64,000 bases of DNA from Octopus sinensis (Eukaryota), in the NCBI RefSeq assembly GCF_006345805.1, contig NC_043019.1, forward strand, positions 15,995,360 to 16,059,359, read 5' to 3'. The first letter of the stretch is position 1. The number at the start of each line of letters is the position of its first letter. The position numbers and the translations under genes are program-made. Of the stretch, positions 1 through 64,000 are shown piece after piece. The notes below the pieces were generated by a model. The model was not told where the DNA came from, did not search any database, and saw only the letters and a program-made list of their open reading frames with translations.

Positions 1-611
1 TGCATATGTGTGTGTAGTCTGTATAAATTCTATACACACATACGTATAGGTACACACTCGCATACACATGTGTAAACAAATAATCACACACTCATATGTG
101 CATTTATACATTACATACATACATACGTTTGTGTGTGTATGTGTGTGTGTGTGTGCGTGTGTGTGTGTGCGTGCGTGCGTGCGTGTGTGTGTATGTGTGT
201 GTGTTTGTGTGTATGACAGCATTTTTGTCCACGGCGACAGCGACGACAACGACAACGATAACATCACCACCACCATCACCACTTCCACTACCAGTACCGC
301 CGCCACCACCATCATCAACTGCCTACGTTTAATTGCTTCTAATTAAAGACTGTGATGAAGGAAGCCAACATCATTTCCATTAAATAGATTATTATTTCAA
401 AGACCAACAAGTAGTTTGCAGAATTGGAAGTATGTGCGTGAAAGGAAGAGTGTGCTTGTGTGTGTGTGAGAGAGAGAGGAAGAGTGTATTTGTGTGTGTG
501 TTTGTATATGTGTATGTGTTAATATGTGCGTATGTGCCTGTGTTGGTGTGTGTAATTCTGTGTTTGTTTGTAAATGTGTGTACATATTTGTGTTTGTGTG
601 TGTGTGTGTGT

Positions 612-670
<59 letters not shown>

Positions 671-747
671 TATTTGTGTTTATGTGTAGGTTTAACTGCG
701 TACATACATATATTTTATGTGTAGGTTTAACTGCGTACATACATATA

Positions 748-2933
748 CAGTGATACCTCGCAGAACGAGTTTAATTCGTTCCATGACCGCGCTCGTTTTA
801 CGATTTTCTCGTTTTACAAATCAATTTCCCCCATTGAAATTAGTTAAAATATAATTAATCCGTTCCACCCTCCCAAAACCACATAAGAATCATTTTTAGT
901 GGGTTTTAGAACAGAAAAGGTGCAGGTACAATGAAAAACATAATAAAAGAGAATGCAAAAGAAATACGTAAACTGGTTTTATTAATTTAATTACCTTAAA
1001 GATGAGACGATTTGTGCATGGGGAAGACGATAAGGCGGGGAGGAGGATTACTGTTTGAAAGGAGAATTTCCTTCCATTAAGACTTCAGGAAGAACAATTT
1101 CTGACGATTTCTCTCACTTCGCTTAATTTAGGCTTCCTGGACACACTTTCTTCACCTTTCACTCTTGCGGGTCGTTTCATTAGAAACATATCAAGAGAAG
1201 TCTGCTTTTTCCTGCCTTTGAAAATGTTATGAAAATGCACAAGAGCAGTGTCATTAAATAAAGCAACTGCACGACCCGTAGATACTTTTTCAGAGTGATT
1301 TTTTCTAAAAATTCAGAAACATACTGCCACTTCGCTAATATGTCACTCGTAGAGGTAACCTTCTCCGTTACATTGTCCTCCCCCGGGGAACCAATCTCTT
1401 CCACCGCATCTGAATGCTGCTACTTCTGAAGCTGCAAGAGTTCATCTGCCGTCAGCTCCTGAGTGCCCCTCAACGAGATCGTTAATGTCCCCATTGTCAA
1501 CCTCTAGGCCCATGGACTTGCCAAGAAACACTATCTCCTCGACTACAAGTGTCTCAGACTGAAACCCCTCGAAGTCTCTTTCGGATACGCAGTCAGGCCA
1601 CAGTTTCCTCCATGCAAAATTCAGCTTTCTTTCGTTACACCCTGCCAGGCCATATAAATGAATTTCAGGCAGTTAACAATGTTGTAATGCTCCTTCCAAA
1701 ACTCCCGAAGGGTTAGATTTTTATTTTCAGTGAAATAGGTCTTTGGTGTACAGTTTTTAAAAATTAGAAGTCACCTCTTTGTCTATTGACTGCAAGATAG
1801 GGTTGGTGTTGCCTGAAAGGTGCAGAAATTTTATGAATTTAAATTCGTCCAGGATAATATCTTTGAGATTAGGAAGGTGCGCAGGAGCATTGTCAAGGAT
1901 GAGGAAGATCGTTCTCCAGAAAGTACTTTTCACTGCTGGTCCGAAGACAAGGTTGACACACTCAGTGAGGAATTGCCTGGTGACACAGGCTTTAACGTTT
2001 GCTCTCCATATGGTCTGCATCTTCTTCAGGATTTTGTGCGACTTGAAAGCTTGTGGATTTTCAGAACGGTAGAGAAGGAGCGGCTTAATTTTAAAGTCTC
2101 CACCTCGCATTGGCACAAAGGGCAAAAGTTAGTAAATCTTTCAAAGGCTTGTGGCCTGGCATTTTCTTCTCCTCTGCAGTTATGTAGGTTCTTCTGGGCA
2201 TCCCCCCACCCCCAAAAGGCCAGTTTTATCACAGTTGAATACCTGTTGTGGGATGTACCTCCTCGGTTGCGATGAGCTGACGGAATTCACGCACGAAATC
2301 CTCAGCTGCCTTCGTGTCAGAACTCGCTGCTTCTCCATACCTAACGATGCTATGAACACCAGTCCACTTCTTGAAATTGTCGAACCGCGACTGACCTCAC
2401 ATGCTTCTGCGTCGTTGTTCCAGGGTTCTGCTCCAGGAGATCCCCATACAACGCTCGTGCTTTCTCGCAAATGATGGTCTCCGTAATCGTATCCACTGCG
2501 AGTTGCTTCTCGTTGATCCACAAGAGAAGCAATTTTTCCATCTCTTCGTGGACAGATGTGCGTTGCTTGGAGAGCCTCGAAACAACCTTTGCTGTTGTGA
2601 CGACCTCGATCTCGTCCTTTTTCTTCAGGATGGTGCAGATCATCAACGTACTACGGTCGTATTGACATGCTATGTCCAATACATGCACTCTTATGTTTAT
2701 CAATGATTTCATTCTTCAATTCTATTGTAATCAGCTTTCTCTTCTTCTCAGCACTGTCCTTTGCACCAGCCTTCTTAGGACCCATGACTAACACAACTAA
2801 TTATTATAAAATTGTACGGAATTCGCTCGTATGCGGATTTCCACTCGTACTTCAAAACAAAACTTCCCTCGAGCCTTCGCTCGTACAGTAAATTACTCAT
2901 ACAATTGCGCTCTCATACTGCGGGGTTCTACTG
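748..2933 (-). mobile_element. Tigger/pogo-family DNA transposon, near full length (2186 bp), decayed
   Basis: Imperfect 22-bp TIRs: CAGTGATACCTCGCAGAACGAG at 748, and the reverse complement of the right end CAGTAGAACCCCGCAGTATGAG ending at 2933 (16/22 identical). TA flanks both ends (746-747, 2934-2935). Internal transposase remnants are on the minus strand. Confidence 0.92.
1180..2785 (-). pseudogene. Tigger-type (CENP-B HTH + DDE_1) transposase, multiple frameshifts
   Basis: ATG at 2785 gives MGPKKAGAKDSAEKKRKLITIELK. Other frames give the HTH segment EEMEKLLLLWINEKQLAVDTITETIICEKARALY (2350..2712), QQVFNCDKTGL (2180..2521) and KPLLLYRSENPQAFK...LILDNAPAH...NTNPILQSIDKEVTSNF (1757..2125). 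These are pogo/Tigger DDE motifs split over several frames. Confidence 0.88.
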
Positions 2934-4753
2934 TATGTAAATGCGTATGTGTGTATGTCTTTATAAATGTGTGTGTGTGTAAGTGTGGGTTATAAATTCT
3001 TTGTTGGTATATCGGTCACGTTGTGAGATTCATTCTAATCCAATCCAAGTCGACTGTGTATTCCACCCCTTCCTGGGACAACTGTCATATACTGTCATTT
3101 AATTGACAGTTCCCTGCCTGTTCCCTACCTTCCCTTGCACTGATTTTTTTAATGTCGTCTGCCACTGCTTGTCTCTCGTGGTAATTCCGACAATAAAAGT
3201 CTGAAGCCTATGATGTCATGTAGTTTATATTAATTTTTAGAACATTAGAAGAACGATCTTATGAAAAATAATATAGTAATATAGTTTCAATTTTGTTTCT
3301 ATAAATTTTAAGGGAAGCATTGCTTCCATGGACCGCACGCTTATCATATATATAAACACATACACATGCATATATGGATACAGGACAAGCTAACACAGAG
3401 AAAAGACCCTTCATCAGTTGACGGCTGTCTATCTACTCCTCATTTTGAGTATTCAACGACAGTATGAGTCTTCAAAGACAGTTGCTCCCATAAATTATAA
3501 AATAAAATGTAGGATTTATAGAGGGTCAAAATTGGGGACAAAATCATAACAAGGAAACCGAACGAAAACAAACATGGAGGATCGTTAGACTAGAACGAGA
3601 GGGAAATAGTGATGCTGGGAGAAATATTTTTTGAAAAGAGAAAAGTTAGAAGACGGAGAGAAAAACATGTCCGTTGGTTTCAGCGTCCGTGAGGAAAAGA
3701 AAGATGGTCACGTGAGAAAAAGAAAGATGGACAATGGTCACGTGTGAGCAACGAGAGAGAAAGAGAAAGAGGAGAAAGAGAAAGAGGAGAAAGAGAAAGA
3801 GGGGAAAGAGAGACAGAGAGAAAATGGTGAAGGAAGGAGGGGAGAAAAGGGAATTAGAGAAAAATGGAGGAAGAAAACAGTATAGAGTAGAGAGTGGTAT
3901 CAAAACGGTGAAGATAAACTTACTTGGAAATGAATGCGTCACTTTCAATTAAATAATGAATAATAAATAATATTTGTCTAGCTCGTAAACCTCTAGCGAC
4001 TTGCTAATTTGAGAACAGAGATTTCGTGGTAAGACGGTTTGACGTTTACTTTTAGCATACAAGGGATCCACATAGTGGTCTCTCATATTGTTTATATTCA
4101 AATAGAATTCAGAGTTCTCGGACGTTTTTTAAGTGTGCTGACCACTGGTTGAAATTGATTTTATTTGATAATATTTAATAATATCAATTTCTACTCTTAT
4201 ATATATATATACATATACATATATATAAGAGTAGAAAAAATGGCAGGGACATAGTGAAGTGGTCCCTGTCATTTTTTCTCGCCCCTCCTTAATTTTTCTG
4301 TCCATCTGCTTATACAACTCTCTCTCTTCACTTCCCCTCCTTAATTCTTTTGTTCCTCTTTTTCTCTCTCTTCTCTTCCCACGTGACCGATAGGTCAGAC
4401 TGCTAGCCCTCCTTTTGCGTCTGACCGTGGTCAGTGCAACATCGATATTCTTCCCTGTGTTTGTGAAAGTTTTGTATCTCTGCCGTAAGGCTTCATTTCC
4501 ACACACGCCAGCTGAATTCAATTCGTCCCCAGTCGAAAGACACCTGTTGTTATGTCCTGTTATTATTATTTTTATTGTATTTTGTATTTATATTTGTGTA
4601 ACATCGTCTGTTTTCCCGTCCTTGTTTTCATATACATTCGATGCTTTCTTCCAAGGAATCTAATGCTCTTAGCTTAGTTTTTTCCTTGGGGCTAGCCAGA
4701 TTGGAGCAATCTCAAGATTAATCAGCCGAAATTGCGAGGATGATTCGGTTCTC

Positions 4754-4870
<117 letters not shown>

Positions 4871-5584
4871 GACAAGAAGTTTAAAATGTTTTGTGAGTCT
4901 GTGTATGTATGCGCGTGCGCTATGGTGTGTGTGTGTGTGCGATCGCGTAGAATCTCCATCTTTGGTTCAATGAGTACATTGGTGTTTATCAATTTAAGAA
5001 ATTAACCAATTTAATGTATTGGTAAATTTCCTACCAGTTATTATTAAACTGTCAAAGTAAACAGCAGTATGTAAATTAGCTGGGTCATTATGCGTGAACT
5101 AAACGATTCATCTCTTTGCGTTTAAGCTATCAACTACTTTCCTTTCTCTCCCCCCAACACGTTGCACATACAATGTTGAAGTTAAATGAACTTTGACGAT
5201 GATTAATAATCTTGGACCGATGCTATACACTGTCTGTTCGTCACCTATGTCCACTTTCTTCCCCACCCTCTCACCTCTCTCACTCCCTTTGTTCTATTTT
5301 ATAGCTGAAGTCCTATGCTTCATTTTATAGCTAAAGTATATATGGCTTTAAATGCCCACACATGCGCGCACACTTACACTGACACACAGACATACGGAAG
5401 TCGTACACAGACACACACGTATGCACGTCCACAGATGCACACACTCACACAAGACGTATGCATACACACATATGTACAGACACGTACATACATATACCGG
5501 CACAAACACACTCACGCACGCGCACACACACACACACACCACACACACACACACACACAGCAACCCCATGCCATTGGCGAATTA

Positions 5585-5735
5585 GCCAAGGTCTTGAATT
5601 GGCAGAGTCATTAGAGCATTGGACAGAGGGATCCGCTCTATTTGTTCCGACTGTCTTCGCTCTGAGTTCAAATCCTGTCAAAATTAACCTTGTCTTTCAT
5701 CCTTTCGGGGGCGGGGGCGATAAAAATAGTACAAA
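5585..5735 (+). mobile_element. Diverged tRNA-derived SINE (family A in this window)
   Basis: GAATTGGCAGAGTCATTAG...CTCTGAGTTCAAATCC...CTTTCATCCTTTCGGGG...GATAAAAATAGTAC: A/B-box-like head and the same body as the copies at 11.7, 18.3 and 24.6-25.0 kb. Confidence 0.6.
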
Positions 5736-6721
5736 TCCATGGCGACAGACTGACACAGAACTGTAAGAACGTCAGACGGGACAGATACTTTACAGTATTG
5801 GATCCACCATTTGAAGTTCAAACCCCGTCATGGCCTACCTGGGTGGTAGACTTAATCGGCTACCCGCTTTAACACCACCACTATCTGGCACTTAGGGTGT
5901 CTTCAGTCGAGTTTATTCTGTTGCAAACATTCGGGCCTGGTTTTCAGTTATATGGATATCTTCTTCCATCTGCTTTCTCCCTACCAGTCCCAGAGACCCT
6001 ATGTAGAATCGTGAGTACTGCCTACGTCACTGACTTATAAGAAGAAGAAAGAAACACGTACATAAACCCACATACAGATACGTACATCTCTTTACCCCAC
6101 CCCTTCTCTCCCTCTTTCTTTCTCTGTGTGTGTATATATATATATTATATATATATATATTATATATTATATATATATATATTATATATATATTATATAT
6201 ATATATATATTAAAAGGATGTGTTATAAAACTATTCCACAGCCATACCAACAATCCAATATACCCCTCTCATCAGCTGCCCCACGGATATCATTATGGCT
6301 TCGATATCTGGGTAGTACCATTTAATCCGGCGGTGTCAACAGCACTAAAATAAGTATTGTTTGGGAAAAAGACCCCAAAGAAACCACAACTTTCAAACAC
6401 ATTTATTCAATGTGCAACCGTTTCCATAAATAAATTCAATAAGTAAATTGCAACCACTCCTAAATACAGAACTAAACAGCGACAACTCTATTAAGTCATA
6501 CAAACATTATAATCCCTACCTTCTTCCGTAGTATAATATAAAAGTAAAAGCTTAATAACCACAATATTTCAATCAATATATAAGCAGGATTAAACACTAA
6601 CTTTAATAAAACTACAACAAAGGGACGTATAAAACCAATGTACATTGTATCGGTATTAATAGTAAACTGCAGTAACTAAATTGTATACTAAATTGCGACC
6701 AATCTTTAAGTCCCTACAAAT

Positions 6722-6741
6722 ATTTTCCACATATGTTGTAG

Positions 6742-6774
<33 letters not shown>

Positions 6775-6798
6775 ATATCTACAACATATGTAGAAAAT
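6722..6798. repeat. Inverted repeat centred on a (TA)n tract
   Basis: ATTTTCCACATATGTTGTAGA (6722-6742) and TCTACAACATATGTAGAAAAT (6778-6798) are complementary with 1 mismatch and flank about 35 nt of TA. Confidence 0.9.
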
Positions 6799-6864
6799 CG
6801 GTGTGTGTTTGTTTGTGGCGTTGTTAGCTAACTCCTACATCATTTTATTGATTTTGAAGAAACT

Positions 6865-7292
6865 TGACACGTGAGTAGAACTCATGTCTGGAAACCTCAT
6901 GACATACTTAAATTGTTGAAAAAAATCGATAATACGGCCCTTGGAAGGGACCTTCATATCTGCCTCATATAACTAATTTTTTTAAGCACCCAAGGGAAAT
7001 AATCCATAGCAACTGTACAATATTTTTTTAAACACTCAAGGGAAATAACCCATTTCATTGTTTATGTTCGATTACTTTGAATATTGATTTTTGTGTGTGT
7101 CCTATTTCTAATTTTTTGCAGACAATATCACTTTTATACTTTATTTGACATGTGAATAGAACTTGTGTCTGGAAACCACCTTTCATACTTAGATTGTTGA
7201 AAAAAAAATCGATAATAGGGCCCTTCCAATGGGTCCTTCTATCTACTACATATTACTAATATTTTGTTTAAGCAACCCAAGGGAAATAACCC
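6865..7292. repeat. Old direct duplication of a ~145-bp segment, period ~280 bp
   Basis: TTGACA(C/T)GTGA..AGAACT..TGTCTGGAAACC...TTGTTGAAAAAAA(A)TCGATAATA.GGCCCTT...CAAGGGAAATAA occurs at ~6865 and ~7145, with an extra CAAGGGAAATAACCC at ~7037. Confidence 0.75.
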
Positions 7293-7818
7293 AAACCACC
7301 TGCAGATTTTAGCGAAATGATCAATATTTGATTCTCACGATCAGCCGACCTAATTCGTCTTTCTTCCTGATACAGTAGTAACTTCTAAGTTGAAGTGAAG
7401 ACAGCATGTTCTTTGTCTATCTCCTTACCTTCTTGGAGATTTTAGGTAAAATTATACTAATGTGTCCATATGTTTTAATTTAATTAAATTCTATGTCTTT
7501 ATGCAGCTGAGGATTGCTTTGCATTTAAATTGATGTAATGATTGCATTGTTCAATTAAATGGAGTTGCTTGAAACGATCGTACTGCATTACCTCTGGATA
7601 TCCTTGTTGCTTATTTTGATTTCAATCACCTTATTTTGTATGGATAATACCATACTAAATTCTTGTGCCTTAACTTAGGTACCATATTCATCTGATATAT
7701 ATATATATATATACATACATTCATACATATATATATATATAATAAATTCAGGGTGAATACTTGATAAGTATAAGCACCTGTATATGCCAGCTAGTAGCAA
7801 TATACACACACGCACGTC

Positions 7819-7907
<89 letters not shown>

Positions 7908-7962
7908 GATGGTTTTTTTGGAGTAAGCAGCATCGATTTTTACAATTCTGTGAATAATAATA

Positions 7963-8150
7963 GTATTTTATAAGCTTAAAGCTTATAAGCGATCACCGTG
8001 GAATGACTAATGAAAATAGACTAATAATGAGGCATATAAGCCCTCGTCGGAAAAAGGTGTTCCCGTCGAGGGCTTATATGCCCCAATATTAGACTATTTT
8101 CTTTAGTCATTGCACGGTGATCGCTTATAAGTTTTTAGGTTATAAAATAC
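7963..8150. repeat. ~190-bp imperfect palindrome (fold-back / MITE-like)
   Basis: Left arm GTATTTTATAAGCTT...GGCATATAAGCCCTCG pairs with right arm CGAGGGCTTATATGCC...TTATAAAATAC. Arms are ~90 bp with roughly 10 mismatches. Confidence 0.85.
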
Positions 8151-8182
8151 GATATATATAAACGTGTGTGTGTACACACGCA

Positions 8183-8302
<120 letters not shown>

Positions 8303-8696
8303 TATATTGGTCCTCATGAAGCACATCTGCATATTCCAGTACCCCAAAGTATATTTGTACATGTTATATTGTATATGAGAATTGAAAACACCGGAAAATA
8401 CTTTTTCCAACGTAATTACATTGGAAAACAGAAGACTGGAAAAATTGATTTTTTTTTTATTCTTCATTATGTGTTTCATTATGTAATAAGAATTACAGAG
8501 GTAATAGAAAACATGTAAAACTTCTATTAGTAATTCTTCTGATAGAGAATGAAACTAATTCAAAATTACATTGATGGAGCTATAATATATAGTATTTAGA
8601 GATATTTAGAGAGGAATATATATATATATAAAAGAATATTAATAAAGAGAGTGATTTAGAAATAGATGTAATACGCACACACGAATTATATTTATA

Positions 8697-8735
8697 TCGC
8701 ATGAAGATCGCAGTAGCGTGAAATTCCAGTCACGA
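8697..8735 (+). ncRNA. Degenerate type I hammerhead-like motif
   Basis: TCGC-ATGAAGA-TCGC-AGTA-GCGT-GAAA-TTCCA-GTC-ACGA: hammerhead order, but C3 is replaced by A and helices I-III are weak or mismatched. Confidence 0.3.
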
Positions 8736-8804
8736 GAAAAACCCTCAGTTTCAGTTTCAATAAAATAAACTATATCTTCTACAATGTGTATTATGCATGT
8801 ATTA

Positions 8805-8826
8805 AGTATGTGTGTATTCATGTATG

Positions 8827-8860
<34 letters not shown>

Positions 8861-9125
8861 TGTATGTATGTATGTATGTATATGTATGTATGTATGTATG
8901 CATTTATGTATGTATGAATATATGTATGTATGTATGTATGTATGTAAGTATGTATGTATGTATGTATGTATGCATTTATGTATGTATGAATATATGTATG
9001 AATGTATGTATGTATGTATGTATGAATGTATGTGTGCATGAATGTATGTATGTATGTGTGTATTCATGTATGTATGTATGTATGTATGTGTGTATATATG
9101 TATGTGTGCATGAATGTATGTATGT
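8805..9125. repeat. (ATGT)n tetranucleotide microsatellite with variant units
   Basis: Read directly; source of the MYVC/TYIH ORFs. Confidence 0.95.
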
Positions 9126-9690
9126 ACGTACACATACACACGCACACACACGATATTATCATACAATGCTGACTGCAACGGCTGAACATTCATGCAATTT
9201 CATTCATATAATCCAAACAATAACCTTTTGGGAGATTATGCAACAAGTATTTTACTTCTCGAAAGATCGATGGTTGCTTCAATTTACTACATGTTTTTAG
9301 TTGAAAGTTCTCGACAATACCAGCGTAATTAAGTTTAGCATTACACATTGGGAACAAAACCAACCACGAATTATGTGGAGCACTATGCGCGGTACAGCTC
9401 AGTAAGAAATAGAGTTTTTTTGTTTGTTTAAATGCTGGCTACAAGGAATGTATATTTGTTTCGTTTCTTTTAAAAAATTTCAAGCAGTAATCTTGAATAA
9501 GCTTTGTGCAGAAGTCATTAGTTTACTTTAAAATTCTATATACATTTGGTTCAAAATATACTCGAGAATACGATTGTAATTTTAGTTTAATTTCGCTTTG
9601 TTGAGAACAAAGGAGACTATGACAGTGTACAACCGTTGTGGTATTTTATTAAATCCATTAATTACTTAGAATTGCATCGAGTTCTTTACG

Positions 9691-9880
9691 TACGAGTGGG
9701 TGCTGAAAAGTTCCTGGCTTTGGATTTAAAAAATACAGGAGGATCAGTTAATTATGATTTTATTCAACATATTCTCCTCTCAGGTTTACACACTTATTTG
9801 CAACGGTACTTCAGTTTTTTCTAAACCCCGTAAAAGAACTCGGTAGGTTGGACCTCCAATCAGGCCTTTCGCGATACTGT
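9691..9880 (+). mobile_element. Mariner-like terminal fragment
   Basis: Starts TA-CGAGTGGGTGCTGAAAAGTTCCTGGCTTT, resembling a mariner TIR. No partner TIR or transposase found nearby. Confidence 0.5.
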
Positions 9881-9920
9881 GGGGTGGAGACAAACATAGA
9901 CACACACACACACACACACT

Positions 9921-10130
9921 GGAACCACTTGGCAACCGTTGTTGGTGTGTTTACGTCCCCATAACTTAGCGGTTCGACAATAGAGGCCGATAGAATAAGT
10001 ACCAGGATTTAAGAAAGAATCTTCTATAAAGTAGTGGAGTCAATTCCTTCGACTAAAAAGTTTTCAAGGCGGTGCCCCAGCATGGCCGCAGTCTAACGAC
10101 TGAAACAAGTGAAAGGTAAAAGATAAAAGA
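9921..10130 (+). mobile_element. SINE family B, 3' half
   Basis: GTGTGTTTACGTCCCCATAACTTAGCGGTTCG...GATAGAATAAGTACCAGG...GGCGGTGCCCCAGCATGGCCGCAGTC...TGAAACAAGT: same body as the copies at 11.3, 14.8, 28.1 and 34.8 kb. Confidence 0.8.
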
Positions 10131-11204
10131 CATACATATACATTCATTCACACATACAGGCTTGCCTGCATACATACACACACACGCACACGCACGCATG
10201 CACACAGAGTACGTAGATACATATGGACTTGTTGTTTCCAGCAATGTGGGGCAAGTGTTTCCAAAGACACATCTTCAACGATTAAACGAGGATAAAGAAT
10301 GAAACATTAAAAAGAATAAGTGGAACTTTTGTGGCTATCAGATTTTCTCGTTATCAAAACTATATATAACTCAAGGCATTAATAACAACCATTCAAAGAT
10401 TTGTATTTCCTTTCTTTTCATTCATATTGTTTTCAAGTTCACCAGAGAATATGGGCAACAGACTTTGTAGTTTTTAGTATATTGACAGATTGGAATGAGG
10501 GCAATTTTTTTTTGTTTTTGCTTTTTGTTCTTTTAAATTTTGCAGATGTGTTATAATCAAACGATAACTTAATTTGCGAGATAAAAACTTCAGCTTTAAA
10601 AAAAAAAACTGAAGTCAATAAACGTCTTTCTTAACAACGGTTGTCGGCTGTAATGATGAATTGTGGGGGAGGATTAAGTTTTGACAGAAAGAATACAAAA
10701 ACAAAAGAAATACAAAATATATATATGACTGAAAATTGTTAATTCACACCTGAAATTTCCTTCCACACACTTCTCCATCTCATATCTTTAAGTAAATTAA
10801 ATATGAAGCTCTGTTTATTATCTGATGCTTCTTTAACCGTTACTTTTATTTAAAAAAAAAAACAAAAAACGGATTGCTTATCTTAAATCCACTTTAAATG
10901 TTGTTAAGCTTATCACAGTGCACTAACCTTGTTAGTAACTCCTTCCACGGCTGATAAGACTCTTAACTATGATTTTTTAAAAAAACTTTTGTCTGCTAGA
11001 AGTGGAAGCGCCAAAATACGGAACATTCAAAGTGTATATATATGTGATTGTATGTGTGACTAGGTGAGCCTTGATCTACGTGGTCGCTTGGTTTACTAGA
11101 TATAGCAAACAAACACCCCTCAGTTATCAGTCTTCTACTGTCTTAAAAGCGTCTTATAGAGAAAAATAAAAGAGAGAAAAGAAAAGGAAGATACACCGGT
11201 TAAT

Positions 11205-11397
11205 CTCTTTAACTTTTATCTTTTACTTGGTTCATTCACTGGATAGCAGTCATGCTGGGGCAGTGCTTTGGATGGTTTCGTTGAACCAATCGACCTCAAT
11301 GCTAATTTTTAAAGCTTGGTGCCAATTCTATCGGAATTTGTTGCCGAATCTGTAAGTTACGGGGATGTAAACAAACCAGCAATGATTGTCAACGCAA
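11205..11397 (-). mobile_element. SINE family B, 3' half, diverged
   Basis: Reverse complement of the family B tail (CATGCTGGGGCA...TTCTATCGG...AAGTTACGGGGATGTAAACAAACC). Confidence 0.7.
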
Positions 11398-11690
11398 ACA
11401 CAGATTTGCATAGAGCAATATAATACATTCTTTTTAGTATCGTTCCCTCCTTCAATTACTCCGATGAAGTAAAACGAACCATTGATGATGCATGCTGCTA
11501 TTGTTGCTCTTCTTTTTCTTCCACTTCTCTTATCCTCGTTTTTCTTTTTAATCTCATATTATTCCTGATAGACCAGATCAATAACCAAAGATGTTCCAAC
11601 CATGACCAAGCCATTCTTTTCTTATATATTGGTTCCAAATCCAACAAGTTCGTGAGACCAGTTGAGCGCTGGGGTCGATGTAGCTGATCT

Positions 11691-11831
11691 CAGTACTCAA
11701 CTGGTCTTCATTTTATCGATACCAGAAGGCTTAATGGCAAAGTCGGCATTTGAACTCAAGGCGTAAAGTCAGAACAAATGCCGCAAAGTATCTTGTCCAG
11801 CGCGGTAATTACTCTGCTAGTTCGCCACCTT
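11691..11831 (-). mobile_element. SINE family A
   Basis: AGTACTCAACTGGT...TTTTATCGA...GCAAAGTCGGCATTTGAACTC...TCTGCTAGTTCGCCACC matches the reverse complement of family A. Confidence 0.7.
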
Positions 11832-12238
11832 ATTCTTTTCGGATCTGTTCAGTTTTGCTCACAAAGAAATAATTTTAAAATCTGTGAGCGAAATTGAAAG
11901 ATCCTGGCGAAAGGAAAGTGTTGCTCCTTGGTCATAGCTGACACAAAAATACGCTTTCGGCAGCAAAAAAGACGATGCCACCTTTATCTTTTTTTCCTTT
12001 CTAGTCAGCAACGTGCATTCCTTATTCTTTCCCTCTCTACTGGCAGACAGCCACTTCTACACACCAGCGAGCGAACTTGCGAACTTGTCACTGCCACTAC
12101 GATTACTGTTTTTTTTTATTTATTTTCAAAACACTTTTAAAACAGACTATACCCTTAATCTAGATCGAGTTGACCTATGATCAAAGATGTTCCAGGTATG
12201 ACCATTTTTAGATGTTCCAGGTATGACCATCCCATTTT

Positions 12239-12405
12239 TAGGCGCAGGCATGACTGGTTAAGAAGCTCGCTTTAAAACCACGTGCTTTCAGTTCGGTCCC
12301 ACTGCACGATACCTTGAGCAAGTGTTTTTCTCTGTAGCTCTGGGCGGACCACTGCCTTCTTCATGAATTTGATAGACGAAAACTGTGTGGAAGCCTGTCG
12401 TTTAT
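12239..12405 (+). mobile_element. SINE family B, tRNA-like head
   Basis: TAGGCGCAGG...GGTTAAGAAGCTCGCTT...GTTCGGTCCCACTGC...CCTTGAGCAAGTGT...GGAAGCCTGTCGT, then (TG)n. Confidence 0.75.
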
Positions 12406-12410
12406 GTGTA

Positions 12411-12442
<32 letters not shown>

Positions 12443-12669
12443 TTGTGTGAGTGTGCGCGCGTGCGTGCGTGTATGGGCATGCGTGTGCTCGTGTTTAAGT
12501 TATTTTTTCTAGAATACCTTTTTAGAAGGACACAAAACAAATCTGATTTGAGTTCTCATATAAATATGTGTGGTTGTGTGTATGAGTATGTGTGAGTGTG
12601 TGTATGTGTATGTATGTACATATATATATATATTCATTTATAAATGTGAATATACATATACACGCGCAC

Positions 12670-12718
<49 letters not shown>

Positions 12719-13139
12719 GGACACATATGGCGATATACATCTATACATAACAGACGCACGTACGTAGTCACACAAACCCATACACAGAGACACGCCCAAA
12801 CAGGCACACACAAGGAGACAGAGGTACACACACAAATATACATACACACATACAAGCACACACACACAAACATCAACACACAAACATATGAATATGCAGA
12901 ATACATACATATACATACAAACGTATACATATGTATATGCATATGCATACATACATACATACATACATACATACATACATACATACATACATACATACAT
13001 ACATACATACGTGTATATACATGCACACTGACGCACACAGATGCGCACAAACAAGCAAACAAACAAAAAGAAAGCAGCTCTGATAATGGACTGAGTCAAC
13101 GACTATTGAAGAAGTTGCAAGACGCAACGAAAATTCTAG

Positions 13140-13267
13140 AAAAAAATATAAGTACTAAGCTTTAAAGAAAGTACTGCGATTGATTCATTCAACCACAATT
13201 CTTCAAGGAGCGCCTCAGCTTGGCCGCAGTCTAATGACTGGAACAAGTAAAAGACAAAAGGATAAAA
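13140..13267 (+). mobile_element. SINE family B, 3' tail
   Basis: TAAGTACT...TTCTTCAAGG...CAGCTTGGCCGCAGTCTAATGACTGGAACAAGTAAAAG. Confidence 0.7.
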
Positions 13268-14092
13268 GACACACACACACACACATACATACACACACAC
13301 ACACACACACATACATACATACATACATACATACATACATACATACATACATACATACATACATACACACACATACACATATCTTTTTAGAAAGAAAAAG
13401 CCAAAAGGTTTTGAGGCTGATTTGATCGCTAAGCATTGTACCCGATCGTTTACGAATTTGCTACCAATTCACTTTACTTACTGTCTTCAATGGAAATAGG
13501 CGATATTGTGCGGCTTTAGCCATACACAATAAGAGACGAGCTATTAGCATATAATAAACCTCGAAAGGTGTCGAAATTGTAACGATATTTGGTCGATAAT
13601 TTATGAGGGGATTTAAGCATATCTGCGTCTATTTTGCATTTTTGTTCCTGAATGTTTTGTTGTCGTTCCTCTGTCCCATATTTGTTCATTACCATAAATC
13701 TGTTGTAATATTTTGTAATTTTCTATTACAAAAAAGTAACAACAAAAAAAGCACAACATTAACAGTGGTGTTCTATTTATCGATATTGTAATAACAACTG
13801 TTTGTATAAATATTGTGCTGAATCGGACTAAGACAAAAATAAATAGATAAAATAAACGAGTAAAGCAAAGGGTTTCCATAGACTTGGTTATTGCAAGAAA
13901 CTAGAACGCCCCTTCCCCCAGAAAATATCATGGTTGCTATGGAATGTGTTTATCATTTTATTTGTAATTGGTACAAATAGAATGGTAACGCAGTCACTTC
14001 AATAAGGACATTGACACATTATCTATAGGGATAGACAAAAACAGATTTCTGAAAATAGCAATAAAAAAGATCTCTGTATAAAATAATAATAA

Positions 14093-14093
<1 letters not shown>

Positions 14094-14145
<52 letters not shown>

Positions 14146-14165
14146 TAGTAGTAGTAGTAGTGGGG

Positions 14166-14219
<54 letters not shown>

Positions 14220-14220
14220 A

Positions 14221-14253
<33 letters not shown>

Positions 14254-14270
14254 GAAGAAGAAGAAGATGA
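14094..14270. repeat. Compound (AGT)n/(GAT)n/(GAA)n microsatellite
   Basis: Read directly. Confidence 0.95.
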
Positions 14271-14756
14271 TGTATATATAGATACATGTATATATAGATA
14301 CACACCAGGCAAGTGCCGTCAGTAATTACGTAAGGTAGGCAGTTGATGACCTTTATGTAGTAAAACACAAAAAATAAGGGAAACAGAGATGTGCGACTGA
14401 GTTGAAGGCAGATTTACTTCTGCCTTTATAGCACGTAAAGAAAACGGTGTTGTAGGAGTGTACGCAGCAGTGCTATGCGTAACTTAAATACTGAGATTGA
14501 ATAGTAGGGCCGAATTATGCCTACCAAATCTACAAAAAATAAAGTATTTTGCATTTTATGCATAATAATCAGAGTGAATTAGGTACATATTTTGCCATTA
14601 AAAAAATGTGCATACATTGCCTACCTAGGCGTCACGTCCCTGATTACACACACTTACACATACACACTCATAGAATTATATTGTTTTACGTGCATACATC
14701 TATGCATGCACACATACACACACACACACATATGTATATATTACTATGTCTTATAT

Positions 14757-14958
14757 ATGTTTCAGTCATTAGACTGTGGCCATGCTGGGCACCACCTTGA
14801 AGAATTTTTAGTCGACTAAATCAACTCCAGTTTTTTTTAAAGCCTGGTACTCATTCTATCGATATATTTTGCCGAACCGCTGTGTCACGGGGACGTAAAC
14901 ACACCAAGACCAGTTGTCAAGCGGTTCATGGGGGACAAACACAGACACATTCACACAA

Positions 14959-15004
<46 letters not shown>

Positions 15005-15158
15005 AGGTTTCTTTCAGCTTTCATATACCAAATCCACTCACAAGGCTTTGGTTGGCCGAGACTATAGTGGAAGACACTTGCCCAAGGTGCCACGCAGTAA
15101 GACTGAACCAGAACCATGCAGTGGGAAGCAAGCTTCTTACCACACAGCCACGCCTGCT
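14757..15158 (-). mobile_element. Full-length SINE family B with internal (TA)n
   Basis: Head (rc of GAAGACACTTGCCCAAGGTGCCACGCAGT...CTTCTTACCACACAGCCACGCCTG), internal (TA)n at ~14961-15002, and tail (rc of TTTCAGTCATTAGACTGTGGCCATGCTGG). Defines the intact family B layout. Confidence 0.88.
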
Positions 15159-15699
15159 TCGTCAATATATATATATATATATGTTTACAAATTTTTCCGG
15201 GTTTAACAAATACTAGCTTATGTTATAAAACACGAAACAGAATTGACGTGATGTGTGATAATAGAGACCTGATGTCATTGCGTTTCTTCTTATCTTGAAA
15301 ACAAGCCAGCAAATAAAGAAAAAGAGAGAAAAAAGAGAGAAATAAAAGAATGACAAGAGAACCAAAGGAGGAGAAGAAGGAAAGGAATGACAATATAAAA
15401 GCAGAAAGACTGTATTTTAACTCTGTTTTCTTGAAATTTCTTGAACTGAAGAACTGATTTCCCTGGAGAGAAATCCATAGGTGACCTGTCATGGAACTTT
15501 AAGAATCTCTCCATGGCTACAACAGTCACAAAAGATTTCTTGAATGACAACAAAGCTTGCTTGCTACGTTGACACAATCTCGGTTTATTTTCTGAAAATC
15601 TACAGAGAAAACTGAAGATATTTCTTGAGTAGGTTGTTGTTTCTATGACCAACCCATCTTGATTGTGTGATATATATTTCTCGTTTAAAGTGATTTAAG

Positions 15700-16260
15700 T
15701 TAAAACTTTCCGTTAAAATTTCATGTTAATTTATGTTCCAAACACCACCTTAATAATGACTGTTAAAAAATTTTTTTTTACTGAATTCTTCATTATTTTA
15801 AGAATTACTTGAAATGAAGACAGCGTATTTCAAATGATATGTGGTAATATTAGGGTTTAAATAATTGCAAAACCATCCACCAGAATTTCGTGTTAATTTA
15901 TGTTCCAAACATGAGCTTAATAATGACGATGTTATTTTACTAAAACACTACATTATTTTCAAAATTTATTGAAACAAAAGTAGTGTCTTTATGCCGAAAT
16001 ATGGTAATGAAAATGATAAAGTGATGTGAAAACTTTTCGTCAAAGTTCCATGTTAATATATGTTCCAAAAACCACCTCAATAAGTACAGTGTTTTGATTT
16101 TTACTAAAATCTTCATTATTTCAATACATATATGGTAACAAAAGGGTAAAAGTTATCGAAGAACTTTTCATCAAAAGTTCTTGTTAACTTCTTGTATTTT
16201 TACTAGATTCTTCATTATTTTCAAAATTAATTGGAACAAAGGTAAGAAAATGGGTTAACC
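15700..16260. repeat. Diverged tandem repeat, ~130-167-bp period, 3-4 copies
   Basis: TGTTAAT(T/A)TATGTTCCAAA recurs at 15724, 15891 and 16051, with a degenerate copy at 16182. Each is followed by TTTTACT(A/G)AA..CTTCATTATTTT. Confidence 0.8.
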
Positions 16261-17501
16261 CATATTCGGCTGTGACCGAGCTCACCTATGATCAAGAATG
16301 TTCCATCCATGACCCTTCTGTCATTCTCTTGGGCGTTGTGTATCTTGGAATACATTAGCTAAATATGTCCCACCCTCTTCAGGATACTTCTCCCCAGCTA
16401 ATTACAATTATGCATATAAAGCTGATGTTTAGGTTTCAGATGGCAGTTACTGTGCTGATTTGCTTGATTAAGATTTACTCAGATCCTATGCTTTTCAGGT
16501 GTGGCCATCCTGTATTTCACTCAAACATTATGAATACTGGAGTTACAGGTTTTATTTTATAAGCCTGATCTTCAATTTGGTATCTATATGATTAGTGCTT
16601 ATCTGATATCAAGCTCAATGTAATGTAGAAAACACTGGCAAATCTAACTTAAATTGCATTCTTTAAATATATTCATTAAGATCTTTTCTAAATTTTTCTA
16701 TGCGATGGCCATTCATACTTTAGGAATGAGCGAAGCCGTCGTCCCTATAGAATCATATGCAAGAAAACTACATTTGCGTGGGTTTCTATAATGCAAATAT
16801 TAAATAGTTCGCAAACTTTCACGTCATCTTCAATAAAACCGACGTTAAAGTTATCTACAGCTGTTTATATAATGCTCGTATCTCAAATATTCAATCACAA
16901 TTCAAAATATAAGAAAACAACACCAGAAACATCCTGCACCTATCACCGGAATAACATTTTAGGAATACCACACGCCATCTACTTAGCGTCAAGTGCAACA
17001 CGAAATAGTGTATCTATACAGCAAAGATAACAAACTGCAAATGATGCCGTTCGGAAGTATACTGCACTTTACGGAAAATACATTTGAAACCAGCTTCTTA
17101 ATTACCAAGTAAAGAATCTATCCGATTTCTCTTTCCCAATATATCAGGAATGTGAATGAATTACTAACATCCTGTTACGCTTGAGCAACCAAATATTTAA
17201 TTGGATCAAAGAAAGAGATACAAACCCTTGCTTCTCAACATGAGAAGTATCGCATTTATAGCTTAATCTTTTAATATGTCAAACAGGAAATGGTGCTCCA
17301 GCATGGCTGTAGTCGAATGACTGAAACATAAAAGAATCTAAAGAATCATACACACGCACGCGCACGCACACATACGTGCGTGCGCGTGAGTGTATATATA
17401 CACACACATACGTATATATGTGTGTATGAACGTATGTATGCATGTATGTACATAATATATGTATACACACACATACATAATACATATGTGTGTGTGTATA
17501 T

Positions 17502-17538
<37 letters not shown>

Positions 17539-17627
17539 ACGTTTCCTTTAAAACTGAATTCTTCTTTCTTAGTGAACTCTTTGCTAAAGTTTGCTCAAAT
17601 ATTCTCGTCATATTTATGAAATATTTT

Positions 17628-17652
17628 ACTATCTATCTATCTATCTATCTAG

Positions 17653-17726
<74 letters not shown>

Positions 17727-17790
17727 GTCTATCTATCTATCTGTCTGTTTGTCTGTCTGTCTATCTGTCTGTCTGTCTGCCTATTTATCT
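17628..17790. repeat. (ATCT)n/(GTCT)n microsatellite
   Basis: Read directly. Confidence 0.95.
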
Positions 17791-17811
17791 AGCCATCTAT
17801 TTATCTCCCCC

Positions 17812-17869
<58 letters not shown>

Positions 17870-18169
17870 ATGTCTGTATGAGACGTGTGTGTGTAAATAT
17901 ATATGCTTTTTGGTTAACTATGCTAGTGACACATTCAATATATTTAATATATAAAAAGTTTTGCAAATTGCCTGCTTACATGCAGAAATTCGAACCATCA
18001 AATGCTTGTCAAATCAATTAAGATACTTTTGACTAATTAATGTGCTAGTCAATATCCTTAAAGCAAATTACTAATATGTAAGATGTATACGATGGTAGTG
18101 GCAGTGACGGTAGTAATTATGGACTGGAAAAAGCATTAAAAACATTTTAACAGCTTCTTATAAAAGTAC

Positions 18170-18213
<44 letters not shown>

Positions 18214-18239
18214 ACTTCAAATGTTGGCAGAAGGTTGGA

Positions 18240-18428
18240 AGCTTTTGAGGGGAGGGGTTAAGTCGATTTCATCGAACTCAGTACTTGGCTGATACTTTAT
18301 TTCCTCGACTCCGAAAGGGCAAAAGACAAAGTCGATCTCGGCAGAATTTGAACTCAGAACGTAAAGACGGACGAAATACTGCTAAGCGTTTTGCCCAGCA
18401 TACTAACGACTTTGTCAGCTCGCCACCT
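18240..18428 (-). mobile_element. SINE family A
   Basis: AAAGTCGATCTCGGCAGAATTTGAACTCAGAACGTAAAGACGGACGAAATAC...GTCAGCTCGCCACC: reverse-complemented tRNA-like head with B-box GAGTTCAAATTC. Confidence 0.82.
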
Positions 18429-18469
18429 TGATGATGATAGTGATGATGATGATGATAACAACAGCTGCA

Positions 18470-19740
18470 ATAATTAATTCGTTTATTGGCCACAAGGGCT
18501 AACAAAAATCAATTAAAACATAAAGGGACAAAACACAGGACGAAAGTTACAAAGGGTTTTATCCGTTTGCAAAAAAATCCGTGTAAAAATCAGTATAACA
18601 ACGAAAATATGTAACAAATAGAACTCCCAATAGGGAGAGGCGCTTCGAAAGGTTACTCGTGGAAAAACCCATAAAAGCCACGCGAGTCTGGTCAAAAGCG
18701 GGGTAGAGAGCCTCTTTCTCCTTTTATATTATCTTTTTATATCACAGGTGTATCCTCAGAATTGGTCCGTTCATACTGGCCATTCTTGCGACATTTATCC
18801 ACCTTTCAGTAAACTTGCTATGAGACAGCACTTCCCTCTCTACTCTCACCTTCTTTTCAAGTGAAACTTGAAAAAGTTGATGAGGCCTTGGCCAAAGAGG
18901 AAAGTGTCTGACCTTAACCCTTTCAAACGGGTCCACCATACCACCTCTTTCACTACAGCCACTAGGCAAAGGAAAACTGCCTTGTCCTCCCGGTTAAAGG
19001 AGGTCGGCGGGGCAATCTTCACTATGGATTCAGCCAATAGCCGGATCCGTCCTATAGGCGACAGTAGCTGTTCGACATAAACCCATACTCGGGCGCTGGA
19101 TGAGTGCGTGCAGAACGGTTTCGTCGTCCTGAGCGCATCTCGGGCAGGCCCGGCCGACGGCACTTCCGTGCCGGTAGAGTTTATCTCGAACAGTCAGAGC
19201 CCCTCGGTAGCACTGCCAGGCGAGGGACCTTTGGAAATTATCCATTGGCCCAGGCCCGAAAGTTCTTCCGAACAGACTGTTTAGCTCGTTATCGTCAACA
19301 CCTAGAGTTTCCCCGAGAGCGTCGTCGCACTTTTCTTCCACTAACCCTCTATAGAACGCTAGAGTGGAACCACTACCGATCGCATTGCTCGCTTGGTAGA
19401 GAGCGGAGAGAGCTTGACGGCACTCGAGGTGCGAAGCACCCTTTCTCGGTCTGCGTTTGATCCAAGACTGCAGCTCTGTCAAAGAGACAAGCTGCGGAAA
19501 GTCGCGTCTGACAAAAGACGACCACACCTGTTCACCGTCTAGGAAACGCTTGAGATGCCGTATCCTGAGCGCATGTCTGTGCATCAGTAACCACGGCATG
19601 TCAAGGCCTCCGTTCAGCGGCCGTTGACAGCAGATGGATCGCCTGACCAGTGGTACCTGACCCTTCCACAAAAAGTCAAAGAGCAAGCGCACCAGCTTGG
19701 CCAACCAGCGGTCGGGACAAGGGATGACGCTGACTTATTT
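18470..19740 (-). mobile_element. 5'-truncated Tx1/L1-clade non-LTR retrotransposon (ORF2 C-terminus + 3' UTR)
   Basis: ORF 19030..19704 has the post-RT motif LFDFLWKGQVPLVRRSICCQRPLNGGL and the zf-RVT-like CPRCAQDDETVLHAL. After one frameshift it continues (VVKEVVWWTR...NFFKFHLKRR...ERW) to a stop at 18742. 3' UTR carries AATAAA (rc at 18482-18487). Confidence 0.85.
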
Positions 19741-19782
19741 GACATCAGACACTTTAATATTTCTCTTGTTTTAATATCTCCC

Positions 19783-19833
<51 letters not shown>

Positions 19834-19882
19834 CTCTCACTCACTCACTCACTCTCTGTTTAAGCGCGTGTGCATATTTTCA

Positions 19883-20290
19883 TATGAGAGGGAAAGTGTT
19901 TTTGTCAACCGTATTCAATTAATAAATTGCAACCTCTCTCTTTCACTTATATGCGTCAACGTTTAGTTATATTTGTATGTGCAATTTCTTTCCCTTTCCA
20001 CTCCCTCCCCTTTCCTCCTCCTTTCTCTCTGCTTATGTGTATCAGTATATTTCTCTTTGGGTTTATGAGGAAAGGGTAAGTGTTTACGTCAATCGCATTC
20101 AATTAATAAACTGCAATGTTTCCCTTTGTTTCTTTGTTTCTTTCTGTCTCTCTCTCTTTCATTTTTCTCCCCCTCTCTCTCTTTCTCTCTCTGCTTATGT
20201 GTGTCAACATATTTCTCTTTAGGTTTATGAGAAGAGGGTAAGTGTTTACGTCAATCGCGTTTAATTAATAAAATGCAATATTTCCCTTTC
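19883..20290. repeat. Three diverged copies of a ~160-180-bp unit with (CT)n spacers
   Basis: ATGAG...AAGTGTTT..GTCAA.CG..TT.AATTAATAAA.TGCAA recurs at ~19883, ~20063 and ~20226. Confidence 0.75.
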
Positions 20291-20790
20291 TTTCTTTCTC
20301 ACTTTCATTCTTTCTTCTTTTATTGTTTCTTTCTTTCTCTCTTTCTTTCTCCCCTTCTCTGTTTATGTGTGTGAGCATCTATATATCTTTGTCACTGCAT
20401 CTATATATCTTTGTCACTGTCTCTCTTTCTCTCTCCTCTCTCTCCGTCTCTCTCTCTATCTGTATATGTATATTTCAGCGCACGCGCATGCGTGTATGTG
20501 TGTTTGCCTCCAGTGCCAAAAAAGAACTGTCGCCAAAATGGGCTAAATGTCCAAATCATCAACAGGCAGGCCAAATGATTAGCATCCAAACAGCCGCAGC
20601 AAATCATCTCATTCCGTGAAGACAATATAGGCCATGATAAACTTGATAAATTGTCTGAATGCAAGACAGTATGGTCACTATTGGAACGCATTTGATCTAC
20701 TGGGTCAGGCAGGACTGAACAGGACGGTAATAATTAGCTACACAGGCAGCATATATCCAAAAGCATACTGGTCCGGTGGGTAAAAGTATT

Positions 20791-20832
<42 letters not shown>

Positions 20833-20837
20833 CGTCG

Positions 20838-20912
<75 letters not shown>

Positions 20913-21063
20913 CCACCACCACCACCATCATCATCATTATTGACATCTTCATGGCCGTAATCATCATCGTCGTCATCGTCATTATCATCATCATCGTCGT
21001 CGTCGTCATCACCATCATCATCATCATCATCATCACCATCATCACCGTCGTCATCATCATCAT
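20791..21063. repeat. Compound (CGT)n/(CAT)n/(CAC)n trinucleotide array
   Basis: Read directly; source of the poly-Asp/poly-Met ORFs. Confidence 0.95.
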
Positions 21064-21401
21064 TATTTTCCAATTCAAGTAGTTCGCCAGACCATTCCAT
21101 CCCACTCCATTCCTTCAGACCTTCATAAAGAATTGGCTCGTTTTTCGCTCTTGACGAAGCAGTCTCCAACAAGAACTGAATATTATAGTTTCCATTAGAA
21201 GGAGCAACAAAACGATACAAGAGTGGAAACCAAACTACACGGCTCATTAAGTATTCAATTAAGACAGAAATATGCCGGGCAAGCTTCACTTCATTCTCTA
21301 TTCCGACGATAGGTATAATACAGGTGTGTGTGTTTGTGTGTGTGTGTGTGTGAGAGAGAGTGTGTGTGTAAGTGTGCGTGTGAGTGTGTGTGTGTAAGTT
21401 T

Positions 21402-21446
<45 letters not shown>

Positions 21447-21731
21447 TCTGTGTGTTTGTGTATGTTGATATATGAGCACATATACATACATAATACATCT
21501 ATAAAACATATATACATATACACACATACACACATACACACACATATATGAATACATTATATGCATCTATGTAATATATATATACACAAGCATAAATATA
21601 TTTATGCATACTCATATAGACATATATATGTATGTGCGTGTACGTGCACACATGTGTATTTACAAATGCGTTTATTAAGTTATCCATGTATACGTATACA
21701 TCTACATAGTCATATAGTTATGCATATATGC

Positions 21732-21777
<46 letters not shown>

Positions 21778-21915
21778 ATTCATATCTATGTATGTGCATA
21801 TGTATGTATATATTCATTTGCATAAATACATACTTATATATATACATATATAATATATATACATATATATATATATATACATACGTTTATACATATATCT
21901 ATAGATACACATATA

Positions 21916-21973
<58 letters not shown>

Positions 21974-22025
21974 ATATATATATAATATATATATATATAC
22001 ATACATACATGTATATATACATTGA

Positions 22026-22070
<45 letters not shown>

Positions 22071-22072
22071 TA

Positions 22073-22108
<36 letters not shown>

Positions 22109-22834
22109 TGTATGTATGTATGTATGTATGTATGTATGTATGTATGTATGTATGTATGTATGTATACCCATATACACAAACGCATAAATGTTCAAAGCCA
22201 TGCTGATTATCTTAGCGTTCTTTGATTGCATTGCTCTCGCATGGATTGGTAACATCGGCCAACAATCGACTCACTGAATGACGAGAGAAGGATGAGAAAC
22301 AACAGGCTACTTCTGACTGATTTACTCGCTCTCCACATAAATTAATACCACGTTTTTTTCCTTCTCCCTTCCTTCCTCACATTCTCTTTTTCTCTCTTTC
22401 TCTCTCCCTCAGTCACCGCCCATCTACCCATCCATTCCATTCCAGTATGTTCCAATCCTACCTATAGTTCTCTTCTGCTAGTTTCAGTGAAAAATTACTG
22501 ACTTGTAACGTATACATTCTTGTTCAGAGGAGAAAGAAAAAAACAACTGCACCCACGTCAAACTAAGCTACAAACAAGCGTACAAAACAGTTAAGTCAAT
22601 CGCCATAAAATTTCCGAAGGAAAGTTAAGATTTTTACACTAAAACAAAACCAAACATATATAAAAGACAGTGAAGAGCGCGCGCACACACACGCACATGC
22701 ACACGCACACATACGCAAAGGTATGTAAGTATACATACACACACACACATACACACACACATACAAAACAGTATGCATGTATATATGTGTGTGTGTATGG
22801 GTGTGGGTGTGCGCATATACATACATATACATCT

Positions 22835-23261
<427 letters not shown>

Positions 23262-23559
23262 TCAGTTCGTTGTGGCGCTTTATTTAGCAGAAAATTTAAA
23301 ATGCTAAACTAAATACTTGTAGTTTTTAAATTCTGCTTTTGGCAAAGATTGTAAATGGATGGCGGAAAGAAAAATAATTATTATTAAGTTTATTCACTTG
23401 CCACTTATTCAAAATTGAGGCAGCACAAGTCATATGTGAAAACCTTAACATGGGAACAGTCCAACTGCTAGACACGGTAGCTAAGTCTCCCTCAAACTGC
23501 ATTTTTCTGCTTTAAGAAAAGGACTCTTTAATTGATCTGCTACCTGGAGTGATTGTGTA

Positions 23560-23712
23560 GCAAGATGATTGCTTTCCAATCACATGGTCCCAAGTCCAGT
23601 GCCACTGTGTGACTCCTTGGGCAAGTGTTGTCTACTATAGCACCAGGTCATTCAAAGCTTTGAGAGTGGGTTTGGTTGACAGAAACTGAAAGAAAGCCCA
23701 TCATATATATAT
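23560..23712 (+). mobile_element. SINE family B head, interrupted at its (TA)n
   Basis: TGCTTTCCAATCACATGGT...CCACTGTGTGACTCCTTGGGCAAGTGT...CTACTATAGC...ACAGAAACTGAAAGAAAGCCCATCATATATA. Confidence 0.7.
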
Positions 23713-23713
23713 A

Positions 23714-24232
23714 TCTATATATATAAAACTGTAGTTGTGTGAGTGTCTGTCCCCTTCGATTTAGATTCCTAACTCTTCCCACATTTTGTGGTGCAGTTTA
23801 ACCAAATTCGGGTATCTTATATTCGTGATTAATATCGAGCCCGTCTGGCTATTAGCGCGCGTCTACGATGAGTCTACGATTTTAAAAATAATTTAACATC
23901 ATTTTTTATTCCATTTTAATGCATAAAATGCATCGTGTGTCGATGGCGGCGGAGTTGGCGTCCACGCTCAAACACCTGCACCTGTGTTTGCTTCTCCCCC
24001 TTCTTCCCTCCCTCGTGAAGCTGTGGGGAAGGGAGTTTAAGGAAATCAACGTCGTAATGCGTTGTGAAGGAGACCAGCGTTCTTTTAGAACAACGACTTC
24101 ATGGCTTGAAGACACCAAAACAGAAATGGCTAAGAAAGCCCGAATTGGCATCTATAAGGGAAGTAACTCTCTAAAAATGCTTATATAGTTATTTCCCCTG
24201 CAAATCCGAGCAACGCCGGGCGATACTGCTAG
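23714..24232 (+). mobile_element. Non-autonomous Helitron (519 bp)
   Basis: 5' end A|TCTATATATATAAAACTG. 3' end has the hairpin CCGAGCAACGCCGG followed by CTAG|T (24229-24232). It sits between A and T with no TSD, the canonical Helitron layout. Confidence 0.75.
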
Positions 24233-24359
24233 TATATATATAAAACTCAACTTGTGTGTCTGTGTGTGTATCTGTGTGCGTGTCTGTGTGTTTAACTTCC
24301 CGGCACACCACCTCCTAGCCAACAAATCGTAGAACCACCAAAAATGGGTCACTTAAGAT

Positions 24360-24530
24360 TTAGCTGGCAAAGAACCAACCTTGTCACGCTGAATCTCCCT
24401 GAGGACTAAGTTAATGGCACGTGTGTTTGTGGAATACTCAGCCACTTGAGCGTTAATTTCACGAGCAGGTTGTTTCGTTGATCGGTTTAACTGGAACCTT
24501 CGTCGTCGTAACCAACGGAGTGCTATTTAA
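24360..24530 (+). mobile_element. SINE-like 3' body (family C)
   Basis: GCTGAATCTCCCTGAG...CTCAGCCACTTGAGCGTTAATTTCACGAGCAGG...GTCGTAACCAACGGAGTGC; recognised from memory as an octopus dispersed repeat, with no second copy in the window. Confidence 0.45.
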
Positions 24531-24570
24531 CTCCTTCGTTCTTTTTTGCCATTTCCGCCTTTTAATAATG

Positions 24571-24985
24571 ATTTCAAATCTTGGCACAAGATCAGCAAAT
24601 CCAGAGTAGGGATAAGTCTAAATCGATTACATTGAACCTTGTGCTGAACAGGTAAAAGGATAAAAGACAAAGTCGACCTCGGCGGAATTTGAACTCATAA
24701 TGTAAAAACGGACGAAATGCCGCTAAGCATTTTGTCCGGCGTACTAAGGATTCTACCAGCGCTCGCCGCTTTCTACCGCATTTTAATAGATATTGGTTTC
24801 AAATTTTGGTACAAGGCCAGCAATTTCGGGATAGAGTAAGTTGATTACATTAAACCCGGTACTCCACTGGTGCGTATTTTATCCGCTCCGAAAGGACTAA
24901 AAGCAAAGTCAACCACGTCGTAATTTAAATTCATGACATAAGCATTTTGTCCGACGCGTTAAAGATTCTGCTAGTTCACCACCTT
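24571..24985 (-). mobile_element. Two adjacent SINE family A copies
   Basis: Both begin TTTCAAAT.TTGG.ACAAG..CAGCAA and end in a reverse-complemented head (...TAAGCATTTTGTCCG...GATTCT.C.AG..C.CC.C); ~24571-24768 and ~24790-24985. Confidence 0.78.
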
Positions 24986-25254
24986 TTATAAATATCTATC
25001 ATTATTTTTTCTTGTTTCAGTTTTTAGACTGCGGCCATGCTGGGGCATTGCCTTAAAAAATATTTAAAGAAATTTATTGCATCGATATTTAACCGGAAAT
25101 TGGTGAATTGTAGCCTTAAATTACCCATTCTCTCCCAGATTCTGTTCGCTAATAATTCAGCACCCTTAAAGCTCAACACTTTGCCGATCCTTGTGTTAGA
25201 TAGCCCTGTTTCACACGCACATACGTACTCTCTTACACACGCGCGCAACTTCGT

Positions 25255-25515
25255 TTTGGGATCACTATTACTTTGTTATCTCCCCAATTTCTTCGCTCTT
25301 CTGTGTGACCCTTCTGTCCGGCAGTCGCCATGATAAATCGGTAGCCACTACACAAAATTTTTTTCTCTCCTTGTTTGTTTATGTGTTCTTTGCTGTGGAA
25401 GAGCCTAGGCTCGAAACGTAAAAGACTTTTTCAATTCCCGAGCGTTATAGTAATACATCTGTTTGTTTTCTACACCACCTGTCCTCCTCTTTTGTTCTTT
25501 TCGTGAATTCTCCCT
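25255..25515 (+). mobile_element. Penelope-like element pseudo-LTR remnant ending in (TA)n
   Basis: Contains the minimal hammerhead motif at 25387-25425 and runs into (TA)n at ~25515. PLE assignment is inferred from the ribozyme. Confidence 0.55.
25387..25425 (+). ncRNA. Minimal type I hammerhead motif (variant core)
   Basis: TCTTT-G-CTGTGGA-A-GAGCC-TA-GGCTC-GAAA-C-GTA-AAAGA: helix I UCUUU/AAAGA, helix II GAGCC/GGCUC, palindromic ACGU helix III. Core is CUGUGGA rather than CUGANGA. Confidence 0.5.
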
Positions 25516-25538
25516 ATATATATATATATATATATTAT

Positions 25539-25668
25539 TTTATTTTATAGAAGGAGCTTCTACAGGACTAGAACTGTTTCATTCAAACGAAATCATCAGG
25601 AGGCTTCCTGATGATTTCGTTTGAATGAAACAGTTCTAGTCCTGTAGAAGCTCCTTCTATAAAATAAA
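25539..25668. repeat. Perfect 63-bp-arm palindrome with 4-nt centre
   Basis: 25539-25601 is the exact reverse complement of 25606-25668. Centre GGCT; directly after (TA)n. Confidence 0.95.
25603..25651 (+). ncRNA. Type I hammerhead ribozyme motif inside the palindrome
   Basis: GCTTC-CTGATGA-T-TTC-GTTT-GAA-T-GAAA-CAG-TTCTAGTC-CTG-TA-GAAGC: helix I GCUUC/GAAGC, helix III ACAG/CUGU, GUA cleavage triplet at 25644-25646. U-U at the base of helix II. Confidence 0.72.
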
Positions 25669-25734
25669 TTAATTTACTCTGCTATGTATTGAGTACCTTA
25701 TTTACTGTGGTTAACCCCGACTCAACCCGGGACC

Positions 25735-25845
<111 letters not shown>

Positions 25846-26129
25846 TGTATGTATGTATGTATGTATATATATATAGAAACCGGTGATTTTAACTCACAGC
25901 ATTCAGTTATTAAACATTCATAATTGGAATGAATAAATAAAATTGAATATTAAGCATTTATATCGAGTGACTGTTTGGCTAACCCTGTATATATATAAAG
26001 GGTAAAGATCCTCCTCAGTCATCAATGACCATCAATGACCATGGGATTGTGGTTAGAAAGTTACACAAGTCCAAGCAAGGTTGTTTGGGGAAGACCAGCA
26101 GTCGCTCATGTATACCAACCCCTTCCTCT

Positions 26130-26260
26130 CCACGCTGCCGATAATATCTAAGGGAAAGGCAAAGGCCGATACAGCTTGGTATCTGACGTCGCAACTCATT
26201 TCTACAGCTGAGTGAACTGGAGCAACGTGAAATAGTGCCTTGCCCAAGAACACAACACAC
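26130..26260 (-). mobile_element. SINE remnant (CORE-like body)
   Basis: rc reads CTTGGGCAAGGCACTATTTCACGTTGCTCCAGTTCACTCAGCTGTAGAAATGAGTTGCGACG; related to the copies at 35.7 and 36.2 kb. Confidence 0.55.
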
Positions 26261-26564
26261 ACACACACATCTCCCCACTCTCTCTCTCTACACACACACA
26301 TATGATAGAATTTTTGTCAAGTTTCTAGGACCTGAGGTTTCATGCTGTGGAAAAGCAACATTTTTGAAATACGAAAATGTTCTTAATTGAAATTAGCTTC
26401 CTAGTCAGTGAAAAGGAGACAAACATCTAATGGTAGTTGTTAGCGGCGCTCAAAGAACGAGTTGGAAGAATCCATTTCAAGAAATAAAGAAAGATTTGCC
26501 CAAAGTTGGTTTATGTAATAAGAGGAAGGAATATCTGATTTTGGTTTGCAGGAAAGGGATGGCA

Positions 26565-26606
26565 ACTATGATCATGTTTCGGTATGTTAGACCTCATCAG
26601 CATAGT
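26565..26606 (-). ncRNA. Minimal type I hammerhead motif with one core substitution
   Basis: rc: ACTATG-CTGATGA-GGT-CTAACAT-ACC-GAAA-CAT-GAT-CATAGT: 6-bp helix I and 3-bp helix II with G10.1-C11.1, but U16.1 appears replaced by A. Confidence 0.62.
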
Positions 26607-26738
26607 ACTGATACACATAAAATGTAGGATTGTTGCTGTTCAAACGTCTTTGGTGATAAGTCTGTTCGACCAGGGCTGGTCTGGAGGTTAAACAACGGCA
26701 ATGATAACAACAACCACGGTAATAAAAGCAAAAAGTAA

Positions 26739-26793
<55 letters not shown>

Positions 26794-26882
26794 TAAATAT
26801 CATCGAAATCTTTTAGGAATCGTTTATGCGATATTTGATATATCGCATATATAATTCTTGATAGGTGAAATATCGGCCCAAC

Positions 26883-26924
<42 letters not shown>

Positions 26925-27243
26925 ACAGCTATGTACATGTACAAACCCACATACGGACATATATACAAATTTACAGAAACACACGAATGCAAACAGGCTC
27001 ATGTATGAGGATACACATCCATATATGTACAGACATACACCCTTACACGGAGACATGTGCAGTCATATGCATATGTATGCACACACGGCACACACATATT
27101 TAGACATGCAGATACCCACGAACACATATATGAGACAAGCACGCACCTTAAGTACAAGTACACACAGACACTGACTCAAAGCTACATTCACACATACACA
27201 CACATATACATACATACATACATGCATGCATGCATACCATACA

Positions 27244-27276
<33 letters not shown>

Positions 27277-27535
27277 GCTTACATACATATACCTACACAT
27301 GGACACACGGATACATGAACGGGGACACCCCCTTTGCATACACACAAACTAGTAGATCCATTAGGTATATACATGTGAACACATATACACGAAATATATA
27401 CAAGAAAAAAACACATACACAGTCACATATTACACATATATTACACATACAGCAGCGAATTCGTATACATACATATATACATATAGATACGCACACACAG
27501 ACACACTCACACACACGCAGATACACATGCACGCA

Positions 27536-27566
<31 letters not shown>

Positions 27567-28082
27567 GTACAAATACATAGACACGTACACACACACGTAC
27601 AAATACATAGAGACGTACACACACACACACAAGCGCATTAGAAAGTCACATGTGTGTAGTTTATAAGATATTAAATATGTCATATTATTACATGATATAG
27701 TTATATATGATATTAAACATATTCCCGTGTGGGTATATATCGTTCTGTGCTATATTAAACATATCAGTCTACTATACTTTAAAGTATATAGATAGAATTC
27801 GTTTGAAATTTAATTATGATATCGTTTCGCCCATCCCCCTTCTTCTCCCTTCTCCTCTTCCTCCTCCGTCTCCTCCTCCTTCTTCTTTTCTTGCTTCTCA
27901 TCCTCCCAATATGTTTTATTGATTTATAAGCACAAGCAAAACACTTAACTTTATCAGATAGTAAACCTTCCCATCCCGACCACGTTATATATTTTAATAT
28001 GGATTTGTGTGGAGTTGAACAGTTGGTGATTTTCTTTATCTTTTTTTTTTTTCATTTGTCCTTTATCTCTTATCTCTTATCT

Positions 28083-28490
28083 TTTTCTTGTTTCATTCAT
28101 TGGACTGTGGCCATGCTGGGGCATCACCTTAAAGGCTTAGACGAACAAATCAACATCGGCACTATTTTGTTTTTTTGTTTTTTCTACGTAGCCTTGCACT
28201 TATTCTATCGGTCTCTTTTTCCGCAACCATTAAGTTACGGGAACGTAAAGAAACCAACACGCGGAGGGTGGACGTGGTGGTGGTGGACAAACAAAAATAT
28301 GAACGCGCGCGCGAGTACAGAAACAAACACACATACATGTACGACAGGCTTCTACACAGCTTCCGTCTACCAAATTCACTCGCAAGGCATCGATCGACTC
28401 GGGGCTATAATAGAATGTACCTGGCCGAGGTGTCACACAACTGGACTGATTCTAAAACCATGCGATCGCTGAACCAGCTTCTGAAACACG
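28083..28490 (-). mobile_element. Full-length diverged SINE family B
   Basis: rc tail (GGACTGTGGCCATGCTGGGGCA), CTTATTCTATCGGTCTC, AAGTTACGGGAACGTAAA and head (CTTCCGTCTACCAAATTCACTCGCAAGG...). Confidence 0.8.
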
Positions 28491-28559
28491 CGTCAAGTCT
28501 GCAGACGTTTCCCCTAATTGTGTTGAACTATTTTATACCTGACAACTTTTGCGAGATTT

Positions 28560-28709
28560 TTTTTAGGTGCATGCAGGGCTGAATCGTTACGAAGTCCACT
28601 CCCAGCTGTTGGGTGGACGATGACTCTACTAAGTTCATTCCCCTTTGACAGGTTTTGTTTTTCGCCCTGCTGTGAGTTATATATTGCCAATAGCACTAAG
28701 AGTTACCTG
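28560..28709 (-). mobile_element. RTE-like LINE 5' end fragment
   Basis: Shares CCCTTTGAC.GGTTTTGTTTTTC and TAGCACT...GT.ACCTGAC|(ATAC)n with the element end at 29180-29350. Confidence 0.45.
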
Positions 28710-28831
28710 ACATACATACATACATACATACATACATACATACATACATACATACATACATACATGCATACATACATACATACATACATACATACATACA
28801 TACATACATACATACATACATACATACATAC

Positions 28832-29350
28832 ATGGTGGCTGCCCCCTCGTTATCGAGTATGGCCATTGCACGAAGCTTAATCAGTGTTGTTATCGTGCAA
28901 TGCCTGTGCAAAAAGACTTTTTTTAAGTGAAGAAAGGCTGTGCACTGAGTCAATCCCACTCACTAAGCAACAGCAGCCATAATCCGAAAAGAAGAACAAG
29001 TCAACATCATCGGTAACCACTGAGCCGCAGGTTTTATGTCGGAGTTATCCCAGTTACCTGAGTTACCTTCTCCTAGAAGGATGCCCTAACAAAGGCTAGG
29101 AGTCCTTCACTCCCAATGGTTTAACCGCGCGATCAGGTATTCAGTCCGATTATTTCTATGTCCCCGCGCATGATACAGCCCTAAGTTCCTCCGCCCTTTG
29201 ACGGGTTTTGTTTTTCATCCCGCAGGGTGTCCAATAAACACCCTCCTCACCAAGCAAGCTTGGTGGGGTTGCCGGTTTAGTCGCCGACGACCCGATCATA
29301 CAACAGGTTGTACTGGGTTACATGTTACCAGTAGCACTCGAAAGTGACCT
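28832..29350 (-). mobile_element. Internally deleted RTE-like element (~520 bp), both ends retained
   Basis: rc has the RTE 5'-UTR hallmark ...CTAGGAGAAGGTAACTC... and ends GGGGGCAGCCACC followed by an (ATGT)n tail at 28711-28831. No ORF. Clade assignment is by recalled motif only. Confidence 0.45.
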
Positions 29351-29414
29351 GACATATATACATACATACATGTACATACATACGTACTTACCTACATACA
29401 TATGTAGATACATA

Positions 29415-29709
29415 GATACATTGCAGGCCATTAATAAGGAGTTTGTAAATCCATTACCCAAGATACAGTATAAGCTTCATACCTATTATCGGAGCAACAG
29501 GAAACATACTAACCCGTATGGCTGAACTGGGGATCTTGGGGAGGAAACGCAAATCCTTAATTCATATGCTACAAATGATCATGATATCTGGGACTATAAA
29601 AATCTGCAAGACCTTAGGATTTAAAGATGATTTCCTTCACCACCTTGCTACTAAGTAGGTGGCCGGTCAAAATTTACTCTAAATTAAAAAGAGAAAGAGA
29701 ATAACTTCC
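29415..29709 (+). mobile_element. R4/Dong-clade LINE 3' fragment (restriction-like endonuclease C-terminus), copy 1
   Basis: Manual translation PLIRSL*IHYPRYSISFIPIIGATGNIL...LGILG..RKSLIHMLQMIMISGTIKICKTL; flanked by ATAC repeats. Confidence 0.65.
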
Positions 29710-29714
29710 ATACA

Positions 29715-29746
<32 letters not shown>

Positions 29747-29748
29747 CA

Positions 29749-30245
29749 TACAAGTGGAATATTCCCATCAAAACTTCTATCAAATGCAAACATAACAAGC
29801 CGGATATTGTTGTTTGGGACAGAGGGGCGAAGGTATATACCGTCATAGAAGTCAGCTGCCCTGCAAATATAAATATCACTTTGAAAATCAAAGAAAAAGA
29901 GGATAGATATCCATAGATATGGACAACTGCTTCGAAACCTCCAGCTTCTATATCCAGACTATGAATTCATATTCATACCAATAACAATTGGAGCTGTAGG
30001 TTTTGTTAGTAAATGCTTAAAGGAAAAGCAGGATAAACTGAGATTTTTCAGAAAGAGAAACTGACCGGCTCATTCGTACAAGTGCAATCTGTAAGTGCAA
30101 CAGCAAAAATATGCAAAACTTTTCTCAAGTTCCAAATGTGAATTTGTCTGTGTTAACTACATCCCAAAGATGGAGCCTCGTATCTTTGTTGGAAACTGAC
30201 TCCCTCCTCAATGGATGATTTATAATAATTAAAAAATAGAAGAGA
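29749..30245 (+). mobile_element. R4/Dong-clade LINE 3' fragment with PD-(D/E)xK endonuclease, copy 2
   Basis: Manual translation KWNIPIKTSIKCKHNKPDIVVWDRGAKVYTVIEVSCPANINITLKIKEKE, then after a frameshift YGQLLRNLQLLYPDYEFIFIPITIGAVGFV...QVQSVSATAKICKTFLKFQM* (stop 30139-30141). Starts in (ATAC)n and ends before CATACATAC. Confidence 0.8.
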
Positions 30246-32188
30246 CATGCATACATACACACATACGAAATGTGATGTGTGCCATACAAGTATCTCTCAT
30301 ACTATCAGCAGCTAAGAAAAACGTCCGCTAAATATTATCCTTCCCTGAGGTATGACATTATCTTTAAAATTGTCTGCACTATTTAAAATTGTCTGAACTA
30401 TCGTTCTGACAGTCATACCAGAACCAGAATATCTCTATGCATTTAAAAATGGAATATACTGGTAGGATATTCCAATAAAAAACAGCAAACGGTGTGAGCA
30501 CAACAGGTGAGACATGGTTGCATGGCACTGGAAGCAAAAGTGGTGTACCATTGTGGAGATTAGCAGCTCGGCAGATGTAATAGTCTCGCCAGGAATAACG
30601 GAAGATATTTTTCATTTGTTTCTATTATAGATGCACTGGGATACGTAACAAGAAACTCGTCTTTAATAACACATAAAAATACTAGGGGAGTCTAAAAAAG
30701 CCAAAAATAATAAAGAAGAAACAAAGCAAAAACAGCAAAGCAAACTGATTTGCCTTCTTCGATTACAATCAATTGAAGATATATAGAAAATTTGAAAAAT
30801 ATTTCAGTTATTCTCCATTTGATGTCGTGGATTGAAGATATGCACACGATAACAAATGCATACGGAACACACACACATACACATTCGCTCACACATGCAC
30901 TTCGCATACATACATACATACATAATGCATTCATGCATGCACTACACACATTTTCACACATGTATACTATATATTTATGCATATATGTATGCATGTACGC
31001 ATGTAGATATGCATATATTTTAATCTCTGTATCTCCATATACATATATATGTATATATACACACATATATTCGTGTGTAAGTAAATGCAAACGCCCACGC
31101 ACACATACACATTCACTCACACATGCACTTGGTATACATACTTACATACATACATTAAACATATTTATACATACACATACATACATTAAACATATTTATA
31201 CATACGCATACATACATACATACATACATACATACATACATACATACATACATACACATACATACATATACATACATACATACATACATACATACACACA
31301 TACATACATATATTCACATACATACTTACCATTGGTCATTAGCAATTTTTTTTTTGCGAGCTTTCATACTTGCAATTTGTCATAAAAAAAGCAAACGTTT
31401 TTAATTTCAAAGTTTTTGAAGTATATATTAACAAGTAGCAATGCATTTTGTGTTGTGTTTTATGAGGTTTTTTTAATAATGCGTCCATCTATTCTATAGT
31501 TAGTATATATTTGATGTTACTAAATTGCTTGAGCGATGTATTCAAATTTACCGCGCTGTGAAAGAATCTTTTCAAAGAAATATCTTCGTTAAGTATTTCT
31601 ACGAACAAAGAATATATTGCTGCAAGTGATGACGTGTATGCATAATTGCTTCTAGGCTGAGGAGTGGGGGGAAAGTTATTGATGAATACATATGGGCTGT
31701 ACGAATCATTAACGGCCTTTAAAGGTATGAGGCAAATAAATAAGTAACTGTATTAATATATTCCAGTATATTTTTGTATGAATACAGATAGAAAGCCATA
31801 CACATACAAACGCAGACATGCACATACATGTATAAATATATAAATATTATAATATATAAATGTTTGTATATGAATATTTATATATTTATTAGCTGTGACT
31901 CAAGGACCTTGAGTTTCTTTGCGACGATTCTTATGAAACACTCAAACACACCTATGTATATATTCCCGTTTAATGACTGTATGTGTGTGTGTGTCTGTGT
32001 GTGTATGCACGCACACATGTATACATGTATACACATGTATACACACACACACGCATACATGTGTATGTATGCACAAGCGCTTGTACGTATGATGCTATAA
32101 ACATGTATTTGCACACATATGCATAAATATACACTCATATGTGTGTGTTGGTGAGAAAGAGAGAGTATGTGTGTGTGCGAATGAATGC

Positions 32189-32228
<40 letters not shown>

Positions 32229-32233
32229 TGTGT

Positions 32234-32774
32234 GTTAAATAAGACAACAAAGCCAAGGCTGTGTGAAATTTTCAGGACATTTATAAAGAGAAAGTTAGTC
32301 GTACAGCTGTTCCTGGGATATTAGGGATATCCTTCCATCAAAGACGTTGTGAGAGAGTTAGATAGGAGATAGAAGAGTTCAGTATAAGGTGTTATTTTGG
32401 AAAAGGATGGAAATAAGAAGTATAAAGGGAAATAAGAGAATAAAACTAAAAATAAAAATATATGTACAGTGTTATAGTCGCAATTCCATTATCCGAGGAA
32501 AGTGGTGTGTAGAAGTGGTAGAAATGCAGCTATAACATCCTACATGCCTTTTTATTTTTATTGTATTATTTCCCTTTATAATTCTTATTCCCATCTTTTC
32601 CAAAATAACACCTTATACTGAACTCTACTATTTCCTTGTATTTAACTCTCTCACATCGTCTCTGATGAAGGGATATCCCTAATATCCATGAAACAGCTGT
32701 AAGATTAACTTTCTCTTTATAAATATCCTAAAAATTCCATACAGCCTTGGATTTGTTGTCTCATTTTATTTAAC
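32234..32774. mobile_element. ~540-bp fold-back of two inverted Penelope-like pLTR copies
   Basis: 32234-~32487 is the reverse complement of ~32515-32774 at roughly 80% identity by eye. Both arms carry the same hammerhead (near-intact right, decayed left). Confidence 0.75.
32659..32704 (+). ncRNA. Minimal type I hammerhead ribozyme motif
   Basis: TCT-CTGATGA-AGGGATAT-CCCTA-ATATCCAT-GAAA-C-AGCT-GTA-AGA: helix II 8 bp with 1 mismatch, palindromic ACAGCUGU helix III, GUA cleavage at 32699-32701. Confidence 0.72.
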
Positions 32775-32927
32775 GTACACATGCTCATATAAGACCCGCA
32801 TTAGACTCCTCAATCGTATTATTACCGAACCGAAAGTTTAACTACGGTCTTTCCATAGCACTTAAATAGCCTTACCGGCCACCTTGGGTCTTCTGAATAC
32901 CAATAACTCTCATACACACACACACAC

Positions 32928-32964
<37 letters not shown>

Positions 32965-32969
<5 letters not shown>

Positions 32970-33170
32970 TAAATGAAAGAATGGAGTCGAACGAAGATTT
33001 TAACAAAATTCCTTTACTCTCGACACATGTTTCGAAGACGGCATACTTTTAATTCCGAAGGAATAAAGAGTGCATTATGCCATCTTCTCATCAGGAAAGA
33101 TAAGGAGCCTCTCTCAGCCACAAGACGAACAAAAAATTTTGATGCTAGGATAATTCATTCACCTACTTAA
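32965..33170 (-). mobile_element. Solo Penelope-like pLTR (~205 bp) between two (TA)n tracts
   Basis: Unique segment bounded by (TA)n at ~32932-32965 and ~33175-33243; contains an intact hammerhead. Confidence 0.6.
33017..33099 (-). ncRNA. Type I hammerhead ribozyme, all core nucleotides intact
   Basis: rc: CTTTC-CTGATGA-GAAGATGGCATA-(30 nt)-TATGCCGTCTTC-GAAA-C-ATGT-GTC-GAGAG: 5-bp helix I, 12-bp helix II, short helix III, GUC cleavage site (33024-33022). Confidence 0.82.
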
Positions 33171-33256
<86 letters not shown>

Positions 33257-33277
33257 ATATACATACACGCACACACA

Positions 33278-33335
<58 letters not shown>

Positions 33336-33819
33336 TGTGTGGTGTATGAGAGTTATTGGTATTCAGAAGACACATACACGCACATATACATACATACATA
33401 CATACATACATACATACATACAGAGTTTCATATTCTTAGGTTATTGATAGAATAATTATTAAATGAGAATGTATAATCAGGAACAGCCCTGATTCCGATA
33501 TTGCATCCTCATACGTGATAACCCCAAGAATACTGCTCTAAGCTTAGAGTACGGTCTATTTCGTACTCTATCTGATCAGTGAGATCTGTTTTCCCTCGTT
33601 CCTATTTTCTAATTTGGGTTATGAACTAATCACTCTGTGTGTGCGTGTGTATGAGTATATAAAAACATATTTGTATATTTATACATATAAGTGTGCATTG
33701 ACACATATGCATATAAACATATATATATAATTATATATATATATATATATATACATACACACACGCCCACACACATTTTCTTTCTCTCCCTCTCTCTCTC
33801 TGTATCTGTCTCTATCTCA

Positions 33820-33916
<97 letters not shown>

Positions 33917-34259
33917 CTCTCACACACACTCGCCCACACACACTTCTTCGAAGCTAATGATTATTCAGTCCGTCGTTGCTCAAAATTTCTCTTTCGAACA
34001 CACATGCACACATTTTGGGTGCGTGCGCTTATGCATGCGTGTGTGAGTGTGTGTGTGTGTGTGTGTTGTGTGTGTGTGTGTGTGTGTACTTACACTTACA
34101 CATTCACTCAGACATACATATATAATATCTCTTTACCACAAACATATTGCATATATTTAACACACACATACGGAGTCCGATCTATTACATTTAATACTAA
34201 TTAATCCCATAACGCGCATTCTTTATCCAATATTCAATACCTGTATTGAATGCACTTGA

Positions 34260-34306
<47 letters not shown>

Positions 34307-34720
34307 TATTATTATTATTTTAATACTATATCTATCGCAATACACTTCATGGATTTCCTATGAAATTTTTATTTTAGCCGATCTTTTATTTTCTTTTTTT
34401 TTTTTTCCAGTAATTTTAAAGTATAAAATATATTTTTTAAAAAGTGTTAAACAACAAAGAAATAAGAGAAAATACGAGAAAAAAACGTAGCAAAATATGA
34501 AAATACATGTTTTATGAGAGGAAAAAAATATTTAATCCTTCATTTGTATTGGAAATATTCTTTTGCTTGTATGTGTGTGCAAAAAAAGAAGAGATTTATT
34601 ATTAATAATTTATAGTTATAAAATAAAATAAAAAGAAAAATCAATTCGAATTTGTCGTGATATTTTCTCTGGAATATTTCTTGGAGTCATGTATAATCTT
34701 CTTGATTATCTTCTTATGTA

Positions 34721-34908
34721 TCTTTCACTTGTTTTAGTCACTGGACTACGGCCATGCTGGATCACCGCTTTGAAGAAATTTTATTTAGTCGAACGAATCG
34801 AAACCGGGGTTTATTAAAAGAAGTTTTGTACTAATTTTGTCAGTCTGTTTTGCCGAAAATCAAGTTTACAGGTACGTAAACAAACACCTGTTGTCAAACA
34901 GTGGAGGG
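34721..34908 (-). mobile_element. SINE family B, 3' half
   Basis: CACTTGTTTTAGTCACTGGACTACGGCCATGCTGG...TTTTGCCGAA...CGTAAACAAACACC...TTGTCAA. Confidence 0.7.
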
Positions 34909-35031
34909 TTCATCCTCAAAATTTATTTTTCCCTTATTTTATAATTTTATGCAGCATATTAAGGTCTTTATGATCGCAATAATATGCTGTACCCAATTGT
35001 AAAATAAGAGAAAATAAATTTTGAGGATAAA
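34908..35031. repeat. ~120-bp imperfect AT-rich palindrome
   Basis: ATCCTCAAAATTTATTTT...GCAGCATATTA pairs with TAATATGCTGT...AAAATAAATTTTGAGGAT around an ~18-nt loop. Confidence 0.8.
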
Positions 35032-35258
35032 CAAGTCTCCATGTTCTATATTGTTATAATTATTGCTAATATATGCCCAAGACAGTATTACCATCCAGTG
35101 AAGCGAATACGGAATTACCCATCGGAGGAATGTACAGAGCGACTGACAACTAATAGTTAAATAGTCGTTAAATACTAATCGATGCGTCTAGTCGTAACCT
35201 GGAACATAACTGAGAGCCGCTCAGATGATATATCCGTCCCAACACACACACACACACA

Positions 35259-35293
<35 letters not shown>

Positions 35294-35589
35294 ACATAGT
35301 ATGTAGATTGGACTATTCTCTTCTCTAACTATTTATAGGACTTCTGATTACTACTGATTAAAAGTTGAAGTTTCATCCAAATATAAATTTTGTAGTATTT
35401 TGATTCTCTGTCTGAAGAATTTCTAATAGGAGGTATCTTATATGTTTTTTCCCATTTGTACACTTTTGCAACTCTTAGCAGCCAATGAAACACATGTAAT
35501 GGTGAATAGATAATGCCAAAATGATTTTCAGTCTCCTGTTTTGTTATATCACAGTATCGATCACACTATCGAGTGTCGTTATACATCGC

Positions 35590-35800
35590 TGGTCATAGTG
35601 CGCTCCGTACGGTTTTACCTTTCGAATGAGGGCACCCCGCTGGCTAGGCGAGCAGACCAACATTGCTTTTGATCGGAAGGCTATTCCATCACAGAGTTAC
35701 CCAGCTTAGCGGACTGGAGCAACACAATGCGTCGCCCGGTTCGAGAATCGAACCTTCAATCTAGCGATCATGAGTGTAACATCCTAACCACTAGGCAAGC
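35590..35800 (-). mobile_element. tRNA-derived SINE remnant
   Basis: rc head ...CCTAGTGGTTAG...GGTTCGATTCTCGAACCGGGCGACGC (A and B boxes). Confidence 0.6.
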
Positions 35801-35837
35801 GTCTTCGTTTTGATATACACATATGTGAATATATATG

Positions 35838-35935
35838 ACGGGGTTCCACACAGCTTCCGTCCGCCAAATTCACTCACAAGACATTGCCGTGCAGTAGGAC
35901 TGAACCTGAAGCCACATGATTGCAAAGCGATCTCC
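35838..35935 (-). mobile_element. Internally deleted SINE family B head
   Basis: CACAGCTTCCGTCCGCCAAATTCACTCACAAG joined to GCAGTAGGACTGAACC...CCACATG. Confidence 0.55.
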
Positions 35936-36120
35936 TTTGCGTCACAGCCGTAAAAATGCTTATTTATTTAATTATTTCTTATGTCTTCATTAAAGAATGA
36001 AATGCAGTCCGTGTTATCAACAAGCTTTCCAGATCGGTAAGGTGTCCCATTGATCAGCTATAGTCTAACCGACAGGCTTTATGCACTGATTCTCGTCTAT
36101 GCGATTTGTAATATTACTTT

Positions 36121-36300
36121 CAAGGCTTGTGGCCTAGTGGTTAAGACGCGTGGCCTGGTGGTTAAGACGTTACAACTACCATTCTAAGATCGGGGTTTTG
36201 ATTCTCAGAATGGGCGGTGCATTGTATTCTCGAGCAAAACACTTCATTTCATGTTGCTGCGGTCCACTCTGCTGAAAATGAATTCCAGCAGCAGATGAGA
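36121..36300 (+). mobile_element. tRNA-derived SINE head with duplicated A-box
   Basis: GTGGCCTAGTGGTTAAGACGC-GTGGCCTGGTGGTTAAGACGT tandem, then a degenerate B-box and CGAGCAAAACACTTCATTTCATGTTGCT. Confidence 0.6.
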
Positions 36301-36488
36301 AGTTCGGTTGGAGTGTAGTGTTTTAATCTGTCACTCATTCACCATGTAAACTGGGTTACGCTGCCGCCTCATGGCTCTTAAAGATCATGACAAATCTAAC
36401 TCAAGGCTTGTAACGACTCAAGCTAGAAGACATTTGTGGAATGGGCAGAGCAACAAGATCGAACACAGAAGTATATGATAGCGAATGA

Positions 36489-36657
36489 GAGGCTGTGTAG
36501 TAAGTAGCTTGCTTACTAACCACATGGTTCCGGGTTCAGTCCCACTGCGTGGCACTATGGGCAAGTGTCTTCTACTATAGCCTCGGGAACACCAAAGTCT
36601 TGTGAGTGGATTTGGAAGACAGAAACTGAAAGAAACCTGTCGTATATATGTATATAT
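36489..36657 (+). mobile_element. Well-preserved SINE family B head directly abutting the satellite
   Basis: GGCTGTGTAGTAAGTAGCTTGCTT...GGTTCCGGGTTCAGTCCCACTGCGTGGCAC...GGGCAAGTGTCTTCTACTATAGCCTCGGG...GAAACTGAAAGAAACCTGTCGTATATATGTATATAT, then GTGAGTGCAGTG. The 3' half is absent. Confidence 0.85.
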
Positions 36658-39600
36658 GTGAGTGCAGTGAGTGTAGTGAATGAAGTGAGTTCAGTGAATG
36701 CTGTGAGTGAGTGCAGTGAGTGCAGTGTGTGAGTGAGTGACTGCAGTAAATGCAGTGAGTGCAGTGAGTGAGTGAGTGTACTGAGTGCAGTGAGCGAGTG
36801 AATGAGTGCAGTGAATGAGTGAGTGCAGTGAGTGAATGAGTGCAGTGGGTGCAGAGAGTGAGTGAGTCATAGCAGTGAGTGCAGGAAGTGAGTGAGTGCA
36901 GTGAGTGCAGTGCGAGAGTGAGTGGAGTGAGGGATGTTAGTGCATCAAGTACAGTGACTGAGTGAGTACAGCGAATGAAGTGAGTGAATGCAGTGAATGA
37001 GTGCAGTGAGTGAGTGAGTGAGTGCAGTGATTTAGTGAGTGAATGAATTGATTGCAGTGAGTGAGTGTCGTGAGTGCATGAGTGCAATGAGTGAGTGCAG
37101 TGAGTGAAAGCAGTGAGTGCAGTGAGTGAGTGAGTGAAGTGAGTTAAGTGAGTGAAGTGTGTTAAGTGAGTGCAGTGATTATAGTGAGTGGGTGAGTGTA
37201 GTGAGTGTAGTGAGTGAGAGAAGTGAGTGCAGTGAGTGAGTGTAGTGAATGAAGTGAGGAAAGTGAATGCAGTGAGTGGAGTGTGTGAGTGCAGTGAATG
37301 AGTGAGTGCAGTGAATGCAGTGAGTGAGTGCAATAAGTGCAGTGAGTGAGTGCAATAATTGCAATGTGTGAGCGCAGTGAATTCAGTGAGTGCAGTGAGT
37401 GCGTGACTGCAGTGTGTGAGTGAGTGCAGTGCATGCAGTGAGTGCAGTGAGTGAGTGAGTGCAGTGAGGGAAGTGAGTGCAGTGAGTAAAGCAGTGAGTG
37501 AGTGAGTGCAGTGAGTGAGTGAGTGCAGTGAGCGAGTGAATGAGTGCAGTGAGTGAGTGAGTGAGTGCCGTTATTTAATGAGTGCATGAAGTGAGTGAGT
37601 GCAGTGATTACAGTGAGTGAGTGTAGTGAGTGATAGAAGTTAGTGCAGTGAGCAAGTGCAGTGTGTGAGGAAGTGTAGTGAATGAAGTGATGGAAGTGCA
37701 GATAGTGACTGAGTGCAGTGAGTGAATGCAGTGAATGAAGGGAGTGCAGTGAATGTAGGGAATGCAGTGGGAGCAGTGAGTGAGTTAAGTGAGTGCAGTG
37801 AGTGCAGTGAGTGTAGTGAGTGCAGTGAGTGTAGTGAATGCAGTGCGAGAGTGCGTGGAGGGAAGTTGGTGCAGTAAGTACAGTGACTGAGTGAGTACAG
37901 CGAATGCAGTGAATGAGGCAGTGAGTGAGTGCAGTGAGTAAGTGAGTGAGTGCAGTGATTTAGGGAGTGAGTGATTTGATTGCAGTGAGAGCAGTGAGTG
38001 AATGCAGTGAGTGAGTGAGTCAAGTGAGTTAAGTGAGTGAATTGTGTTTAGTGAGTGCAGTGATTACAGTGAGTGAGTGTAGTGAGTGTAGTAAGTGAGA
38101 GATGTGAGTGCAGTGAGCAAGTGCAGTGAATGAGTGTAGTGACTGAAGTGAATGCAGTGAGAACGGTGAATGAGTGAGTGCGGTGAGAGAGTGACTGCAG
38201 TCAGAGCTTGTTGTAGTTAGTGCAGTGAGTGAGTGAGTGATATGAATGCATTGGGTGCAGTGAGTACAATGAATACAGTGAGTGAGTGCGGTGGGTGCAG
38301 AGAGTGAGTGAGTGCAGAGAGTGAGTGAAGGCAGTGAGTGAAGTGAAACAATGAGTGAGTGTAGTGGGTGCAGTGAGTGAGTGATTGCAGTGAGTGCATG
38401 AGTGCAGTGAATGAGTGAGTGCAGTGATTGAGTGAGTGCAGTGAGTGAATGCACAGAATGAAGGGAGTGCAGTGAGTGCAGTGGGTGAGTAAAGTGAGTG
38501 CAGTGTGTGTAGTGAGTGATTGCAGTGATTGAGTGAGTGTAGTGAATGCAGTGAGTGCAGTGAGTGAGTGCAGTGGGTAAAAATAGTGAGTGAGTGCAGT
38601 GAGTGAGTGAGTGAAGTGGGTGCAGTGAGTGAGTGATTGCAGTGAGTGCGTGAGTGCAGTGAATGAGTGAGTGCAGTGATTGAGTGAGTGCAGTAAGTGA
38701 ATGCACTGAATGAAGTGAGTGCAATGGGTGAGTAAAGTGAGTACAGTGTCTGTAGTGAGTGATTGCAGTGAGTGAGTGAGTGTAGAGAATGCAGTGAGTG
38801 CAGTGAGTGAGTGCAGTAGGTGCGTGAGTGCAGTGAATGCAGTGGGAGCAGTCAGTGAGTGAAGTGAGTGCAGAAAGTGAGTGAGTGAAGTGGGTGCAGT
38901 GAGTGAGTGCAGGGAATGCGTGAGTGCAGGGAGTGAGTGCAGTGAGTGAATGCAGTGAATAAAGGGATTGCAGTGAATGCAGTGGGAGCAGTGAGTGAGT
39001 GAAGTGAGTGAAGTGAGTGCAGGGAGTGTAGTGAGTGCAGTGAGTGTAGTGAGTGCAGTGAGTGAGTGTAGTGAATGCAGTGAGTGAGTGCAGTGAGTGA
39101 ATTGAGAGAGTACAGTGAGTGATTGCAGTGAATGAGTGAGTGAGTGAGTGCAGTGAGTGTAGTGAGTGCAGTGAGTGAGTGCATTGAGTGCAGTAATTGA
39201 ATGAGTGAGTACAGTGTGTGTAGTGAGTTAAGTGAGTGCAGTGTGTGCAGTGAGTGAGTGTAGTGATTGCAGTGGGTGATTGAGTGCAGTGAGTGAAGAG
39301 AGTGAGTGCAATAAGTGAGTGAGTGAGTGCAGTGAGTGAGTGTAGTGAGTGCAGTGAGTGAGTGAGTGAGTGCAGTGAATGCAGTGAATAAAGGGAGTGC
39401 ACTGAATGCAGGGGGAGCAGTGAGTGAGTGAAGTGAGTGCAGTGAGTGCTCTCAGTGAGTGTAGTGAACGCAGTGAGTGAGTGAGTGCAGTGAGTGAATT
39501 GAGAGAGTACAGTGAGTGATTGCAGTGAATGAGTGAGTGTATTGAGTGCGTAATTGAATGAGTGAGTGATTGCAGTAAATGCAGGGAGAGCAGTTCTTGA

Positions 39601-42600
39601 GTGCAGTGAGTGCAGTGCGTGAGTGAGTGCAGTGCGTGAGTGAGTGAAGTGAAGAAAGTGAGGGCAGTGAGTGAGTGATTGCAGTGCATGAGTGAGTGCA
39701 ATGCGAGAGTGAGTGAAGTGCGTGAGTGAGTGCAGTGAAGAAAGTGAGGGAAGTGTGTGAGGGAGTGTAGTGAATGAAGTGATGGAAGTGCAGATAGTGA
39801 CTGAGTGCAGTGAGTGAATGGGGTGAATGAAGGGAGTGCAGTGAATGTAGGGAATGCAGTGGGAGCAGTGAGTGAGGGAAGTGAGTGCAGTGAGTGTAGT
39901 GAGTGCTGTGAGAGAATGCAGGAAATGACGGGAGTGCAGTGAATCAAGGAATGCAGTGGGAGCAGTGAGTGAGTGTAGTGAGTGTAGTGAGTGAAGTGAG
40001 TGCAGTGAGTGTAGTGACTGCAGTGATTGTAGTGAATGCAGTGAGTGAAGTGAGTGCAGTGAGTGTAGTGAGTGCAGTGAGTGAAGTGAGTGCAGTGAAT
40101 GCAGTGAGTACTGTGAGTGAATGCAGTGAATGAAGGGAGTGCATTGAATGCAGGGAATGCAGTGGGAGCAGTGGGTGAGTGCAGTGAATGTAGTGAATGC
40201 ATTGAGTGAAGTGAGTGCAGTGAGTGTAGTGAGTGCAGTGAGGGTAGTGAATGCAGTGAGTGAAGTAAGTGCAGTGAATGCAGTGAGTACTGTGAGTGAA
40301 TGCAGTGAATGAAGGGAGAGCATTGAATGCAGGGAATGCAGTGGGAGCAGTGGGTGAGTGCAGTGAATGTAGTGAATGCATTGAGTGAAGTGAGTGCAGT
40401 GAGTGTAGTGAGTGCAGTGAGGGTAGTGAATGCAGTGAGTGAAGTGAGTGCAGTGAATGCAGTGAGTACTGTGAGTGAATAGAGTGAATGAAGGGAGTGC
40501 ATTGAATGCAGGGAATGCAGTGGGAGCAGTGAGTGAGTGCAGTGAGTGTAGTGAATGCAGTGAGTGAAGTGAGTGCAGTGAGTGCAGAGAATGCAGTTAA
40601 TGCAGTGAGTGAAGTGAGTGCAGTGAATGCAGTGAGTACAGTGAGTGAATGCAGTGAATGAAGGGAGTGCATTGAATGCAGGGAATGCAGTGGGAGCAGT
40701 GAGTGAGTGCAGTGAGTGTAGTGAATGCAGTGAGTGAAGTGAGTGCAGTGAGTGTAGTGAGTGCAGTGAGTGTAGTGAATGCAGTGAGTGAAGTGAGTGC
40801 AGTGAATGCAGTGAGTAGTGCGAGTGAATGCAGTGAATGAAGGGAGTGCATTGAATGCAGGGAATGCAGTGGGTGAGTGCAGTGAGTGTAGTGAGTGCAG
40901 TGAGTGTAGTGAATGCGGTGAGTGAAGTGAGTGCAGTGACTGTAGTGAATGCAGTGAGTGAAGTGAGTGCAGTGAATGCAGTGAGTACTGTGAGTGAATG
41001 CAGTGAATGAAGGGAGTACATTGAATGCAGGGAATGCAGTGGGAGCAGTGAGTGAGTGCAGTGAGTGTAGTGAATGCAGTGAGTGAAGTGAGTGCAGTGA
41101 GTGTAGTGAGTGCAGTGAGTGTAGTGAATGCAGTGAGTGAAGTGAGTGCAGTGAATGCAGTGAGTACTGTGAGTGAATGCAGTGAATGAAGGGAGTGCAC
41201 TGAATGCAGGGAATGCAGTGGGAGCAGTGTGTGAGAGCAGTGAGTGTAGCGAATGCAGTGAGTGAAGTGAGTGCAGTGAGTGTAGTGAGTGCAGTGAGTG
41301 TAGTGAATGCAGTGAGTACTGTGAGTAAATGCAGTGAATGAAGGGAGTGCATTGAATGCAGGGAATGCAGTGGGAGCAGTGAGTGAGTGTAGTGAATGCA
41401 GTGAGTGAAGTGAGTGCAGTGAATGCAGTGAGTACTGTGAGTAAAGGCAGTGAATTCAGGGAGTGCATTGAATGCAGGGAATGCAGTGGGAGCAGTGAGT
41501 GTAGTGAATGCACTGAGTGAAGTGAGTGCAGTGAGTGTAGTGAATGCAGTGAGAGAAGTGAGTGCAGTGAATGCAGTGAGTCCTGTGAGTGAATGCAGTG
41601 AATGAAGGGAGTGCATTGAATGCAGGGAATGCAGTGGGAGCAGTGAGTGAGTGCAGTAAGTGCAGTGAATGCAGTGAGTGAAGTGAGTGCAGTGAGTGTA
41701 GTGAGTGCAGTGAGTGTATTGAATGCAGTGATGGAAGTGAGTGCAGTGAATGCAGTGAGTACTGTGATTGAATGCAGTGAGTGAAGGAAGTGCATTGAAT
41801 GCAGGGAATGCAGTGGAAGCAGTGAGTGAGTGCAGTTAGTGTAGTGAATGCAGTGAGAGAAGTGAGTGCAGTGAATGCAATGAGTACTGTGAGTGAATGC
41901 AGTGAATGAAGGGAGTACATTGAATGCAGGGAATGCAGTGGGAGCAGTGAGTGAGTGCAGTGAGTGTAGTGAATGCAGTGAGTGAAGTGAGTGCAGTGAG
42001 TGTAGTGAGTGCTGTGAGTGTAGTGAATGCAGTGAGTGAAGTGAGTGCAGTGAATGCAGTGAGTACTGTGAGTGAATGCAGTGAATGAAGGGAGTGCATT
42101 GAATGCAGGGAATGCAGTGGGAGCAGTGAGTGAGTGCAGTGAGAGTAGTGAATGCAGTGAGTGAAGTGAGTGCAGTGAGTGTAGTGAATGCAGTGAGTGA
42201 AGTGAGTGCAGTGAGTGTAGTGAATGCAGTGAGAGAAGTGAGTGCAGTGAATGCAGTGAGTACTGTGAGTGAATGCAGTGAATGAAGGGAATGCATTGAA
42301 TGCAGGGAATGCAGTGGGAGCAGTGAGTGCGTGCAGTAAGTGTAGTGAATGCAGTGATTGAAGTGGGAGCAGTGAGTGTAGTGAGTGCAGTGAGTGTAGT
42401 GAATGCAGTGAGTGAAATGAGTGCAGTGAATGCAGTGAGTACTGTGAGTGAATGCAGTGAATGAAGGGAGTGCATTGAATGCAGGGAATGCAGTGGGAGC
42501 AGTGAGTGAGTGCAGTAGGTGTAGTGAATGCAGTGAGTGAAGTGAGTGCAGTGAGTGTAGTGAGTGCAGTGAGTGTAGTGAATGCAGTGAGTGAAGTGAG

Positions 42601-45600
42601 TGCAGTGAATGCAGCGAGTAATGTTAGTGAATGAAGGGAGTGCATTGAATGCAGGGAATGCAGTGGGAGCAGTGAGTGAGTGCAGTAAGTGTAGTGAATG
42701 CAGTGAGTGAAGTGAGTGCAGTGAGTGTAGTGAGTGCAGTGAGTGTAGGGAATGCAGTGAATGCAGTGAGTACTGTGAGTGAATGCAGTGAATGAAGGGA
42801 GTGCATTGAATGCAGGGAATGCAGTGGGAGCAGTGAGTGAGTGCAGTGAGTGTAGCGAATGCAGTGAGTGCAGTGAATGCAGTGAGTACTGTGAGTGAAT
42901 GCAGTGAATGAAGGGAGTGCATTGAATGCAGGGAATGCAGTGGGAGCAGTGAGTGAGTGTAGTGAATGCAGTGAGTGAAGTGAGTGCAGTGAATGCAGTG
43001 AGTACTGTGAGTGAATGCAGTGAATGAAGGGAGTGCATTGAATGCAGGGAATGCAGTGGGAGCAGTGAGTGAGTTCAGTGAGTGTAGTGAATGCAGTGAG
43101 TGAAGTGAGTGCAGTGAGTGTAGTGAATGCAGTGAGAGAAGTGAGTGCAGTGAATGCAGTGAGTACTGTGAGTGAAAGCAGTGAATGAAGGGAGTGCATT
43201 GAATGCAGTGAATGCAGTGGGAGCAGTGAGTGAGTGTAGTGAGTGTAGTGAATGCAGTGAGAGAAGTGAGTGCAGTGAATGCAGTGAGAACTGCAAGTGA
43301 ATGCAGTGAATGAAGGGAGTACATTGAATGCAGGGAATGCAGTGGGAGCAGTGAGTGAGTGCTGTGAGTGTAATGAATGCAGTGAGTGAAGTGAGTGCAG
43401 TGAGTGTAGTGAGTGCAGTGAGTGTAGTGAATGCAGTGAGAGAAGTGAGTGCAGTGAATGCAGTGAGTACTGTGAGTGAATGCAGTGAATGAAGGGAGTG
43501 AATTGAATGCAGGGAATGCAGTGGGAGCAGTGAGTGAGTGTAGTGAGTGTAGTGAATGCAGTGATTGAAGTGGGTGCAGTGAGTGTAGTGAATGCAGTAA
43601 GTGAAGTGAGTGCAGTGAGTACTGTGAGTGAATGCAGTTAATGAAGGGAGTGCGTTGAATGCAGGGAATGCAGTGGGAGCAGTGAGTGAGTGTAGTGAAT
43701 GCAGTGAGTGAAGTGAGTGCAGTCAATGCAGTGAGTACTGTGAGTGAATGCAGTGAATGAAGGGAGTGCATTGAATGCAGGGAATGCAGTGGGAGCAGTG
43801 AGTGAGTGCAGTGAGTGTAGTGAAAGCAGTGAGTGTAGTGAGTGCAGTGAATGTAGTAAATGCAGTGAGTGATGGGAGTGCAGTGAATGCAGTGAATGAA
43901 GAGAGTACATTGAATGCAGGGAATACAGTGGGAGCAGTGATTGCAGTGAGTGTAGTGAATGCAGTGAGAGAAATGAGTGCAGTGAATGCAGTGAGTACTG
44001 TGAGTGAATGCAGTGAATGAAGGGAGTGCATTGAATACAGGGAATGCAGTGGGAGCAGTGAGTGAGGGTAGTAAATGCAGTGTGTGAAGTGAGTGCAGTG
44101 AATGCAGTGAATGTAGGGAGTGCATTGAATGCAGGGATTGCAGTGGGAGCAGTGAGTGAGTTCAATGAGTGTAGTGAATGCAGTGAGTGAAGTGAGTGCA
44201 GTGAATGCAGTGAGTACTGTGAGTGAATGCAGTGAATGAAGGTAGTGCATTGAATGCAGTGGGAGCAGTGAGTGAGTGCAGTAAGTGTAGTGAATGCAGT
44301 GAGTGAAGTGAGTGCAGTGAGTGTAGTGATTGCAGTGAGTGAAGTGAGTGCAGTGAATGCAGTGCGTACTGTGAGTGAATGCAGTGAATGAAGGGAGTGC
44401 ATTGAATGTAGGGAATGCAGTGGGAGCAGTGAGTGAGTGCAGTGAGTGTAGTGAATGCAGTGAGTGAAGTGAGTGCAGTGAGTGTAGTGGATGCAGTGAG
44501 TGAAGTGAGTGCAGTGAATGCAGTGAGAATTGTGAGTGAATGCAGTGAATGATGGGAGTGCATTGAATGCAGGGAATGCAGTGGGAGCAGTGAGTGAGTG
44601 CAGTGAGTGTAGTGAATGCAGTGAGAGAAGTGAGTGCAGTGAGTGTAGTGAGTGGAGTGAGTGTAGTGACTGCAGTGAATATTGTGAGTGAATGCAGTGA
44701 ATGAAGGGAGTGCATTAAATGCAGGGAATGCAGTGGGAGCTGTGAGTGAGTGCAGTGTGTGTCGTGAATGCAGTGAGAGAAGTTATTGCAGTGAATGCAG
44801 TGAGTACTGTGAGTGAATGCAGTGAATGAAGGGACTGCATTGAATGCAGGGAATGCAGTGGGAGCAGTGAATGTAGTGAATGCAGTGAGTGAAGTGAGTG
44901 CAGTGAGTGTAGTGTGTGTAGTGAATGCAGTGAGTGAAGTGAGTGCAGTGAATGCAGTGAGTACTGTGAGTGAATGCAGTGAATGAAGGGAGTGCATTGA
45001 ATGCAGGGAATGCAGTGGGAGCAGTGAGTGAGTGATGTGAGTGTTGTGAGTGTAGTGAATGCAGTGAGTGAAGTGAGTGCAGTGAGTGTAGTGAATGCAG
45101 TGAGTGAAGTGAGTGCCGTGAATACTGTGCGTGAATGCAGTGAATGAAGGGAGTGCATTGAATGCAGGGAATGCAGTGGGAGCAGTGAGTGAGTGCAGTG
45201 AATGTAGTGAATGCAGTGAGTGAAGTGAGTGCAGTGAGTGTAGTGAGTGCAGTAAGTGTAGTGAATGCAGTGAGTGAAGTGAGTGCAGTGAATGCAGTGA
45301 GTATTGTGAGTGAATGCAATGAATGAAGGGAGTACATTGAATGCAGGGAATGCAGTGGGAGCAGTGAATGAGTGCAGTGAGTGTAGTGAAAGCAGTGAGT
45401 GAAGTGAGTGCAGTGAGTGTAGTGAATGCAGTAAGAGAAGTGAGTGCAGTGAATGCAGTGAGGATTGTGATTGAATGCAGTGAATGAAGGGAGTGCATTG
45501 AATGCAGGGAATGCAGTGGGAGCAGTGAGTGAGTGCAGTGAGTGAAGTGAGTGCAGTGAGTGTAGTGAATGCAGTGAGTGAAGTGAGTGCAGTGAGTGTA

Positions 45601-48600
45601 GTGAGTGCAGTGAGTGTAGTGACTGCAGTGAGTGAAGTGAGTGCAGTGAATGCAGTGAGTACTGCGAGTGAATGCAGTGAATGAAGGGAGTGCATTGAAT
45701 GCAGGGAATGCAGTGGGAGCAGTGAGTGAGTGCAGTGAGTGTAGTGAATGCAGTGAGTGAAGTGAGTGCAGTGAGTGTAGTGAGTGCAGTGAGTGTAGTG
45801 AATGCAGTGAGAGAAGTGAGTGCAGTGAATGCAGTGAGTACTGTGAGTGAATGCAGTGAATGAAGGGAGTGCATTGAATGCAATGGGAGCAGTGAGTGAG
45901 TGCAGTGAGTGTAGTGAATGCAGTGAGTGAAGTGAGTGCAGTGAGTGTAGTGAGTGCAGTGAGTGTAGTAAATGCAGTGACTTAAGTGAGTGCAGTGAAT
46001 GCAGTGAATACTGTGAGTGAATGCAGTGAATGAAGGGAGTGCATTGAATGCAGGGAATGCAGTGGGAGCAGTGAGTGAGTGCATTGAGTGTAGTGAATGC
46101 AGTGAGAGAAGTGAGTGCAGTGAATGCAGTGAGTACTGTGCGTGAATGCTGTGAATGAAGGCATTGCATTGAATGCAGGGAATGCAGTGGGAGCAGTGAG
46201 TGAGTGCAGTGAGTGAAGTGAAAGCAGTGAGTGAAGTGAAAGCAGTGAGTGTAGTGATTGCAGTGAGTGTAGTGAATGCAGTGAGTGAAGCGAGTGCAGT
46301 GAATGCAGTGAGTACTGTGAGTGAATGCAGTGAATGAAGGTAGTGCATTGAATGCAGGGAATGCAGTGGGAGCAGTGAGTGAGTGAAGTGAATGCAGTGA
46401 GTGAAGTAAGTGCAGTGAATGCAGTGAGTACAGTGAGTGAATGCAGTGAATGAAGGGAGTGCATTGAATGCAGGGAATGCAGTGGGAGCAGTGACTGAGT
46501 GCAGTGAGTGTAGTGAATGCAGTGAGTGAAGTGAGTACAGTGAGTGCAGTGAGTATAGTGAATGCAGTGAGAGAAGTGAGTGCAGTGAATGCAGTGAGTA
46601 CTGTGAGTGAATGTAGTGAATGAAGGGACTGCATTGAATGCAGGGAATGCAGTGGGAGCAGTGAGTGAGTGCAGTGAGTGTAGTCAGTGCAGTGAGTGTA
46701 GTGAATGCAGTGAGTGAAGTGAGTGCAGTGAATGCAGTGAGTACTGTGAGTGAATGCAGTGAATGAAGGGAGTGCATTGATTGCAGGGGATGCAGTGGGA
46801 GCAGTGAGTGAGTGTAGTGAATGCAGTGAGTACCGTGAGTGAATACAGTGTATGAAGGGAGTGCATTGAATTCAGGGAATGCAGTGGGAGCAGTGAGTCA
46901 GTGATGTGAGTGTAGTGAGTGTAGTGAATGCAGTGAGTGAAGTGAATGCAGTGAGTGTAGTGAATGCAGTGAGAGAAGTGAGTGCAGTGAATGCAGTGTG
47001 TATTGTGAGTGAATGCAGTGAATGAAGGGAGTGCATTGAATGCAGGGAATGCAGTGGGAGCAGTGAGTGAGTGCAGTGAATGTAGTGAATGCAGTGAGTG
47101 AAGTGAGTGCAGTGAGTGTAGTGAGTGCAGTAAGTGTAGTGAATGCAGTGAGTGAAGTGAGTGCAGTGAGTACTGTGAGTGAATGCAGTGAATGAAGGGA
47201 GTGCATTGAATGCAGGGAATGCAGTGGGAGCAGTGAGTGAGTGCAGTGAATGCAGTGAGTACTGTGAGTGAATGCAGTGAATGAAGGGAGTGCATTGAAT
47301 GCAGGGAATGCAGTGGGAGCAGTGAGTGAGTGCAGTGAGTGTAGTGAATGCAGTGAGTGAAGTGCGTGCAGTGAGTGTAGTGAATGCAGTGAGAGATGTG
47401 AGTGCAGTGAATGCAGTGAGTACTGAGAGTGAATGCAGTGAATGAAGGGAGTGCATTGAATGCAGGGAATGCAGTGGGAGCAGTGAGTGAGTGCAGTGAG
47501 TGTAGTGAATGCAGTGAGTGAAGTGAGTGCAGTGAGTGTAGTGAGTGCTGTGAGTGTAGTAAGCAGTGAGTGGGAAAGTGAGTGCATTGAATGCAGTGAT
47601 TACTGCGAGTGAATGCAGTGAAGAAGGGAGTGCATTGAATGCAGGGAATGCAGTGGGGCAGTGAGTGAGTGCACAGTGAGTGTAGTGAATGCAGTGATGA
47701 AGTGAGAGCAGTGGAGGTAGTGTGTGCAGTGAGTGTAGTGGAGTGCATGAGTGTAGTGAATGCAGTGAAGAAGTGAGTGCAGTGAATGCAGTGAGTACGT
47801 GAGAGAATGGCATGAATAAGGGAGTGCATGAATGCAATGGTAGCGGTGAGTGAGTGCAGTGAGTGTAGTGAATGCTGTGAGTGAAGTGAGTGCAGTGAGT
47901 GTAGTGAATGCAATGAGTGTAGTAAATGCAGTGAGTTAAGTGAGTGCAGTTAATGCAGTGAGTACTGTGAGTGAATGCAGTGAATGAAGGGAGTGCATTG
48001 AATGCAGGGAATGCAGTGGGAGCAGTGAGTGAGTGCAGTGAGTGTAGTGAATGCAGTGAGAGAAGTGAGTGCAGTGAATGCAGTGAGTACTGTGTGTGAA
48101 TGCAGTGAATGAAGGCAGTGCATTGAATGCAGGGAATGCAGTGGGAACAGTGAGTGTAGTGAATGCAGTGAGTGAAGTGAGTGCAGTGAGTGTAGCGATT
48201 GCAGTGAGTGTAGTGAATGCAGTTAGTGAAGTGAGTGCAGTGAATGCAGTGAGTACTGTGAGTGAATGCAGTGAATGAAGGTAGTGCATTGAATGCAGGG
48301 AATGCAGTGGGAGCAGTGAGTGAGTGAAGTGAATGCAGTGAGTGAAGTGAATGCAGTGAAGGCAGAGAGTACTGTGAGTGAATGCAGTGAATGAAGGGAG
48401 TGCATTGAATGCAGGGAATGCAGTGGGAGCAGTGACTGAGTGCAATAAGTGTAGTGAATGCAGTGAGTGAAGTGAGTGCAGTGAGTGTAGTGAATGCAGT
48501 GAGAGAAGTGAGTGCAGTGAATGCAGTGAGTACTGTGAGTGAATGCAGTGAATGAAGGGACCGCATTGAATACAGGGAATGCAGTGGGAGCAGTGAGTGA

Positions 48601-51600
48601 GTGCAGTGAGTGTAGTGAATCAGTGAGTGAAGTGAGTGCAGTGAGTGTAGTGAGTGCAGTGAGTGTAGTGAATAGGGTGAGTGAAGTGAGTGCAGTGAGT
48701 GTAGTGAATGCAGTGAGTGTAGTGAATGCAGTGAGTGAAGTGAGTGCAGTGAATGCAGTGAGTACTGTGAGTGAATGCAGTGAATGAAGGGAGTGCATTG
48801 AATGCAGGGAATGCAGTGGGAGCAGTGAGTGAGTGTAGTGAATGCAGTGAGTGAAGTGAGTGCATTGAATGCAGTGAGTACTGTGAGTGAATGCAGTGAA
48901 TGAAGGGAGTGCATTGAATGCAGTGGGAGCAGTGAGTGAGTGCAGTGAGTGAGTGCAGTGAGTGTAGTGAATGCAGTGAGTGAAGTGAGAGCAGTGAGTG
49001 TAGTGAATGCAGTGAGAGAAGTGAGTGCAGTGAATGCAGTGAGTACTGAGAGTGAATGCAGTGAATGAAGGGAGAGCATTGCATGCAGGAAATGCAGTGG
49101 GAGCAGTGAGTGAGTGCATTGAGTGTAGTGAATGCAGTGAGTGAAGTGAGTGCAGTGAGTGTAGTGAGTGCAGTGAGTGTAGTGAATGCAGTGAGTGAAG
49201 TGAGTGCAGTGAATGCAGTGAGTACTGAGAGTGAATGCAGTGAATGAAGGGAGAGCATTGAATGCAGGAAATGCAGTGGGAGCAGTGAGTGAGTGCAGTG
49301 AGTGTAGTGAATGCAGTGAGTGAAGTGAGTGCAGTGAGTGTAGTGAGTGCAGTGAGTGTAGTGAATGCAGTGAGAGAAGTGAGTGCAGTGAATGCAGTGA
49401 GTACTGTGTGTGAATGCAGTGAATGAAGGGAGTGAATTGAATGCAGGGAATGCAGTGGGAGCAGTGAGTGAGTGTAGTGAATGCAATGAGTGAAGTGAGA
49501 GCAGTGAATGCAGTGAGTACTGTGAGTGAATAAAGTGAATGAAGGGAGTGCATTGAATGCAGGGAATGCAGTGGGAGCAGTGAGTGTAGTGAATGCAGTG
49601 AGTGAAGTGAGTGCAGTGAGTGTAGTGAGTGCAGTGAGTGTAGTAAATGCAGTGAGTGAAGTGAGTGCAGTGAATGCAGTGAGTACTGTGAGTGAATGCA
49701 GTGAATGAAGGGAGTGTATTGAATGCAGGGAATGCAGTGGGAGCAGTGAGTGAGTGTAGTGAATGCAGTGAGTGAAGTGAGTGCAGTGAATGCAGTGAGT
49801 ACTGTGAGTGAATAAATTGAATGAAGGGAGTGCATTGAATGCAGGGAAGCAGTGGACTGCAGTGAGTGAGTGTAGTGATGCAGTGACGTGAAGTGAGTGC
49901 AGTGAATGCAGTGAGTACTAGACTGATGTGAATAAATTGAATGAGGGAAATGTGAGTGCCTTGAATGCAGGGGATGCAGTGGTGAGCAGTGAGTGAGTGC
50001 AGTGAGTGTAGTGAATGCAGTGATGACAGTGAGTGCAAGATGTGAGTGAGTGAGTGCAGTAATCAGTGTAGTGAATGCAGTGAGTGAAGTGAGTGCAGTG
50101 AATGCAGTGAGTACTCTGAGTGATTGCAGTGAATGAAGGGAGTGCATTGATTGCAGTGAATGCAGTGGAGCCTGTGAGTGAGTGTAGTGAATGCAGTGAG
50201 TGAAGTGAGTGCAGTGATGCAGTGAGTGACTGTGGAGTAATGCAGTGAATGAAGGAGTGCATTGAATGCAGGAATATGCAGTGGTGGAGCAGTGAGTGAG
50301 TGTTGTGAATGCAGTGAGTGAAGTGAGTGCAGTGAAAGCAGTGAGTGCTGTGTGTGAATAAAGTGAATGAAGGGAGTGCATGGAATGCAGGGAATGCAGT
50401 GGGAGCAGTGAGTGAGTGCAGTGAGTGTAGCGAATGCAGTGAGTGAAGTGGGTGCAGTGAGTGTAGTGAATGCAGTGAGTGAAGTGAGTGCAGTGAGTGT
50501 AGTGAATGCAGTGAGTGAAGTGAGTGCAGTGAGTGTAGTGAATGCAGTGAGTGAAGTGAGTGCAGTAAGTGTAGTGAATGCAGTGAGTGAAGTGAGTGCA
50601 GTGAGTGTAGTGAATGCAGTGAGTGAAGTGAGTGCAGCGAATGCAGTGAATGCAGTAAGTACTGTGAGTGAATGCAGTGAATGAAGGGAGTGCATTAAAT
50701 GCAGGGAATGCAGTGGGAGCAGTGAGTGAGTGTAGTGAATGCAGTGAGTGAAGTGAGTGCAGTGAATGCATTGAGTACTGTGAGTGAATGCAGTGAATGA
50801 AGAGAGTGCATTGAATGCAGGGAATGCAGTGGGAGCAGTGACTGAGTGCAGTGAGTGTAGTGAATGCAGTGAGTGAAGTCAGTGCAGTGAGTGTAGTGAA
50901 TGCAGTGAGAGAAGTGGGTGCAGTGAATGCAGTGAGTACTGTGAGTGAATGCAGTGAATGAAGGGACTGCATTGAATGCAGGAAATGCAGTGGGAGCAGT
51001 GAGTGAGTGCAGTGTGTGTAGTGAATGCAGTGAGTGAAGTGAGTGCAGTGAGTGTAGTGAATGCAGTGAATGAAGTGAGTGCAGTGAATGCAGTGAGTAC
51101 TGTGAGTGAATGCAGTGAATGAAGGGAGTGCATTGAATGCAGGGAATGCAGTGGGAGCAGTGAGTGAGTGCAGTAAGTGTAGTGAATGCATTGAGTGAAG
51201 TGAGTGCAGTGAATGCAGTGAGTACTGTGAGTGAATGCAGTGAATGAAGTGAGTGCATTGATTGCAGGGAATGCAGTGGGAGCAGTGAGTGAGTGTAGTG
51301 AATGCACTGAGTGAAGTGAGTGCAGTGAATGCAGTGAGTACTGTGAGTGAATGCAGTGAATGAAGGGAGTGCATTGAATGCAGGGAATGCAGTGGGGGCA
51401 GTGAGTGAGTGCAGTGAGTGTAGTGAATGCAGTGAGTGAAGTGAGTGCAGTGAGTGTAGTGAATGCAGTGAGAGAAGTGAGTGCAGTGAATGCAGTGAGT
51501 ACTGTGAGTGAATGCAGTGAATGAAGGCAGTGCATTGAATACAGGGAATGCAGTGGGAGCAGTGAGTGAGTGCAATGAGTGTAGTGAATGCAGTTAGTGA

Positions 51601-54600
51601 AGTGAGTGCAGTGAGTGTAGTGAGTGCAGTGAGTGTAGTGAATGCAGTGAGTGAAGTGAGTGCAGTGAATGCAGTGAGTACTGTGAATCAATGCAGTGAA
51701 TGAAGGGAGTGCATTTAATGCAGGGAATGCAGTGGGAGCAGTGAGTGAGTGCAGTGAGTGTAGTGAATACAGTGAGTGAAGTGAGTGCAGTGAGTGTAGT
51801 GAGTGCAGTGAGTGTAGTGAATGCAGTGAGAGAAGTGAGTGCAGTGAATGCAGTGAGTACTATGAGTGAATGCAGTGAATGAAGGGAGTGCATTGAATGC
51901 AGGGAATGCAGTGGGAGCAGTGAGTGAGTGCAGTGAATGCAGTGAGTGAAGTGAGTGCAGTGAGTGTAGTGAGTGCAGTGAATGCAGTGAGTGAAGTGAG
52001 TGCAGTGAATGCAGTGAGTACTGTGAGTGAATGCAGTGAATGAAGGGAGTGCATTGAATTTAGTGAATGCAGTGGGAGCAGTGAGTGAGTGTAGTGAATG
52101 AAGTGAGTGAAGTGAGTGCAGTGAATGCAGTGAGTACTGTGAGTGAATAAAGTGAATGAAGGGAGTGCATTGAATGCAGGGAATGCAGTGGGAGCAGTGA
52201 GTGAGTGCAGTGAGTGTAGTGAATGCTGTGAGTGAAGTGAGTGCAGTGAATGTAGTGAATGCAGTGAGAGAAGTGAGTGCAATGAATGCAGTAATTTCTG
52301 TGAGTGAATGCAGTGAATGAAGGGAGAGCATTAAATACAGGGAATGCAGTGGGAGCAGTGAGTGTAGTGAATGCAGTGAGTGAAGTGAGTGCAGTGAGTG
52401 TAGTGAGTGCAGTGAGTGTAGTGAATGCAGTGAGTGAAGTGAGTGCAGTGAATGTAGTGAATGCAGTGAGAGAAGTGAGTGCAGTGAATGCAGTGAGTTC
52501 TGTGAGTGAATGCAGTGAATGAAGGGAGTGCACTGAATGCAGGGAATGCAGTGGGAGCAGTGAGTGTAGTGAATGCAGTGAGTGAAGTGAGTGCTGTGAG
52601 TGTAGTGAGTTCAGTGAGTGTAGTGAATGCAGTGAGTGATGTGAGTGCAGTGAATGCAGTGAGTACTGTGAGTGAATGCAGTGAATGAAGGGAGTGCATT
52701 GAATGCAGGGAATGCAGTGGGAGCAGTGAGTGAGTGCAGTGAGTGTAGTGAATGCAGTGAGAGAAGTGAGTGCAGTGAATGCAGTGTGTATTGTGAGTGA
52801 ATGCAGTGAATGAAGGGAGTGCATTGAATGCAGGGAATGCAGTGGGAGCAGTGAGTGAGTGCAGTGAGTGTAGTGAATGCAGTGAGTTAAGTGAGTGCAG
52901 TGAGTGTAGTGAGTGCAGTGAGTGTAGTGAATGCAGTGAGTGAAGTGAGTGCAGTGACTGCAGTGAGTACTGTGAGTGAATGCAGTGAATGAAGGGAGTG
53001 CATTGAATGCAGGGAATGCAGTGGGAGCAGTGAGTGAGTGCAGTGAGTGTAGTGAATGCAGTGAGAGAACTGAGTGCAGTGAATGCAGTGAGTACTGTGA
53101 GTGAATGCAGTGAATGAAGGGAGTGCATTGAATGCAGGGAATGCAGTGGGAGCAGTGAGTGAGTGCAGTGAGTGTAGTGAATGCAGTGAGTGAAGTGAGT
53201 GCAGTGAATGCAGTGAGTACTGTGAGTGAATGCAGTGAATGAAGGGAGTGCATTGAATGCAGGGAATGCAGTGGGAGCAGTGAGATAGTGAAGTGAGTGT
53301 AGTGAGTGAAGTCAGTGCAGTGAGTGTAGTGAGTGCAGTGAGTGATTTGAGAGAGTACAGTGAGTGATTGCAGTGAATGAGTGAGTGAGTGCATTGAGTG
53401 CGTAATTGAATGAGTGAGTGCAGAGAATGCGTGAGTGATTGCAGTGAATGCAGGGAGAGCAGTTCGTGAGTGCAGTGAGTGTGTGATTGCAGTGAGTGAG
53501 TGAGTGCAGTGCGTGAGTGAGTGAAGTGCGTGAGTGAGTGCAGTGAAGAAAGTGAGGGCAGTGAATGCAGGGCAGTGGGTGAGTGCAGTGAATGCAGTGA
53601 GAGCAGTGAGTGAGTGCAGTGAATGTAGTGAGAGCAGTGAGTGAGTGCAGTGAGTAAATGAGTGCTGTGAGTAAATGCAGTAGGTGAGTGAGTAAAGTGA
53701 GTTAAGTGAGTGAATTGTGTTAAGTGAGTGCTGTGATTACAGTGAGTGCGTGTAGTGAGTGACAGAAGTTAGTGCAGTTAGCAAGTGCAGTGTGTGAGGG
53801 AGTGTAGTGAATGAATGATGGAAGTGCAGATAGTGACTGAGTGCAGTGAGTGAATGCGGTGAATGAAGGGAGTGCAGTGAATGTAGGGAATGCAGTGGGA
53901 GTAGTGAGTGAGTGAAGTGAGTGCAGTGAGTGCAGTGAGTGTAGTGAGTGCTGTGAGTGAATGCAGTGAATGATGGGAGTGCAGTGAATCAAGGAATGCA
54001 GTGGGAGCAGTGAGTGAGTGTAGTGAGTGTAGTGAGTGAAGTGAGTGCAGTGAGTGTAGTGAGTGCAGTGAGTGTAGTGAATGCAGTGAGTGAAGTGAGT
54101 GCAGTGAGTGAATTGAGAGAGTACAGTGAGTGATTGCAGTGAATGAGTGAGTGAGTGAGTGCATTGATTGCGTAATTGAATGAGTGAGTGCAGAGAATGA
54201 GTGAGTGATTGCAGTGAATGCAGGGAGAGCAGTTCTTGAGTGCAGTGAGTGCAGTGCGTGAGTGAGTGAAGTGAAGAAAGTGAGGGCAGTGAGTGAGTGC
54301 AGTGAGTGCAGTGTGTGAATGCAGTGAATGAAGGGAGTGCAGTGAATGCAGGGGGAGCAGTGAGTGAGTGAAGTGACTGTAGTGAGTGCAGTGAGTGTAG
54401 TGAGTGCAGCAGTGAATGCAGGGGGAGCAGTGAGTGAGTGAGTGAGTGAGTGTAGTGAGTGCAGTGAATGAGTGAGGCATTGAGTGCAGTAATAGAGTGA
54501 GTGAGTTCAGTGGGTGCAGAGAATGAGTGAGTGATTGCAGTGAATGCAGGGAGAGCAGTGCGTGAGTGCAGTGCGTGCAATGCGTGAGTGAGTGCAGTGA

Positions 54601-56322
54601 AGGAAGTGGAGGCAGTGAGTGAGTGCAGTGAAGGAAGTGGGGGCAGTGAGTGAGGGCAGTGGGTGAGTGCAGTGAATGCAGTGAATGAAGTGAGTGCAGT
54701 GAGAGCAGTGAGTGTGTGAGTGCAGTGAGCGAGTGAATGAGTGCAGTGAGTGAGTGCTGTGAGTGAATGAGTGCAGGAAGTCAGTGAGTGCAGTGATTAC
54801 AGTGAGTGAGTGAAGTGAGTGTAGTGAGTGATAGAAGTTAGTGCAGTGAGCAAGTGCAGTGTTTGAGGGAGTGTAGTGAATGAAGTGATGGAAGTGCAGA
54901 TAGTGACTGAGTGCAGTGAGTGAATGCAGTGAATGGAGGGAGTGCAGTGAATGTAGGGAATGCAGTGGGAGCATTACAGTGAGAGAGTACAGTGCGTGAG
55001 TGATGTAAGTGAGTGAGTGCAGTGAGTGCAGTGAGTGTGTGAGTGCAGTGAGTGCGTGAGTGCAGTGAATGCAGTGAGTGAATGCAGTGAATGAAGGGAG
55101 TGTAGTGAATGCAGGGAATGCAGTGGGAGCAGTGAGTGAGTGAAGTGAGTGTAGTGTGTGAAGTGAGTGTAGTGAGTGCAGTGAGTGAGTAAAGTGAGTG
55201 CTGTGTGTGTAGTGAGTAAAGTGAGTGCAGTGTGTGCAGTGAGTGAGTGTAGTGATTGCAGTGGGTGATGGAGTGCAGTGAGAGAGTAAGTGAGTGCAGT
55301 GAGTGAAGTGAGTGAGTGCAGTAAGTGAGTGAGTGTAGTGAATGCAGTGTGTGAGTGAGGCATTGAGTGCAGTAATAGAGTGAGTGAGTGCAGTACGTGC
55401 AGAGAATGAGTGAGTGATTGCAGTGAATGGAGGCAGAGCAGTGCGTGAGTGCAGTGCGTGAGTGAGTGCAGTGAAGGAAGTGAGGGCAGTGGGGGAGTGC
55501 AGTGAATGCAGTGGGTGAGTGAGTGCAGTGAGAGAGTAATTGAGTGCAGTTAGTGAAGTGAGAGAGTACAGTGAGTGAGTGATGTAAGTGAGTGAGTGCA
55601 GTGAGTGAGTGAGTGCATTGAGTGCAGTAAAAGTGCAGTGAGTTCATTGAGTGCAGAGAATGAGTGAGTGATTGCAGTGAATGCAGGGAGAGCAGTGCGT
55701 GAGTGCTGTGCGTGAGTGAGTGCAGTGAAGGAAGTGAGTGCAGTGAGTGAGTGTAGTGAATGCAGTGAGTTAGTGCGTGCAGTGTGAGAGTAAGTGAGTG
55801 CAGTGAGTGAGTGAGTGCAGTGAGTGAATTCAGTGAATGAAGCGAGTGCAGTGAGTGCGTGAGCGCAGTGTGTGAGTGCAGTGCAGTGCATGCAGTGAGT
55901 GCAGTGAGTGAGTGAGTGCAGTGAGCGAGTGCAGTGAGTAAGAGCAGTGAGTGCAGTGAGTGAGTGAATGGATGCAGTGACTGAGTTCAGTGAGAGCAGT
56001 GAGTGAAGTGAGTGAGTGAAGAGGGTGCAGTGAGTAAGTGAGTGTAGTGAGTGAGTGAGTAAGGTGGGTGCAGTGAGTGAGTGAGTGCTGTGAGTGCGTG
56101 AGTGCAGTGAATGCAGTGAGTGTAGTGAATGCAGTGAGTGAGTGCAGTGAATGTAGTGAGTGCATTCAGTGCCTGAGTGCAGTGGGTGAGTGACTGTAGT
56201 GAATACAGAGAGTGAAGTGAGTGAGTGCAGTGATTGCAGTGAGTGCAGTGATTGCAGTGACTGAGTGAGTGTAGTGAGTGAGTGAGTGCAGTGAGCGCAG
56301 TGAATTAAGTGAGTGCAGTGAA
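36658..56322. repeat. ~19.7-kb complex satellite of 9-mers (GCAGTGAGT / GTAGTGAAT / GAAGTGAGT) with a 125+9n-bp higher-order unit
   Basis: Invariant 85-bp core GCAGTGAAT GCAGTGAGT ACTGTGAGT GAAT GCAGTGAAT GAAGGGAGT GCATTGAAT GCAGGGAAT GCAGTGGGA GCAGTGAGT plus a variable 9-mer run. GAAGGGAG spacings measured at 52687, 52812, 52991, 53116 and 53241 are 125, 179, 125 and 125. Confidence 0.95.
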
Positions 56323-56620
56323 TTCGTTGAGAGTGCAGGAACCAACTGATACGACTCAAAGACGATAGATTAGCTTAGAATGTTATCGTCTGCTAAAACT
56401 GGAAGAAAGGAAAATTCGGTTGTTTCCGGATAATTCCGGTTTGAACTTCGTTTGTGAAATAACTGTGATGAGTGAGTGTGTGTGGGTATGTGTGTGGGTG
56501 TGTGTGAGTGAGAGAGAGAGAGAGAGAGAAAAGAGAAACACTGTGTGGTTAGAGAGAGAGTAAGAGAGAAAGAAGAGAGAGAAGGAAGGAGAGGGAGAGA
56601 GAAGAGAAAGAGTGAAAGAT

Positions 56621-57110
56621 AGGGATATAAAAACATCTTCTCCCATCGAACAACCGGTCTAAATTGTAGCCTCAATAATATGAAGCATTAAATTGTTAAA
56701 CACCAACCGAAGCTAGAATGGTGGAAGCGCAGAGAGTTCCAAAGAATTTAAGAATTCAACGAAATATTTGACAGCCTCTGCCGGATCTGGAACTAAATCT
56801 ATAGATATATATGGTTTTACATACCTGTATATTTCCTGAAATACGATACAATAACTTACTATTTATGCTATTGACAGCCCTTTCACGTAAATACTTGTGA
56901 TTTTGCTGGTGGTTCTGGAAATTTGGAAACACTCTTGCTAATAAGTTCATCGAACGATGAATCTGATGTACTAATAAGAGATGTATCTAAATGGTCATCT
57001 TCATCAAGGAGTACCTTACCTTCTCCGTGTTCCAGTAAATTCTGAGCGATTTCTTTAGCAAAATAATTGCCCGAAAACAATTCGGCTCTCATATTCTTAC
57101 TTAGGCTTAT
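56621..57110 (-). pseudogene. Helitron RepHel PIF1-helicase fragment, unit 1
   Basis: LSKNMRAELFSG...EIAQNLLEHGEGKV...FDELI / RVFPNFQNHQQNHKYLRERAV / AEAVKYFVEFLNSLELSALPPF*LRL...HIIEATI*TGCSMGEDVFI. Collinear with the Helitron PIF1 pattern (L..NMR...F...LL.IG.G; VFP...ERAIL; YP.EFLNSL..SG.PPH; IEATI.TG...GEDVFIP), with 2 frameshifts, stops and internal deletions. Confidence 0.88.
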
Positions 57111-57145
57111 ACATACATATATACATACATACATACATACATACA

Positions 57146-57179
<34 letters not shown>

Positions 57180-57290
57180 CATACATACATACATACATAC
57201 ATACATACATACATACATAATACATACATACATATGCACACATATATACATACATACATACATGCATGCATGCATACATACATACATACA

Positions 57291-57324
<34 letters not shown>

Positions 57325-57476
57325 CATAAGCATATAAGCACAAACACTTATCGATAAATATATAGATAGATAGATATGTATGATAGTTATATATATATAT
57401 AGATAGATACATGTGTGTGTGCATATGTTCATACATATAAACATACACACACACACACACATATATATAGAGCAGT

Positions 57477-57525
57477 TGTATACTGTCAACTTCATGGGTC
57501 TGTCACGTTAAGTTGACAGTATACA
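57477..57525. repeat. 16-bp perfect inverted repeat with 17-nt loop, one per tandem unit
   Basis: TGTATACTGTCAACTT / AAGTTGACAGTATACA; also at 59228-59276, 61043-61104 (22-bp form) and 62786-62834. Confidence 0.93.
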
Positions 57526-58179
57526 TCTCCTCTATCGTCCCACCACTGCTTATATCTCTTTCAGATATTTAGAAACGTAATATTTATATTTATATATATA
57601 TATATATATAGCATAGCTGTACACACGCGTGTATGCATGTGAATGTAAGCTAGACATAAGGAGAGAAGAAATATAGAGAAGTGCAGGAGTGACCTGAAAG
57701 ACACTTTTTAGAAATAATTTAATTTTCTTTCACATTTTTCAACGAATTTAATAAGATATTCTACTTCACTTCAAACTTGATGTCTTCGCGAACAGAACAG
57801 AAATTCTCATCTCAAATATCAACACCAAAGACTGATAAGCGATTGAACAATACCAGTTCCTCCTCTTTAGAAAGCGGTCTTTTCTTACTTTATGATAGAT
57901 GAGTGGCTAATTACAGTTTTATAAAGATGTAATGAGTATTTTTGAATGAAGTTAATAGGGAACTTTACCTTCGATGCTGACATGAGACGTCTCCTTCGTT
58001 GAGAGTGCAGGAACCAACTGATACGACTCAAAGACGATGGTTTAGCTTAGAAAGTTATCGTCTGCTAAAACTGGAAGAAAGGAAAATTCGGTTGTTTCCG
58101 GATAATTCCGGTTTGAACTTCGTTTGTGAAATAACTGTGAGTGAGTGAGTGAGTGTGTGGGTATGTGTGTGTGTGAGAT

Positions 58180-58225
<46 letters not shown>

Positions 58226-58444
58226 TAGAAGAGAGGTAGAGAGAGATAGAAGATTGAGAGAGAGAAAAGGAGTCTCTGTGTTAGAGAGAGAGTAAGAGAG
58301 AAGAGAAAGAGAGAAGAGAGAGAGAAAGAGAGAAGAGAGAGAGAAAGAGAGAAGAAAGGAGTCTCTGTGTTAGAGAGAGAGAGTAAGAGAGAAAGAGAAA
58401 GAGAAGAGAGAGAGAGAGGGACAGAGAGAGAAAGAGTGAAAGAG

Positions 58445-58934
58445 AGGGATATAAAAACATCTTCTCCCATAGAACAACCGGTCTAAATTGTAGCCTCAAT
58501 AATATGAAGCATTAAATTGTTAAACACCAACCGAAGCTAGAATGGTGGAAGCGCAGAGAGTTCCAAAGAATTTAAGAATTCAACGAATTATTTGACAGCC
58601 TCTGCAGGATCTGGAACTAAATCTATAGATATATATGGTTTTACATACCTGTATATTTCCTGAAATACGATACAATAACTTACTATTTATGCTATTGACA
58701 GCCCTTTCACGTAAATACTTGTGATTCTGCTGGTGGTTCTGGAAATTTGGAAACACTCTTGCTAATAAGTTCATCGAATGATGAAACTGATGTACAAATA
58801 AGAGATGTATCTAAATGGTCATCTTTATCAAGGAGTACCTTACCTTCTCCGTGTTCCAGTAAATTCTGAGTGATTTCTTTAGCAAAATAATTGCCCGAAA
58901 ACAATTCGGCTCTCATATTCTTAGTTAGGCTTAT
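58445..58934 (-). pseudogene. Helitron PIF1-helicase fragment, unit 2
   Basis: Same motifs and lesions as unit 1 (ORFs 58707..59246 and 58580..58774). Confidence 0.88.
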
Positions 58935-58985
58935 ACATACATACATACATACATACATACATACATACATACATACATACATACA

Positions 58986-59019
<34 letters not shown>

Positions 59020-60201
59020 CATACATACATACATACATATACATACATACATACATATATACATAAGCATATATATATGCATATAAGCATATATGCACAA
59101 ACACTTATAGATAGATAGATAGATAGATACGTATGATAGTTAATATATATATATATAATCGATGTGTGTGTACATATGTTCATACATATAAACATACACA
59201 CACACACACATATATATATAGAGCAGTTGTATACTGTCAACTTCATGGGTCTGTCACGTTAAGTTGACAGTATACATCTCCTCTATCGTCCCACCACTGC
59301 TTATATCTCTTTCAGATATTTAGAAACGTAATTATATATATATATTATATATATATATATATAATATATATATATATATATTATATATATAGCATAGCTG
59401 TACACACGCGTGTATGCATGTGAATGTAAGCTAGACATAAGGAGAGAAGAAATATAGAGAAGTGCAGGAGTGACCTGAAAGACACTTTTCAAGAAATAAT
59501 TTAATCTTTTTTCAACGAATTTAATAAGATATTCTACGTTCACTTCAAACTTGATGTCTTCGCGAACAGAACAGAAATTCTTATCTCCAAATATCAACAC
59601 CAAAGACTGATAAGCGATTGAACAATACCAGTTTCCTCTTTAGAAAGCTGTCTTTTCTTACTTTATGATAGATGACTGGCTAATTACAGTTTTATAAAGA
59701 TGTAATGAGTATTTTTGAATGAAGTTAATAGGGAACTTTACCTTCAATGCTGACATGAGACGTCTCCTTCGTTGAGAGTGCAGGAACCAACTGATACGAC
59801 TCAAAGACGATGTTTAGCTTAGAAAGTTATCGTCTGCTAAAACTGGAAGAAAGGAAATTCGGTTGTTTCCGGATAATTCCGGTTTGAACTTCGTTTGTGA
59901 AATAACTGTGAGTGAGTGAGTGAGTGAGTGTGTGGGTATGTGTGTGTGTGAGAGAGAGAGAGGAGAGAAGAGAGGGAGGTAGAAGAGGGAGCGAGAAGAG
60001 ATAGAAGAGAGGGAGAGAGAGACAGAATATATATATAGAGAAAAATAGTCTCTGTGTTAGAGAGAGAGTAAGAGAAAAGAGAGAGAGAGAAGAGAGATAG
60101 AGAGAGAGAGAAAAAAAGTGTCTGTGTTAGAGAGAGAATAAGAGAGAAAGAGAGAGAGAAGGAAGGGACAGAGAGAGAGAGAGAGAGAAAGAGTGAAAGA
60201 T

Positions 60202-60661
60202 AGGGATATAAAAACATCTCCCATAGAACAACCGGTCTAAATTTTGTTAAACACCAACCGAAGCTAGAATGGTGGAAGCGCAGAGAGTTCCAAAGAATTT
60301 AAGAATTCAACGAATTATTTGACAGCCTCTGCCGGATCTGGAACTAAATCTATAGATATATATGGTTTTACATACCTGTATATTTCCTGAAATACGATAC
60401 AATAACTTACTATTTATGCTATTGACAGCCCTTTCACGTAAATACTTGTGATTTTGCTGGTGGTTCTGGAAATTTGGAAACACTCTTGCTAATAAGTTCA
60501 TCGAATGATGAAACTGATGTACAAATAAGAGATGTATCTAAATGGTCATCTTTATCAAGGAGTACCTTACCTTCTCCGTGTTCCAGTAAATTCTGAGCGA
60601 TTTCTTTAGCAAAATAATTGCCCGAAAACAATTCGGCTCTCATATTCTTACTTAGGCTTAT
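60202..60661 (-). pseudogene. Helitron PIF1-helicase fragment, unit 3
   Basis: Same motifs (ORFs 60434..60739, 60307..60501), plus a ~27-bp deletion between TAAATT repeats. Confidence 0.86.
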
Positions 60662-60836
60662 ACATACATATATACATACATACATATGCACACATACATA
60701 CATACATACATAAGCATATATATATATGCATATAAGCATATATGCACAACCACTTATAGATAGATAGATAGATAGATACGTATGATAGTTTTATATATAT
60801 ATATATGTATAAGGGTGGAAAGGAACACACGAGTTG

Positions 60837-60950
60837 ATATATATGAAAAAACAGTCAAAAATAGAAAATGCTAAGATGATTTTATAGTGAATCTTTCACT
60901 ATAAAATCCTCTTAGCATTTTCTATTTTTGACTTGTTTTTTCATATATAT
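60837..60950. repeat. ~114-bp palindrome inserted in the (TA)n of unit 3 only
   Basis: ATATATGAAAAAAC(A)AGTCAAAAATAGAAAATGCTAAGA(T/G)GATTTTATAGTGAA arms with a TCT loop, 1 mismatch and 1 indel. Absent from units 1, 2 and 4. Confidence 0.9.
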
Positions 60951-60952
60951 AT

Positions 60953-60989
<37 letters not shown>

Positions 60990-61126
60990 TGTGTGTGTGT
61001 GCATATGTTCATACATATAAACAAAGAGACACACATATATGGAGCAGTTTGTATACTGTCAACTTCATGGGACTGTCACATTAAGTTGACAGTATACAAC
61101 TGCTGTATCTAATATTTATATTTATA

Positions 61127-61183
<57 letters not shown>

Positions 61184-61992
61184 CATAGCTGTACACACGT
61201 GTATGCATGTGAATGTAAGCTTAGACATAAGGAGAGAAGAAATATAGAGAAGTGCAGGAGTGACCTGAAAGACACTTTCAAGAAATAATTTAATTTTCTT
61301 TCACATTTCAACGAATTTAATAAGATATTCTACGTTTACTTCAAACTTGATGTCTTCGCGAACAGAACAGAAATTCTCATCTCCAAATATCAACACCAAA
61401 GACTGATAAGCGATTGAACATACCAGTTTCCTCTTTAGAAAGCGGTCTTTTCTTACTTATGATAGATGAGTGGCTAATTACAGTTTTATAAAGATGTAAT
61501 GAGTATTTTTTAATGAAGTTAATAGGGAACTTTACCTTCAATGCTGACATGAGACGTCTCCTTCGTTGAGAGTGCAGGAACCAACTGATACGACTCAAAG
61601 ACGATGGTTTAGCTTAGAAAGTTATCGTCTGCTAAAACTGGAAGAAAGGAAAATTCGGTTGTTTCCGGATAATTCCGGTTTGAACTTCGTTTGTGAAATA
61701 ACTGTGAGTGAGTGAGTGAGTGAGTGTGTGGGTATGTGTGTGTGTGAGAGAGAGAGAGGAGAGAAGAGAGGGAGGTAGAAGAGGGAGCGAGAAGAGATAG
61801 AAGAGAGGGAGAGAGAGACAGAATATATATATAGAGAAAAATAGTCTCTGTGTTAGAGAGAGAGTAAGAGAAAAGAGAGAGAGAGAAGAGAGATAGAGAG
61901 AGAGAGAAAAAAAGTGTCTGTGTTAGAGAGAGAATAAGAGAGAAAGAGAGAGAGAAGGAAGGGAGAGGAGAGAGAGAGAAAGAGTGAAAGAT

Positions 61993-62474
61993 AGGGATAT
62001 AAAAACATCTTCTCCCATAGAACAACCGGTCTAAATTGTAGCCTCAATAATATGAAGCATTAAATTGTTAAACACCAACCGAAGCTAGAATGGTGGAAGC
62101 GCAGAGAGTTCCAAAGAATTTAAGAATTCAACGAAATATTTGACAGCCTCTGCCGGATCTGGAACTAAATCTATAGATATATATGGTTTTACATACCTGT
62201 ATATTTCCTGAAATACGATACAATAACTTACTATTTATGCTATTGACAGCCCTTTCACGTAAATACTTGTGATTTTGCTGGTGGTTCTGAAAATTTGGAA
62301 ACACTCTTGCTAATAAGTTCATCGAATGATGAAACTGATAAGAGATGTATCTAAATGGTCATCTTCATCAAGGAGTACCTTACCTTCTCCGTGTTCCAGT
62401 AAATTCTGAGTGATTTCTTTAGCAAAATAATTGCCCGAAAACAATTCGGCTCTCATATTCTTACTTAGGCTTAT
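61993..62474 (-). pseudogene. Helitron PIF1-helicase fragment, unit 4
   Basis: Same motifs (ORFs 62319..62804, 62128..62322), with a small extra deletion near 62338. Confidence 0.86.
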
Positions 62475-62605
62475 ACATACATATATACATACATACATAT
62501 ATACATACATATATACATACATACATACATACATACATACATACATGCATGCATGCATACATACATACATACATGCATGCATGCATACATACATACATAC
62601 ATACA

Positions 62606-62639
<34 letters not shown>

Positions 62640-62888
62640 CATAAGCATATAAGCACAAACACTTATCGATAAATATATAGATAGATATGTATGATAGTTA
62701 TATATATATATAGATAGATACATGTGTGTGTGCATATGTTCATACATATAAACATACACACACACACACATATATATAGAGCAGTTGTATACTGTCAACT
62801 TCATGGGTCTGTCACGTTAAGTTGACAGTATACATCTCCTCTATCGTCCCACCACTGCTTATATCTCTTTCAGATATTTAGAAACGTA

Positions 62889-62943
<55 letters not shown>

Positions 62944-63781
62944 ATATATATTATATATATAGCATAGCTGTACACACGCGTGTATGCATGTGAATGTAAG
63001 CTAGACATAAGGAGAGAAGAAATATAGAGAAGTGCAGGAGTGACCTGAAAGACACTTTTCAAGAAATAATTTAATTTTCTTTCACATTTTTCAACGAATT
63101 TAATAAGATATTCTACGTTCACTTCAAACTTGATGTCTTCGCGAACAGAACAGAAATTCTCATCTCCAAATATCAACACCAAAGACTGATAAGCGATTGA
63201 ACAATACCAGTTTCCTCTTTAGAAAGCGGTCTTTTCTTACTTTATGATAGATGAGTGGCTAATTACAGTTTTATAAAGATGTAATGAGTATTTTTTAATG
63301 AAGTTAATAGGGAACTTTACCTTCAATGCTGACATGAGACGTCTCCTTCGTTGAGAGTGCAGGAACCAACTGATACGACTCAAAGACGATGGTTTAGCTT
63401 AGAAAGTTATCGTCTGCTAAAACTGGAAGAAAGGAAAATTCGGTTGTTTCCGGATAATTCCGGTTTGAACTTCGTTTGTGAAATAACTGTGAGTGAGTGA
63501 GTGAGTGTGTGGGTATGTGTGTGTGTGAGATAGAGAGAGAAGAGAGAGAGAGAGAGAGGTAGAAGAGGGAGCGAGAAGAGATAGAAGAGAGGGAGAGAGA
63601 GACAGAATATATATATAGAGAAAAATAGTCTCTGTGTTAGAGAGAGAGTAAGAGAAAAGAGAGAGAGAGAAGAGAGATAGAGAGAGAGAGAAAAAAAGTG
63701 TCTGTGTTAGAGAGAGAATAAGAGAGAAAGAGAGAGAGAAGGAAGGGACAGAGAGAGAGAGAGAGAGAAAGAGTGAAAGAT

Positions 63782-64000
63782 AGGGATATCTCCCATAGAA
63801 CAACCGGTCTAAATTTTGTTAAACACCAACCGAAGCTAGCTAGAATGGTGAAGCGCAGAGAGTTCCAAAGAATTAAGAATTCAACGAATTATTTGACAGC
63901 CTCTGCAGGATCTGGAACTAAATCTATAGATATATATGGTTTTACATACCTGTATATTTCCTGAAATACGATACAATAACTTACTATTTATGCTATTGAC
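63782..64000 (-). pseudogene. Helitron PIF1-helicase fragment, unit 5 (cut by window end)
   Basis: Same sequence as the other units; shares the deletion seen in unit 3. Confidence 0.8.

What the first reader, a model, noticed from the sequence alone, without database searches (positions are those of the whole stretch)
56323..64000. Macrosatellite amplifying a dead Helitron helicase fragment
Seen: at least 4.4 tandem ~1.75-kb units, each with ~490 bp of PIF1-helicase sequence carrying the same frameshifts, stops and internal deletions. The fragment therefore died before amplification. No Rep domain and no clear TC/CTAG termini lie in the unit. Established: Helitrons replicate by a rolling-circle mechanism, can form tandem arrays and capture host DNA. 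Inference: either rolling-circle amplification of a composite non-autonomous Helitron in trans, or ordinary unequal crossover. Its position against a 20-kb satellite suggests a heterochromatic or pericentromeric domain.
Basis: partly seen in the sequence, partly recalled or inferred. Interest (0 to 1): 0.7.

Follow-up and report, generated by a model that had tools for sequence, protein, structure and literature searches.

The report
Tandem repeat carrying a dead Helitron fragment
A 1.7-1.8 kb stretch of junk DNA holding a long-dead piece of a Helitron transposon helicase has been copied head-to-tail at least 4.4 times, most likely by ordinary local duplication; this kind of repeat is common in repeat-rich animal genomes.

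Summary
From 56323 to the window end lie 4.37 head-to-tail units of 1672, 1773, 1794 and 1785 bp, then 654 bp. Their non-microsatellite parts are 96.4-100% identical, except for a rearranged stretch in unit 3.

Each unit carries about 480 bp, on the minus strand, of a PIF1-like helicase. The fragment covers about 190 of 1539 positions of a Rep-helicase profile. Every unit has the same two frameshifts, stop codons and internal deletions, so the fragment was dead before it was amplified. Its relatives are Octopus PIF1-like proteins, and 6 of 8 long relatives also carry the Helitron Rep domain, so a Helitron origin is supported.

Nothing supports the rolling-circle reading. The window has no Rep sequence, and neither strand of a unit has a GC-rich hairpin followed by CTRR. 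No copy of the unit lies elsewhere in the window. The helicase piece is one island among microsatellites, a small foldback and unidentified sequence.

The best reading is local tandem duplication and unequal exchange of ordinary repeat-rich DNA, probably in an octopod genome. Genome-wide mapping and the right end of the array could not be tested. The pericentromeric inference is untested. Interest is low.

The parts
56323..64000 (.). Tandem array (macrosatellite). It holds 4.37 units and runs off the right end of the window.
   Evidence: Anchors at 56323, 57995, 59768, 61562 and 63347; self-BLAST; repeat families.
56323..57994 (.). Unit 1 (1672 bp). Order of parts: 146-bp unique segment A, (GTGA)n/(GA)n, helicase relic B, (ATAC)n, foldback C, (TA)n, about 390-bp unique segment D. 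Its GA tract is shorter than in the other units.
57995..59767 (.). Unit 2 (1773 bp).
59768..61561 (.). Unit 3 (1794 bp). It has a private palindromic insertion, a rearranged ATAC region, and a 27-bp deletion in the helicase relic that it shares with unit 5.
61562..63346 (.). Unit 4 (1785 bp). It has a private 8-bp deletion in the helicase relic.
63347..64000 (.). Unit 5, partial (654 bp), cut by the window end.
56623..57110 (-). Helitron-type PIF1 helicase relic of unit 1. Three colinear pieces lie in three frames, running from about the 'NMR' motif to 'GEDVFIS' after the 2B domain.
58447..58937 (-). Helicase relic of unit 2.
60228..60661 (-). Helicase relic of unit 3 (27-bp deletion).
61995..62474 (-). 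Helicase relic of unit 4. The 8-bp deletion puts most of it in one frame.
63796..64000 (-). Helicase relic of unit 5. Only its C-terminal part lies inside the window.
57467..57535 (.). 69-bp foldback with 26-nt arms and a 17-nt loop, lying between CA/TA microsatellites. The same element is at 59218-59286, 61040-61108 and 62776-62844.
60837..60950 (.). Palindrome of about 114 bp (arms of at least 46 nt, 93% complementary), present only in unit 3. It is most likely a MITE or foldback insertion made after amplification.
36658..56321 (+). 19.7-kb degenerate satellite that abuts the first unit directly. The consensus is GTGAGTGCA, the period is 9 bp, and GC skew is about +0.68.
36460..36640 (+). 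Dispersed SINE-like repeat. The satellite begins at its 3' tail. Other copies lie at 15005-15149 (-), 23554-23695 (+) and 12259-12385 (+).

Best explanation
This is a young, locally generated macrosatellite. A stretch of about 1.75 kb of ordinary repeat-rich intergenic DNA, probably in an octopod genome, was duplicated in tandem. Unequal crossing-over or replication-based exchange then expanded and partly homogenised the array.

The duplicated stretch was a mosaic. It held unidentified unique sequence, three microsatellite tracts, a small foldback, and an old, badly decayed fragment of a Helitron helicase gene. That fragment already had frameshifts, stops and internal deletions.

The helicase relic is a passenger. 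It encodes nothing, and it is neither the cause of the amplification nor evidence of its mechanism.

Shown: the array, the identity of the relic, its shared defects, and the absence of Rep and of canonical ends.

Inferred: the recombinational mechanism, the lack of function, and a rough age of 1-3 million years.
For: 1. Head-to-tail units are 96.4-100% identical in their unique parts, while the helicase relic shares only about 34-45% of residues with its best relatives. The relic is broken the same way in every unit. Decay therefore long preceded amplification.
2. The relic covers only about positions 1262-1450 of a 1539-position RepHel profile. Nothing else in the unit or the window matches Rep or helicase, even with HMMER filters off.
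3. Microsatellites bound the relic on both sides, (ATAC)n and (GA)n. The rest of the unit has no Pfam or Rfam match. This composition matches the surrounding 56 kb.
4. No GC-rich hairpin followed within 15 nt by CTRR exists on either strand of a full unit. The unit junction reads GACGTCTCC|TTCGTTGAG, which is not CTRR|TC.
5. Units carry private events, such as the 114-bp palindrome in unit 3 and the 8-bp deletion in unit 4. They also carry variants shared in conflicting patterns. Quartet partitions split 3:3:1, units 3 and 5 share a 27-bp deletion, and units 1 and 4 share the structure of the ATAC region. That is what exchange or conversion between units produces.
6. No unit segment occurs elsewhere in the window, although a dispersed SINE-like repeat shows 4 further copies in the same 64 kb.
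7. Satellites derived from transposon fragments by unequal exchange are well documented (review PMC12628747).
Against: - The mechanism is inferred and not demonstrated.
- The right end of the array lies outside the window, and the genome could not be searched. Dispersed copies with common ends cannot be excluded.
- Most substitutions are private to one unit, giving a nearly star-like pattern. A single-burst amplification of any kind, including rolling circle, would look the same.
- Non-canonical Helitron families lack CTRR ends, so my terminus scan does not exclude them.
Confidence: 0.75

Rival explanations
1. Rolling-circle amplification. Under this reading the unit is a truncated or composite non-autonomous Helitron that lost its terminator. 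An autonomous Helitron replicated it in trans into a concatemer, which then integrated beside the satellite. This is the model of Xiong, Dooner and Du (2016) for plant centromeric Helitron arrays.
For: - The unit contains Helitron-derived sequence.
- Helitrons exist in octopus genomes and were recently active there (PMC13282606).
- Tandem arrays of truncated Helitrons made this way are described in plants (PMC12628747).
- Variation between units is mostly private, as expected after a single burst.
- The array starts exactly at a unit boundary, although the duplication model predicts that too.
Against: - The window has no Rep sequence.
- No 5'-TC or hairpin-CTRR ends lie at the junction or anywhere in the unit on either strand.
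- The Helitron-derived part is a decayed mid-ORF fragment of 480 bp, not a terminus. Termini are what a non-autonomous element must keep.
- No other copy was found in any sequence I could search.
- Variants shared between non-adjacent units show later exchange in any case.
Confidence: 0.1
2. The array belongs to a larger organised satellite domain, pericentromeric or otherwise heterochromatic. Under this reading the 19.7-kb 9-bp satellite and the macrosatellite are maintained together. The biology of interest would be the chromatin domain and not the unit.
For: - A 19.7-kb satellite abuts the array directly.
- No gene was recognised anywhere in the window: the long ORFs are transposon relics or repeat artefacts.
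- A second octopus locus also shows a long satellite butted against a truncated Helitron helicase.
Against: - The 36 kb to the left is ordinary dispersed-repeat and microsatellite DNA.
- The satellite begins at the tail of a SINE-like repeat, which suggests local expansion of a microsatellite.
- No chromosomal position, chromatin data or copy-number data are available.
- About two thirds of an octopus genome is repeats (PMC13282606), so such neighbourhoods are not special.
Confidence: 0.1
3. The array is an assembly artefact. Under this reading the copy number or arrangement was produced by mis-assembly of a repeat.
For: Tandem repeats next to long satellites are prone to assembly error. I had no read data to check.
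Against: - Units differ by 0.5-2% in substitutions.
- Units also differ by distinct indels, different microsatellite lengths and a unit-specific 114-bp insertion.
- These are distinct physical copies, not a duplicated consensus.
Confidence: 0.05

Closest known systems
Transposon-derived satellite or macrosatellite DNA formed by tandem duplication and unequal exchange of transposon relics (reviewed in 'Satellite DNAs rising from the transposon graveyards', PMC12628747)
   Same: - A head-to-tail array whose monomer contains a fragment of a transposon coding region.
- High identity between units, with signs of exchange between them.
- A location in repeat-dense DNA next to another satellite.
   Different: - The unit is long (1.75 kb) and composite. 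Only about 27% of it is recognisably transposon-derived.
- Only 4.4 copies are seen.
- Genome-wide abundance is unknown, so it may be a single-locus repeat and not a satellite family.
Rolling-circle-amplified tandem arrays of truncated Helitrons in plant centromeres (Xiong, Dooner & Du 2016, as summarised in PMC12628747)
   Same: A tandem array whose units contain decayed Helitron sequence, lying beside satellite DNA.
   Different: - Those arrays repeat the Helitron 5' end and finish with a single 3' end.
- Here no Helitron end of either kind is detectable.
- The Helitron part here is an internal helicase fragment.
Helentron or Helitron non-autonomous elements carrying internal satellite-like arrays in oysters and Drosophila (Cg170/HINE, DINE-TR1; PMC7492417, PMC8268682, PMC4067079)
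   Same: Helitron-superfamily sequence is physically associated with tandem repeats in a mollusc genome.
   Different: - Those have short monomers of about 100-200 bp inside elements with conserved ends, dispersed in many copies.
- Here the Helitron piece lies inside the monomer, no ends are present, and no dispersal was seen.
- The long relatives I scanned showed no endonuclease domain, so they look like Helitrons proper, not Helentrons.
Octopus sinensis locus CM016887.1:3038901-3059668 (L001), the nearest named relative
   Same: A truncated Helitron helicase lies directly against a long satellite: a 69-bp unit in 144.6 copies, covering at least 9.9 kb.
   Different: - There the helicase piece is single-copy, 47% identical to a RepHel over 370 residues, mostly open, and outside the repeat unit.
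- There is no DNA similarity to the window.

Membership tests
Helitron (element, autonomous or non-autonomous) | Helicase of the PIF1 family most closely related to Helitron RepHel proteins | tested here: met
   Only as a relic fragment. Octopus PIF1-like proteins hit at E = 3e-8, my own HMMs give i-E of 4e-18 and 5e-10, and 6 of 8 long relatives carry Helitron_like_N + PIF1 + Pif1_2B.
Helitron (element, autonomous or non-autonomous) | Rep (HUH endonuclease, Helitron_like_N) domain, required for an autonomous element | tested here: not met
   tblastn of 15 long RepHel proteins and a 1539-position RepHel HMM run with --max match only profile positions of about 1262-1450.
Helitron (element, autonomous or non-autonomous) | 5'-TC start and a 3' GC-rich hairpin followed by CTRR | tested here: not met
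   A scan of a full unit plus both junctions on both strands found only AT-microsatellite palindromes and one 6-bp AT-rich stem. The junction reads ...GACGTCTCC|TTCGTTGAG.... Non-canonical families cannot be excluded.
Helitron (element, autonomous or non-autonomous) | Dispersed copies with common ends, inserted between host A and T without a target duplication | not testable with these tools
   No eukaryotic genome DNA search was available. Within reach there was no copy in window 1-56322 or L001, no identical ORF among 15 billion proteins, and no hit in two metagenome scans.
Rolling-circle-generated Helitron tandem array (Xiong 2016 type) | Multiple Helitron 5' ends and a single 3' end at one edge of the array | tested here: inconclusive
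   No recognisable 5' or 3' end lies in the units or at the left edge. The right edge lies beyond the window.
Macrosatellite / transposon-derived satellite | Head-to-tail tandem copies of a unit of at least 1 kb | tested here: met
   4.37 units of 1672-1794 bp.
Macrosatellite / transposon-derived satellite | High identity between units with evidence of exchange between units | tested here: met
   Unique segments are 96.4-100% identical, and informative sites conflict, with 3:3:1 quartet partitions and indels shared by non-adjacent units.
Macrosatellite / transposon-derived satellite | Large copy number, or presence as a genome-wide family | not testable with these tools
   The array runs off the window, and there is no genome or read-depth access.
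Helentron-carried satellite (oyster HINE/Cg170 type) | Short satellite monomers embedded between conserved Helentron termini | tested here: not met
   The monomer is 1.75 kb, no termini are present, and the long relatives I scanned showed no endonuclease domain.

The most novel reading that the evidence does not exclude
The array is a concatemer made by rolling-circle replication of a terminator-less, composite non-autonomous Helitron and integrated next to a satellite. To my knowledge that would be the first cephalopod example of the mechanism proposed for plant centromeric Helitron arrays. Together with the O. sinensis locus, where a satellite abuts a truncated Helitron, it would hint that Helitrons seed or spread tandem repeats in octopod genomes.
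Probability: 0.1. Interest if true: 0.4.

Novelty: new member of a known kind. Interest (0 to 1): 0.15.

Why it matters
This finding matters little on its own. It is one more case of a tandem repeat built from a transposon graveyard in a genome that is about two thirds repeats. It has some practical value. Gene predictors may call PIF1-like pseudo-ORFs of this kind, and the array marks an assembly-sensitive region. If genome-wide mapping showed dispersed arrays with common ends, it would become a useful animal test case for Helitron-driven tandem repeat formation.

Tried and rejected
- **Pfam and PDB on the stitched helicase translation, and Pfam on all six frames of a unit.** No meaningful hit. 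The fragment is too decayed for generic models, and identity came only from lineage-specific relatives.
- **Satellite-derived unit start.** I considered whether the first ~15 bp of each unit (GAGAGTGCAGGAA) derive from satellite monomers, which would place the duplication breakpoint inside the satellite. Shared 10-mers occur at the background rate of 3.6 per kb in unrelated DNA, and no match with up to 2 mismatches exists in the satellite. Rejected as not significant.
- **Foldback as a Helitron 3' hairpin.** The 69-bp foldback lies on the wrong side of the helicase relic, is AT-rich, sits between microsatellites, and has no CTRR after it. Rejected.
- **The stem AGACGAT...ATCGTCT followed by GCTAA in segment A.** It has an 18-nt loop, is followed by A and not T or TC, and sits in the middle of a conserved unique segment. 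I read this from the sequence; my scan did not cover loops this long. Not a terminus.
- **Exact look-up of six unit ORFs and two other window ORFs among 15 billion proteins.** None present.
- **Two exact-pattern scans of JGI metagenome contigs** (segment A and the foldback). Zero hits.
- **Rfam and ARAGORN on the whole window.** Nothing.
- **DNA comparison of unit segments with the O. sinensis helicase locus.** No similarity.
Full report

Yes. Tandem Repeats Finder cannot see periods above 500 bp. It showed only the microsatellites inside the region and the 19.7-kb satellite to the left, at 36658-56321. A self-BLAST of 56000-64000 gave E = 0 alignments at offsets of about 1.75, 3.55 and 5.35 kb. 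The repeat finder returned families of 3-5 copies spaced 1.73-1.82 kb apart.

The 17-mer TTCGTTGAGAGTGCAGG occurs at 56323, 57995, 59768, 61562 and 63347. This defines units of 1672, 1773, 1794 and 1785 bp and a 654-bp partial unit cut by the window end, or 4.37 units.

Each unit has the same order of parts on the plus strand:
- a 146-bp unique segment A
- (GTGA)n/(GA)n microsatellites
- a segment B of about 480 bp
- an (ATAC)n microsatellite
- a 69-bp foldback C, flanked by CA/TA repeats
- a (TA)n microsatellite
- a unique segment D of about 390 bp

In segments A, B and D the units are 96.4-100% identical. The mean pairwise substitution difference among the four complete units is about 1.2%.

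**2. Is segment B a helicase fragment?**

Generic models fail. Pfam found nothing with the stitched translation, PDB found nothing, and Pfam on all six frames of a unit found nothing.

Relatives do identify it. The stitched three-frame translation hit Octopus sinensis LOC115225981 at E = 3e-8 and an O. bimaculoides protein at E = 8e-5, against 5.8 billion sequences. Both are annotated with PF05970 (PIF1) and PF21530 (Pif1 2B domain). tblastn of these proteins hits every unit, down to E = 5e-15, and hits nothing else in the window.

I built an HMM from 120 PIF1-like proteins returned by the profile search. In each unit it matches three colinear pieces in three different minus-strand frames, at profile positions 158-216, 196-265 and 253-347 of 433. 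The i-E values go down to 4e-18.

The alignment to the Octopus proteins shows the following defects:
- two frameshifts
- stop codons inside 'PPF*LRL' and 'ATI*TGC'
- a deletion of about 8 residues at the 'ILAP' motif
- a 23-residue deletion that removes the 'VGxPIMLIRNL...NGTR' stretch

Segment B is 96-99% identical at the DNA level between units, so all of these defects are common to all units. Later changes are private or shared by only some units: an 8-bp deletion in unit 4 and a 27-bp deletion in units 3 and 5.

**3. Is it of the Helitron type?**

An exhaustive profile search of 1.84 billion representative proteins returned 13179 relatives. I scanned eight long ones with Pfam. Six carry Helitron_like_N + PIF1 + Pif1_2B, and none showed an endonuclease domain of the Helentron kind.

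The genomic locus of the closest named relative (L001, O. sinensis) aligns to a RepHel protein over residues 1243-1610 at 47% identity. The fragment therefore comes from a Helitron-type helicase.

It is only a small part of one. Against a 1539-position RepHel HMM run with all HMMER filters off, the window matches only positions of about 1262-1450. Fifteen long RepHel proteins give no Rep hit and no other helicase hit anywhere in the 64 kb.

**4. Is the unit a Helitron?**

The evidence says no.
- **No Rep sequence** is present.
- **No canonical 3' end.** I scanned a full unit with both junctions on both strands for a stem of at least 6 bp ending 1-15 nt before CTRR. Only AT-microsatellite palindromes and one weak AT-rich stem inside the helicase relic turned up.
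- **The junction is wrong.** It reads ...GACGTCTCC|TTCGTTGAG... and not CTRR|TC.
- **The foldback does not fit.** The 69-bp foldback present in every unit has 26-nt arms. It lies on the N-terminal side of the helicase relic, is AT-rich, and is embedded in microsatellites. It looks like a small MITE or foldback, not a Helitron terminator.
- **The rest of the unit is unidentified.** It has no Pfam or Rfam match.

The helicase relic is about 27% of the unit and is bounded on both sides by microsatellites. This is what an old relic looks like in this microsatellite-rich sequence.

**5. Where does the window come from, and what surrounds the array?**

The closest relatives of the helicase relic are Octopus proteins. 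A LINE zf-RVT relic at 19030-19704 (-) is 64% identical to a protein from the octopod Argonauta hians and 75% identical to an unnamed metagenome protein. A pogo/Tigger-like DDE_1 and HTH relic lies at 1757-2712 (-). I infer an octopod cephalopod host; the species was not determined.

The satellite (GTGAGTGCA)n has an autocorrelation of 0.65 at lag 9 and a GC skew of about +0.68. It begins within about 20 bp of the 3' end of a SINE-like repeat at 36460-36640, and it ends at 56321, directly against the first unit. The SINE-like repeat has four further copies or fragments in the window.

Nothing here tests a pericentromeric location. Published work puts repeats at about 66% of the Octopus vulgaris genome and reports recently active Helitron families (PMC13282606).

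**6. What mechanism made the array?**

Two things are established. The relic was dead and eroded before amplification, and the amplification is recent by comparison.

*Age.* The O. vulgaris repeat paper equates a Jukes-Cantor distance of 0.09 from consensus with 25 million years. On that scale, about 0.6% divergence per unit lineage gives roughly 1-3 million years. This is a rough inference.

*Pattern of variation.* Most substitutions are private to one unit. The few informative sites conflict: quartet partitions split 3:3:1, units 3 and 5 share a 27-bp deletion, units 1 and 4 share the structure of the ATAC region, and units 3 to 5 share the structure of the GA tract. This indicates exchange or conversion between units, the normal behaviour of tandem arrays.

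*Private insertion.* The 114-bp palindrome in unit 3 (60837-60950) shows that the copies are physically distinct and have existed long enough to receive an insertion.

*Dispersal.* No segment of the unit occurs elsewhere in the window or in the O. sinensis locus. None of six unit ORFs is present among 15 billion predicted proteins. Two exact-pattern scans of metagenome contigs were empty. These searches barely sample cephalopod genomes, so they are only weak evidence against dispersal.

*Weighing the two models.* I favour local tandem duplication followed by unequal exchange, with confidence of about 0.75. The rolling-circle model corresponds to a published mechanism for plant centromeric Helitron arrays (Xiong et al. 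2016, as summarised in PMC12628747). It needs Helitron ends in the unit, typically repeated 5' ends and one 3' end, and none is detectable. I give it about 0.1. The array does start exactly at a unit boundary, but both models predict that, so it does not discriminate.

**7. How does it compare with known things?**

It works like, and is best filed as, a transposon-relic-containing macrosatellite, a well-known kind (PMC12628747).

It is not a member of the Helitron element family as a unit. Rep and the termini were tested and not met, and only the helicase-relic criterion is met.

It also differs from the oyster and Drosophila Helentron-carried satellites. Those have short monomers inside elements with conserved ends (PMC7492417, PMC4067079).

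**8. What could not be done?**
- A genome-wide search for the unit.
- Extending the sequence to the right end of the array.
- Checking read depth or spanning reads.
- Comparing the orthologous locus in related species.
- Determining chromosomal position or chromatin state.

These are listed as decisive next steps.

**9. Verdict**

The Helitron-helicase identity and the 'dead before amplification' inference are supported. Rolling-circle amplification is unsupported and ordinary local duplication is favoured. The heterochromatin inference is untested. This is an ordinary feature of a repeat-rich genome and of low interest.

Noticed in passing
window 36658-56321: A 19.7-kb degenerate satellite with consensus GTGAGTGCA: 9-bp period, autocorrelation 0.65 at lag 9, a weak period of about 179 bp in TRF, and GC skew of about +0.68. 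It starts right at the TATATGT tail of a SINE-like repeat, which suggests it grew from a SINE-tail microsatellite.
   Followed up: partly
window 36460-36640; also 15005-15149 (-), 23554-23695 (+), 12259-12385 (+), 35851-35886 (-): A dispersed repeat of about 150-180 bp with a tRNA-like B-box motif (GGTTC...GTCC). From memory it resembles the abundant octopus SINEs. ARAGORN and Rfam do not call it.
   Followed up: partly
window 60837-60950 (unit 3 only): A near-perfect palindrome of about 114 bp (arms of at least 46 nt, 93% complementary) inside AT-rich microsatellite, absent from the other units. It is probably a MITE or foldback insertion made after the array formed. Unit 3 also has its ATAC region rearranged.
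   Followed up: partly
window 57467-57535, 59218-59286, 61040-61108, 62776-62844: A 69-bp foldback (26-nt arms, 17-nt loop) in every unit, flanked by CA/TA microsatellites. In unit 3 the arms pair further (GAGCAGTT...AACTGCT). Its origin is unknown; it may be a tiny MITE.
   Followed up: partly
L001 (Octopus sinensis CM016887.1:3038901-3059668) 1-9916 and 9923-11005: A 69-bp-unit satellite in 144.6 copies runs off the locus start and lies directly against a 5'-truncated Helitron helicase. That helicase matches RepHel residues of about 1243-1610 at 47% identity and is annotated as LOC115225981. This is a second case of a Helitron relic abutting a long satellite in an octopus. Whether the association exceeds chance is untested.
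   Followed up: partly
window 1757-2712 (-) and 19030-19704 (-): A pogo/Tigger-like transposase relic (DDE_1 at E = 1.6e-13, plus a weak Tc5 HTH match) and a LINE relic with a zf-RVT motif. The LINE relic's best named relative is from Argonauta hians (64%). No host gene was recognised among ORFs of at least 110 aa in 1-36600.
   Followed up: partly
window 1917-2202 (+): The C-terminal about 95 residues of database protein P0125 match here at 57-70% identity. P0125 is a 1086-aa protein with PIF1 and 2B domains. The match is on the strand opposite the DDE_1 ORF, so P0125 is probably a chimeric gene model that reads through a transposon relic.
   Followed up: no
window 20734-21541: Long trinucleotide-type low-complexity tracts that give poly-Asp and poly-Met/Thr ORF artefacts of up to 267 aa.
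   Followed up: no
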